In this document: positions 1-64,000 of the stretch, one piece after another
Layout of the letters: each line of letters opens with the position of its first letter
Position numbering within the stretch: the stretch's first letter is position 1
Assembly (NCBI GenBank): GCA_965649825.1
Contig: OZ287708.1
Location: forward strand, 153,201-217,200
Direction: 5' to 3'
DNA: 64,000 bases
Source of the DNA: Penicillus capitatus
Taxonomy: Eukaryota > Plantae > Chlorophyta
The notes under the pieces: model-generated
The model's database searches: none
What the model saw: the letters and a program-made list of their open reading frames with translations, nothing else
Told to the model about the DNA's origin: nothing
Translations under genes and position numbers: made by a program

Positions 1-400
1 TCATAGCGATAGAACATCCAGGACGGCCTCCACTGGCCACCAGCAAGCAAACAGATCGTCATGGGTATCCAATAGCAGCAGCCAATCACATCGAGTCATA
101 GCGATAGAACATCCAGGACGGCCTCCACTGGCCACCAGCAAGCAAACAGATCGTCATGGGTATCCAATAGCAGCAGCCAATCACATCGAGTCACAGCGAT
201 AGAACATCCAGGACGGCCTCCACTGGCCACCAGCAAGCAAACAGATCATCATAGGCATCCGATAGCAGCAGGGCAGTAAACAGATCGGCATGGGCATCCA
301 ATAGCAGCAGGGCAGTAAACAGATCGGCATGGGCATCCAATGGCAGCAGGGCAGCAAACAGATCGTCATGGGCATCCAATAGCAGCAGAGCAGCAACAGC
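1..400. repeat. Tandem array type A (36-39 bp sub-units, ~96 bp higher-order unit), truncated by window start
   Basis: GATAGAACATCCAGGACGGCCTCCACTGGCCACCAGCAAGCAAACAGATCGTCATGGG recurs at about 9, 105 and 199. It is the reverse complement of array 42430-43460. Confidence 0.9.
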
Positions 401-404
401 CACT

Positions 405-556
405 AATCTCAATCACCAATCTCAGCCACCAGTCTCAGTCCTCCAGTATCAATCTCAGCCACCAGCCACCAGCCACCAGTATCAATCTCAGCCACCAGTC
501 TCTCTCAACAATCTCCAGCCACCAGTCTCTCTCAACAATCTCCAGCCACCAGTCTT
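405..556. repeat. Tandem array type D (AGCCACCAGTCTC-type, ~25-40 bp units)
   Basis: Repeated TCTCAGCCACCAGTCTC / CTCCAGCCACCAG. Reverse complement of the longer array at 42020-42420. Confidence 0.85.
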
Positions 557-962
557 AATCACAGCGAGACACAGGGTAAGAAAACACGCCAGCCTCCGTG
601 CAGCAAAGCAGCAAATATTGAGCAGCAGCCTCATGTAAAACACAGCGGATGAGTTTCTACAGCCTCCGGGCCAAAAACGCACAGAGCCAACCACAACAAA
701 GCGGAGGTGGAATGGCAGAGAAACACGGCACAGAAAAACAGCCCCCTTTGCATCTTTGTATTTTTTTAAATTTTCATTTTTTAGTCACACTTTTCAGAGT
801 GTGACTTTTCTTTATTATTTATTATTTATTCTTTATTTTTTCTCGCACAAAAAAAAAAAGTGTGAGATGTGATATTGAAAAAGAAAACTTTTTGTTTTTG
901 TTTTATTTTTTGCAGCCAATAGAAAACAGCTCAAAAAGCGGAGATCTGTCGCCCTATCTGTC

Positions 963-2294
963 CTAAAATTGGACAGAAACCTACACAAAAGGAAAAGCAT
1001 AAGAGAGACAAAGAAGAGAAATTCACTTACGCAGTGCCCAGACATGAAGAACAGACGTTCTGGGATGGCCGTCGAAGAGATCCGGACACATTCGCCGGAC
1101 ATAAAGAACGGACGGCGGTGGAATCCGGGAGGCGTGACTGGGAAAATGAAGGGACGGGGAGGGATGGGAGGAGGGGCATTCAGACAAAAAAGAGATGTCC
1201 GTTGGGGGAAGGGAGGTGGTCGGGCAGGGAGAGAGAAAAAGAGGGGACGAGAGGGGATTAGAGGGGAAGGAGTTGCAGGTATACAGAATACCTGGGGGCG
1301 CGCAGGAAACAAAGGAGATTGGCTCTGCGGCCCGGACGGCGGGAAGAAGACGGGCTGTGGAATCGGAGCCGGAGACCACTCCATGATGGGCGGCTGGGCC
1401 GATTGGGCGGCGGCAGGCGGCGCCGGAACAGGCGACCACTCCATGTGTGGTGCCTGGGAAGCTGGCGGCTGTGGCGGCGCTCCAGGACCCGTGGACGGCG
1501 GCGGCACAGCAGACTGTGAGGCGGCAGGAGGTTGGACTGGCGGCGACTGAGGAGATGCGGATGGCGGCGGCGCTCCAAAGGCGGCGGCTGTCTGTGGCGG
1601 CGCTCCATGATGGGCGGCTGTCGGCGTGGCTCCTTGCCGCGAGGCTGTCTGCGGCGGCGCTCCAGAACCCGAGGACAGCGGCGGCACATGAGACTGTGAG
1701 GCGGCAGGAGGAGCGGATGGCGGCGGCGCTCCATGCTGGGTGGCTGGCGGTGGCGGCGGCGCATATGCTGGGACGCGCTGCGGAGGCGGCTGAGCAGCAG
1801 GCTGGCCCTCTTGGGCCAACCGCGCTTGCCTCTCCGCAGCCGAGAGGACCCTAGCTCTCCGCATGGGCCGCGGCTGTGGGGTTTGGACCCTATTGGGTCC
1901 AAACCGCACAGGAGGGGTCTGCGCATCGATGTGCGCTTGACCCCTCTGCGCAGTTGTTCGGGATTTTAAATCCCAATACAACTGCGCACGCGCGGCCTCA
2001 TCCAAGCCCTCGAAGGCCCTGGGCGGGTGACTTCCCAGGACCTCCCTCAACGTGACTTGGGCAAAGCTGGGAACACACAAGTGTTAGAGATCAGTCGAAG
2101 AAGAGTTTGTCGACGCGTCGCGCGCTGCAGAGCTTCTCGACTGCAGCCGGACGCATGCGTGTTGTGTTCATGGAGAGCGTCCAGCCGCAGGCGAAAGGCT
2201 CTGTAGCGCGCGACGAGTCGACGAATGGCCACGGGACTTACGGTCTGTCAGGATATCCGTAATCTTCTTCTGTAAACATGCGTGCGTCGGCCAT
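963..2294 (-). CDS. Novel proline-rich protein, copy U0 (368 aa, 3 exons: 2294-2242, 2066-1031, 980-963)
   Basis: Exon 1 MADARMFTEEDYGYPDRP, GTAAG donor, CCCAG acceptor. Exon 2 is the bulk of the 415-aa ORF. Intron 2 is GTAAG...TGTAG and the last exon is VSVQF*. Spliced length 1107 nt is in frame. Same structure in four paralogues. No family recognised. Confidence 0.85.
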
Positions 2295-2375
2295 ATCTTC
2301 TTCTTCTCTTGAGCGCGCGGAAAACAGGAAGGAGTTCGAACAACTCGACAGTGCGGAAGGGTCTGTGACAGGACC

Positions 2376-2381
2376 TTTATA
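2376..2381 (-). promoter_or_regulatory. TATA box of Pro-rich gene U0
   Basis: GCGGC(C)TATAAAGGTC about 80-100 nt upstream of the ATG, conserved in all five copies (also 13414-13419, 30297-30302, 40205-40210, 52969-52974). Confidence 0.7.
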
Positions 2382-3827
2382 GGCCGCCTCGGTTGCCGAG
2401 CGCGGCCTGCGGGTGGCGGCTGGGAACCGTGACCGTTTGGCGGCGCTGCATGCGCCGCCGGACAAACGATCGGCCGCCAGACGTCCAGAAACGCTGAGCA
2501 CTGTCATCGGGATGCGCGTCGCGAAAGGGAGAGCACTTCTGGAAGCTTTTCTAAGTTTTTTTACAGTCAAAGTTCTCTACAGTTTGTCGGCATGTTCCGC
2601 TCTGAGTGTAACGCGCATGCGTTCTCTGCGGCTGTTTCGACGCGATTCTCCGAACGGCCAACCGCTCGAGCCAGCTCCGCGTTGCCTGGGCATAGAAATG
2701 AGGCGGTCTCTCTCGTTCGCAGGATCGGCACGGACTCTGCGTCGAGAGGGCCTTCTGTTTCGGGCGTCTCCGTCGCAAACGCCGTCGACAGAGCGTTCTG
2801 CGCGGTGTAACGCGAGTCGGTTTGAGGAGATGTCGTTGGTCCTAACTCCCTCGAACATGGAAGGCGGAACCGACGACGCCTTCTGCGAGAAGCAAACGGC
2901 CACGGAGTCGTCGTTTCGGTTCGTGCTCGCACACAGCGTCGAGTGAGTGCTTTGGAGGACGCCGTTCGCTTCGACCAGCGAAGTCGGTCGCGTTGTGCGG
3001 ATGCTGTGCAGGACTGCTGTTCTGTCTGCGAATCCGTAGATCAGGCAGTCTCGAGAGCAACCTGTTTGATGGCGCTGTCGATCGCGGCCTGGGCCAGTTG
3101 TGATCCGATGCTATCACCTACCTTCTCTCAGGCGTATTCCACTGTGCAGAGCGCACCAAAGAGGCAGATTGTCATTGGAAAGGGATGACATGCTGCTGCG
3201 TCCTCGTTGGAATCGTCCATGCCGTTCCGTTCTAGTGTCCTGCGAGTTCTGATGCTGTGGTGGCTGTGACGGAGAACGTCCGTCTTCTGTTCGGAGACCA
3301 CTTGTCGAACATCTCTGTAATGAAAGACGAACAACTTCCGCCGAGTGTTCTGTGCGCGCGGGGCGTTCCTGGACGATGTCGTCAGTGCTGTCCGCGTGCT
3401 CTTGGACAGTAAGTGCACTGTGGAATGCATGAACGGCAGAGACTGTAGTCACGCCTGCTCTCGGCCCTGCCGTTCGGACCAGCGACTCGGCATTCCTCGC
3501 AGAACACCGAGATGCCTGTCGACGTCGGCGTGTTGGATCGATACCGAGGAATGCATTCGCATAGCAAAGCGTCCTCAAAACAACGGTGCGAGAATACACA
3601 CATTACGTGATGCGGCTCTGTAGACGGTAAAACGATTTCAGATGCGAGAGAGTTTGTTCGGGTGCTAAAAGAATGCGACTGTCCACTCCTCGATGTTTCG
3701 GCTGGCAAATCGAGACGAGACAGAAGGGGATGAATCCAATCGTGGATTCAGTTCCTACCCTTCACTGCATCTACGCGAGCATCCTGCGCAGAGAACTGAT
3801 GGATCTCGATATCTTTACGAGGCCAAA

Positions 3828-4224
3828 CCTCCTGCGCTGAGAGCACGACGATTGACCGGTGAATAGGAAGAGGAGCGAGAGATGCAAGGGCATCTGGAAA
3901 GAGCTAACGCCGACCTCGCTGAACGCAGGCCTCACTTCAACGAAAGAACAGCGAAAACGAGCGCGTGGCGAGAGAGCATGCTTCGGTCGTTCGAGAACTG
4001 AGAAGCAATGTGCGTCTCTGTGGCTCTCGTGTGGAGGGATCGCGAATGATGTGGCGTGCCTGCCTGCTTTCGTGATCAGATTCTACACGAGAAACGCAGA
4101 ACGCGAGAAATGGAGATGCGATTCGTAGCAGTCTTGCAAGAGAGTCTTTCCAAGGCTCGTGGTTTACTCGACCGAACGACGCAAGAGATCGACGTCGTTG
4201 GCAGCGTGGTGTGACGGACTGTCA
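3828..4224 (+). pseudogene. Captured, degenerate exons 3-4 of the coiled-coil gene whose intact copy is at 58741-59425
   Basis: Clear similarity to the reverse complement of 58731-59128 (ILHEKRRTREMEMRFVAV...). Starts inside an intron. Confidence 0.85.
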
Positions 4225-5684
4225 CCACTGTACCAGGTTTGCATCTGCCAATGATGACCAGCGTATGTATACTATGTGCTTGTCTGCCTGCTCTAGCCTA
4301 CTTCAATGATTCTCAGAGACAGGCCAGCAAAGATGCCGGACGTATTGCTGGATTGGAAGTCATGCGTATTATCAATGAACCGACGGCAGCTGCATTGGCC
4401 TATGGTGTCGATAAGAGAGAGGGATCGGTGGCCGTTTATGATTTGGGTGGTGGTACCTTCCTTATCTCCATCCTTGGGATCACAGGCGGCGTCTTCGAAG
4501 TGAAAGCCACAAACGGAGATACCTTTCTGGGTGGCGAGGATTTCGACAACACCCTGCTGACGTACATCATCGAGGAATTCAAAAAAGATCAGGGGATCGA
4601 TCTGACAAAGGATCGTTTAGCCGTTCGGAGACTCAGAGAGGCGGCAGAGAAGGCAAAGATTGAGCTGTCATCGACGACAACGACCGATATCGATCTTCCG
4701 TTCATTACAGCAGATGCATCCGGCGCCAAGCACCTGCATCAAACCTTGACGCGGGCAAAGTACGAATCTCTGGTCAGTTTACTGCTGGACCGAACAAAAC
4801 AGCCCTGTCAGAACTGCCTCAAAGATGCCGGAGTGTCCCGTGCCGATATCAACGACATCGTTCTGGTGGGCGGCATGACGCGTGTGCCAAAGGTGCATGA
4901 AATTGTCAAGGGCATTTTTGGCAAGGACCCATCTCGTGGGGTCAACCCGGACGAGGTGGTGGCCATGGGTGCCGCCATCCAAGGTGGTGCGCTGCGAGGT
5001 GACCGAGGCGACCTCTTACTGCTGGATGTCACTCCTCTGTCGACGGGAATCGAGACATTGGGAGGGGTGATGATCGTGATGATCCCCCGTAACACCACTG
5101 TGCCGACCAAGAAGACCCAGACCTTCTCTACTGCCGCTGACATGCAGACCCAAGTGGGGATCAAGGTCTTCCATGGCGAAAGACAGATGGTTACCGACAA
5201 CAAACTTCTCGGAGAGTTTGAGCTCGTCGGCATTCCTCCTGCATCCAGAGGTGTTCCACAGATTGATGTGACGTTTGGCATGGATGCGGACGGCATCATG
5301 CACGTCTCTGCTAAAGACAAAGCCACCAGCAAAGAACAGAAGATCACCATTCAGTCCTCTCGTGGTCTCTCCGAAGAGCAGATCCAAGATATGGTGCGCC
5401 AGAGTGAGCAGTTTGCAGAGGAAGACAAGAAGAGGAACGAGCTTGTCGAGGTTAAGAACAATGCCGACTCCCTCTGCTATACAGCCGAAAAGAACCTGGA
5501 AGAGAACAAAAGCAAACTTCCTCAGAATATCACCGACGATGTCAATACAGCTATGTCAGAGCTGAGAGCCGCCAAAGAGAAAGACGACCTCGAAAACATC
5601 GCGATGGCCATTAAGAAGCTGAATCAAGCGTTGATGAAGATCGGTGAGGCGATTTCTGGCTCATCAGACAAAGGCAGCAGCTAG
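4219..5684 (+). pseudogene. HSP70: 5'-truncated mitochondrial-type Hsp70 (DnaK-like) fragment, copy A
   Basis: TVP-intron(4237-4296)[10 protein letters not shown], [34 protein letters not shown]. Lacks the N-terminal part of the ATPase domain and the transit peptide. Substitutions at conserved sites (GGGTFL for [20 protein letters not shown]). TAG at 5682 where copy B reads GAG. The ORF-track ATG lies inside the intron. Confidence 0.85.
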
Positions 5685-5744
5685 GGAGAACCTGCAGCGG
5701 GAGGAGATCGAGAAAAGGCTCCAGGATAGAGAAAAGAGTGACAA

Positions 5745-6880
5745 AGGTGTCCCTCGGTGTCAAAATGCGAGATACAGAAATGCCATGTTTCTATGTCTAA
5801 CTCTCTCGCTAACTGCGGTTGCTTGGATCGCACCAGCCGCGACCTCCGCGCCACACCGCAAAGTTTGATCTCGCATCAATTCGCAACTGTCCGTCTGCCG
5901 ATTCCAGTTGTTCTGCAATGGCGTCGTCCCAGCGAACACAACAGGCGCGAGGCGCATCACGCGATTCGTAGCAATTGTGCAAGGGGATCCTGTGAAGGCT
6001 CATGCTCGACTCGACCGATCAAGAGATCGACCGAACCTTGCAGTGCCTATCGGAACTGCGCGCACAACCTGAACAGAATATCAAGGGCTGCCACGCTGGG
6101 TGGGTATGCACGCGACAGCTGTCTCGTCCATCTAGGTACCTGTGAATACGGTCGGATGCTTTGAATGTTGTGCTGCAAGCAGAACGTGTTTTCGTCGATC
6201 TTGGCTGTCAATACGTGGTCGAGTGCTCGGCATGTGAAGCTGAGGCCATTCTTACACGCAGGCGACAATCCCTGGGTTTCCCTCTCTGTCATGGACTCGA
6301 CGGCAATGACTTGATCGTTGCGGAGCCATCAAAGATCACATGCATATCGGCGGAGGCCGATGCGTGTCAGGAACGGGGAGCAGCCGTCTAAGCCACGTCG
6401 ACTGAACGAGGTTACGGATTGCAGACAGAGATCTCTTCTGTGGGATCTTCTTCTATCGTCAGAGATGAAGAGTGGCATGACAGATAATGGAATCGAATCG
6501 ATGCTGGATCGCTGGAGAGACTCGAGAAAGTGGCCGAAGCCAATCTCGACAAGGTACCCCCACAAAGAAACTCAGGTGCTTTGACAGAGGAGTTGGTGTC
6601 CCCGATAGCTAAAGCTGAAACCAAGAAGGGATCGAAGAAAGGATTCCTGTTGCAAAGACAACAACAAAACGCTCAGCCATCTGCAAAACCGAAGGTTGTT
6701 CACTGCTCTCTCCCCGTTTCTCTCGAATCAGGGACAGCGTCGGCGACGACGACTCGGCATAAGAATGAACAGTCCGTCTGTGTCTCGGATACGGTGCGAG
6801 AGAGGGACACCCGAACGGAGGAGAGCACAGAGGACACTGGCACCGAGAAGGTAGGCATCTCTGAATCGGCCAATGCATAA
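5745..6880 (+). pseudogene. Degenerate fragment of an unidentified host gene carried between cassette copies
   Basis: Broken reading frames (MFLCLTLSLTAVAW...; ALNVVLQAERVFVDLGCQYVVECSAC...; KAETKKGSKKGFLL...). Inverted paralogue at 35690-36830 has different stops and frameshifts. Confidence 0.45.
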
Positions 6881-7909
6881 CGATCTGTGATGCTCACCGC
6901 ACTGAGTCATCATGCCATCTATCCCCTTTGACTCCATAGCTGAGACGTGTGCCGGTTTCGCTTACCAGTTTTCATCTTGCTTCCCCATGCAACACCCATT
7001 ACTGCCCCTTGATATGCTTTGTGCTGTCTGTCAGATCGCCGAGAGTTGCTGACGCCGAGATTCGTATCTAGACTGAAATCAAGAACTGCATTCAGTTGTC
7101 GCGTGCATCGAGTTCCTATGCATCGATGTCTGGATGTCCGAGTGTTCCTTCAGCTGGCACAGTCTATGACAGCCAGCTCCTGCATGTTCTAAGACTGCGA
7201 AGTTGTTCTTGATGTTGTGTATTGTGAAGTACAATTGACATACCGTGTGCATTCTGACGCTGTGTTCCTGATTGTTTGTATAGAATCCGACACGCACATA
7301 TTGAACGTTGACGTCACACACAATACACTGAACACATTGTAAACGTCGACAACACTTTAATCAGAACTGAACTCGATCACAGTGGTGGTGTAATACGCTC
7401 TCATTCGCGAGCACACGTCGTCATCTCTGTAGGACAAGATAGGTTGGCGGCGCCGCCATGCTGCATTCTATTCTGCGGAGGCAATCTCCATCTGAGATAA
7501 ACGCGCTGACAGCTGAAGTTCCTGAAAAATCGTCTAGTGCATTCGACACAGGGGGATTACGTGCGTTCTCTGACAGCAGTTCATTCGTACGCCGTGTAAC
7601 GCTTTCCAAAACTAAGAAATCTGATGTCACACTTCATTGAATAAAGCAAAAAAAAGAAAGGTAGAAAGAAAAAAGAGAGAGATGACAGCAGGTCTTCCTC
7701 GAGACATGTTTGCTGAACGAGTCTCTACAACTGAAAACGGTGTTTTCATATTGTCTCTGTCTCTGTAGACAGCGACATTGTTTAGAAAGGATATTGTGTA
7801 AAGAATAGCTAACCTGTAGATCGCTTCCTTAAAGTGAGAGGATGTTGATCTGCGAGGCAGACTCAGATTTGGCCGCTTGCGCCAGCTTCAATCCAGAGGT
7901 GCCTCCACC

Positions 7910-9905
7910 GACAGCCAAACATCAGGGAAGCCGCCATGGCCGCCTTTACTGGCGGCCAGAGCGGTGGGTTGGCCTCCAGAACCGGCCAGAAAGGTGAATA
8001 GGCCGCCATTGCTGCCTCGAGTGACAGCGAGAGTGGTCGGTAGAGTGCCATGGCTGCCACTACTGGCAGCCAGAGCGTTGGGGTTGGCCTTCAGTGACGG
8101 CCAGATGTGAGTCGGCCGCCATTGCCGCCTCAACTGGCGGCCAGAGCCTCAGGTAGGGCGGCGCCCTGGCTGCCTCCACTGGCAGCCAGAGCGTTGGGCT
8201 GGTCGCCCATTGCTGCCTCGAGTGGCAGCGAGAGATCAGGTAGAGTGCCCTGGCTGCCTCCACGGGCAGCCAGAGCCGAAGGATGGCCTTCGTCGACGGC
8301 CAGATGATTGTCGGCCGCCATTGCCGCCTCCACTGGCGGCCAGAGCGTTGGGTCGGTTTCCAGCGACGGCCAGATGATTGTCGGCCGCCATTGCCGCCTC
8401 CACTGGCGGGCAGAGCATCAGGTAGGGTGCCCTGGCTGCCTCCACTGGCAGCCAGAGCGTTGGGCTGGTCGCCCATTGCTGCCTCGCGTGGCAGCGAGAG
8501 ATCAGGTAGGGTGCCCTGGCTGCCTTCACGGGCAGCCAGAGCGGAAGGATGGCCTCCGGTGACGGCCAGATGTGAGTCGGCCGCCATTGCCGCCTAAACT
8601 GGCGGCCAGAGCCTCAGGTAGGGCGGCGCCCTGGCTGCCTCCACTGGCAGCCAGAGCGTTGGGCTGGTCGCCCATTGCTGCCTCGAGTGGCAGCGAGAGA
8701 TCAGGTAGAGTGCCCTGGCTGCCTCCACGGGCAGCCAGAGCCGAAGGATGGCCTTCGTCGACGGCCAGATGATTGTCGGCCGCCATTGCCGCCTCCACTG
8801 GCGGCCAGAGCGTTGGGTCGGTTTCCAGCGACGGCCAGATGATTGTCGGCCGCCATTGCCGCCTCCACTGGCGGGCAGAGCATCAGGTAGGGTGCCCTGG
8901 CTGCCTCCACTGGCAGCCAGAGCGTGAGGGTTGGCCTCCAGCGACGGCCAAATGAGTGTCGGCCGCCATGGCCGCCTCCACTGGCGGCCAGAGCATCAGG
9001 TAGAGTGCCCTGGCTGCCTCCACTGGCAGCCAGAGCGTTGGGCTGGTCGCCCATTGCTGCCTCGAGTGGCAGCGAGAGATCAGGTAGAGTGCCCTGGCTG
9101 CCTCCACGGGCAGCCAGAGCCGAAGGATGGCCTTCGTCGACGGCCAGATGATTGTCGGCCGCCATTGCCGCCTCCACTGGCGGCCAGAGCGTTGGGTCGG
9201 TTTCCAGCGACGGCCAGATGATTGTCGGCCGCCATTGCCGCCTCCACTGGCGGGCAGAGCATCAGGTAGGGTGCCCTGGCTGCCTCCACTGGCAGCCAGA
9301 GCGTTGGGCTGGTCGCCCATTGCTGCCTCGCGTGGCAGCGAGAGATCAGGTAGGGTGCCCTGGCTGCCTTCACGGGCAGCCAGAGCGGAAGGATGGCCTC
9401 CGGTGACGGCCAGATGTGAGTCGGCCGCCATTGCCGCCTAAACTGGCGGCCAGAGCCTCAGGTAGGGCGGCGCCCTGGCTGCCTCCACTGGCAGCCAGAG
9501 CGTTGGGCTGGTCGCCCATTGCTGCCTCGAGTGGCAGCGAGAGATCAGGTAGAGTGCCCTGGCTGCCTCCACGGGCAGCCAGAGCCGAAGGATGGCCTTC
9601 GTCGACGGCCAGATGATTGTCAGCCGCCCATTGCCGCCTCCACTGGCGGCCAGAGCGTTGGTTAGGCCTCGAGTGACGGCCGGATGTGAGTCGGCCGCCT
9701 TGGCTGCCTCCAGTCGCGGCCAGAGCATCAGGTAAGATGCCCTGGCTGCCTCCACTAACGGCCAGAGCGTTTGGTCGGCCTCCAGTGACGGCCAGATGTC
9801 AGTCGGCCGCCTATGGCTGCCTCCACTGGCAGCCAGAGCGTGAGGGTTGGCCTCCAGCGACGGCCAAATGAGTGTCGGCCGCCATGGCCGCCTCCACTGG
9901 CGGCC
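7910..9905. repeat. Hairpin-monomer array type B with higher-order repeats
   Basis: ~36-42 bp monomers containing CTGGC(T/C)GCC-TCCACT-GGC(A/G)GCCAG. The marker CCAGATGTGAGTCGG recurs at 8101, 8566 and 9410. Confidence 0.95.
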
Positions 9906-10770
9906 AGACGTCAGAGTGACGCCTCCATGTGTCTCTTGCGGCGGCCAGACATCAGGTGGACGCCTGTCTTTGTCTCCGGCAGCGGCCAGACGTCAGGTGA
10001 ACTCCTTGACCGCCTCTTTCTCTGGCGGCGGAAAGACTTCAGAGTGACGCCTCTCACTCTCCGGCGACGGCCAGACGTCAGGTTTGACGCCTGTCTCTCT
10101 CTCTCCGGCGGCGGAAAGACGTCAGAGTGACGCCTGTCTCTCTCTTCGGCGGCGGCCAGACGTCAGGTTGGACGCCTGTATGTGTCTCCGGCGGCGGAAA
10201 GACGTCAGGTTGGACGCCTGTTTGTGTCTCCGGCGGCGGAAAGACGTCAGAGTGACGCCTCTCTCTCTCTTCGGCGGCGGCCAGACGTCAGGTTGGACGC
10301 CTGTTTGTGTCTCCGTCGGCGGAAAGACGTCAGAGTGACGCCTGTCTCCTTCTCTGGCGGCGGTGAGACGTCATGTGGACGCCTGTCTCCTTCTCTGGCG
10401 GCGGTGAGACGTCAGGTGGACGCCTCTTTGTGTCTCTGGCGGCTATGAGACGTCATGTGGACGCCTGTCTCCTTCTCTGGCGGCGGTGAGACGTCATGTG
10501 GACGCCTGTCTCCTTCTCTGGCGGCGATGAGACGTCATGTGGACGCCTTATTGTGTCTCTGGCGGCGGTGAGACGTCATGTGGACGCCTCTTTGTGTCTC
10601 TGGCGGCGGTGAGACGTCAGGTGGACGCCTTATTGTGTCTCTGGCGGCGGTGAGACGTCAGGTGGACGCCTTATTGTGTCTCTGGCGGCGGTGAGACGTC
10701 AGGTGGACGCTTTATTGTGTCTCTGGCGGCGGTGAGACGTCAGGTGGACGCCTCTTTGTGTCTCGGGCGG
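9905..10770. repeat. Array type C: variable 37-40 bp units, then ~10 copies of a 41-bp unit
   Basis: TCTCTGGCGGCGGTGAGACGTCA(G/T)GTGGACGCC repeated with 41-bp period from about 10350. Confidence 0.95.
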
Positions 10771-10849
10771 CGGCCGGACAATGGGTGGGGCCCAGACGAC
10801 GGTCTTCAGCAGCATCAAGAGCGGCAAACAGATTGTCTGTGACGGTCAC

Positions 10850-11860
10850 CAGCAGCTGCTAGACATCAGTTAGGGCGAAGACGACGGAGGTCCAATGACA
10901 GCAGCGCAGATAACAAATCATCCTTGGAGGTCTCCAGCATCCATTGACAGCAGCGCATCCAACAGATCATCCATGAGGGCCTCCAGCATCCAATAACAGC
11001 AGAAGCGACAAATAGAGCATGTGAAACGGCCTCCAGTAGCCGCCTTACGTCAAGTAGGCAATCGTCAAATGTTTCCAATTGCAGCAGAGCAAATAACAGA
11101 TCAACCCAGACTGCTTTCTACCTCCAATGACGGCATATAGATCACCATGAGGCCGTCCATCCTCCAATCACAGAAGGTAGTACATAGTCTACTCCAGCCT
11201 CCGACAGCAGCAGTACAGCAGGTAGATCATCCGAGTCGGCCTCCAGCATCCAACAACAGCAAGTAGAACATATGTGTCGGCCTTAGGGCCTCCATCAGCG
11301 GCCAGTCAGCAAATAGATCGTCCGGGATGTTTCTAGCCAACCTCCAGTCACTGGAACCAGCAAACTGATCAGCCATGACGGTTTCTAGCCTTTCAATCAC
11401 AGCAAGCAGAACATCAATGACAGCCTCCGTTCGCAGCAATACGGCAGGTAGATCATCCGAGTCGGCCTCCAGCATCCAACAACAGCAAGTAGAACATCCA
11501 TGACTGCCCTCAGCCTCCAATCACTGCAACCAGCAAACTGATCATCCATGACGGTTTCTAGCCTTTCAATCACAGCAAGCAGAACATCAATGACAGCCTC
11601 CGTTCGCAGCAATAAGCACTAAGACATCTGAGACAGTTTCCAGCCTCCAATGGCAGCAGGTAGACAATCCTAACGGCTTTGTCCATCCAGTCACAACAGA
11701 GCAGCGAGTAGATCATGTGAGACATCGTCCAGCATCTAATGGCAGCAATACTACAGCAGTAAGTCATCCATGAAGGCTTCAATCCAGCCACCATCCAGCC
11801 TCTAATCACAGTAGGGCAACAAATTGATAAACGGAGATACCTCCAGCCAGCCCCAGTCAC
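10850..11860. repeat. Decayed type-A repeat tract
   Basis: Recurrent GCCTCCA(G/A), CAGCAG and AGATCATCC motifs with local duplications (11340-11450 vs 11500-11610). Homologous to 31990-32950 and 54380-55090. Confidence 0.7.
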
Positions 11861-12095
11861 TGAAGATATTGCACCACAGCCTCCAAGTAAAACACCGAAT
11901 GCGCTTCGACAGCCTCCGGGCAAAAAAGCAGCTAACACAGAGCCAACCACAACAAAGCGGAGGTGGAATGGCAGAGAAACAGCAAAAGAAAGAAAACAGC
12001 CTTTTATTCTTTATTCTTTGATTCTTTATTTTTTTTATTTTTTTGTTTTTTTACCACCAAAGAAAACAGCTTGTAAAATTCAAAGAAATCTGGCC

Positions 12096-13331
12096 CTATT
12101 CATGCCAGTTCTGGATAGCAACCTACACAAGAAACAAAGCATAAGAGTGAACAAAATAGAGATGACGACTTACGCATTGCCCCGACATAAAAAACAGACG
12201 TTGCGGGATGACTGGGGGGCAGATGGTGATGCACTCTCCAGACATAAAAAACGGACGGGGAGGAAATCCTGGTCGTCTGACCGGAAAAATTGAGTTGCGG
12301 GGAGGGATGGGGGGAGGTTGCCGGAGGGAGAAACGCGATGTCCGCTGAGGGAAGGGAGTTGGACGAGCCGGGAGGGAGAAAAAACATGGACGAGAAGGAA
12401 TTATGGGACAGGGATCTGCAGGAATGCAGAACACTTGCGGACGAGGAGGAAATAGGGGAGATTGTGTCTGCTGAAGACAGGGCGGGGAAAGGGTGGGCTG
12501 TGGATAGGGGGAAGGAGACCACTCCATCTGGGGAGGCTGGCAGGCTGTCGGCTGGGCATACTGTGACATAGGAGGAGGTGTGGCCGGCTCGGAGGACGCT
12601 GGCGGCGCTGCGGACCACTCCATGTGGTGAGACTGGGCAGCGTGTGACGCTGGCGGCTGGTCAGGCTGCGAGTCTGGAGGAGGAGGGCCCGGTTGAGAGG
12701 CTGGCAACGTCTCGGCTGTCGACGTGGCCGGCTGGGCAGGCTGCGGCGCGGAACTCTGAGAGGCGGCATGCTGCGAAGCCAGCGGCGGCATGCCATGCTG
12801 CTCGGAGGGAGATTGCTGCTGGGCGGGCGGCGGCTGAGCAGCAGGCTGGCCCTCTTGGGCCAACCGCGCTTGCCTCTCCGCAGCTGAGAGGACCCTAGCC
12901 CGCCGACCAGACCGCGGCTGTGGGGTTTGGACCCTATTGGGTCCAAACCGCACAGGAGGGGTCTGCGCATCGATGTGCGCTTGACCCCTCTGCGCAGTTG
13001 TTCGGGCTTTTAGGTCCCAATACAACTGCGCACGCGCGGCCTCGTCCATGCCCTCGAAGGCCCTGGGCGGGTGGCTTCCCAGGACCTCCCTCAACGTGAC
13101 TTGGGCAAAACTAGGAACACACAGTGGTTAGAGATCAGTCGAAGAAGAGTTCGTCGAAACGTCGCGCGCTGCAGAGCTTTTCGACTGCAGCCGGACGCAT
13201 GCGTGTTCATGGAGAGTCCAGCCGCAGTCGAAAGGCTCTGCAGCGCGCGACGTTTCGACGAATGGCCAGTGGACTCACGGTCTGTCAGGATATCCATAGT
13301 CCTCTTCTGTGAACATGCGTGCGTCAGCCAT
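12096..13331 (-). CDS. Novel proline-rich protein, copy U1 (338 aa; exons 13331-13279, 13110-12174, 12122-12096)
   Basis: MADARMFTEEDYGYPDRP, GTGAG donor, CCTAG acceptor, last exon VAIQNWHE*. Spliced length 1017 nt is in frame. Confidence 0.85.
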
Positions 13332-13599
13332 TGTCTTCTTCTCTTGAGCACTGGAAAACAGGAAGGCGAGAGTTCAAACAACTCGACAGTGCGGAAGGGT
13401 CTGTGACAGGACCTTTATAGCCGCGTCGGTTGCCGAGCGCGGCCTGCGGGTGGCGGCTGTGAACCGTGACCGTTTGGCGGCGCTGCATGCGCCGCCGGAC
13501 AAACGATCGGCCGTCAGACCTCTAGAAGCGCAGAGTACTGTCGTCGGGATGCGCGTCGCGAAAGGGAGAGCACTTCTGAAAGCTTTTCTAAGTGTTTTA

Positions 13600-15395
13600 C
13601 AGAAGAAATTTCTTACAGTTTGTCCATGTGCTCCGCTCTGAGTGTAACGCGCATGCGTTCTCTGCGGCTGTTCCGACGCGATTCTGCGAACGGCCAACCG
13701 CTCGAGCCAGCTCCGCGTTGCCTGGGCAGAGGAACGCGGTGGGCGTTCTCTTTCGCAGGAGCGGAACGGACTCTGCGTCTGGACGACCGTCTGCTCCGGG
13801 CGTCTCCGTCGCAAACGCCGTCGACAGGGCGATCTGCGCGGTGTAACGCGAGTCGGTTCCAGGAGTTGGCGTGGGCCCTAACTCCCTCGAACATGGAAGG
13901 CGGAACCGACGACGCCTTCTGCGAGGGCCAGACGGCCACGGAGTCGTCGTTTTAGTTAATGCTCGCGCACAGCCTCGAGGGAGTGCCTTAGAGGACACCG
14001 TTCGCTCCGATCGGCGAAGTCGGTCGCGTTGTGTGGCTGCTGTGCAAGATTGCTGCTCTGTCTGCGAAGCCATAGATCGGGCAGTTTTGCAGACAACCTG
14101 TCTGATGGCGCTGTCGATCGCAGTCGAGGCCAGTCGCGATCCGATGCCATCGCCTTCTTTATTTCCGGCGTGTTCCACAGTGCAGAGCGCACCAAAGGGG
14201 TGAATTGCCACTAGAAAGCGATGGTATGCTGCTGCATCCTTATCGGAATCGACCATGACGTTCTTTTCTAGTGTCTGGCGAGTTCTGAGGCTATGGTGGC
14301 TGTGACGGAGAACGTCCGTCTTCTGTTCGGAGACCACATGTCGAACATCTCTGTAATGAAAGACGAACAACTGCCACCGAGTGTTCTGCGCGCGCGGGGC
14401 GTTCCTGGACGATGTCGTCAGTGCTGTCCGCGTGCTCTTGGACAGTAAGTGCACTGTGGAATGCATAAACGGCAGAGACTGTAGTCACACCTGCTCTTGG
14501 CCCTGCCGTTCGGACCAGCGACTCGGCATTACTCACCGAGCGCCAAGATGCGTGTCGACGTCGGCGCGTTGGATCGATATCGAGGAATGCATTCGCATAA
14601 CAAAGCGTCCTCAAAACAACGGTGCTAGAGAGAACGCACACTGAGTGACGCGCTCTGTAGACGGTAAAACGATTTCAGATGAGAGAGAGTTTGCTCGCGA
14701 CGAATGGGCGCGCCAACGGAGTGCGACTGTCCGCTCCTCGATTCTTTCGGCTGCCAAATCGTGGCGAGCTAGAAGGGGATGATGCCTGTCGTGGATTCAG
14801 TCCCTACCTTCCGACGCAGCTGCGCGAGCACGATGCTCAGAGAGCTGACGGACGTGGATTCGACGCGCGAATGCGCGTCAAGTACTCTGCCTTGCCACTG
14901 CCGTGCGTCGTTCTGGACTGTGGCAGCTGCCCGCCGTCAGTTTCATCGTCCTCCTCACTGCTGTCAGTGATCTCTCAACGCATCCATCCGCGCAGCGCGC
15001 TGTACGCCTGAGCATCTTGCGCTTTGCGTCTGTGCCTTTCCCTTTAATTAAATCCGAGTTGTGCCTGGGTACCTTTATTTGCGCTTGTTCTTCAGAAAGC
15101 AGTAGTCCAGTGCAAGCATCTTAATCTATCACTGTACAACAGAAGGCCGGCTAGGAAAGAAGACATCGCCGTTCGCCAAACAACAAGTTGTCTTCTCCTC
15201 GACACGACGACGGCAACAGACGACTGAGCTGCAGCGCATTCCACGCCTAGGACAGCTCGCTCGCAGACGTGACCAGGTTCCGTTTTATTCAGCAACCGAT
15301 ATATCACTGGGCGGAGCACGAGGGAAAGAGCGAACTCTGAACACGCGACGCGCGTCGGCAGCCGCCGCCACAGTCGTGATCCTGTCAGGAGATGC
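13600..15395 (-). pseudogene. Degenerate intron-containing gene X, head-to-head with NDUFA6
   Basis: MHLLTGSRLWRRLPTRVA... start, splice-like boundaries and protein-like segments (ITDSSEEDDETDGG; FGALCTVEHAGNKEGDGIGSRLASTAIDSA), with stops and frameshifts that differ among the paralogues at 28380-29640, 38780-39550, 51055-52340 and 3050-3800. Confidence 0.4.
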
Positions 15396-15460
15396 ATGCT
15401 CATCTTGCCGTAGAGCATTTTGAAGATTCGTCAGGCGTTGCATTACGGTCGCCGCCGAGA

Positions 15461-16089
15461 ATGGCCACTGGAAAAATCATCGCTCGTCTCAAGAACGCGA
15501 CGCCGATCGCCGTCGCTTCTCCGACCTCCGCCAGCGTCACGGACTTCTTCCGAGCGGTCGGCATCTCTCCGTGACGCGCCTACACCAACCACCCTGTGCT
15601 TCTTGCCTTCCAGTGCTGCCGCTGCGTTCCTTACGTTCTGCAGGCGTATCAGCTCGATGAAGTGGCAACGCCTCCAGTCGTGCGCAAGAAGATCGCGCAG
15701 AAAATCAGAGACCATGCTCACGTGAAGGACACACGAGTACATGTCCCTGCCCACGACTGCCACTGTCATGCTCGTCTGCATTAGGCCATCAGCAACCTTC
15801 TCGTGAAAGGCAACGAGGAGCTTTCGGTACACCGCACGCCTTGAGTTCTCACTCTTTACCTGACCGAACGTGTGACTGTAGCTGATCATGAATCACTTCA
15901 AGCAGAGACACCACCTGGTATGGGAAACGATTGGAGCGAGTGGATTGAATGGCTGTCGCGGTGCAGATGGCGGAGTATGTCGATACCATGGGAAAGCCAA
16001 AACTCGTTGTCAAGAAGTCGACGGACTCGCCTTTCCTGCAGCAGTTCTACCAATCGAACTACGCCCACCGCAAAGAGCTGCTGTCATGA
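15461..16089 (+). CDS. NDUFA6: Complex I subunit B14/NDUFA6 (LYR family), 139 aa, 5 exons (15461-15556, 15614-15736, 15785-15826, 15882-15917, 15967-16089)
   Basis: The spliced product contains DFFRACCRCVPYVLQAYQLDEV...AISNLLVKGNEEL...FKQRHHL...SPFLQQFYQSNY, matching plant/algal B14 hallmarks. All introns are GT-AG and phase 0. Confidence 0.85.
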
Positions 16090-16260
16090 GGCAGTTCCAC
16101 TGATCAATGGACACTGTATCTGTCTGTCGGTCGTTTAACGAGGGCGCGGCTGTAAGGAAACAGATTTCCTGGATGTCCCTTTGATATTACATCGAGATCC
16201 AGACTGTTTTTCGCGACAGAAGAGAAACGACGGGTACCATCTTCGATACGACTGGACCCA

Positions 16261-16698
16261 TCACGTCCTCCACAACATACGCACGCGTGCTGTGTAACGG
16301 GAGGCCTCTTTGTGAAAACGAGCGGCCGTCGCTGCGTCTTCCATCTGGACAAGGACGACAGAGATCTCGCATCCAAGAGCCGTGCCATCAAAAAGAGGCA
16401 GAGGTACTTTCAGAATGTAGGTTCTGTTGATGATCATCATTCTGGGACTGATGCCCTTGAGGATCTGGCATGTCTCGTCGAGGCACAGTTCCAGCAGCAC
16501 TGTGCCGTCTTCCGTACGAAACACCATGTGTCCCGCATCGTCCGACGCTGCGTAAAGGCAGATGTGTCCATCTGCTAGTGCCTGCGGCGGCCAGGGCCAC
16601 CGCACTTGGCACAACTGGACGGCAGCCGTCCACGAGAGACGATGGTCTCCGTCGCGAAAACCCTCTTCTATAGCCAGCAGACACAACACATTCGCCAT
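16261..16698 (-). CDS. Hypothetical protein divergent from PEX1 (probably spliced)
   Basis: 145-aa ORF, kept open (142 aa) in the duplicate at 49749-50177. No family recognised with confidence. Confidence 0.45.
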   Translation of the reverse strand: MANVLCLLAIEEGFRDGDHRLSWTAAVQLCQVRWPWPPQALADGHICLYAASDDAGHMVFRTEDGTVLLELCLDETCQILKGISPRMMIINRTYILKVPLPLFDGTALGCEISVVLVQMEDAATAARFHKEASRYTARVRMLWRT

Positions 16699-16982
16699 TT
16701 GCCGTGTTTTCGGAGCACTTCCTGCGACCTGTGCCTGGCGGAGATGTTATTTCTGGTGTGCCGCCTCTGATTCGAACGCTCTTCTCGTCTCTTTTCTCCC
16801 CGGAGTCGTCACGTGGACACGCGCGTTTCAGCGTTTGCGGCTTCGAAGGCGATGCGGTCTTCTCGATACCACCCAACATCGATCCAGCGATTCTGGCGTA
16901 ACCATCGTACGCATCTCTTCGACGACATCAGCTGTCGTACAGTGTCTCCGCGCGAGGACACCCTCATTCAACGTATCTTCCC

Positions 16983-19900
16983 ATGGAGTAAGTCGACGGA
17001 GCCAAGCGTCTGCAGAGATTTGTCCGTCTGTAGTCCTTTGCATGTGAGATGCGTGGACCGCCATGACTGTTGGGTTGCTCTCCCGGCCAGTGTTGCTCAT
17101 CAGATTGTATCGGCTCATGATTCCGAGCCCTTTCCTTTTGTTCTCAATCTCTGCAGCGTCGGACTCGTCAAACGCATAGGACTGGTGTGCTGGACAGGAG
17201 ATATCATCCATACGCACGATACTCTGGAGCTATCCACCAGTCTCGCTGCAGTGCTGGAATTGGAGGATGACCAAGCCATCACCATTCAAGCACGCCACCC
17301 CCTTGTCCAAAAACAGCACTTCTGAGGGTCATGATGTGATAGATGGTGCGCAAGGTCGCCGCGGCTGAAAAGGTGACGTTGCAATGTGTCACTCCATTTG
17401 ACTATGAATTGCTTCGCCTTGAGCATGAGTATTTTGAAGATTCTATTCTAACACAGGGAGCTGTTGTTGTGATTCAGCAACTGCTTCCTGTGTGGCTTCG
17501 ACAGCAGTCTACACCGATTCATTTAAAACCATTGAACATCGTCCCTGCCACTGTGCCCTTTGCTCTGATGACGGTGAACACAGAACTGGAGATCGAGATC
17601 TGTCCAGGAGTGATCGGAACCGTCGGACCACAGAAGGATGCACAGGGACACGACCGTCTGCCGTCCGAAATTATGGAAGCACCTTCGGACAGCGAATACC
17701 TGTCGCCTAATGGTTCATCGACGACGAATGGCTACCGCACACCTTTTGCACAATCGCAGGAAGGTGATGCGATCTCTCTCCTGAGTTGCTCGCGATGGGA
17801 TGATCTGTGCAGGAAGTCAGGGATCTTCGCAGAAGATGAAGAGGAAGCCATGTGAACTGCGACTGCAACGGAACACGAAGGAGGTGGATCTGTTGCTCAG
17901 AGCAACCGTCAAGCTGGATGTCCGCTGCGATCGGCATCTGGAGTTTATGGAACCGCTATGCGAAATGAGATCGTTACTGTACGACACTTGGTTTGCAGAG
18001 GGACTCCGTATCTCAACGCCCATCACTACAGTGCTTCTGTTGGAGTCCTCTGCAGCTGCGCAACTGGAATGCGGAGTCGGTGATTTTGTGATCGTTTCGA
18101 AGAAGAAAATGAGCAGCAGCAACTCTTCGATGTCTTCGGATATGACCGTGTTGAGAGTTTTCTTTCATGCTGCAGTTGCAAACGGACATTGTATGATGAG
18201 CGAAGAAGTCGCATCGCAGATCGGTGCATCGTATTGTTCCAGAATCTTTGTCACGAAGGCATTGCCCGGAAGGATGTTGAAATCGGAGCTCGTCCATATC
18301 ACTATTCAACCAGTCCATCCTCAACTGTCTCGACCCACTGAAGAGTTTTCCATCAAAGATTCGTCTACGGATGAGAGCGAAGACGAGCATACCGAAACAG
18401 GAGCTGCCTATCTGAAGAGTGTGCTTTCACCGTTGATGAATGTCGAGATCTTTACGAAGCCACAGGGCAAAACGGATGATCCATCGCACAGCTCCTATAT
18501 CAAGCAGACGGCACAAAAGGCAGTAGAGTACTGCTCGAAGATTGCCCCCGCTGCCATCGAGAGTGTGATGGAGCGGCTTCCAGTGTTCAAACGGATAGCC
18601 AGTGAGGAAGCCGAAGACACAAAGAGACTGGAGGTCTTTCTGAAAGCTCTGGTAGCGTGTTGGGTCGAAGCTCAACTTGAAGGATCGTGGAATGCCGATG
18701 CACTCTTCCGTCATCAAAGCAGTGACGATCGACATCTGTCTGATCACCATGGGCATCCTCAACACTTTGAGCACTTCTGCTTCTCGCCCAAATGCCTTTT
18801 GCATTTCACTGTCGAAGGAAAGGGAGAGAAGAGCACAAAGATGATGTTCAGTTTCAATCATGGGGAGAATGGGATCCTGAGTGAGGGTGCACTCATGTCG
18901 AAAATGGATGTTTGGTATGCGATGCGGCGAAATCACTGTTCGACCAGTATTGCTCCCGTGAGACGTTTGCCAATGGAGGCGCCCGAAACGATGCCGTCAA
19001 CCTTTTTAAATCATCGGATGCCTCCCTGGCTCGAGACACTGTTAGTTGAATGCACTCAGTTCCTGAAGCCTGCGCTCGATCTCAAGGATCGAGATGGCTC
19101 TGTCAGAGGAATGACGGTGGGTGTCATGCTCTCCGGGACCAAAGAGAGCGGCAAGACCAGTTTTGCCAGTGGTGTTTGTCAGAAGCTCGTGGAAGATTCC
19201 CGGTTTCTGGCCCACGTCACCTACATTCCCTGTCGTTCTTTATGGTCTGTCATGAAACAGAGCTTCAACAAATTCTCGAAGTGTGAAGCAAAGATCTTCC
19301 AGCGTGTCCAAGAGGCCCTCGTTGCATCTCCCAGTATTCTTGTGTTTGATGATCTGGACAGCTGGTGTGCAGCAGCAGAAGATGGCATGTCACTTTTCAC
19401 CATCAATTCTGTCAGAAAACGAGCAGTGATGATGATTCGAGACATTGTGGAACGCGTCCGTGCCACAGGTATGCCTCCTCCCAACGCACAGATTCAGGGT
19501 GTCTGCAGAGATGATCCTGTGCAGGAGCTCCAGTTGCCTTTCTCGCGACATGCACAAGTCTCAAGGATGTGGATGAGTCTCTCTGCCAGGCTGGATTCTT
19601 TGATTGCCATTTGCAGATGCCAGACCTCACATCTCCTATTCGCGCCGAAATGATGCAATATCTCTTTCATCAAAACAAAGTCGAGCTACATCCAAAGGCC
19701 CTTCAGGTGAGCTCTCGCCTACAGCTCGCTGTTCATTTGAGGAATGCACTCGTGTACTAGGGGATGTCTCAATGGGATGCTGGGTTTGAGTATGCCGATC
19801 TGGAACGTCTTGTCAGTCGGGCACTGCATTCGCATGTACGCAGCGCCGATCGAGATGACACCGTTATCACAGAGAAAGACATCGAAACGGCGTTGGATAC

Positions 19901-20950
19901 TTTCAAACCCGCTGCTCAATGGAAGGCATCCAATGAAGAAGGCAAGACAACCTGGCATTCCTTGGATACCCATAGATCACATGTGACCTGTTGCACAGAG
20001 CACATAACGAAGTCGAAGGGGTTGGAAGATGTTGGGGGCATGCAGGAAGTGAAAGCGATGCTGCGGGACTGCGTTGAACTTCCCATCAAGCATCCGGAGC
20101 TCATGAAACAATGTCCTCTGCGATTGATGTCCAATGTCTTGCTCTATGGACCACCAGGTTACCCACCATCTTCTTCTCTCTTCCAATCTTGCAGGATGAT
20201 ACAGGAAGTGGCAAGACTTTTATTGTGGATGCTCTGAAGGTGTCTCTCGGAGTGCGGTTAGTCAGTGTAAAGGGCCCTGAGCTGCTGGACAAATATATTG
20301 GTCAAAGTGAAGCGGCTGTGAGGTCAACATTCAAGACGGCTGTCGAAGCGGCGCCCTGTATTCTCTTTTTTGATGAGTTCGAAGCTCTCGGTCGTCATCG
20401 AGGCAATCACAAATCGCATGCCTCTGATCGAGTGGTCAACCAATTGCTGACAGAGATGGATGGTGTTGAGGGATTGTCGGGCGTCTGTGTCATTGCCGCC
20501 ACATCTCGTCCGGATCTCATTGACAAGGCACTCCTGCGCCCAGGCCGCCTGGATCGACACGTTTTCTGCGATTTTCCCACTCTCCATGACCGTCTGGAGA
20601 TTTTGAAAATCGAGGCGAGAAAGCAGGAGCTGCATCCATCCATCGACCTTTCTCGAATGGCATCGGAGACAGAGGGGTACTCTGGAGCCGATCTGGCCTC
20701 CATTGTCTCTGAGGCACATCTTCGTGCCGTCAGCCAGTATGTCAAGACCCATCCAGATCCAACCAATCCGCCCACCTCCATCGCCATCTCGGCAGAAGAT
20801 GTGGACTACGCTATGGAACATTCACACCCATCACTCACCGACAGTGACAGGCTACTGTTAGAGAGAATCTACTCAAGTTTTTCAGGAGGAAAAGTCTGCA
20901 AGGCCAAGGCTTCTCCTGAAAACGAAGAAAGACAACTTACGTTTGCCTGA
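16983..20950 (+). CDS. PEX1: Peroxisome biogenesis AAA-ATPase Pex1
   Basis: N-terminus MDPLHVRCVDRHDCWVALP...VTLQCVTPFDYELL (PEX1-N like). D1 Walker A/B GTKESGKT / ILVFDDLD. D2 GPPG|SGKT, VKGPELLDKYIGQSEAAVR, ILFFDEFE, AATSRPDLIDKALLRPGRLDR. Confidence 0.92.
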
Positions 20951-21279
20951 TGTGACATCTGTTGTGGGGTAGTTTGAATGGAGGCTGTATACCGTATTGA
21001 TTTTGTGTTTTTCTATTTTTTGCATGATACATTGTCTATAGGGGTTTCGTTAAGGGCGATTCAAACACGACTTCATCGTCGACTTGACTGTGTTTTATTG
21101 TACAGATCGTCGCAAGTCATTGCCGAAAATAAGATCCATATTCTGATTGGCATAGGACACCAGATTCAGGGTTCCTGTGATTTCTCGCTTCATCAAGTGG
21201 TTAACCTGTATCGAAACATGTGTAAGGGCCGAATCCTGTTATCTATGTTTGGACAGACTTCTTTGCAAATCCACAGATT

Positions 21280-22261
21280 TTAAGCCTTGCACAGAATGTC
21301 CGGTTCTCGAAGAACAACGTATTGCTCTCCTGTTGTCGTCTCCATCTTCTCGCCTGCATACTTAAAGTACAGGATCTTGTCGCCTGCTTTTACCTGTGAA
21401 AACGCGTCACGCTTAGAAAGAGGGACATGTTTGGCGATGGAGATGCATGCCTTTGGCTCTTCGACAGAACCGTCTTCTTTGCGTTTGCCAGGACCTGTTC
21501 GGACGACCGATCCACTCAAAGGCTTTTCTTTGGCACTCTCTGGCAGCATGACACCGCCAGATGTCACATCACTGGCGGCGTCGACCTAAACAGCCATTCA
21601 ACATAGCGTGGAATCTCATTCTTTTTCTCACACCTTAATCAACACACGGTCACTCATTGGCTTCAACTTTGGCACATCATCTGCAGTCGGGTCTAATACC
21701 ACATGATGAAAATCACGTACGTATGACAAACACTAGATACACTTACTGGCTGTCGGCATCACGCCGATTACTTCATCCTCCTTGATCAACAGATAATCTT
21801 CCTGATTGAATGTCACTTCTGTGTAGGCAAATCCGAATTTGCTGTAGACCACCTAGAATGGCAAGAGTGGATAGGTTTCTTGGAATAACGTGCTCGAACG
21901 CTGTCTCCCTTCTTCAATGTGAAATCGTATGTGTCCTCTTCGCCGATGCGACCGTCTCCGACATCGATCACTGTCCCACTCGTTGGTTTTCGTGTGGCGC
22001 TCTCGGGAAGCAAGATCCCGCCGAGCGACTTCACCTCTTCCTGCGCGCACTTGATAAAAACGATATCGCCCTTTGGCGCAACCTTCACATCATAGATAAC
22101 GCAGGGCACGGCATCAGAAAATCCCTAACCTTCTTGTAGGTATCCGGGATCTGAAGTCCGACCTTGGCCACAATGTTCTTCGTTCGGAGACGCGCGTGTC
22201 GCGTCGCTAAACACCGCCGCGGAACTCTCGCTGCTTTTGTGGAGATTGCTCGCATCGTCAT
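21280..22261 (-). CDS. CPN20: Chloroplast 20-kDa co-chaperonin (two GroES domains)
   Basis: Transit-peptide-like N-terminus. Domain 1 GGILLPESATRKPTSGTVIDVGDG...YSKFG; domain 2 GGVMLPESAKEKPLSGSVVRTGPG...KYAG. Confidence 0.93.
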
Positions 22262-22321
22262 GAGGTCCTTTTCTATGAGTCGCCTCGTTGCGGATACCAG
22301 TGTCGTACTCGGGTCGCAAAT

Positions 22322-23592
22322 ATGACGACGATGCCGTCTTGCTTCACGGGCCACCTTCGACCGAGGTTTCTATCGGTTCGCCGACCGGCTGCTGATGGCC
22401 GACGACGACGTGCGTCACGAAAGAGACGTTGTGAACGTGCGGCTGCTGTCCACAAGGACAAAGAGACCGAGCCACAGAAACTACTGACGGCGGAGATTGG
22501 CAAAGGCCAGCAGCTGGAGATTCCTCAGCCTGATGTGACGGCTGAAAAACAGCTAGAGAGCGAGGAGCGTTCGGTTAAGTACTCGGGACTCAAAGGCAAT
22601 CCACTATCGTGTGGCGTCAACACAGCGACCGGAAACTATGAACTCCCATCTCCAGCTGTCGCCGCTCGCAACCTCGTGACTTCTCTCCGTTAGCATACCG
22701 TTGCACGAAACCCCCTTTCTTTTGCAGGTGGAGCAGGTTCGACTTGCGCATCTCTGCACCGTCATGTCAAACAAGCACCACCGCCGAGCTGGGTAAGAAA
22801 GCGATGTGATGGACGGGCAGGTGATGGGTTAAAGTGATGTGACAGGTATCCTTTTGGCGCTTTGGTCGATTTTGTGTGTGACGGCTCGGGGTTTCCCATC
22901 ATTCGTCTGTCATCCTTAGCCGTCCCCACGCGAAATGTTATGGAAAACCCGCACAGTTCGATTGTGGCACAGATGCCTGGATGGTCTGGACTGTCCAACA
23001 CACGACTCACTCTTTTCGGAGACGTTTATCGACTCCCTCCCGAAATGGAAGACGTTGCAAAAGAAGTCTGACCTCTCATACTTCTCTTAACCGTCATCTC
23101 ACTCTTTCTCAGCTGTTCGTGAGACAGGAGAGTCAAGAAGCCGATATTCTCACCGGGAATGCCCTCTACTTTAGAATGCATGATATCAAGGACGTCTATT
23201 TTGTCGGCGGCTTCGGGACAGTTCAGTGGATCGATGTGGAAGAGTACACAGAAGCTCAACCTGATGCGATTGTCACAGCCTGTACTTCGGCTGAACTACA
23301 GGTCACACTTTCCGTTCTTCTCACACATTGTCAGCACGGCTTTATATACTAGGCCTTGAATCTCAAGTTCGCGGACGATTTGCGTCGCGTCTTGAGTCGA
23401 AGGAGTCCAGTACATGAAGTCGAGATCATTTCTGTCGATGCCGTCGGCGCCGATCTCCGAACCAAAACGCGCGGCGATTGCGGCGTCGTGCGCATTGGGT
23501 TTCGCCAAAGAGTCTCGACGATCGATCAGACCAAAGCGGCATTCACCGACATCATCGCCGATTTCCAGACGCAACGCAAGAGACAAACCTAA
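22322..23592 (+). CDS. Plastid pyridoxamine-5'-phosphate-oxidase-like (CREG/HugZ-type split-barrel) protein
   Basis: YPFGALVDFVCDGSGFPIIRLSSLAVPTRN...QMPGWSGLSNTRLTLFGDVYRLP, YFVGGFGTVQWIDVEEY, and a C-terminal ISVDAVGADLR segment. Confidence 0.85.
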
Positions 23593-23650
23593 ATGATGAC
23601 TTGTCGACAAACGATGTACACGATAACCGATACGACACGCACGCTTTACG

Positions 23651-24876
23651 ATGAACGATGCGTTGACTGTCGTGTCAAAGAACCACGACCAAGCAGGACT
23701 GGCAACACGCTTTCGTATAGAACAGTCAAAAACGGCGACCGTCGACATCTTCGATGCCCCGGATCTTACACTTGAGAGATTTCGCTCAGACTATGTCGTA
23801 CGTCGATGCCTCGGCGTTATGCGAAAAACAGACTAAGCGAGTGGACATTCTCGACAGGATCGAAATCTGCCAGTCGTGGTGAGAGGGGCGCTAACAGATG
23901 CATGGAAATGCATAGAGGCATGGAATGCTGAGTATCTGAAGGACCTCGTTGGACATGTCGAACTGCCAGTTCGCACCAATCCTCTGCCGGATGGCACTTT
24001 CGGTCACACTTTCCCAGATTGCCACTCTTAACGGCGTTGTCTGACAGGCGAGGTTGACAGGTTGGACAATGATCAGATATCCCTCTACGATTTTCAACTG
24101 CTGCGATTCCACGATTTCTTGGATCAGCTGGAAAGCACATCTCCGCTTTATTATCCAGCTAGGTGAAGCGTGTCGATCACACTTTTTGATGTGACCGGTC
24201 GAACGTTTGCGATGATGTATAGAGTGGAGCTCTGTCAAGAGCTTCCTGAACTCGTTCCAGACGTGCCTTCATTTTATGATCTTTGTTGGAGAATTGCCTT
24301 TGGACGTCCATACAAGAGTGGTACCATTGCTTATTTCGGACCTGGTGGACAGACGACCCCTCTGCATTACGACACCCTGGAGAACCTCACTTTTATGGTC
24401 ACACTTTTATCACACTTCCTGAGCGATGAGCTTCGATGCTGTAGATTGCAGGAAACAAGACTTTTCAGATGTATCCCCCTTCGACCAGCCATTTGTTGCG
24501 ACCGGCTCCCCGAAGCATTGGCACACACTACAGTCTAATGAGCCCCACAAATGCTGAAGCGACAGGGATGGGATGCCGTGTGACGTTGCATGAGGGTGAT
24601 ATGTTGTATTTACCAAACTGCTGGTGGCATAGCGTCCACGGCGGCGATGGCTTCAACATTAGCTTGAATTACTGGTTTTGCCAGCATCCAAAGAAAGAAG
24701 ACCACAATGCTTACGCTTCTTACCTTCAATCGACATTTGAAAAGACCCTCACGCAGCTTCGGTCCATGCAGTTGCCACAGAGTGTATTAGATGAAGCTCA
24801 ACGAGATGCGGTATCCATGATCGAGCAAAAAATAGATCATCGAAAACAGTTCGATTGGGACACGTCGTCTGCTTAG
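23651..24876 (+). CDS. JmjC/Cupin_8 2-oxoglutarate dioxygenase
   Basis: PVVVRGAL..W..W...YLKD, TTPLHYD (HxD), TLHEGDMLYLPNCWWHSV, NISLNYW. Confidence 0.88.
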
Positions 24877-24905
24877 AGAGAAAAATACAAGTGTGTACAG
24901 CAGGG

Positions 24906-25772
24906 CTACGCTGAGAAGCCAGTCGTCGGTGGCTGTTTCTCGCTTGACAGGGATGGAGCTGCACACTCCGCTTTCTTCTGTAGAATGTACTCCTTCACTT
25001 CTTGCCATCTGTCAGACATTTATGTATGAGAAGATTGATGCGAGAATAAAAGTGTGACCTGTCTAGTGAACGCATCTCAATCTTGTCTCCGTTCTTTAAA
25101 GTGATAACCATATCTCCCCAGACGCCCACTCCTCTGCCAATGGCTACCACTTTCTGAACTTGGCTGTAGGCAACATCGGTCTGTTTATTGTCCCAAGGGG
25201 CTACGGTGGCAACACTAATGCGTTTATCTGTGAATTTGTATCGAACAAAAGACTTCCGCGCGATCGCCGCGACGGTCAGAGGGAGCCACAAGATCGTCAC
25301 GCCCAGCAGCAGATTGATGATGAGGTCTCCAGTGTGAGGACTGCCTTCGTAATAGACAGTCTCTTTGGTATAGTCCACCTCTTCTTCCTCACGACTCACT
25401 CCTGTCATGCGAGGATCAGTGGCAGAATGCGAATGGCATGCATCTGTACGTTGTTTCTCTTTCTTTTTGCCTTCTCCATAAGGCGTCTCGCCTTTTGCCT
25501 TTTTCAGATCTAACAACCGTTTCTCAAATGCCTCTTCCTCATCGATCTCACTCTCTTTACACGGATCGAATGTATTGGTGGTGGTTCAGGAATGAAATGA
25601 CGTTACCCTGAGCACGAACAGTGAGCTGGCGTAATGGCGCATACGTCGCACGTCGCCGTGCGTGAACAGTCGAGAACACCACACAGCGACCGTTCGTTCC
25701 ACGAAACGATGGTGACCGTCGTGTCCACTCACAGGACGCCACTCTATGCGGGACACACTCAAGATACATCAT
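24906..25772 (-). CDS. Plastid membrane protein with bacterial PH (bPH_2/YdbS-like) domain
   Basis: ETVYYEGSPHTGDLIINLLLGVTILWLPL...RYKFTDKRISV...RGVGVWGDMVITLKNGDKIEMRSLDR|WQEVKEYI. The 5' exons and start codon are inferred. Confidence 0.8.
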
Positions 25773-26229
25773 CTCCCAATCAACGACGAAATGTGTTTCA
25801 TCAGTACAGTTGCTTCGTTCCATTCGCACAGTTTTGGGAAACCGAATGTTAAATGTAATGTCATGTGACAAATTTTCTCTTTCTGTACGCGGGAAGCCCA
25901 TGTGGATTCGGCCTTTTATCTTGCTTTCGTACCCAATCACACCTTCGGCATGGACTGCCACACACATCGTCGCGCTCAGTGTGATTTCGGCACACAAACA
26001 AATACGGTCGTCGGAGTCTTTTCGTGACAGAGCTCCCAAAGACACAAATCGCAATCAAGGACAGTACTGGGTCGACACAAAAAAGAGAATACAACAATCG
26101 ATTCATATCATCCATCATAGACCAATCGATACCCGAGTAAACAAACCATGTCTGTCTGTCTGTCTTCCGCTAGGAATGAAAAGACTGAACACTCATCCAT
26201 TATCGCTGTCTGTTCCCTGCAAAGACTTT

Positions 26230-26640
26230 TCAGTTGGTATTGAGAAGTTTGCAGAGTACAACACAAGCAGCAGCTGCCACTGCGACTGGCACTCCCAATT
26301 TGGCCAGCAGATGACCGAAGCTCTTGTGCGCTTGTTCCTCTGTGTTTTGAGGTTCTACCGCTCCGTCGACAGCGGCGGCTGTGTCGGTTTCTGCGACTTG
26401 CCCTGTCGCGTCGCCCGTTTTGTCGATCGTTTCGACGGTCTCTTCTTCAACGGACTCCACCTTTGTCGACGGATTCTTGCCTTCCGGAACACCAAACCAC
26501 TTGGCGGAGAAGTTCGTCAACACGCTCGCGTTCTTCTGTTGACTCGGACCCGACTCTTCCATCACTGCTCCTTTTTCGCTGGTTGATGATTTGCGACTGA
26601 AAAAGCCGAAAAATCCGCTGCGCTTTTCGCTCTTCGACAT
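26230..26640 (-). CDS. Hypothetical acidic protein with C-terminal hydrophobic anchor
   Basis: MSKSEKRSGFFGFF... followed by an E/T-rich middle and LGVPVAVAAAACVVLCKLL just before the stop. Confidence 0.65.
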   Translation of the reverse strand: MSKSEKRSGFFGFFSRKSSTSEKGAVMEESGPSQQKNASVLTNFSAKWFGVPEGKNPSTKVESVEEETVETIDKTGDATGQVAETDTAAAVDGAVEPQNTEEQAHKSFGHLLAKLGVPVAVAAAACVVLCKLLNTN

Positions 26641-27686
26641 TGCTGGGCGATGGACGTAACAAAGAAGCTCGGACACGTAAACAATGAAAAAGGCCACGTA
26701 CGTAACAACAGGCGGACGCGCGCGATCGTTAATGACACGAATGGACGCTGAAGGGGGCGACAACTTCGATTAAATGGATCATGTGCTTACGATGTATGTG
26801 ACGGATGTGACAAAAACAGCGCATCATCGTCCTCGCCGTCAACAACAGAGATCCCACCCACCACTCACCCATTCTAGTAGTCCATTACCTGCGTGGTCAT
26901 GCGTGATGGAACCTCGTTCTATGACATTCTTCCAGAGGGTGTCCCTAATAGACCCTTTGGCGCAATGATTTTTCTGATTTGCATGGAGAAAGAGAACGCG
27001 ATTGATGGTATGCACGATGTCGTTGCTGGCTTTGAGGTTGACTGTGGTGACCTCGGCACAAGGGGGCACTGGTGGCAGCTTGGCAGCTGCAGTCCCTGAC
27101 AGTTGCGTTCGTAGAGCCTCGTGGCCATCCGACACCGAAAGGAGATTGATAGATGGTGACGGGAACGGAGTGGTCGGCAAAATCGAACGGGTCGGTTCAA
27201 ATCTAAACGCCACATAGAGCACGACCGGATATCTTTGTTTAGTGTTTCTAAGAGCTTCGGTCTCTCGTAGTTTAGATGGCCTATCTGCTTTCAATGACGT
27301 CTTTCGTCTTGTCACCTCAAAGGTCTGGGACAGATCGTGCAGTCATCCAAAGACTACAGCGATTCGATCAGATGGTGTTCTTCATTATCCACGCGATACC
27401 CTTCAGTACCTCTTCTAGAATTGGTCTAATCGGCGAACGATAGACACAACGTTGCCGTTTTCATCCACCATCGTGATCTCATCTCTGCTCAAAGAGACGT
27501 TTCAAACAAACCTGATGGATCCAGTCGTACCTAAGATGGCAAATGCTGTTTCTCTTCTGTCGCGAAAAACAATCGGGATCTCGATGTAATATCAAAGGGA
27601 CATCCAGGACATCTGTTTCCTTACAGCCGCGCCCTCGTTAAACAACCGACAGACAGATACAGTGTCCATTGTTCAGTGGAACTGCC

Positions 27687-28316
27687 TCATGACAGCAGAT
27701 CTTTGCGGTGGGCGTAGTTCGATTGGTAGAACTGCTGCAGGAAAGGCGAGTCCGTCGACTTCTTGACAACGAGTTTTGGCTTTCCCATGGTATCGACATA
27801 CTCCGCCATCTGCACCGCGACAGCCATTCAATCCACTCGCTCCAATCGTTTCCCATACCAGGTGGTGTCTCTGCTTGAAGTGATTCATGATCAGCTACAG
27901 TCACACGTTCGGTCAGGTAAAGAGCGATAACTCAACGCGTGCGGTGTACCGAAAGCTCCTCGTTGCCTTTCACGAGAAGGTTGCTGATGGCCTAATGCAG
28001 ACGAGCATGACAGTGGCAGTCGTGGGCAGGGACATGTACTCGTGTGTCCTTCACGTGAGCGTGGTCTCTGATTTTCTGGGCGATCTTCTTGCGCACGACT
28101 GGTGGCGTTGCCACTTCGTCGAGCTGATACGCCTGCAGAACGTAAGGAACGCAGCGGCAGCACTGGAAGGCAAGAAGCACAGGGTGGTTGGTGTCGGGCG
28201 CGTCACGGAGAGATGCCGACCGCTCGGAAGAAATCCGTGACGCTGGCGGAGGTCGGAGAAGCGACGGCGATCGGCGTCGCGTTCTTGAGACGAGCGATGA
28301 TTTTTCCAGTGGCCAT
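27687..28316 (-). CDS. NDUFA6: NDUFA6/B14 duplicate (copy 2)
   Basis: Same five exons and splice sites as 15461-16089; ends ...HRKDLLS*. Confidence 0.8.
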
Positions 28317-30387
28317 TCTCGGCGCCGACCGTAATGCAACGCCTGACGAATCTTCAAAATGCTCTACGGCAGGATGAGCATGCATCTCCTGACAGGATCA
28401 CGACTGTGGCGGCGGCTGCCGACGCGCGTCGCGCGTTCAGAGTTCGATCTTTCCCTCGTGCTCCGCCCAGTGATATATCGGTTGCTGAATAAAACGGCAC
28501 CTGGTCACGTCTGCGAGCGAGCTGTCCTAGGGGTGGAATGCGCTGCAGCTCAGTCGTCTTTCCTCACCGACCGTCCGTAGTACAGTGATAGATTAAGATG
28601 CTTGCACTGGACTACTGCTTTCTGAAGAACATGCACGGATGAAGGTACCCAGGCACAACTCGGATTAATCTGTAAGGCACAGACGCAAAGCGCAAGATGC
28701 TCAGGCGTACAGCGCGCTGCGCGGATGGATGCGTTGAGAGATCACTGACAGCAGTGAGGAGGACGATGAAACTGACGGCGGGCAGCTGCCACAGTCCAGA
28801 ACGACGCACGGCAGTGGCAAGGCAGAGTACTTGACGCGCATTCGCGCGTCGAATCCACGTCCGTCAGCTCTCTGAGCATCGTGCTCGCGCAGCTGCGTCG
28901 GAAGGGTAGGGACAGAATCCAGGACAGGCATCATCATCCCCTTCTAGCTCGCTCCGATTTGCCAGCCGAAAGAATCGAGGAGCGGACAGTCGCACTCCGT
29001 TGGCGCGCCCATTCGTCGCGAGCAAACTCTCTCTCTCATCCGAAATCGTTTACCGTCTGCAGAGCGCGTCACTCAGTGTGCGTTCTCTCTAGCACCGTTG
29101 TTTTGAGGACGCTTTGTTCTGCGAATGCATTCCTCGATATCGGTCCAACGCGCCGACGTCGACACGCATCTCGTCGCTCCGTGAGGGATGCCGAGTCGCT
29201 GGTCCGAACGGCAGGGCCAAGAGCAGGCGTGACTGCAGAGTCTGTCGTTCATGCGTTCCGCAGTGCATTTGCCGCACGAGAGAACATCGCCGGCGCTAAC
29301 GACATCGTCCTAGAACGCCCCGCGCGCGCAGAACACTCGACGGCAGTTATTCGTCTTTCACTACAGAGATCTTCGACAAGTGGTCTCCGAACAGAAGACG
29401 GACGTTCTCCGTCACAGCCACCACAGCATCAGTACTCGCAGGACACCAGAACGAAACGGCATGGACGATTCCAATGAGGATGCAGCAGAACTATCCCTTT
29501 CCAATGGCAATTCGCCACTTTGGTGCGCTCTGCACTGTGCAATACGCAGGAGAGAAGGTAGGCGATGGCATCGGATCGCGACTGGCATCTGCCGCGATCT
29601 ACAGTGCCATCGCACAAGTTGCTCTTGAAGCTGTCTGATCGATGGCTTCGCAGACAGAACAGCAGTCTTGCACAGCCGACGCAAAACGCGAACCGACTGC
29701 GTTGATCGGAGCGAACGGCGCTTCCAAAACACTCCCTCGGCGCTGTGCGCGAGCCTTAACTGAAACAACGACTCCGTGGCCGTCTGGTCCTCGCAGAAGG
29801 CGTCGTCGGTTCCGCCTTCCTTGTTCGAGGGAGTTAGGACGCACGCCAACTCCACGAACCGATTCGCGTTACACCGCGCAGAACGCTCTCTCGACGGCGT
29901 TTGCGACGGAAACGCCCGAAACAGACGGCCCTTTCGACGCACAGTCCGTTCCGATCCTGCGAACGAGAGAGACCGCCTCATTCCTCTGCCCAGGCAACGC
30001 GGAGCCGAGCCGAGCGGTTTGCCGTTCGGAGAATCGCGTCGGAACCACTGCAGAGAACGCATGCGCGTTACACTCTGAGAGGAGCTTGCGCACAGACTGT
30101 AAGGAATCTCTTCTGTAAAACACTTAGAAAAGCTTCCAGAAGTGCTCTCCATTTCGCGACGCGCATCCCGACGACAGTACTCTGCGCTTCTAGAGGTCTG
30201 GCGGCCGATCGTTTGTCCGGCGGCGCATGCAGCGCCGCCAAACGGTCACGGTTCCCAGCCGCCACCCGCAGGCCGCGCTCGGCAACCGAGGCGGCCTATA
30301 AAGGTCGCGTCGCAGACCCTTCCGCACTGTCGAGTTGTTTAAACTCCCGCCTTCCTGTTTTCCAGAGCTCGAGCGACGAAGAAGACA

Positions 30388-31598
30388 ATGGCTGACGAAC
30401 GCATGTTCACAGAAGAGGACTACGGATATCCTGACAGACCGTGAGTCCACTAGCCATTCGTCGAAACGTCGCGCGCTGCAGAGCCTTTCGACTGCGGCTG
30501 GACACTCTCCATGAACACGCATGCGTCCGGCAGCAGTCGAGAAGCTCTGCAGCGCGCGACGTTTCGACGAACTCTTCTTCGACTGATCTCTAACCATTGT
30601 GTGTTCCCAGTTTTGCCCAAGTCACGTTGAGAGAGGTCCTGGGAAGTCACCCGCCCAGGGCCTTCGAGAGATTGGATGAGGCCGCGCGTAGGGAGTTGTA
30701 TTGGGACTTAAAAGCCCGAACAACTGCCCAGAGGGGTCAGGTGCATCTCGATGCACAGACCCCTCCTGTGCGGTTTGGACCCAATAGGGTCCAAACCCCA
30801 CAGCCGCGGCCTGTGCGGCGGGCGAGGGTCCTGTCCTCAGAGGACAGGAGAGCGCGACTGGCCCAACAGGGCCAGCCTGCCGCTCCGCCGCCTCCAGCGC
30901 GCCCCGCTTCGCCGCCGCATGTCTCCCAGACGGCCTCCGAGCCTGCCGCGCCGCCTCCAAGCCTCCAGTCACCAGCCCAGCCACCCATCCCCCAGCCTGG
31001 CGCACCACCGACGGCCTCCCAGCCTGGCGCACCACCACTGCCAACCCAGCAGCCAACCCAGCCGCCTGCATCCCAGACCGGCCAACAGGCACATATGGAG
31101 TGGTCGTCTGCCTCATCGCCTGCCTTCCAGCCGCCAGCCCAGCAGCCCGCATCCCACCCTGTCGAGTCTCCTCATATGGAGTGGTTGCTTTCTTCGTCTT
31201 CTCAACCCATTCTTTCCCCACCCTCTGTGCAGTCTGCCCAATCACCTTTGTTTCCTCCCAGGCCGCAGGTGTTTTGCATTCCCGCCTCTCCTGCCCCTAT
31301 AATTCCGTCTCGTCCTTTGTTTTTCTCCCTACCTGCTCTGCCATCTCCCTTCCCTAGGCGAACATCGCTTTTCTCTCTTCGGCAACCACCTCCTATCCCT
31401 CCCCGCAACTCTATTTTTCCGGTCAGACGACCTGGATTTCCTCCCCGTCCGTTCTTTATGTCCGGCGAATGTGTCCGGATCTCTTCGGCAGCCATTCCAG
31501 AACGTCTGTTCTTCATGTCTGGAACCTGCGTAAGTGAATTTCTTTTCTCTTGTCTTTCTTAAGCTTTGCCTTTTGCGTAGGTTTCTGTCCAGTTTTAG
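30388..31598 (+). CDS. Novel proline-rich protein, copy U2 (329 aa; exons 30388-30440, 30611-31529, 31581-31598)
   Basis: MADERMFTEEDYGYPDRP ... FFMSGTC|VSVQF*. Spliced length 990 nt is in frame. Confidence 0.85.
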
Positions 31599-31989
31599 GA
31601 CAGATAGGGCGACAGATCTCTGATTTTTTAAGCTGTTTTCTAGGGGCTGCAAAAATTAAAATAAAACAAAAAGTTTTCTTTTTTAGTCTCACATCTCACA
31701 CTTTTTTTGTGTGAGACAGAATAAATAATAAAAAATAAAAAGTCACACTCTGAAAAGTGTGACTAAAAAATAAAAATCAAAAAAATAGAAAGATGCAAAG
31801 GGGCTGTTTTCTGTGCCTCGTTTCTCTGCCATTCCACCTCCGCTTTGTTGTGGTTGGCTCTGTGTCATCTGTTTTTTCCTGAAGACTATGAGAATCTCAT
31901 TTGCTGTGTCTAACATGAGGCTGCTGTTCAATATTTGCTGCTTTGCTGCACGGAGGCTGGCGTGTAATGTCTGCAGTGATTGGGGGCTG

Positions 31990-32950
31990 GCTTAAGGTAT
32001 CCCGGATGATCAGTTTGTTGCCCTGCTGTGATTAGAGGCTAAATGGTGGCTAGATTGAAACCTTCATGCATAATCTACTGCTGTATTGCTGTCATTGGAG
32101 GCTGGAGGCTGTTTGCATGATATACCCGCTGTATTGCTGCCATTGGAGGCTGGAGGCTGTCTCAGATGTCTTAGTGCTACATTGCTGCCAACGGAGGCTG
32201 TCATGGATGTTCTTCTTGCTGTTATTGAAGGCTGGAGGCCGTCATGGCTGCTCAGTTTGCCGGTTGCAGTAATTAGAGGCTGGCTGGAGGCACCCCGGAT
32301 GATCAGTTTGTCGGTTGCAGTGACTGGAGGCGAGCTGGAAACATCCCTGAAGATCTATTTGCTGACTGGCTGCTGATGGAGGCTGGCTGGAAACATCCCT
32401 GACGATCTATTTGCTGACTGGCTGCTGATGGAGGCCCTGAGGCCGACACATATGTTCTACTTGTTGCCATTGGATGCTGGAGGATGTCTCGCATGATCTA
32501 CTCGCTGCTCTGTTGCGACTGGAGGCTGAAAGTCGTTAGGATGATCTACCTGCTGTACTGCTGCTGTCGGAGGCTGGAGGCCGACTCGGATGATCTACCT
32601 GCTGTACTGCTGCTGTCGGAGGCTGGAGTAGGCTGTGTACTACCTTTTGTGATTGGAGGATGGACGGCCTCGTGGTGATCTATATGCCGTCATTGGAGGT
32701 AGAAGGCAGTCTGGGTTGATCTGTTATTTGCTCTGCTGCAATTAACAACATTCGTCGATTGCCTACTTGACGAAAGGCGGCTACTGGAGGCCGTTTCACA
32801 TGCTCTATTTGTCGCTTCTGCTGTCAATGGATGCTGGAGGTCCTCATGAATGATCTGTTAGATGCGCTGCTGTCAATGGATGCTGGAGACCTCCATGGAT
32901 GATCTGTTAGCTGCCCTGCTGTCATTGGACCTCCGTCGTCTTCGCCCTAC
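31990..32950. repeat. Decayed type-A repeat tract
   Basis: Recurrent TGGAGGC / GATGATCT / CTGCTG motifs and local tandem duplications. Confidence 0.7.
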
Positions 32951-33049
32951 CTGATGCCTAGCAGCTGCTGGTGACCGTCACAGGCAATCTGTTTGCCGTT
33001 TTTGTTGCTGCTGAAGACCGTCGTCTGGGCCCCACCCATTGTCTGGCCG

Positions 33050-34150
33050 CCGCCGGAGAAAGAGAGCCGCCCGATCTGACGTCTCACCGCCGCCAGAGAC
33101 GAAGAGAGGCGTCCACCTGACGTCTCACCGCCGCCAGAGACGAAGACAGGCGTCCACCTGACGTCTCACCGCCGCCAGAGACGAAGACAGGCGTCCACCT
33201 GACGTCTCACCGCCGCCAGAGACGAAGACAGGCGTCCACCTGACGTCTCACCGCCGCCAGAGACGAAGACAGGCGTCCACCTGACGTCTCACCGCCGCCC
33301 GAGACGAAGACAGGCGTCCACCTGACGTCTCACCGCCGCCCGAGACGAAGACAGGCGTCCACCTGACGTCTCACCGCCGCCCGAGACGAAGACAGGCGTC
33401 CACCTGACGTCTCACCGCCGCCCGAGACGAAGACAGGCGTCCACCTGACGTCTCACCGCCGCCCGAGACGAAGACAGGCGTCCACCTGACGTCTCACCGC
33501 CGCCCGAGACACAAGGAGGCGTCAACCTGACGTCTCACCGCCGCCAGAGACGAAGACAGGCGTCAACCTGACGTCTCACCGCCGCCAGAGACGAAGACAG
33601 GCGTCTACCTGACGTCTCACCGCCGCCCGAGACGAAGACAGGCGTCCACCTGACGTCTCACCGCCGCCAGAGACGAAGACAGGCGTCCACCTGACGTCTC
33701 ACCGCCGCCCGAGACGAAGACAGGCGTCAACCTGACGTCTCACCGCCGCCCGAGACGAAGACAGGCGTCCACCTGACGTCTCACCGCCGCCAGAGACGAA
33801 GACAGGCGTCCACCTGACGTCTCACCGCCGCCCGAGACGAAGACAGGCGTCCACCTGACGTCTCACCGCCGCCCGAGACGAAGACAGGCGTCCACCTGAC
33901 GTCTCACCGCCGCCCGAGACACATAGAGACGTCCACCTGACGTCTCACCGCCGCCCGAGACACATAGAGACGTCCACCTGACGTCTCACCGCCGCCAGAG
34001 ACACAAGGAGGCGTCCACCTGACGTCTCACCGCCGCCCGAGACACAGAGAGACGTCCACCTGACGTCTCACCGCCGCCAGAGACGAAGACAGGCGTCCAC
34101 CTGACGTCTCACCGCCGCCCGAGACACAAAGAGGCGTCCACCTGACGTCT
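33050..34150. repeat. Array type C, ~26 copies of a 41-bp unit
   Basis: GGCGTCCACCTGACGTCTCACCGCCGCC(A/C)GAGACGAAGACA, period 41 (CGTCTCACC at 33121 and 33162). Confidence 0.97.
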
Positions 34151-34590
34151 GGCCGCCGATGAAGACAGCAATGGGCGACCAGCCCACCGCTCTGGCCGTC
34201 ACCGGAGGCCATCCTTCTGCTCTGGCTGCCCGTGGAGGCAGCCAGAGCACCGTACCTGATCTCTCGCTGCCACTCGAGGCAGCAATGGGCGACCAGCCCA
34301 ACGCTCTGCCCGCCAGTGGAGGCGGTAATGGCGGCCGACAATCATCTGGCCGTCGACGAAGGCCATCCTTCCGCTCTGGCTGCCCCTGGAGGCAGCCAGG
34401 GCACCCTACTTGATCTCTCGCTGCCACTCGAGGCAGCAATGGGCGGCCGATTCGACATCTGGCCGTCACTGGAGGCCGACCCTCACGCTCTGGCTGCCAT
34501 TGGAGGCAGCCAGGGCGCCGCCCTACCTGATGTTTTGGCCGCCAATGGAGGCGGCAATGGGCGGCCGACTGACATCTGGCCGCCGCCAGA
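34150..34590. repeat. Hairpin-monomer array type B (short)
   Basis: GGCTGCC/GGCAGCC and GCTGCC-ACTCGA-GGCAGC units. Confidence 0.85.
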
Positions 34591-35689
34591 GAAAGAGAGA
34601 TGCATCCAATCTGACGCCTGACAGCCGCTGGAGAAAGAGAGGCGTCCAATCTGATGGCTGCCTGTGATTGGTGTCAGTGCTCTTTTAGGGTGACCTTCCG
34701 CGCCGCACTGTAAGCTCTTATATCGTACAGTTGCATTTTCTTATTTTTTTCTGTAGACTTTGTGACGGGCCGGGCGACTTTTCTTCCGTGCACCACCGTT
34801 ATCAGACCTGTCCACTTAACATCTCACTCTTAAGTCGCTTTGCTGAGAGCTATGATTCAATAGCTACAGTTTTAATATGTTATCAAAGCCTTCTACCTTT
34901 TTTACCTCTCATGTTTCGAGCATACAAGAAAGTACGACATCAGAGTTTTTTGTTTTGGAAAGAGTTACACGGCGTACGAATGAACTGCTGTCAGAGAACG
35001 CACGTAATCCCCCTGTGTCGAATGCACTAGACGATTTTAAGGAACTTCAGCTGTCAGCGCGTTTATCTCAGATGGAGATTGCCTCCACAGAATAAAATGC
35101 AGCATGGCGGCGGCGCCTGCCTATCTTTCCGTACAGAGATGACGACGTGTGCTCGCGAGTGAGAGAGCGTCACATCACCACTGCGATCGAATTCTGATTA
35201 AAGTGTTGTCGACGTTTACAATATGTGTTTTGTGTAATGTGTGTGACGTCAACGTTCAATATGTGCGTGTCGGATTCTATACAAACAATCAGGAACAGAG
35301 CGCCAGAATGCACACGGTATATCAACCCGATGAAGTACAGTTCACAACATCAAGAGCAACTTCGCAGTCTTAGAGCATGCAGGAGCTGGCTGTCATAGAC
35401 TGTGCCAGCTGAAGGATCGCTCGGACATCCAGACATCGATGAATAGGAACTCGATGCACGCGACAACCGAATGCAGTTCTTGATTTCAGTCTAGATACGA
35501 ATCTCGGCGTCAGCAACTCTCGGCGATCTGACAGACGGCAACAAAGCATATCAAGGGAACAGTAATGGGTGCTGCATGGGGAAGCATGATGAAAACTGAT
35601 AAGCGAAACCGGCACACATCTCAGCCATCGAGTCAAAGGGGATAGATAGCATGATGACTCAGTGCGGTGAACCTCACAGATCGTTATGC

Positions 35690-36830
35690 ATTGGCCGATT
35701 CAGAGATGCCTACCTTCTCGGTGCCAGTGTCCTCTGTGCTCTCCTCCGTTCGGGTGTCCCTCTCTCGCACCGTATCCGAGACACAGACGGACTGTTCATT
35801 CTTATGCCGAGTCGTCGTCGCCGACGCTGTCCCTGATTCGAGAGAAACGGGGAGAGAGCAGTGAACAGCCTTCGGTTTTGCAGATGGCTGAGCGTTTGGT
35901 TGTTGTCTTGGCAACAGGAATCCTTTCTTCGATCCCTTCTTGGTTTCAGCTTTAGCTATCGAGGACACGTACCCTTCCGTCAAAGCACCTGGCTGTCATT
36001 GTGGGGGTACCTTGCCGAGATTGGCTTCGGCCACTTTCTCGAGTCTCTCCAGCGATCCAGCATCGATTCGATTCCATTATCTGTCATGCCACTCTTCATC
36101 TCTGACGATAGAAGAAGATCCCACAGCAGAGATCTCTGTCTGCAATCTGTAACCTCGTTCAGTCGACGTGGCTTGAACGGCTGCTCCCCGTTCCTGACAC
36201 GCATCGGCCTCCGCCGATATGCATGTGATCTTTGATGGCTCTGCAACGATCACGTCATTTCCATCGAGTCCATGACAGAGAGCACAACCACGGGAATGTC
36301 GCCTGTGTGTAAGAATGGCCTCAGCTTCACATGCCGAGCACTCGACCACGTATTGACAGCCAAGATCGACGAAAACACGTTCTGCTTGCAGCACAACATT
36401 CAAAGCATCCGACCGCATTCACAGGTACCTAAATGGACGAGACAGCTGTCGCGTGCATACCCACCCAGCGTGGCAGCCCTTGATATTCTGTTCAGGTTGT
36501 GCGCGCACTTCCGATAGGCACTGCAAGGTTCGGTCGATCTCTTGATCGGTCGAGTCGAGCATGAGCCTTCACAGGATCCCCTTGCACAATTGCCCCGAAT
36601 CGCGTGATGCGCCTCGCGCCTGTTGTGTTCGCTGGGACGACGCCATTGCAGAACAACTGGAATCGGCAGACGGACAGTTGCGAATTGATGCGAGACCAAA
36701 CTTTGCGATGTGGAGAAGAGGTCGTGGCTGGTGCGATCCAAGCAACCACAGTTAGCGAGAGAGTTAAACATAGAAACATGGCATTTCTGCATCTCGCACT
36801 TTTGACACTGACGGACACCTTTGTCACTCT
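35690..36830 (-). pseudogene. Inverted paralogue of the degenerate fragment at 5745-6880
   Basis: High-identity reverse complement with its own stops and indels. Confidence 0.45.
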
Positions 36831-36835
36831 TTTCT

Positions 36836-38757
<1,922 letters not shown>

Positions 38758-40291
38758 TGGTTTGGCCTCGTAAAGATATCGAGATCCATCAGTTCTCTGT
38801 GCAGGATGCTCGCGTAGATGCAGTGAAGGGTAGGAACTGAATCCGCGATTGGATTCATCCCCTTCTGTCTCGTCTCGATTTGCCAGCCGAAACATCGAGG
38901 AGTGGACAGTCGCATTCTTTTAGCATCCGAACAAACTCTCTCGCATCTGAAATCGTTTTACCGTCTGCAGAGCCGCATCACGTAATGTATGTTCTCTCGC
39001 ACCGTTGTTTCGAGGACGCTTTGTTATGCGGATGCATTCCTCGGTCTCGGTCCAACGCGCCGACGTCGACAGGCATCTCGGTGTTCTGCGAGGAATGCCG
39101 AGTCGCTGGTCCAAACGGCAGAGCCGAGAGCAGGCGTGACTACAGTCTCTGCCGTTCATGCATTCCACAGTGCACTTACTGTCCAAGAGCACGCGGACAG
39201 CACTGACGACATCGTCCAGGAACGCCCCGCGCGCACAGAACACTCGGCGGAAGTTGTTCGTCTTTCATTACAGAGATGTTCGACAAGTGGTCTCGGAACA
39301 GAAGACGGACGTTCTCCGTCACAGCCACCACAGCATCAGAACTCGCAGGACACTAGAACGGAACGGCATGGACGATTCCAACGAGGACGCAGCAGCATGT
39401 CATCCCTTTCCAATGACAATCTGCCTCTTTGGTGCGCTCTGCACAGTGGAATACGCCTGAGAGAAGGTAGGTGATAGCATCGGATCGCAACTGGCCCAGG
39501 CCGCGATCGACAGCGCCATCAAACAGGTTGCTCTCGAGACTGCCTGATCTACGGATTCGCAGACAGAACAGCAGTCCTGCACAGCATCCGCACAACGCGA
39601 CCGACTTCGCTGGTCGAAGCGAACGGCGTCCTCTAAGGCACTCCCTCGAAGCTGTGCGCGAGCACGAACCGAAACGACGACTCCGTGGCCGTTTGCTTCT
39701 CGCAGAAGGCGTCGTCGGTTCCGCCTTCCATGTTCGAGGGAGTTAGGACCAACGACATCTCCTCAAACCGACTCGCGTTACACCGCGCAGAACGCTCTGT
39801 CGACGGCGTTTGCGACGGAGACGCCCGAAACAGAAGGCCCTCTCGACGCAGAGTCCGTGCCGATCCTGCGAACGAGAGAGACCGCCTCATTTCTATGCCC
39901 AGGCAACGCGGAGCTGGCTCGAGCGGTTGGCCGTTCGGAGAATCGCGTCGAAACAGCCGCAGACAACGCATGCGCGTTACACTCAGAGCGGAGCACACGG
40001 ACAAACTGTAAGGAATTTCTTCTGTAAAACACTTCACAAAGTGTCCAGAAGCGTTCTCCCGTTCGCGTCGCGGATCCGACGACAGTGCTTAGCGTTTCTG
40101 GACGTCTGTCGGCCGATCGTTTGTCCGGCGGCGCTGCATGCGCCGCCAAACGGTCACGGTTCCCAGCCGCCACCCGCAGGCCGCGCTCGGCAACCGAGGC
40201 GGCCTATAAAGGTCCTGTCACAGACCCTTCCGCACTGTCGAGTTGTTCGAACTCCTTCCTGTTTTCCGCGCGCTCAAGAGAAGAAGAAGAT

Positions 40292-41616
40292 ATGGCCGAC
40301 GCACGCATGTTCACAGAAGAAGATTACGGATATCCTGACAGACCGTAAGTCCCGTGGCCATTCGTCGACTCGTCGCGCGCTACAGAGCCTTTCGCCTGCG
40401 GCTGGACGCTCTCCATGAACACAACACGCATGCGTCCGGCTGCAGTCGAGAAGCTCTGCAGCGCGCGACGCGTCGACAAACTCTTCTTCGACTGATCTCT
40501 AACACTTGTGTGTTCCCAGCTTTGCCCAAGTCACGTTGAGGGAGGTCCTGGGAAGTCACCCGCCCAGGGCCTTCGAGGGCTTGGATGAGGCCGCGCGTGC
40601 GCAGTTGTATTGGGATTTAAAATCCCGAACAACTGCGCAGAGGGGTCAAGCGCACATCGATGCGCAGACCCCTCCTGTGCGGTTTGGACCCAATAGGGTC
40701 CAAACCCCACAGCCGCGGCCCGGGCGGCGGGCAAGGATCCTCTCCACCGAAGAGAGGAGAGCGCGGCTGGCCCAAGAGGGCCAGCCTGCTGCACCTCCGC
40801 CGCCCCAGCGTGTCCCGGCATATGCACCGCCGCCGCCGGCCACCCAGCATGGAGCGCCGCCACCGCCACCGCCACCGACAGCCTCTCAGCCTGGAGCGCC
40901 CCAGCCTGCCACCGCCCATCATGGAGCACCGACGCCAGCCGCTCCTCCTCAGTCGCCTCAAGGCCAGCCTCCTGCCGCCTCACAGTCTGCTGCGCCACCG
41001 CCGTCCTCGCAGCCTGGAGCGCCGCCACCGTCGCCAGCTTCTGAGGCACCACACATGGAGTGGTCGCCTTTCCCTGCGCCGCCGCCCTCGCAGCCTGGAG
41101 CGCCGCCACCGTCGCCAGCTTCTGAGGCACCACACATGGAGTGGTCGCCTGCCTCTGCGCCGCCTGCCGCCGCCCGACCGTCCCAGCCGCCCATCATGGA
41201 GTGGTCTCTGACGCCGATACCACAGCCCATCCCCTTCCCGCCGTCCGGGCCGCAGAGCCAATCTCCTCTGTTTCCTGTGCGGCCGCAGGTATTCTGTATA
41301 CCTGCAACTCCTTCCCCCGTTATCCCCTCTCGTCCCCTCTTTTTCTCCCTCCCTGCCCGACCACCTCCCTTCCCCCAACGGACCTCTGTCTTTTGTCTGA
41401 ATGCCCCTCCTCCCATCCCTCCCCGTCCCTTCATTTTCCCAGTTACGCCGCCCGGATTCCACCGCCGTCCATATTTTATGTCCGGCGAATGTGTCCGGAT
41501 TTGTTCGACGGCCATCCCAGAACGTCTGTTCTTCATGTCTGGGCACTGCGTAAGTGAATTTCTCTTCTTTGTCTCTCTTATGCTTTCCTTTTGTGTAGGT
41601 TTCTGTCCAATTTTAG
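40292..41616 (+). CDS. Novel proline-rich protein, copy U3 (366 aa; exons 40292-40344, 40520-41549, 41599-41616)
   Basis: Same exon structure and phase; spliced length 1101 nt is in frame. Three MEWS motifs, one from an internal duplication. Confidence 0.85.
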
Positions 41617-42019
41617 GGCAGATAGGGCGACAGATCCCCGGTTTTTTGAGCTATTTTTAGGTGCTGCGAAAAATTTAAACAAAACAAAAAGTTTTCTGTT
41701 TCAGTCTCACATCTCTCACTTTTTTCTGTGAGAAAAAATAAAGAATAAATAATAAATAATAAAGAAAAGTCACACTCTGAAAAGTGTGACTAGAAAATGA
41801 AAAACTAAAAAAAATACAAAGATGCAAGGGGCTGTTTTTCTGTGCCGTATTTCTCTGCCATTCCACCTCCGCTTTGTTGTGGTTGGCTCTGTGCGTTTTT
41901 TGCCCGGAGGCTGTAGAAACTCATCTGCTGTGTTATACATGAGCTGCTGCTTAATATTTGCTGCTTTGCTGCACGGAGGCTGGCGTGTTTTCTTACCCTG
42001 TGTCTGGCTGTGATTAAGA

Positions 42020-42420
42020 CTGGTGGCTGAGATTGATACTAGAGACTGAGACTGGTGGCTAATGGCTGGTGGCTGGTGGTTGAGACTGAGACTGGAGATT
42101 GATACTGGAGACTGAGACTGGTGGCTGGTGGTTGAGATTGATACTGGAGACTGAGACTGGTGGCTGGTGGTTGAGATTGATACTGGAGACTGAGACTGGT
42201 GGCTGGTGGCTGAGATTGTTGAGTCTGAGACTGGTGGCTGGTGGCTGGAGATTGATACTGGAGACTGAGACTGGTGGCTGAGATTGTTGAGTCTGAGACT
42301 GGTGGCTGGTGGCTGAGATTGTTGAGTCTGAGACTGGTGGCTGGTGGCTGGAGATTGTTGAGTCTGAGACTGGTGGCTGGTGGCTGGAGATTGTTGAGTC
42401 TGAGACTGGTGGCTGACATT
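42020..42420. repeat. Array type D (~29-40 bp units)
   Basis: GAGACTGGTGGCTGGTGGCTGGAGATTGTTGAGTCT and GAGATTGATACTGGAGACT variants in tandem. Confidence 0.92.
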
Positions 42421-42429
42421 GGTGATTGA

Positions 42430-43460
42430 GATTAGTGGCTGTTGCTGCCCTGCTGCTATTGGATGCCCATGACGATCCGTTTGCTTGCTGGAGGCCAGTG
42501 GAGGCCGTCCTGGATGTCCTATCCCTATGACTCGCTGTGATTGGTTGCTGCAATTGGATGCCAAGGACGATCTCTTTGCTTGCTGGCGGCCAGTGGAGGC
42601 CGTCCTGGATGTCCTATCCCTATACCTCGCTGTGATTGGCTGCTGCTATTGGATGCACATGACGATCTGTTTACTGCCCTGCTGCTATTGGATGCCCATG
42701 ACGATCCGTTGCTTGCTGGAGGCCAGTGGAGGCCGTCCTGGATGTCCTATCCCTATGACTCGCTGTGATTGGTTGCTGCAATTGGATGCCAAGGACGATC
42801 TCTTTGCTTGCTGGAGGCCAGTGGAGGCCGTCCTGGATGTCCTATCCCTATGACTCGCTGTGATTGGTTGCTGCAATTGGATGCCAAGGACGATCTCTTT
42901 GCTTGCTGGCGGCCAGTGGAGGCCGTCCTGGATGTCCTATCCCTATACCTCGCTGTGATTGGCTGCTGCTATTGGATGCACATGACGATCTGTTTACTGC
43001 CCTGCTGCTGTTGGATGCCAAGGACGATATGTTTGCTGCCCTGCTGCTGTTGGATGCTGAGGATGATCTGTTTGCTTTCTGGCGGCCAGTGGATGCCGTC
43101 CTGGATATCCTATCCCTATGCCTCGCTGTGGCTGCCCTGCTGCAATTGGATGCCAAGGACGATCTCTTTGCTGCCCTGCTGCTGTTGGATGCCAAGGACG
43201 ATATGTTTGCTGCCCTGCTGCTGTTGGATGCTGAGGATGATCTGTTTGCTTTCTGGCGGCCAGTGGATGCCGTCCTGGATATCCTATCCCTATGACTCGC
43301 TGTGATTGGTTGCTGCAATTGGATGCCAAGGACGATCTCTTTGCTTGCTGGCGGCCAGTGGAGGCCGTCCTGGATGTCCTATCCCTATGCCTCGCTGTGG
43401 CTGCCCTGCTGCAATTGGATGCCAAGGACGATCTCTTTGCTTGCTGGCGGCCGAGAGAGG
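42430..43460. repeat. Array type A with higher-order structure
   Basis: TTGGATGCC(C/A)A(T/A)GACGATCT sub-units alternate with GG(A/C)GGCC-AGTGGA-GGCCGTCC-TGGATGTCCTATCCCTAT units. Confidence 0.93.
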
Positions 43461-43479
43461 CCGTCAGCGATCTCCTTCG

Positions 43480-45770
43480 CACAACTGGCGGCCAAGAGAA
43501 GCCATCGTGGGCGACCTACCTGATGTCTGGCCGTAACTAGAGGTTTCGTGGGCGTCATACCCACTGCTCAAGCTGTCATTGGAGCCCGTCGTGCGTACCC
43601 TACCTACCGCTCTGGACGCCGACGAAGACAAATACAGGCGTCCAATCTGACGTCTTTCCGCCGCAGAAGAGAGGGGCGGTCACAGGCGTCCAGCCCAACG
43701 CTCTGGCCGCCATTGGAGGCGGCCATGGCGGCTGACTGACATCTGGCCGTCATTCGAGGCCTACCGACCGCTCTGGCTGCCAGTGGAGGCAACCATGGGC
43801 GGCCGACTCACATCTGGCCGTTATTCGAGGCCTACCGACCGCTCTGGCTGCCAGTGGAGGCGGCCAGGGCACCCCCTACCTACCGCTCTGGACGCTGCCG
43901 TAGACAAATACAGGCGTCCAATCTGACGTCTTTCCGCCGCAGAAGAGAGGGGCGGTCACAGGCGTCCTGCCCAACGCTCTGGCTGCCAGTGGAGGCAGTC
44001 ATGGGCGGCCGACTCACATCTGGCCGTCACTCGAGGCCAACCCAACGCTCTGGCCGCCAGTGGAGGCGGCCAGGGAACCTTACCTACCGCCCTGGCCGCC
44101 ATTGGAGGCGGCCATGGGCACACTATTGACGCTCTGGCCGCCAGTGGAGGCGGCCAGGGAACCTTACCTACCGCCCTGGCCGCCATTGGAGGCGGCCATG
44201 GGCACACTATTGACGCTCTGGACGCCATTGGAGGCGGCCATGGCGGCTGACTGACATCTGGCCGTCACTCAAGGCTTACCTACCGCCCTGGCCGCCATTG
44301 GAGGCGGCCATGGGCACACTATTGACGCTCTGGCCGCCAGTGGAGGCAGCCAGGGCACCCCCTACCTACCGCTCTGGACGCCATTGGAGGCGGCCATGGG
44401 CACACTATTGACGCTCTGGCCGCCAGTGGAGGCAGCCAGGGCACCCCCTACCTACCGCTCTGGACGCCGCCGAAGACAAATACAGGCGTCCAATCTGACG
44501 TCTTTCCGCCGCAGAAGAGAGGGGCGGTCACAGGCGTCCTGCCCAACGCTCTGGCTGCCAGTGGAGGCAGTCATGGGCGGCCGACTCACATCTGGCCGTC
44601 ACTCGAGGCCAACCCAACGCTCTGGCCGCCAGTGGAGGCGGCCAGGGAACCTTACCTACCGCCCTGGCCGCCATTGGAGGCGGCCATGGGCACACTATTG
44701 ACGCTCTGGCCGCCAGTGGAGGCGGCCAGGGAACCTTACCTACCGCTCTGGCCGCCATTGGAGGCGGCCATGGGCACACTATTGACGCTCTGGCCGCCAG
44801 TGGAGGCGGCCAGGGAACCTTACCTACCGCTCTGGCCGCCATTGGAGGCGGCCATGGGCACACTATTGACGCTCTGGCCGCCAGTGGAGGCGGCCAGGGA
44901 ACCTTACCTACCGCTCTGGCCGCCATTGGAGGCGGCCACGGCGGCTGACTGACATCTGGCCGTCATTCGAGGCCTACCGACCGCTCTGGCTGCCAGTGAA
45001 GGCAGCCAGGGCACCCCCTACCTACCGCTCTGGACGCCATTGGAGGCGGCCATGGGCACACTATTGACGCTCTGGCCGCCAGTGGAGGCAGCCAGGGCAC
45101 CCCCTACCTACCGCTCTGGACGCCGCCGAAGACAAATACAGGCGTCCAATCTGACGTCTTTCCGCCGCAGAAGAGAGGGGCGGTCACAGGCGTCCTGCCC
45201 AACGCTCTGGCTGCCAGTGGAGGCAGTCATGGGCGGCCGACTCACATCTGGCCGTCACTCGAGGCCAACCCAACGCTCTGGCCGCCAGTGGAGGCGGCCA
45301 GGGAACCTTACCTACCGCCCTGGCCGCCATTGGAGGCGGCCATGGGCACACTATTGACGCTCTGGCCGCCAGTGGAGGCGGCCAGGGAACCTTACCTACC
45401 GCTCTGGCCGCCATTGGAGGCGGCCACGGCGGCCGACTCACATCTGGCCGTCACTCGAGGCCAACCCAACGCTCTGGCCGCCAGTGGAGGCGGCCAGGGA
45501 ACCTTACCTACCGCCCTGGCCGCCATTGGAGGCGGCCATGGGCACACTATTGACGCTCTGGCCGCCAGTGGAGGCGGCCAGGGAACCTTACCTACCGCCC
45601 TGGCCGCCATTGGAGGCGGCCATGGGCACACTATTGACGCTCTGGACGCCATTGGAGGCGGCCATGGGCACGCTATTGACGCTCTGGCCGCCAGTGGAGG
45701 CAGCCAGGGCACACTATTGACCGCTCTGGCCGTCACTGGAGGCCATCCTTCTGCTCTGGCTGTCGGTGGA
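43480..45770. repeat. Hairpin-monomer array type B (42-bp monomers in 84-bp dimers, with interspersed C-like units)
   Basis: GCCAGGGAAC recurs at 44641 and 44725 (period 84). C-like GGCGTCCAATCTGACGTCTTTCCGCCG occurs near 43637, 43913, 44485 and 45141. Confidence 0.95.
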
Positions 45771-46840
45771 GGCAGTTCTGGATTGAAGCTGGCGCAAGCG
45801 GCCAAATCTGAGTCTGCCTCGCAGATCAACATCCTCTCACTTTAAGGAAGTGATCTACAGGTTAGCTATTCTTTACACAATCTCTTATCTAAACAATGTC
45901 ACAGTCTGCAGAGACAGAGACAATATGAAATCATTGTTTTCAGTTGTAGAGATTCGTTCAGCAAACATGTCTTGAGGAAGACCTGCTGTCAAAGCTCTCT
46001 GTCTTTTTTCTACCTTTTTTGCTTTATTCAATGAAGTGTGACATCAGAGTTCTTAGTTTTAGAAAGAGTGACATGGCGTACGAATCAACTGCTGTCAGAG
46101 ACCGTGCGTAATCTTCCCTGTGTCGAATGCACTGGACGATTTTTAAGGAACTTCAGCCCCCAGCGCGTTCTTCTTAGATTGAGATTGCCTCCGCAGAATA
46201 GAATGCAGCATGGCGGCGCCGCCATCCTATCTTGTCCTACAGAGATGACGACGTGTGCTCGCGAATGAGATAGTATTACACCACCGCTGTGATCGAGTTC
46301 AGTTCTGATTAAAGTGTTGTCGACGTTTACAATATGTGTTTTGTGTGATGTGTGTGACGTCAACGTTTGATATGTGCGTTTCTTATTCTATACAAACAAT
46401 CAGGAACAGAGCGCCAGAATGCACACGGTATATCAACCCGATGAAGTACAGTTCACAACATCAAGAGCAACTTCGCAGTCTTAGAGCATGCAGGAGCTGG
46501 CTGTCATAGACTGTGCCAGCTGAAGGATCGCTCGGACATCCAGACATCGACGACTAGGAACTCGATGCACACGACAGCCGACTGCAATTCCTTATTTCAG
46601 TCTAGATATGAATCTCGTTGTCAGCAACTTTCGGCGATCTGACAGACAGCACAAAATATGTCAAGGGAACAGTAATGGCTGCTGCATGGAGAAGCAAGAT
46701 GAAAACTGATCAACGAAACCGGCACACAACTCAGCTATGGAGTCAAAGGGGATAGATGGCATGATGACTCAGTGCGGTGAGCATCACAGATCGTTATGCA
46801 TCGTGGCGAATGATCCGCTCAATTTCTCGCCGTCATTTGT

Positions 46841-47233
46841 TTAAAAATGTCGACACGTACAACGAAAAGGCTCTTTCAAGGATATCTCCGACGGCAAAAC
46901 AAACAACAGACGCGATTGCCCTTTCCAATGATCCCTCTTCACGACACAAGATGTATGCAGCTTTCCACCTTGAACGATCCGAGAGCAGTAGGCACAATAG
47001 ATAACGGGGAACGGTTTTTCCTCAGTCGGATCGCGCCTGTCTCTTTTTGCAAGATCGCGCATCCCGAATCTGTTGCTTCGAGATTGAAATGTCAATGGAT
47101 CGATGTCGTGTTTGTTGTCGTCACTGCTGACAGCATTGAGATAGCTCAGCGGTCGGTAGGACAGAGAACATAGCTCTGGGCGGTGTGGTTTTTGGCGCGC
47201 TTCTGACTCGAGAGATCCACATTTCTTAGGCAT
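46841..47233 (-). CDS. Possible hypothetical ORF abutting the U3 end
   Basis: 130-aa ORF with CxxC (IYCAYC); no other support. Confidence 0.2.
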   Translation of the reverse strand: MPKKCGSLESEARQKPHRPELCSLSYRPLSYLNAVSSDDNKHDIDPLTFQSRSNRFGMRDLAKRDRRDPTEEKPFPVIYCAYCSRIVQGGKLHTSCVVKRDHWKGQSRLLFVLPSEISLKEPFRCTCRHF

Positions 47234-47694
47234 TCGCTTTTACAATTCGCGAATCCCAAAGCCAAAAGGTCCCGAATCCTCAACCAGTATCCCATTCAGC
47301 GAAGGAGTGCCTAACTGCATCAGCCAAGGATCGAAGAATATGCAAATTCCCGAGATCTCGCGGACTCTATGAAATGAAATCGAGACCCGACACGAACACT
47401 TGTGAAAGAGAAGCGAAAGATGGACGCATATTTAACGCTGCAGTCCGTCAAGGGGTTCAGAGAACATATGCGTCCACCTGGCTTGATTTCGTGGAACACT
47501 ATATCATTTTCCCTCGACACTTCCCCACTTCATAATAGGTCCAGTGATATGTTTTTGACCCAGCCCTTCGTCACAAGAGTCAAGAATCAATGCACACTGC
47601 TGGTCGCGGACGACAAGCAGCAGAAAGGAAAACGAAATTGGTCATGACTGTCACGCTGTGCACTTGCATGCACGTCAGCGAAGCGCCGCCAATT

Positions 47695-49180
47695 TCATTC
47701 AGACAAGTACTGCGCCTCCAAGGACCTCCTCTCATTGCGGTCAGGAGTGGACAGCTCGGGCGCAAATGATTTCTCGAATGATCCGAAAGCAGCTCTCACA
47801 GCGCCCTCATGTTCCCTGTTCTTGCAGTAGACTCGGATGGATAGTCGTTGAATGGGTTCGATTTCTTCTGCCATGATGCCGATCTCCTCGAAACGCTCTT
47901 GATAGCACTTGACTCTGCGAATCGGATTCTTGTCCTTCATTCCACAGTCTGCATAGTTGTAGGATATGTGAATGTCTTCTGGCCTCAGATCGACCTGTTA
48001 GGAATGGCAGACATCTCTGTCGTCTATCAGGGTCTCACTTGGCCATCGGTTTTCTGTCGAGTGGTGATATCACTGGCAGTCACTTTGTTTGTCAGGAACC
48101 AAGGAATGTGGTTCTCGGGAATGGCCATTTCTCCACAGAGTGTGTACAGTCGTCTCGACTCAATCCTTCTGCACAGCTCCTTTGCTCTTTGAGCTCCGGG
48201 CGAGTTCGACTGATAGTGTTCGTAGACGTATTCCAGCAACGAATCTTTGAGTTTGAGGAACGCATCGGGATTGTGACTTCGAGCCGGCAGCTGCAGTTCA
48301 TGTCCCACATGATGCAAAGCATCGGCCACCATCAATCCAATGGCAACAGTTATCCTAAAAGCAATGTCATACACTACACCATCGCCACAAAAGATCGGAC
48401 TTGTGCTTGTAAACGACGCGATGCATTTTCATTCGATCTTTGAACATCTCAACAAAATTGCCGAGCTCACGCATCCGGAAGAGGATACTTCGATCATCCG
48501 TCTACGATCGGACCACGGCTGCATCGGTTCCTGATGAAGGGCCTGTCAAGCAGCTACCTTTGCAAAGTCGAGGAATCGGCCGTAGGGTGCAGAAACGGTG
48601 ACGTGGCTGTGAAGCGCATCCCTTTGCAGGTAGTCCATCTTATCCACATCGATGCCACTGCAACGGTTATTCACAATATCAAACAGATAAACGGGCAGTC
48701 CGCTGTAGTATTCCGCATGTGTGGGCTTCTCTCCAGCGATGAGATTCTGTATCGTGTCCATATCGTGGCGATTCAGATCAAAACGATCTTCAATGTCGTG
48801 TCGGTCAAAGATGTACTCCACCAGCGTCGAACCCATTTTCTCGTGGCACCTGACAAGCATCCGGTGGACAAATCATAAGGAAAGACAAATGCAGACCAGT
48901 TGCGAACGCCAAGGCTCGGGAGAATGGACTGTTCCCAAGCATGCGAGAAAGGTTTATGTCCCAGATCGTGACACAGACCGGCAATTTCGACAAGAGTGGC
49001 ACAGCGATCCATTTCCTCGTGAGGTAATCGATGACACTGCATGAGTGATCTGGCCCATTTTCCAGCAAGATGTCCAACACCCAAGCAGTGCTCAAATCGA
49101 TTATGTGAGGCACCGGGGTAGACATAGTAAGAAAAGCCGAGTTGCTTCAAATGACGCAATCTCTGGAATGGCTTGGTCAT
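47695..49180 (-). CDS. SAMHD1: SAMHD1-like HD-domain dNTP triphosphohydrolase, N-terminally truncated (may be a pseudogene)
   Basis: FQRLRHLKQLG..YYVYPGASHNRFEHCLGV, AGLCHDLGHKPFSH, DIVNNRCSGIDVDKMDYLQRD. The 5' end is replaced by inverted PEX1 sequence at 49168. Confidence 0.85.
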
Positions 49181-49467
49181 CCTCCAATTCCAGCACTGAA
49201 GCGAGACTGGTGGATAGCTCCAGAGTATCGTGCGTATGGATGATATCTCCTGTCCAGCACACCAGTCCTATGCGTTTGACGAGTCCGACGCTGCAGAGAT
49301 TGAGAACAAAAGGAAAGGGCTCGGAATCATGAGCCGATACAATCTGATGAGCAACACTGGCCGGGAGAGCAACCCAACAGTCATGGCGGTCCACGCATCT
49401 CACATGCAAAGGACTACAGACGGACAAATCTCTGCAGACGCTTGGCTCCGTCGACTTACTCCATGGG
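49168..49467 (-). pseudogene. PEX1: Duplicated PEX1 exons 1-2 (with upstream region to ~49750)
   Basis: Near-identical reverse complement of 16983-17279. Confidence 0.88.
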
Positions 49468-49748
49468 AAGATACGTTGAATGAGGGTGTCCTCGCGCGGA
49501 GACACTGTACGACAGTTGATGTCGTCGAAGAGATGCGTACGATGGTTACGCCAGAATCGCTGGATCGATGTTGGGTGGTATCGAGAAGACCGCATCGCCT
49601 TCGAAGCCGCAAACGCGGAAACGCGCGTGTCCACGTGACGACTCCGGGGAGAAAAGAGACGAGAAGAGCGTTCGAATCAGAGGCGGCACACCAGAAATAA
49701 CATCTCCGCCAGGCACAGGTCGCAGGCAGTGCTCCGAAAACACGGCAA

Positions 49749-50177
49749 ATGGCGAATGTGTTGTGTCTGCTGGCTATAGAAGAGGGTTTTCGCGACGGAG
49801 ACCATCGTCTCTCGTGGACGGCTGCCGTCCAGTTGTGCCAAGTGCGGTGGCCCTGGCCGCCGCAGGCACTAGCAGATGGACACATCTGCCTTTACGCAGC
49901 GTCGGACGATGCGGGACACATGGTGTTTCGTACGCAAGACGGCACAGTGCTGCTGGAACTGTGCCTCGACGAGACATGCCAGATCCTTAAGGGCATCAGT
50001 CCCAGAATGATGACCATCAACGGAACCTACATTCTGAAAGTATCTCTGCCTCTTTTTGATGGCACGGCTCTTGGATGCGAGATCTCTGTCGTCCTTGTCC
50101 AGATAGAAGACGCAGCGACGGCCGCTCGTTTTCACAAAGAGGCCTCCCGTTACACAGCACGCGTGCGTATGTTGTGA
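49749..50177 (+). CDS. Duplicate of hypothetical ORF 16261-16698
   Basis: 142-aa ORF with a few substitutions. Confidence 0.4.
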   Translation: MANVLCLLAIEEGFRDGDHRLSWTAAVQLCQVRWPWPPQALADGHICLYAASDDAGHMVFRTQDGTVLLELCLDETCQILKGISPRMMTINGTYILKVSLPLFDGTALGCEISVVLVQIEDAATAARFHKEASRYTARVRML

Positions 50178-50357
50178 AGGACGTGATGGGTCCAGTCGTA
50201 TCGAAGATGGCAAATGTCGTTTCTCTTCTGTCGCGAAAAACAATCGGGATCTCGATGTAATATCAAAGGGACATCCAGGACATCTGTTTCCTTACAGCCG
50301 CGCCCTCGTTAAACAACCGACAGACAGATACAGTGTCCATTGTTCAGTGGAACTGCC

Positions 50358-50990
50358 TCATGACAGCAGATCTTTGCGGTGGGCGTAGTTCGATTGGTAG
50401 AACTTCTGCAGGAACGGCGAGTCCGTCGACTTCTTGACAACGAGTTTTGGCTTTCCCATGGTATCGACATACTCCGCCATCTGCACCGCGACAGCCATTC
50501 AATCCACTCGCTCGCTCGAACCATCCCCGTACCAGGTGGTGTCTCTGCTTGAAGTGATTCATGATCAGCTACAGTCACACGTTCGGTCAGGTAAAGAGTG
50601 AGAACTCAACGCGTGCGGTGTACCGAAAGCTCCTCGTTGCCTTTCACGAGAAGGTTGCTGATGGCCTAATGCAGACGAGCATGACAGTGGCAGTCATGGG
50701 CAGGGACATGTACTCGTGTGTCCTTCACGTGAGCATGGTCTCTGATTTTCTGCGCGATCTTCTTGCGCACGACTGGAGGCGTTGCCACTTCATCGAGCTG
50801 ATACGCCTGCAGAACGTAAGGAACGCAGCGGCAGCACTGAAAGGCAAGAAGCACAGGGTGGTTGGTGTCGGGCGCGTCAGGCAGAGATGCCGACCGCTCG
50901 GAAGAAGTCCGTGACGCTGGCGGAGGTCGGAGAAGCGACGGCGATCGGCGTCGCGTTCTTGAGACGAGCGATGATTTTTCCAGTGGCCAT
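50358..50990 (-). CDS. NDUFA6: NDUFA6/B14 duplicate (copy 3)
   Basis: Five exons and splice sites retained; changes mostly intronic plus a few missense. Confidence 0.78.
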
Positions 50991-53070
50991 TCTCAGCGCC
51001 GACCGTAATGCAACGCTTGACGAATCTTCAAAATGCTCTACGGCAAGATGATCATGCATCTCCTGACAAGAGCACGACTGTGGCGGCGGCTGCCGACGCG
51101 CGTCGCGCGTTCAGAGTTCGATCTTTCCCTCGTGCTCCGCCCAGTGATATATCGGTTGCTGAATAAAACGGCACCTGGCCACGTCTGAGAGCGAGCTGTC
51201 CTAGGGGTGGAATGCGCTGCAGCTCAGTCGTCTTTCCTCTCCGACCGTCCGTAGTACAGTGATAGATTAAGATGCTTGCTCTGGGCTACTGCTTTCTGAA
51301 GAACAAGCGCAAAATAAAGGTACCCAGGCACAACTCGGATTAATCTGAAAGGCACAGACGCAAAGCGCAAGATGCTCAGGCGTACAGCGCGCTGCGCGGA
51401 TGGATGCGTTGAGAGATCACTGACAGCAGTGAGGAGGACGATGAAACTGACGGCGGGCAGCTGCCACAGTCCAGAACGACGCACGGCAGTGGCAAGGCAG
51501 AGTACTTGACGCGCATTCGCGCCTCGAATCCACGTCCGTCAGCTCTCTGAGCATCGTGCTCGCGCAGCTGCGTCGGAAGGGTAGGGACAGAATCCAGGAC
51601 AGGCATCATCATCCCCTTCTAGCTCGCTCCGATTTGCCAGCCGAAAAATCGAGGAGCGGACAGTCGCACTCCGTTGGCGCGCCCATTCGTCGCGAGCAAA
51701 CTCTCTCTCATCCGAAATCGTTTACCGTCTGCAGAGCGCAACACTCACTGTGCGTTCTCTCTAGCACCGTTGTTTTGAGGACGCTTTGTTATGCGAATGC
51801 ATTCCTCGATATCGATCCAACGCGCCGACGTCGACACGCATCTCGTCGCTCCGTGAGGGATGCCGAGTCGCTGGTCCGAACGGCAGAGCCGAGAGCAGGC
51901 GTGACTGCAGAGTCTGTCGTTCATGCGTTCCGCAGTGCATTTGCCGCACGAGAGAACATCGCCGGCGCTGGCGACATCGTCCAGGAACGCCCCGCGCGCA
52001 GAACACTCGACGGCAGTTGTTCGTCTTTCACTACAGAGATCTTCGACAAGTGGTCTCCGAACAGAAGACGGACGTTCTCCGTCACAGCCCTCATAAAATC
52101 AGAACTCGCCAGACACTAGAAAAAAACGCCATGGTCGATTCCGATAAGGATGCAGCAGCATACCATCGCTTTCTAGTGGCAATCCACCACTTTGGTGCGC
52201 TCTGCACTGTGGAACACGCCGGAAATAAAGAAGGCGATGGCATCGGATCGAGACTGGCCTCGACTGCGATCGACAGCGCCATCAGACAGGTTGTCTGCAA
52301 AACTGCCCGATCTATGGCTTCGCAGACAGAGCAGCAATCTTGCACAGCAGCCACACAACGCGATAGAACTTCGCTGATCGGAGCGAACGGTGTCCTCTAA
52401 GGCACTCCCTCGAGGCTGTGCGCGAGCATTAGCTAAAACGACGACTCCGCGGCCGTCCGCTTCTCGCAGAAGGCGTCGTCGGTTCCGCCTTCCATGTTCG
52501 AGGGAGTTAGGACCAACGACATCTCCTCAAACCGACTCGCGTTACACCGCGCAGAACGCTCTGTCGACGGCGTTTGCGACGGAGACGCCCGAAACAGAAG
52601 GCCCTCTCGACGCAGAGTCCGCGCCGATCCTGCGAACGATAGAGACCGCCTCATTCCTCTGCCCAGGCAACGCGGAGCTGGCTCGAGCGGTTGGCCGTTC
52701 GCAGAATCGCGTCGGAACAGCCGCAGAGAACGCATGCGCGTTACACTCAGAGCGGAGCACACGGACAAACTGTAAGAAATTTCTTCTGTAAAACACTTCA
52801 CAAAGTGTCCAGAAGCGTTCTCCCGTTCGCGTCGCGGATCCGACGACAGTGCTTAGCGTTTCTGGACGTCTGTCGGCCGATCGTTTGTCCGGCGGCGCTG
52901 CATGCGCCGCCAAACGGCCACGGTTCGCAGCCGCCACCCGCAGGTCGCGCTCGGCAACCGAGGCGGCCTATAAAGGTCTTGTCTCAGATCCTTCCGCACT
53001 CGAGTTTCCGAGTTCTTGCGCTCTGTTTTCTGAGTTCTTGCTGATGTTTTCTGCGACCTCAGCGACCACG

Positions 53071-54194
53071 ATGGCTGATGCTCACATGACCACCGAGGAT
53101 GATTACGGATATCCGGGAAGACCGTAAGTCCACTGGCCATGTTTCGACGCGCCGCGCGCTACAGGGCTTCTCGACTGCGGCCAGAACGCTTTTCATGCGC
53201 ACGCATGCGTCCGGCTGCAGTCGAGGAGCCCCGTAGCGCGCGGCGCGTCTGCTCTTCGAGATCTCTGACCCTTGTGTGTTATGTAGATTCTCCCAAGTGA
53301 CTTTGCCGGAGGTCCTAGGCGACCGACCGCCCAGGGCCTTCCAGGGCATGAGTCCGGCCGAGCGTGAGCAGTTGTACTGGGATTTGAAAGCCCAGACAAC
53401 TGCTCAGAGGGGTCAGCAGCACCTCGCGGCGCAGACCCCTCCTGTGAGGTTTGGACCCAATAGGGTCCAAACCCCACAGCCTCGGCCGGTACGGCGCGCT
53501 AGGGTCCTCTCCTCGGAGGGGAGGAGAGCGCGGCTGGCCCAAGAGGGCCGGCCTGCAGCCCCTCCGCCCTCCCAGCCTGCCCAGCCTGCAGCGCCGCCGC
53601 CAATCCAGCCTTCTGCCGCCTCCCAGTCGGCCGCGCCGCCGCCAATCCAGCCGCCAGCCTCGCATCCTGCCCCTCCGAGAGCCGCGCCGCCTCAGGCCCA
53701 GCCGCCACAGCCTCCAGTCTCCCAGCCGCCACAGCCTCCAGTCTCCCAGCCAGTTCTTATGGAGTGGTCCCCTGCGGCACCAACCGCACTGCCAACCTCC
53801 CAACCTACCCAGTTCCCTATTTTTCCTCCCCGGCCACAAGTATACTGTATTCCTGCATCCCCCCCTCCTTCAATTCCTTCACGTCCCTTTTTCCTCTCCC
53901 TCCATTCGCAGCCACCTGCCTTTCCAGAACGCACGTCTTTGTATTCCATCACCCGCCCATCTGTCATTCCACCCCGTCCGTTCATCTTTTCGGTCGGCCC
54001 TCTAGGTATCCCTCCCAGGCCCTATTTCCTTTCTGGCCAGTGCATTCAGATCTGCCCACCAGCCATCCCGCAAAGAATGTACTTCATGTCGGGACAATGC
54101 GTAAGTTAAACTATTCTTTAGTCTCTCTTATGGTTTTTTTGCTATGTAGATTTCTATCCAGAATTGGCCTGTATGGGGAGCTAGATCTGGTTAA
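53071..54194 (+). CDS. Novel proline-rich protein, copy U4, the most divergent (303 aa; exons 53071-53123, 53287-54100, 54150-54194)
   Basis: MADAHMTTEDDYGYPGRP|FSQVTLPEVLGDRPPRAF...YFMSGQC|ISIQNWPVWGARSG*. Spliced length 912 nt is in frame. Confidence 0.85.
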
Positions 54195-54379
54195 TTTTTT
54201 TATAAGCTGTTTTCCTTGGGGGTAGATGAAAAAAATAAAAAAAAAATAAAAAGGGGCTGTTTTCTTTCTTTTGATGTTTCTCTGCCATTCCACCTTCGCT
54301 TTGTTGTGGTTGGCTCTGTGTTAGCTGTTTTTTTGCTTATAGGCTGTCGAAGCGCGTTCCTTGTTTTTTTACTTGGCGA

Positions 54380-55090
54380 CTGCTGTGTAGTATCTGCTGT
54401 GATTGATGGCTGGAGGCTGGATGATCTACCTGCTCTATTGCTGTTGAGGAGGCTGGAGCCCGACATGGATGATCTACCTGCCGTATTGCTGTTGAGGAGG
54501 CTGGAGCCCGACATGGATGATCTATATGCCGTTATTAGAGGTAGACGGCAGTCTGGGATGATCTGTTATCTGCTCTGTTGCGATTGGAAACATTCGTCGA
54601 TTGCTTACTTGACGTAAGGCGGCTAGTGGAGGCCGTATTACATGATCTACTCGCTTCTCTGTTGTGACTGGATGCGGAAAGCCGCTAGGATTGTCTACCT
54701 GCTGCTATTGGAGGCTGGAAACTGTCTCAGATGTCTTAGTGCTGTATTGCTGCGAACGGAGGCTGTCATTGATGTTCTGCTTGCTGTGATTGAAGACTAA
54801 AAAACCGTCATGGATGATCAGTTTGCTGGCTGCTGATGGAGGCTGGCTGGAAACATCCCTGACGATCTATTTGCTGACTGGCTGCTGATGGAGGCCCTGA
54901 GGCCGACACATATGTTCTACTTGTTGCCATTGGATGCTGGAGGATGTCTCGCATGATCTACTCGCTGCTCTGTTGCGACTGGAGGCTGAAAGCCGTTAGG
55001 ATTATCTACCTGCTGTACTGCTGCTGTCGGAGGCTGGAGGCCGACTTGGATGATCTGTTAGCTGCCTGCTGTCATTGGACCTCCGTCGTC
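54380..55090. repeat. Decayed type-A repeat tract
   Basis: Tandem duplication ATGGATGATCTACCTGC...GGAGGCTGGAGCCCGAC at 54420-54515. Homologous to the U1 and U2 tracts. Confidence 0.7.
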
Positions 55091-55194
55091 TTCGCCCTAC
55101 CTGATGTCTAGCAGCTGCTGGTGACCGTCACAGACAATCTGTTTGCCGTTCTTGTTGCTGCTGAAGACCGTCGTCTGGGCCCAACCCATTGTCC

Positions 55195-56290
55195 GGCCGC
55201 CGCCCGAGACACAAAGAGGCGTCCACCTGACGTCTCACCGCCGCCAGAGACACAATAAGGCGTCCACCTGACGTCTCACCGCCGCCAGAGACACAAAGAG
55301 GCGTCCACCTGACGTCTCACCGCCGCCAGAGACACAAAGAGGCGTCCACCTGACGTCTCATCGCCGCCAGAGAAGGAGACAGGCGTCCACCTGACGTCTC
55401 ACCGCCGCCAGAGAAGGAGACAGGCGTCCACCTGACGTCTCACCGCCGCCAGAGAAGGAGACAGGCGTCCACCTGACGTCTCACCGCCGCCAGAGAAGGA
55501 GACAGGCGTCCACCTGACGTCTCACCGCCGCCAGAGAAGGAGACAGGCGTCCACCTGACGTCTCACCGCCGCCAGAGAAGGAGACAGGCGTCCACCTGAC
55601 GTCTCACCGCCGCCAGAGAAGGAGACAGGCGTCCACCTGACGTCTCACCGCCGCCAGAGAAGGAGACAGGCGTCCACCTGACGTCTCACCGCCGCCAGAG
55701 ACACAAAGAGGCGTCCACCTGACGTCTCACCGCCGCCAGAGACACAAAGAGGCGTCCACCTGACGTCTCACCGCCGCCAGAGAAAGAGACAGGCGTCACT
55801 CTGACGTCTTTCCGCCGCCGGAGAGAGAGAGGCGTCCAACCTGACGCTTGGCCGCTTCCTGAGAGAGAGGCGTCCAACCTGACGCTTGGCCGCTGCCTGA
55901 GAGAGAGGCGTCCAACCTGACGCTTGGCCGCCGCCAGAGAAAGAGACAGACGTCACTCTGACGCCTGGCCGCCGCCGGAGAGAAAGACAGGCGTCCAACC
56001 TGACGCTTGGCCGCTGCCTGAGAGAGAGGCGTCCACCTGACGCCTTTCCGCCGCCGCCGGAGAGAAAGACAGGCGTCCAACCTGACGCCTGGCCGCTGCC
56101 AGAGAAAGAGAGAGGCGTCCAACCTGACGCCTGGCCGCTGCCAGAGAAAGAGAGAGGCGTCCAACCTGACGTCTTTCCGCTGCCGCCGAAGAGAGAGGCG
56201 TCCACCTGACGTCTTTCCGCCGCCGAAGAGAGAGGCGTCCACCTGACGTCTTTCCGCCGCCGAAGAGAGAGGAGTCCACCTGACGTCTGG
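55195..56290. repeat. Array type C: ~14 x 41 bp, then variable 37-43 bp units
   Basis: GGCGTCCACCTGACGTCTCACCGCCGCCAGAGA plus variable AGGAGACA / CACAAAGA / CACAATAA. Confidence 0.96.
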
Positions 56291-57230
56291 CCGCCGATGA
56301 AGACAGCAATGGGCGACCAGCCCACCGCTCTGGAGGTCACCGGAGGCCATCCTTCCGCTCTGGCCGCCAGTGGAGGCGGTAATGGCGGCCAACAATCATC
56401 TGGCCGTCGCTGGAAACCGACCCAACGCTCTGGCCGCCAGTGGAGGCGGCAATGGCGGCCGACAATCATCTGGCCGTCGACGAAGGCCATCCTTCCGCTC
56501 TGGCTGCCCCTGGAGGCAGCCAGAGCACCCTACTTGATCTCTCGGTGCCACTCGAGGCAGCAATGGGCGACCAGCCCAACGCTCTGGCTGCCAGTGGAGG
56601 CAGCCAGGGCACCCTACCTGATCTCTCGCTGCCACTCGAGGCAGCAATGGGCGACCAGCCCAACGCTCTGGCTGCCAGTGGAGGCAGCCAGGGCACCCTA
56701 CCTGATCTCTCGCTGCCACTCGAGGCAGCAATGGGCGACCAGCCCACCGCTCTGGCTGCCAGTGGAGGCAGCCAGGGCACCCTACCTGATCTCTCGCTGC
56801 CACTCGAGGCAGCAATGGGCGACCAGCCCACCGCTCTGGCTGCCAGTGGAGGCAGCCAGAGCACTCTACCTACCTGCTCTGGCCGCCAGTGGAGGCGGCT
56901 ATGGCGGCTGACTGACATCTGGCCGTCGCTGGAGGCCGACCCTCACGCTCTGGCTGCCAGTGGAGGCAGCCAGAGCACTCTACCTACCTGCTCTGGCCGC
57001 CAGTGGAGGCGGCAATAACGGCCGACACTCATATGGCCGTCGCTGGAGGCCAACCCTCACGCTCTGGCTGCCAGTGGAGGCAGCCAGCGCACCCTACCTA
57101 ATGCTCTTCCCGCCAAAGGAGGCGGCAATGGCGGCCGACTGACATCTGGCCGTCACTCAAGGCCTACCTTCTGCTCTGGCTGCCAGTGGAGGCGGCTATG
57201 GCGGCCGATTCGACATCTGGCCGCCGCCGG
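56290..57230. repeat. Hairpin-monomer array type B
   Basis: CTGGCTGCC-AGTGGA-GGCAGCCAG alternating with GCTGCC-ACTCGA-GGCAGC. Confidence 0.93.
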
Positions 57231-58740
57231 ACAATTACTGGCGTCCAACTGACGCCTGGCAGCCGCTGGAGAAAGAGAGGCGTCCAATCTGATGGCTGTC
57301 TGTGATTGGTGTCAGTGCTCTTTTAGGGTGACCTTCCGCGCCGCACTGTAAGCTCTTATATCGTACAGTTGCATTTTCTTATTTTTTTCTGTAGACTTTG
57401 TGACGGGCCGGGCGACTTTTCTTCCGTGCACCACCGTTATCAGACCTGTCCACTTAACATCTCACTCTTAAGTCGCTTTGCTGAGAGCTATGATTCTATA
57501 GCTACAGTTTTAATATGTTATCAAAGCCTTCTACCTTTTTTACCTCTTATGTTTCGAGCACACAAGAAAGTACGACATCAGATTTCTTAGTTTTGGAAAG
57601 AGTAATGTGACGAGAGAATAAAGTGCAGTCAAAGACCGTGCGTAATCTTCCCTGTGTCGAATGCACTAGACGATTTTAAGGAACTTCAGCTGCCAGCGCG
57701 TTTATCTCAGATGGAGATTGCCTCCGCAGAATAGAATGCAGCATGGCGGCGGCGCCTGCCTATCTTGTCCTACAGAGATGACGACGTGTGCTCGCGAATG
57801 AGAGAGTATTACACCACCACTGTGATCGAGTTCAATTCTTTTTCTTAAATGTTGTTGACGTTTACAATGTGTGTATGGTGTAATGTGTGTGACGTCAACG
57901 TTTAATATGTGCGTTTCTTATTCTATGCAAACAGTCAAGGAACACAGCGTTAAGAATGAACAAGGTATATCAACCTGATGAAGTACAATAAACAACATCA
58001 AGAACAACTTTACAGTCTTAGAGCATGCAGGAGTCAGCTTTCATAGATTGTGCCAGCTGAAGGATGACTCGGACATCCAGACACCAATGAATAGGAACTC
58101 AATGCACGCGACAACCGAATGCAGTTTTTAATTCCAGTCTATATATGAATCTCGGCGTCAGCAACGTTCGGCAGTCTGATAGGCAGCAACAAAGCATATT
58201 AAGGGGCAGTAATAGGTGCTTCATGGAGAAGCAAGATGAAAACTAATGAGCGAAACCGGCACACATCTCAGCCATTGAGTCAAAGGGGATAGATGGCATG
58301 ATGACTCAGTGCGGTGAGCATCACAGATCCGTCATGCGTGTGTTGGAATGGATACCGACCAAGGGTGCCGCGAGAAGCTTACAGGTATGCTTCCCTGGAT
58401 TTTGTATGCGGACGCGCATGATGCCACAGACAGATAGACGCCAAACGCGAAACGTCTGCCGGGCAGATAGTGGGATAGATATCACTGATTTGAAAACATG
58501 TACTTTCAGAACAGTCCTGTCCGTCGACTGTCCTCTTATCGTGGATAAATAACATCATTGAGCAGTTTGGCCATTTCGGCGGAATTTGGCGATGGAGGCG
58601 ATCGACGAAACGTCCAAAGCAACAGACAAAAACGTCCTGGCGGCGGGAAGCGAAGACATTTACACAACAGATTCGGCGGGGCCCCCTCTCTCAGGTATCT
58701 CGTGATAGGGCGAATGCTCGCTCGTATCGATGACAGTCCG

Positions 58741-59425
58741 TCACACCACGTTGTCATCAACGTCGTTCTCTTGCGTCGATCGGTCGAGTCGATCATGAGC
58801 CTTGGCGAAACTCTCTTGCACAACTGCTACGAATCGCATCTCCATTTCTCGCGTCCTGCGTTTCTCATGTAGAATCTGATTACGAAAGCAGGCAGGTACG
58901 CCATATCATCATTCATGATCCCTCAACACGAGAGACACAGAGACGCACATTGTTTTTCAGTTCTCGGACGATCGAAGCATGCTCTCTCGCCACGCGCTCG
59001 TTTTCGTTATTCTTTTCTTGAAGTGAGGTTCTGAGTTCAGCGAGGTCAGCGTTAGCTCTTTCCAGATGCTCTTGCATCTCTCGTTTCTCTTCCTATTCAC
59101 CGGGCAATAGTCATGCTCTCAGCGCAGGAGGCGTCGCGGATGCCTACCTCTGCCTTGGCACGCAGACTGTTCGTTACGGCGACGATATGACCAGATGCTT
59201 CGTCCAGATTCTGTTGTGCTCGTTGTAAACGCGTTCTCCATTCTGCCTCCAACTGACGTGCCCGATTCACCTGCACCAGAGAAGACTGTTATCCCGATCC
59301 CGCCGCGAATGCATGAGTAAACAAAACGCCTCTCGATTCTTCTCGTGGATCAGACGCTGCAAAAACGCGATCTCGTTTTGCGCTTGTCGCAATGTCTGTT
59401 GGTCAGAAGGTGTTTTTAATTCCAT
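58741..59425 (-). CDS. Coiled-coil protein of unknown function (4 exons); donor of the captured fragments
   Basis: Spliced product MELKTPSDQQTLRQAQNEIAFLQRLIHEKNRE|VNRARQLEAEWRTRLQ...|EEKREMQEHLERANADLAEL...|ILHEKRRTREMEMRF...VV* is heptad-like. The first intron needs a GC donor. Confidence 0.7.
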
Positions 59426-59636
59426 CGCCTGTTCTCTTCCTGACGAGAGTGTGTAAAATTGACAGGCGAAACAACTACAAATGATTTGACATTTTCGTCA
59501 ACGCGTTTAGAAAAAGAATCCCAACCATGCACATCTTGCAAGCTCGCACAGCATCCAAAAAGAACGAAACGTCGTCTTTCTGAAACACTGAGTTGTACAT
59601 CGTGAATGCACAAGGCATATTAAGAGAATAAAGAAT

Positions 59637-61098
59637 CTAATACAGTCGATTCAGAATGTAGTTGGTCATTAACTGAAGCGAATGCTTTGCTGGAGAGTCC
59701 AGCAAATCCGACAGAGCAGCACGCGCCTAGAGAACGCGATCGTCAGTGAAGAGGCATGACGGCGATGATGTGACAGCAACCTTCAGAGCCTCGTCCGATG
59801 CGTACTGCATGGCATCTGCAATGCCACCGACGGACTTGGTAAGCTGAATAGCATTTTCCAGAGATCCATCCTCTCTGAACTCTTCTTCGATCAACTCCCG
59901 CAATTCCGTAGACTTACGCAGTGCAAAGATAACGGGAGCTGTCAGATTTCCACTCGCCAGATCTTGACCCTGTAGACGCAACACAGCAAGGGACTCGACA
60001 AGCGAATTTTTGGGGACAGAGAAAGTGCCTGCGGTTTTCCAAGTATCTCTGTCGATTGCGTAAAGTCCAGAATATCATCCACCACTTGAAAGGCAAGACC
60101 GAGATGCTTGCCATAAGCATACATGGCAGCCTTTCCTGCCTCGTCCAGACCTACAGTACTCTCAGTGTAGAGGGCGATGCGCGACAGGGGTAGGTACCGC
60201 TGAAGATGGCAGAGGCTCGGCAGCTGGCAGCGATCAGCGATGCTGTTTTGAAGAAACTTTTGTTCATGTACTTCTCCAATGTGGTCTCCGTGTCGAACAG
60301 GACAGATGCTTGGCTGATCTCCCCATTGGCAAAATCTGCAATGACCTGACTGATCAATTTGATCACTTCCAGATTTTCGAGATTCGCCAGGTTCCATGAA
60401 GACTGAGCAAACAAGAAATCTCCAACCAGCACAGCCATTCGTGTCCCATACAGGCGATTGACTGTGGCCTTTCCTGGACACACTCAGTCAGCAAAGAAAA
60501 CGCCTCGCTCATTTCTGACCTCTCCGCATGTAACACTCATCAATCACATCGTCATGAACCAGACTCGCCGTGTGGATCATCTCGGTGATCTCTGCCAGTC
60601 TTCGGTGCTTTTCCGTCAGCTCACTTCAGAAAATGCCTGTTAGATAGAGGGCGTGCAGGTATGCAGGTTTCACCCGTTTTCTGCCGTGGCGCGAGCAATC
60701 AGTAGAACCAACAGAGGGCGAAGGCGTTTCCCTCCTGCCCCAAAAATCTGCTCCGCTGCTGCTAAGAGCAATGGATGTCGCTCCCCGATCGATTCCTTGA
60801 GATTCGTGTCGAGAATTTGCAGATCGTTTTCCACCGGTGTCACAATCTCTCCTAATGTTACTGGCGTTGCCATATTCTGCATCTCGCTCGCGTCACGACG
60901 ACAGACACTTCTGTGATCATTGCACCTGTTCGGCGTCGGCGTTGAAAGAAGACGGTGTGGAGCTTTGTGTTTTGGCCGTTTCGTTGTGCAAAGTTGCATG
61001 AACGCTCGACACGCCTTGAGTGTACTTGCGAGCGTTGTGGATAGACCCTCGCGTTTTCCGCATACGTCCTTCGTTGCTGAAACCATCTGGACGCACAC
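59637..61098 (-). CDS. SPS: Plastid solanesyl diphosphate synthase (trans-long-chain prenyltransferase)
   Basis: [21 protein letters not shown] (FARM), [42 protein letters not shown] (SARM), [15 protein letters not shown]. Confidence 0.92.
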
Positions 61099-61633
61099 TC
61101 GGGCGATACGCGGTTCCTGCGATCATGGTGAAAACTCGGTTTTCGTTAGTAAGCAGCGCATACGATGACGCATCATGTCAAATTCTACGAGGAAACGACG
61201 GTGACTTGGAAAAGACGGTGACGCAACAGGACTACCACAGAATTGAGCATGAAACATTCACTAAGCTGCTGCACAGACTTGGCACTCAATTTCTCTCCCA
61301 GATCACTGCTATTGCCACCCGGGCTGCATATTTGCACGTAAGCCGCTCTTCTGGCGAAGCCATGATATCCCTGGCCACCCTACCATCAGAGAAATGGTTT
61401 CATATGCACACGGCTTTCAGAATCTCCATGCATAAGTGCGGTACCTGCTAATGCCATTGAGACGGAGAGTAAGTGGTGAAGGGTCATCCATACCAACAGA
61501 AGGATGAAGGGTAGACGTCGATGGCACCTTTCTTTCTTGAAATATCTCCCGGGTATATTCCAGTGGCATCATCTCTACGAGCCTCGGACTGTCAACGGAG
61601 GACTCTCTCGGTACTGTTATCGAAATCTAGACA

Positions 61634-62632
61634 GTGCCATCGACTTACATGGCCAAGACATTTGCCATCTCTATCCCGCGACCTTCCCAAGTCCAGGGAA
61701 CAAAGACAAGGCGAACGGATGTTCGACCCAGTCGACAGCCTATGTATCGACGGCCGGGCCGCCAATCGATGACGGTCGTCGCTCTTCGTCACAATTCGAC
61801 GTCTTCAGATGCAGATCCGCCACGAGAAAAGGCATCCAGTGTCGGCTCTGTGGGCAGAGAGCTGGAGCAGATGGTGCGTGTTCCACCTCTGTCCTTCCCT
61901 TCGTTGCGGCAATGGGCTCAGCGTTTGAACCCAGACATATGGGTCCCCCTCATGACACTTGTCGGATTCTCAGCGACAACTTTTCTCGTATTTGCAGCAG
62001 AACCAACAAATTTCTTGCTGTTCTTTGATCACAGTGTCCAGAACTGGACGGTCTCGACCATTCCATCCTCCATTCGCTATACCGTTTTCCAAAAGGGTAT
62101 CTCCAACATCTTTTTTGTCTTTGACTTTGTCGTCGGCTCTTCATTGATCTTCATCCATGGACTTGGAAAGAGAAAAAAGGAATTGGCATTGACTGGATTC
62201 TCAGCTTTGTTTTTCTACGTTCTCATGGGTTCTCATAACTATGAGGGATGGGTGATCCATTTCCTCAAAGAAACCTTCCATCGATGTCGTCCACAAAGTG
62301 GCATGATTTCTTATTCTTTTCCAAGTGGACATGTCACCTGTGCCGTTTTCTTAACGGGAACACTGCTCTATGTCTGGCTGCCTGCCGCAGAGCGAAGTCT
62401 CAACACAGATTCCCCTTCATTCGTTCGACGGTATGTGGAAGTGCTAAGGTCGGGCATGGGAAACAAAATGCTGTTTTGGGGACTGAGCTATTTGTGCACT
62501 TCGATCGGTCGGGTGGGAGGAAATGTGCATTGGGTGTCGGATACAGTAGCAGGTGGCTTAGTCGGAATGGCACTCACCTCTCTTCTCGTCTCATCCTATA
62601 CAGCCCTGTACAACCGCATAGACAAAGTTTAA
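61634..62632 (+). CDS. PAP2-superfamily membrane phosphatase
   Basis: Motifs KETFHRCRP, SFPSGH and GRVGGNVHWVSD, with several TM segments. Start codon uncertain. Confidence 0.9.
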   Translation: MPSTYMAKTFAISIPRPSQVQGTKTRRTDVRPSRQPMYRRPGRQSMTVVALRHNSTSSDADPPREKASSVGSVGRELEQMVRVPPLSFPSLRQWAQRLNPDIWVPLMTLVGFSATTFLVFAAEPTNFLLFFDHSVQNWTVSTIPSSIRYTVFQKGISNIFFVFDFVVGSSLIFIHGLGKRKKELALTGFSALFFYVLMGSHNYEGWVIHFLKETFHRCRPQSGMISYSFPSGHVTCAVFLTGTLLYVWLPAAERSLNTDSPSFVRRYVEVLRSGMGNKMLFWGLSYLCTSIGRVGGNVHWVSDTVAGGLVGMALTSLLVSSYTALYNRIDKV

Positions 62633-62785
62633 CACCCGATTCTACGAACAGCCCCTATTCCTAAACCCGAACGAAATCTCAAGCATATGTCACAAAACGG
62701 ACAAAATCATAAAACAGCGAAAAAACAGAAGCGGTCATGACAGGAAAAGAGAAAGAATGAACACAAGTGTCTGCCGAGTGTTGGA

Positions 62786-64000
62786 CTAGGCTCTGGAAGC
62801 GGGGAGGTACTCCCTCTTCGTGAATTTTCCGTTTAGACTCTTGAGGGCACTCATTAACTTGTTGGTATCGTTCACCAACTCTTGCATCTCATTCCAGTCG
62901 AGCTGAAAAGCTGGATGTCGATATTTGTCCATTTCATCTCGCTCTTCTTCCCTTTCTCCTTCGATCTCCTCCTGACGATCGGCAACATCGAGATCATGCG
63001 CCGCTCTGAGGGAGAGGATTCTGAGCGGTTTGTCGTAGAGGTGATGAACGAGAATTCTGAAAAAGAGTGTGAGGAAAGGCAGTGGAATGAGCAGTGCAGA
63101 ATAAGGGAATCTCTTGATCGCGAATAGGCCGATCATCATAGACTGCATGACGACCAACCCCCCTATCACATGTTCAAATATATGCTCCCAGAGCTTGCCA
63201 CCACTTTGATATTCCTCTGAATAGATATACAACATGTTGTAAGTCCATGTCAGCTTCATTGCCAGGAAGTACGCCAACGTGACTGGCAGAACGATGGGAT
63301 TGACAACGGAGAAGGCCAGACCCAACAGAATGGTAAGTGTATGATTTGGCACTTCTACGCCGTACTCCATCGTCTGGTGTTTCCAGATTCGGGCCTTGGC
63401 GCGTTCCGTTCCAGCAAACCTGCCCATGAGCCATAGCTGTATCAAATTCACAAGGTTCAGAAAGCTGATGCCTCCTTCGAGTAAACCGGTGTAGAGAATG
63501 TAAGAAATGAAAAACGTGGCAGACTGCGGTGCAGCGACACCCAGGATATCTCGAATGGAGCTTGGATTGTCTCGGATCTCTTGGATCTGGGTCAAAAGGG
63601 AACTGGCAATGAAGCTAAAGAAAAAGACAGTGATTGTTTGGAAGACAAAGTACTTTCGCACAACCCCGAAATCGATCTCGCTCAAACTGATCATACCCTG
63701 CGCACGATTCATGTGCTTCAGCAGAGAAGGCAGAAAAGCCAAGAAGAGCTTTAGAGCCAGATTGGGCACAACAGCCTTCAAGATTCCATTGATCAATGGA
63801 AAAGTGACGATCGAGCCGATGACGGGGTATCGTTCCAGACGATCCATTTGGATGAGGCCCTGGACGAAAGTGACAGGCACGATGAAGAAGAGACAGAGAC
63901 AGGTAAAACTGATCCATGCTGCCAGCAACCGCACAGTGCGTTCCCATCCTCTCAGTTTCAGATTCTCCCAGATCAGTTCTTCCGGATGCGGTGCTGCCTG
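62786..64000 (-). CDS. CSC1/OSCA/ERD4-family (TMEM63) channel, 5' part outside the window
   Basis: APHPEELIWENL, FFIVPVTFVQGL, FVFQTITVFF, A..F ISYI, YSEEYQSGGKLW. Confidence 0.92.
   Translation of the reverse strand, partial: QAAPHPEELIWENLKLRGWERTVRLLAAWISFTCLCLFFIVPVTFVQGLIQMDRLERYPVIGSIVTFPLINGILKAVVPNLALKLFLAFLPSLLKHMNRAQGMISLSEIDFGVVRKYFVFQTITVFFFSFIASSLLTQIQEIRDNPSSIRDILGVAAPQSATFFISYILYTGLLEGGISFLNLVNLIQLWLMGRFAGTERAKARIWKHQTMEYGVEVPNHTLTILLGLAFSVVNPIVLPVTLAYFLAMKLTWTYNMLYIYSEEYQSGGKLWEHIFEHVIGGLVVMQSMMIGLFAIKRFPYSALLIPLPFLTLFFRILVHHLYDKPLRILSLRAAHDLDVADRQEEIEGEREEERDEMDKYRHPAFQLDWNEMQELVNDTNKLMSALKSLNGKFTKREYLPASRA

Follow-up and report, generated by a model that had tools for sequence, protein, structure and literature searches.

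Does a hairpin whose two arms change together from one gene copy to the next betray a functional RNA, or can such an arrangement be produced by the mutational process itself? The question is raised by the window considered here (the whole stretch of DNA that was analysed, 64,000 nucleotides), which contains five copies, U1 to U5, of a cassette gene whose first intron is largely occupied by a long and nearly perfect stem-loop. Paired changes in the arms of a stem are usually taken as the strongest sign of a functional RNA, and an earlier note had described the structure as a covarying hairpin of the pre-miRNA or mirtron kind. Comparison of this intron across the gene family reveals its anatomy, two states of the stem, a conserved 5′ half and a one-sided rewriting of the arms. 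The explanation we favour, with a probability of about 0.5, is that the long perfect stem would be a recurrent mutational product, in which one arm is copied from the other on top of an older conserved intronic element.

The cassette gene and its introns

By comparative evidence intron 1 is real. Compared among family copies it has a GT[AG]AGT donor, a CTRAC branch site and a YAG acceptor; exon 1 (53 nt, MAD..EDDYGYP..P) spliced to exon 2 keeps the frame open in each of the 18 initially recovered copies, and the differences between copies in these two exons include synonymous ones. Prokaryote-style ORF calls (P0001-P0006 and P0132-P0138, on L001-L021) begin at in-frame ATGs inside intron 1, for instance GCCATGCTTCGAC, so that database entries carry spurious hairpin-translated N-termini and miss exon 1. 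A TATA-like GGCGGCCTATAAAGGTC box lies about 85-110 nt upstream of the ATG in every ingroup copy with examined upstream sequence (the window copies and L001-L010), and the position of the TATAAAGG box of U1 (Table 1) would place the hairpin within the first ~200 nt of the transcript. At the other end of U1, the last exon after intron 2 is very short (CVSVQF and stop), and a small conserved hairpin, CTGTCC-AATTTTA-GGACAG, is found beyond it in the region down to about position 940.

Table 1. Positions of the cassette features in the window, numbered from its first nucleotide
Feature	Position	Strand	Remarks
Intron 2, copy U1	981-1030	-	50 nt; conserved in all copies; size yardstick
Intron 1, copy U1	2067-2241	-	175 nt; GTAAGT...CAG; phase 2
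Long hairpin, copy U1	2109-2222	-	42 pairs; 22-nt loop
Core element, copy U1	2141-2190	-	Inner stem CTGCGGCTGGACGC/GCGTCCGGCTGCAG and apex; retained in nearly all family members
Exon 1, copy U1	2242-2294	-	53 nt; MADARMFTEEDYGYPDRP
Conserved TATAAAGG box	2374-2383	-	~85 nt upstream of the U1 ATG
HSP70 fragment, mitochondrial type	4239-5684	+	Open; starts at about residue 174 of the full-length protein
Intron 1, copy U2	13111-13278	-	168 nt; hairpin 13150-13262, 50 pairs, MFE -96 kcal/mol (sense strand)
Intron 1, copy U3	30441-30610	+	170 nt; hairpin 30457-30571
HSP70 fragment, mitochondrial type	36842-38289	-	Split over three frames
Intron 1, copy U4	40345-40519	+	175 nt; hairpin 40364-40477
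Intron 1, copy U5	53124-53286	+	163 nt; hairpin 53146-53249, arm sequence of subgroup A-II

When the stem ends were recomputed, they coincided in all five window copies with the positions given in the earlier note, and its range of 163-175 nt for the length of intron 1 was borne out (Table 1). Folded alone, the hairpins have minimum free energies (MFE) of -80.5 to -96.1 kcal/mol, against -40 to -48 kcal/mol for dinucleotide shuffles (z from -8.3 to -15.2; none of 200 shuffles matched the native fold), with 42-50 pairs and 1-4 internal mismatches. The core motif occurs ten times in the 64-kb window, corresponding to two arms in each of five copies, and nowhere else in it; hairpin and intron of U4 are the exact reverse complement of those of U1. 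Sense and antisense strands fold with equal stability, as expected of a DNA palindrome, and this is counted in favour of arm copying.

The stem begins 16-22 nt past the 5′ splice site and ends 37-42 nt ahead of the 3′ splice site. If the hairpin (~110 nt) is looped out, 55-61 nt of intron 1 remain, a size to be set beside the 44-52 nt of intron 2 in all family copies and the 60 nt of a relic intron ahead of an HSP70 fragment. Intron 1 had been described as three times the usual size, which holds against these two introns, although they are the entire yardstick, since a regular-expression census (GTRAGY...CTRAY...YAG) gave no usable set, strong donor consensus sites being rarer than in shuffles.

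Mirtrons are animal introns that are themselves the pre-miRNA, the hairpin ending at the splice sites. The window hairpin resembles them in being an intronic structure released by splicing of the host gene, but its ends are not the splice sites, from which they are inset by the distances given above, and its stem is about twice as long; the designation "mirtron-like" is thus abandoned.

Genomic surroundings of the cassettes

A large inverted segmental duplication (1000-17300 and 27500-41600, centre at about 21.3-21.9 kb) makes up much of the window. Its outer pair, U1/U4, is 96-98% identical and its inner pair, U2/U3, about 90%, which suggests, at the level of sequence, unequal later conversion of the duplication arms. 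The hairpins were considered as the pivot of this duplication and rejected, because the centre of symmetry lies away from them. Dense minisatellite arrays with periods of 41, 42, 95, 113 and 199-266 nt (1-396, 7932-10773, 33047-34582, 42092-45743 and 55197-57193) fill the space between the cassette genes and are common to cassettes in both orientations. The two HSP70 fragments inside the cassette (Table 1) look like pseudogene pieces; a partial HSP70 ORF that is 92% identical (P0012, 503 aa) is found on another contig, of 2.2 Mb.

Two states of the stem in one gene family

The cassette protein has no Pfam domain, and it matches only 26 clusters among 1.84 billion representatives, all of them unnamed, which constitute the whole family. 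Contigs from two ENA assemblies (ERZ25074695, ERZ26696514) carry the relatives, and at least 11 family copies lie on the window's own contig (572 kb). Nineteen distinct copies of intron 1 were recovered and all nineteen contain homologous sequence; an empty site was seen in none of them.

The long stem is present in nine distinct copies (MFE -77 to -103 kcal/mol, z from -8 to -15), namely four distinct window copies, U4 being a duplicate of U1, two on L006, and one each on L007, L010 and L003 (2226-2405). Six other ingroup copies, with an intron 1 of 179-185 nt, have arms that are only about 70% complementary (z from +1.5 to -2.8), and their frames are open across the conserved region of exons 1 and 2. 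The five copies of the outgroup subfamily have an intron 1 of 239-263 nt; L008 and L009 form an imperfect stem (z -2.3 and -3.4), L021a and L021b an apex stem at most, and L020, which was not scored, resembles L009. Hence at least ten of the 19 copies keep intron 1 without the long stem, and the statement that every copy bears the hairpin applies to the five window copies and fails for the gene family. The second subfamily (L008, L009, L020 and L021) has an additional intron after ...GGGEV. A precomputed RESC6/RESC8 Pfam flag on L021, which would have pointed towards a kinetoplastid, was not reproduced by direct scanning, which gave a weak FAST_1 match only.

A hairpin recurring at one place invites the idea of a mobile element, a MITE, foldback element or introner that landed in the intron or created it. 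The stem is indeed similar to a long terminal-inverted-repeat palindrome, an almost perfect inverted repeat of about 110 nt as in MITE-derived hairpins, and its removal would leave an intron of ordinary size. MITEs, however, are dispersed. Free copies flanked by target-site duplications, which the earlier note had named as the alternative, are missing from about 290 kb of the source genome and a relative, where the sequence is confined to intron 1 of the family, once per gene and at the same site in every member, and the empty site expected of an insertion does not appear in the 19 copies. There is no target-site duplication, the best flanking direct repeats being 3-5 nt and inconsistent, and subgroups differ in where the palindrome starts (intron position 10, 17, 20 or 23); variable ends and the lack of such a duplication are both counted for arm copying. 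A metagenome scan with the 20-nt hairpin core retrieved nine matches, all of them bare stretches of 20-22 nt in GC-rich contigs with neither flanking similarity nor a family gene, and these are chance matches. A transposon origin is therefore very unlikely. An assembly artefact was also discarded, because many paralogs on long contigs carry the hairpin, with sequences that differ among them.

A conserved 5′ half and a replaced 3′ arm

The two halves of intron 1 have had different histories. Over 99 columns comprising the 5′ flank, the 5′ arm and the apex, which are conserved in all copies, ingroup and outgroup are 68% identical, whereas the figures are 52% at the four-fold sites of the adjoining exons, 44% in the 3′ arm and 43% in the 3′ flank. 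Since its identity exceeds that of the four-fold sites, the 5′ half of intron 1 behaves as a conserved non-coding element. Nearly all of the 16 copies compared have the inner 13-bp stem and its apex, with 82.5% of the cells paired; this pairing consists mostly of conserved sequence, and the covariation in it is within the shuffle range (the observed values were attained by 52 and 93 of 500 shuffles).

The 3′ arms behave otherwise. Those of the degenerate copies resemble one another and the outgroup (47-69% identity), while the 3′ arms of the long-stem copies are only 31-41% identical to degenerate or outgroup ones, and each reproduces the 5′ arm of the same copy in reverse complement. The coding tree does not separate long from degenerate states but interleaves them, so that at least two or three separate events of re-perfecting are implied. 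Parsimony with L008 and L009 as outgroups favours an ancestor without a perfect repeat, although the tree is confounded by gene conversion between paralogs, and polarity drawn from it is weakened accordingly.

Such conversion is one reading of the divergence values. Among long-stem copies the hairpin has diverged by 4.6%, the intron flanks by 7.2%, exon 2 by 12% and the promoter by 15%; in the degenerate copies the order is reversed, exon 2 being 97-98% identical and the intron about 80%. This mosaic indicates, as far as sequence comparison goes, either gene conversion between paralogs or diversifying selection on the protein. The low divergence of the hairpin relative to exon 2 and the promoter in long-stem copies speaks against arm copying and, in relation to exon 2, for a selected small-RNA gene. 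Exon 2 of U2 (12837-13109) and that of U3 (30612-30875) differ at 31 of 270 nucleotides and 14 of about 90 residues, and their introns at 7 of 170 nucleotides.

Paired changes: compensation or copying?

That the arms change together between copies, as the earlier note had claimed, was confirmed against two kinds of control. In the nine distinct long-stem copies 94% of the cells are paired and both sides have changed in 8 of 43 pairs, in 17 cells. In 500 shuffles neither this number of cells nor the covariation score was ever equalled, whereas eight pairs with a change on both sides were attained in 51; with the partner arm slid, 24-41% of the cells were paired. The note had left the choice between selection for pairing and arm-to-arm conversion, and for the long outer stem the latter is favoured by the interleaved states, the variable palindrome ends and the two cases that follow.

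In the copy at L003:2226-2405, a single 22-column tract of the 3′ arm contains 8 of the 22 lineage-specific changes; these eight, plus an inserted base, turn 26 nt of the 3′ arm into the perfect complement of a 5′ arm that does not differ from those of its relatives. The chance that all eight substitutions would be complementary is about 1e-4; the clustering itself is marginal (P ~0.05), which weakens the case for copying. The second case is the comparison of U3 with its nearest relative, L006:19267-19397: two neighbouring stem bases differ (CG>TT), in mirror image of an AA in the 5′ arm, and the relative carries the unmirrored hybrid. In both cases the changed tract is complementary and the source tract has stayed unchanged, which is the signature of a template switch. 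The copies of subgroup A-II differ from one another only by one-sided, uncompensated mismatches, the pattern of decay after rewriting. The covariation of the outer stem is hence more likely, for the most part, a mutational footprint than a pair-by-pair record of selection.

Two further points stand on the side of selection. One-sidedness would also be expected if selection fixed the 5′ arm and left only the 3′ arm free to compensate, and the 5′ half is indeed constrained. Moreover, the four non-Watson-Crick pairs common to many copies, the long-lived ones, are all G:U on the sense strand, whereas each of the ten A:C mismatches is confined to one copy (Fisher P = 0.023). A process acting purely on DNA is not expected to distinguish G:U from A:C, so that the difference hints at selection on the sense RNA and counts against arm copying.

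Does the hairpin yield a small RNA?

The wobble pairs, the length and near perfection of the stem and the conservation of the 5′ arm above four-fold sites would all suit a selected small-RNA gene, in which the intron would contain the precursor of a miRNA or hairpin-siRNA, a Dicer-like enzyme would cut it, the 5′ arm would supply the guide and the pairing would be under selection. An intronic stem of 45-55 bp would be an obvious Dicer substrate if the alga has the machinery. That small RNAs arise from it is plausible, since Chlamydomonas derives miRNAs from intronic hairpins: of its high-confidence miRNAs, 61% originate in the introns or UTRs of mRNA precursors and are made by DCL3 (PMC4817775). 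The likeness to the intron-derived precursors of Chlamydomonas reinhardtii (e.g. cre-miR1157; Valli et al. 2016, PMC4817775) extends to the host, probably a green alga too, and to the placement of a stem-loop that lies inside a spliceosomal intron of a protein-coding gene without being bounded by the splice sites. The named proteins closest to the HSP70 fragment of the cassette are from green algae (Bryopsis 77%, Ostreobium 76%, Chlorophyceae ~72%), and a CBM53 starch-binding domain above the Pfam threshold is encoded in a neighbouring locus.

The same comparison marks the differences. The window hairpin, known here from DNA alone, has no sequence similarity to any Rfam miRNA family, unlike the Chlamydomonas precursors. 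At gathering thresholds Rfam gave no match in the 64-kb window; in E-value mode one copy gave three generic miRNA-hairpin matches of 18-24 bits, against gathering thresholds of 56-90, of which two belong to one family and the best, mir-4888 (23.5 bits against 90), was found on both strands. Most miRNAs of Chlamydomonas are, for their part, young and unconserved, with small effects and weak function (PMC5511227). A scan for tRNAs found none, and a snoRNA was rejected, as no C/D or H/ACA box arrangement was apparent by eye and a perfect stem of 45 bp is unlike one.

The distribution of the stem also counts against a selected precursor. Four mismatches or fewer opposite a 21-nt segment, the limit for intronic miRNA or hairpin-siRNA precursors of the algal or plant type, are found in the five window copies and exceeded in the six degenerate paralogs, and the copies that lack the long stem nevertheless keep the intron and, in six ingroup cases, the ORF as well. 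With up to three mismatches allowed, the 21-mers of the hairpin have no match elsewhere in about 230 kb, a small fraction of the genome, in which the family's own mRNA is included. The idea that the cassette might be a selfish unit of toxin/antidote type thus receives no support, as the hairpin has no counterpart in the mRNA of its own unit. We consider a small-RNA gene under selection unlikely.

A more particular use of small RNAs is permitted by the fact that arm sequences are common within subgroups and absent elsewhere. The hairpins might serve this rapidly duplicating orphan family as a sensor of copy number or kin: each intron 1 would yield nuclear small RNAs complementary only to the intron-1 arms of family pre-mRNAs, the dosage of the family would thereby be sensed and reduced during transcription, and the trigger would be renewed by template switching. 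We hold this to be very unlikely.

Does the hairpin act on its own gene?

Action in cis is the other use to be weighed: the core stem-loop and the 5′ half of the intron might be the binding site of a factor, perhaps the product of the gene itself, or might act as a first-intron enhancer. Conservation of the 5′ half and the near-universal, well-paired core stem agree with this, as does the remainder of 55-61 nt after looping out, close to the size of intron 2. Yeast introns are known to contain zipper stems and autoregulatory structures (PMC12350175), and the window hairpin is comparable to the zipper stems (RPS17B; Rangan et al. 2025, PMC12350175) in that its position fits and the effective distance within the intron would be shortened. 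It is, however, far longer and more perfect than these stems, which have 6 bp or more, and its linker totals about 37 nt, below the minimum of 42 nt modelled for yeast (PMC12350175).

Dispensability is a further difference from the zipper stems: paralogs with introns of 179-263 nt have intact frames and no long stem, so that the long stem is not needed. In the core, covariation no greater than in shuffles also counts against a cis role, and the N-domain of the protein, in a weak AlphaFold model (pLDDT 70, pTM 0.38), consists of two helices with no recognisable RNA-binding fold. We consider a cis role unlikely. Since the origin of a hairpin and the use made of it are separate questions, both the small-RNA and the cis readings are partly compatible with arm copying.

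A model of stem renewal by arm copying

Taking together (i) the L003 tract and the U3 dinucleotide, (ii) the palindrome ends, which vary and lack a target-site duplication, (iii) the interleaving of stem states and (iv) the equal folding of both strands, we propose that the stem is renewed by arm copying. In the model, an old family-specific element, made up of the conserved 5′ half and a small stem-loop (~13 bp) whose apex is rich in CATG, would reside in intron 1, the degenerate arm representing the ancestral state. In some paralogs, all five window copies included, the stem would have been extended to 45-55 nearly perfect base pairs by rewriting the 3′ arm into the reverse complement of the 5′ arm in the same copy, probably through template switching in replication or through repair within a DNA hairpin. 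The hairpin would then slowly gather one-sided mismatches until it is rewritten again. It would be tolerated and leave with the intron, presumably harmless for splicing, because looping it out leaves 55-61 nt, near the 50 and 60 nt of the two verified introns.

Template switching is known to create or repair a perfect stem in a single event, often in introns (PMC8794818, PMC10710096). The hairpins of this origin, among them the de novo intronic miRNA hairpins of primates (Monttinen & Loytynoja 2022, PMC8794818; Monttinen et al. 2023, PMC10710096), share several properties with those of the window: a multi-base change makes one arm the exact reverse complement of nearby sequence, the perfect stems are lineage-specific, intronic and co-transcribed with the host gene, and changes that appear compensatory arise without stepwise selection. 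The present case differs from them (PMC8794818, PMC10710096) in that the event is recurrent at one homologous site of a multi-copy family and is built on an older conserved stem-loop, with stems of 45-55 bp against about 35 bp.

Implications

The hairpin of intron 1 belongs to already known kinds, and its value is that of a cautionary example. At one homologous intron the family offers a natural series that runs from a small conserved stem-loop through a degenerate long palindrome to a fresh, perfect hairpin of 45-55 bp. If the arm-copying model is right, this would be a compact case of template switching manufacturing both "covariation" and Dicer-ready intronic hairpins, outside the primate data in which the process was described, and it would call for caution in scans that score paralogs for covariation. 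Should small RNAs be made from these hairpins, the family would moreover provide a dated example of the birth of a hairpin in a poorly sampled algal lineage.
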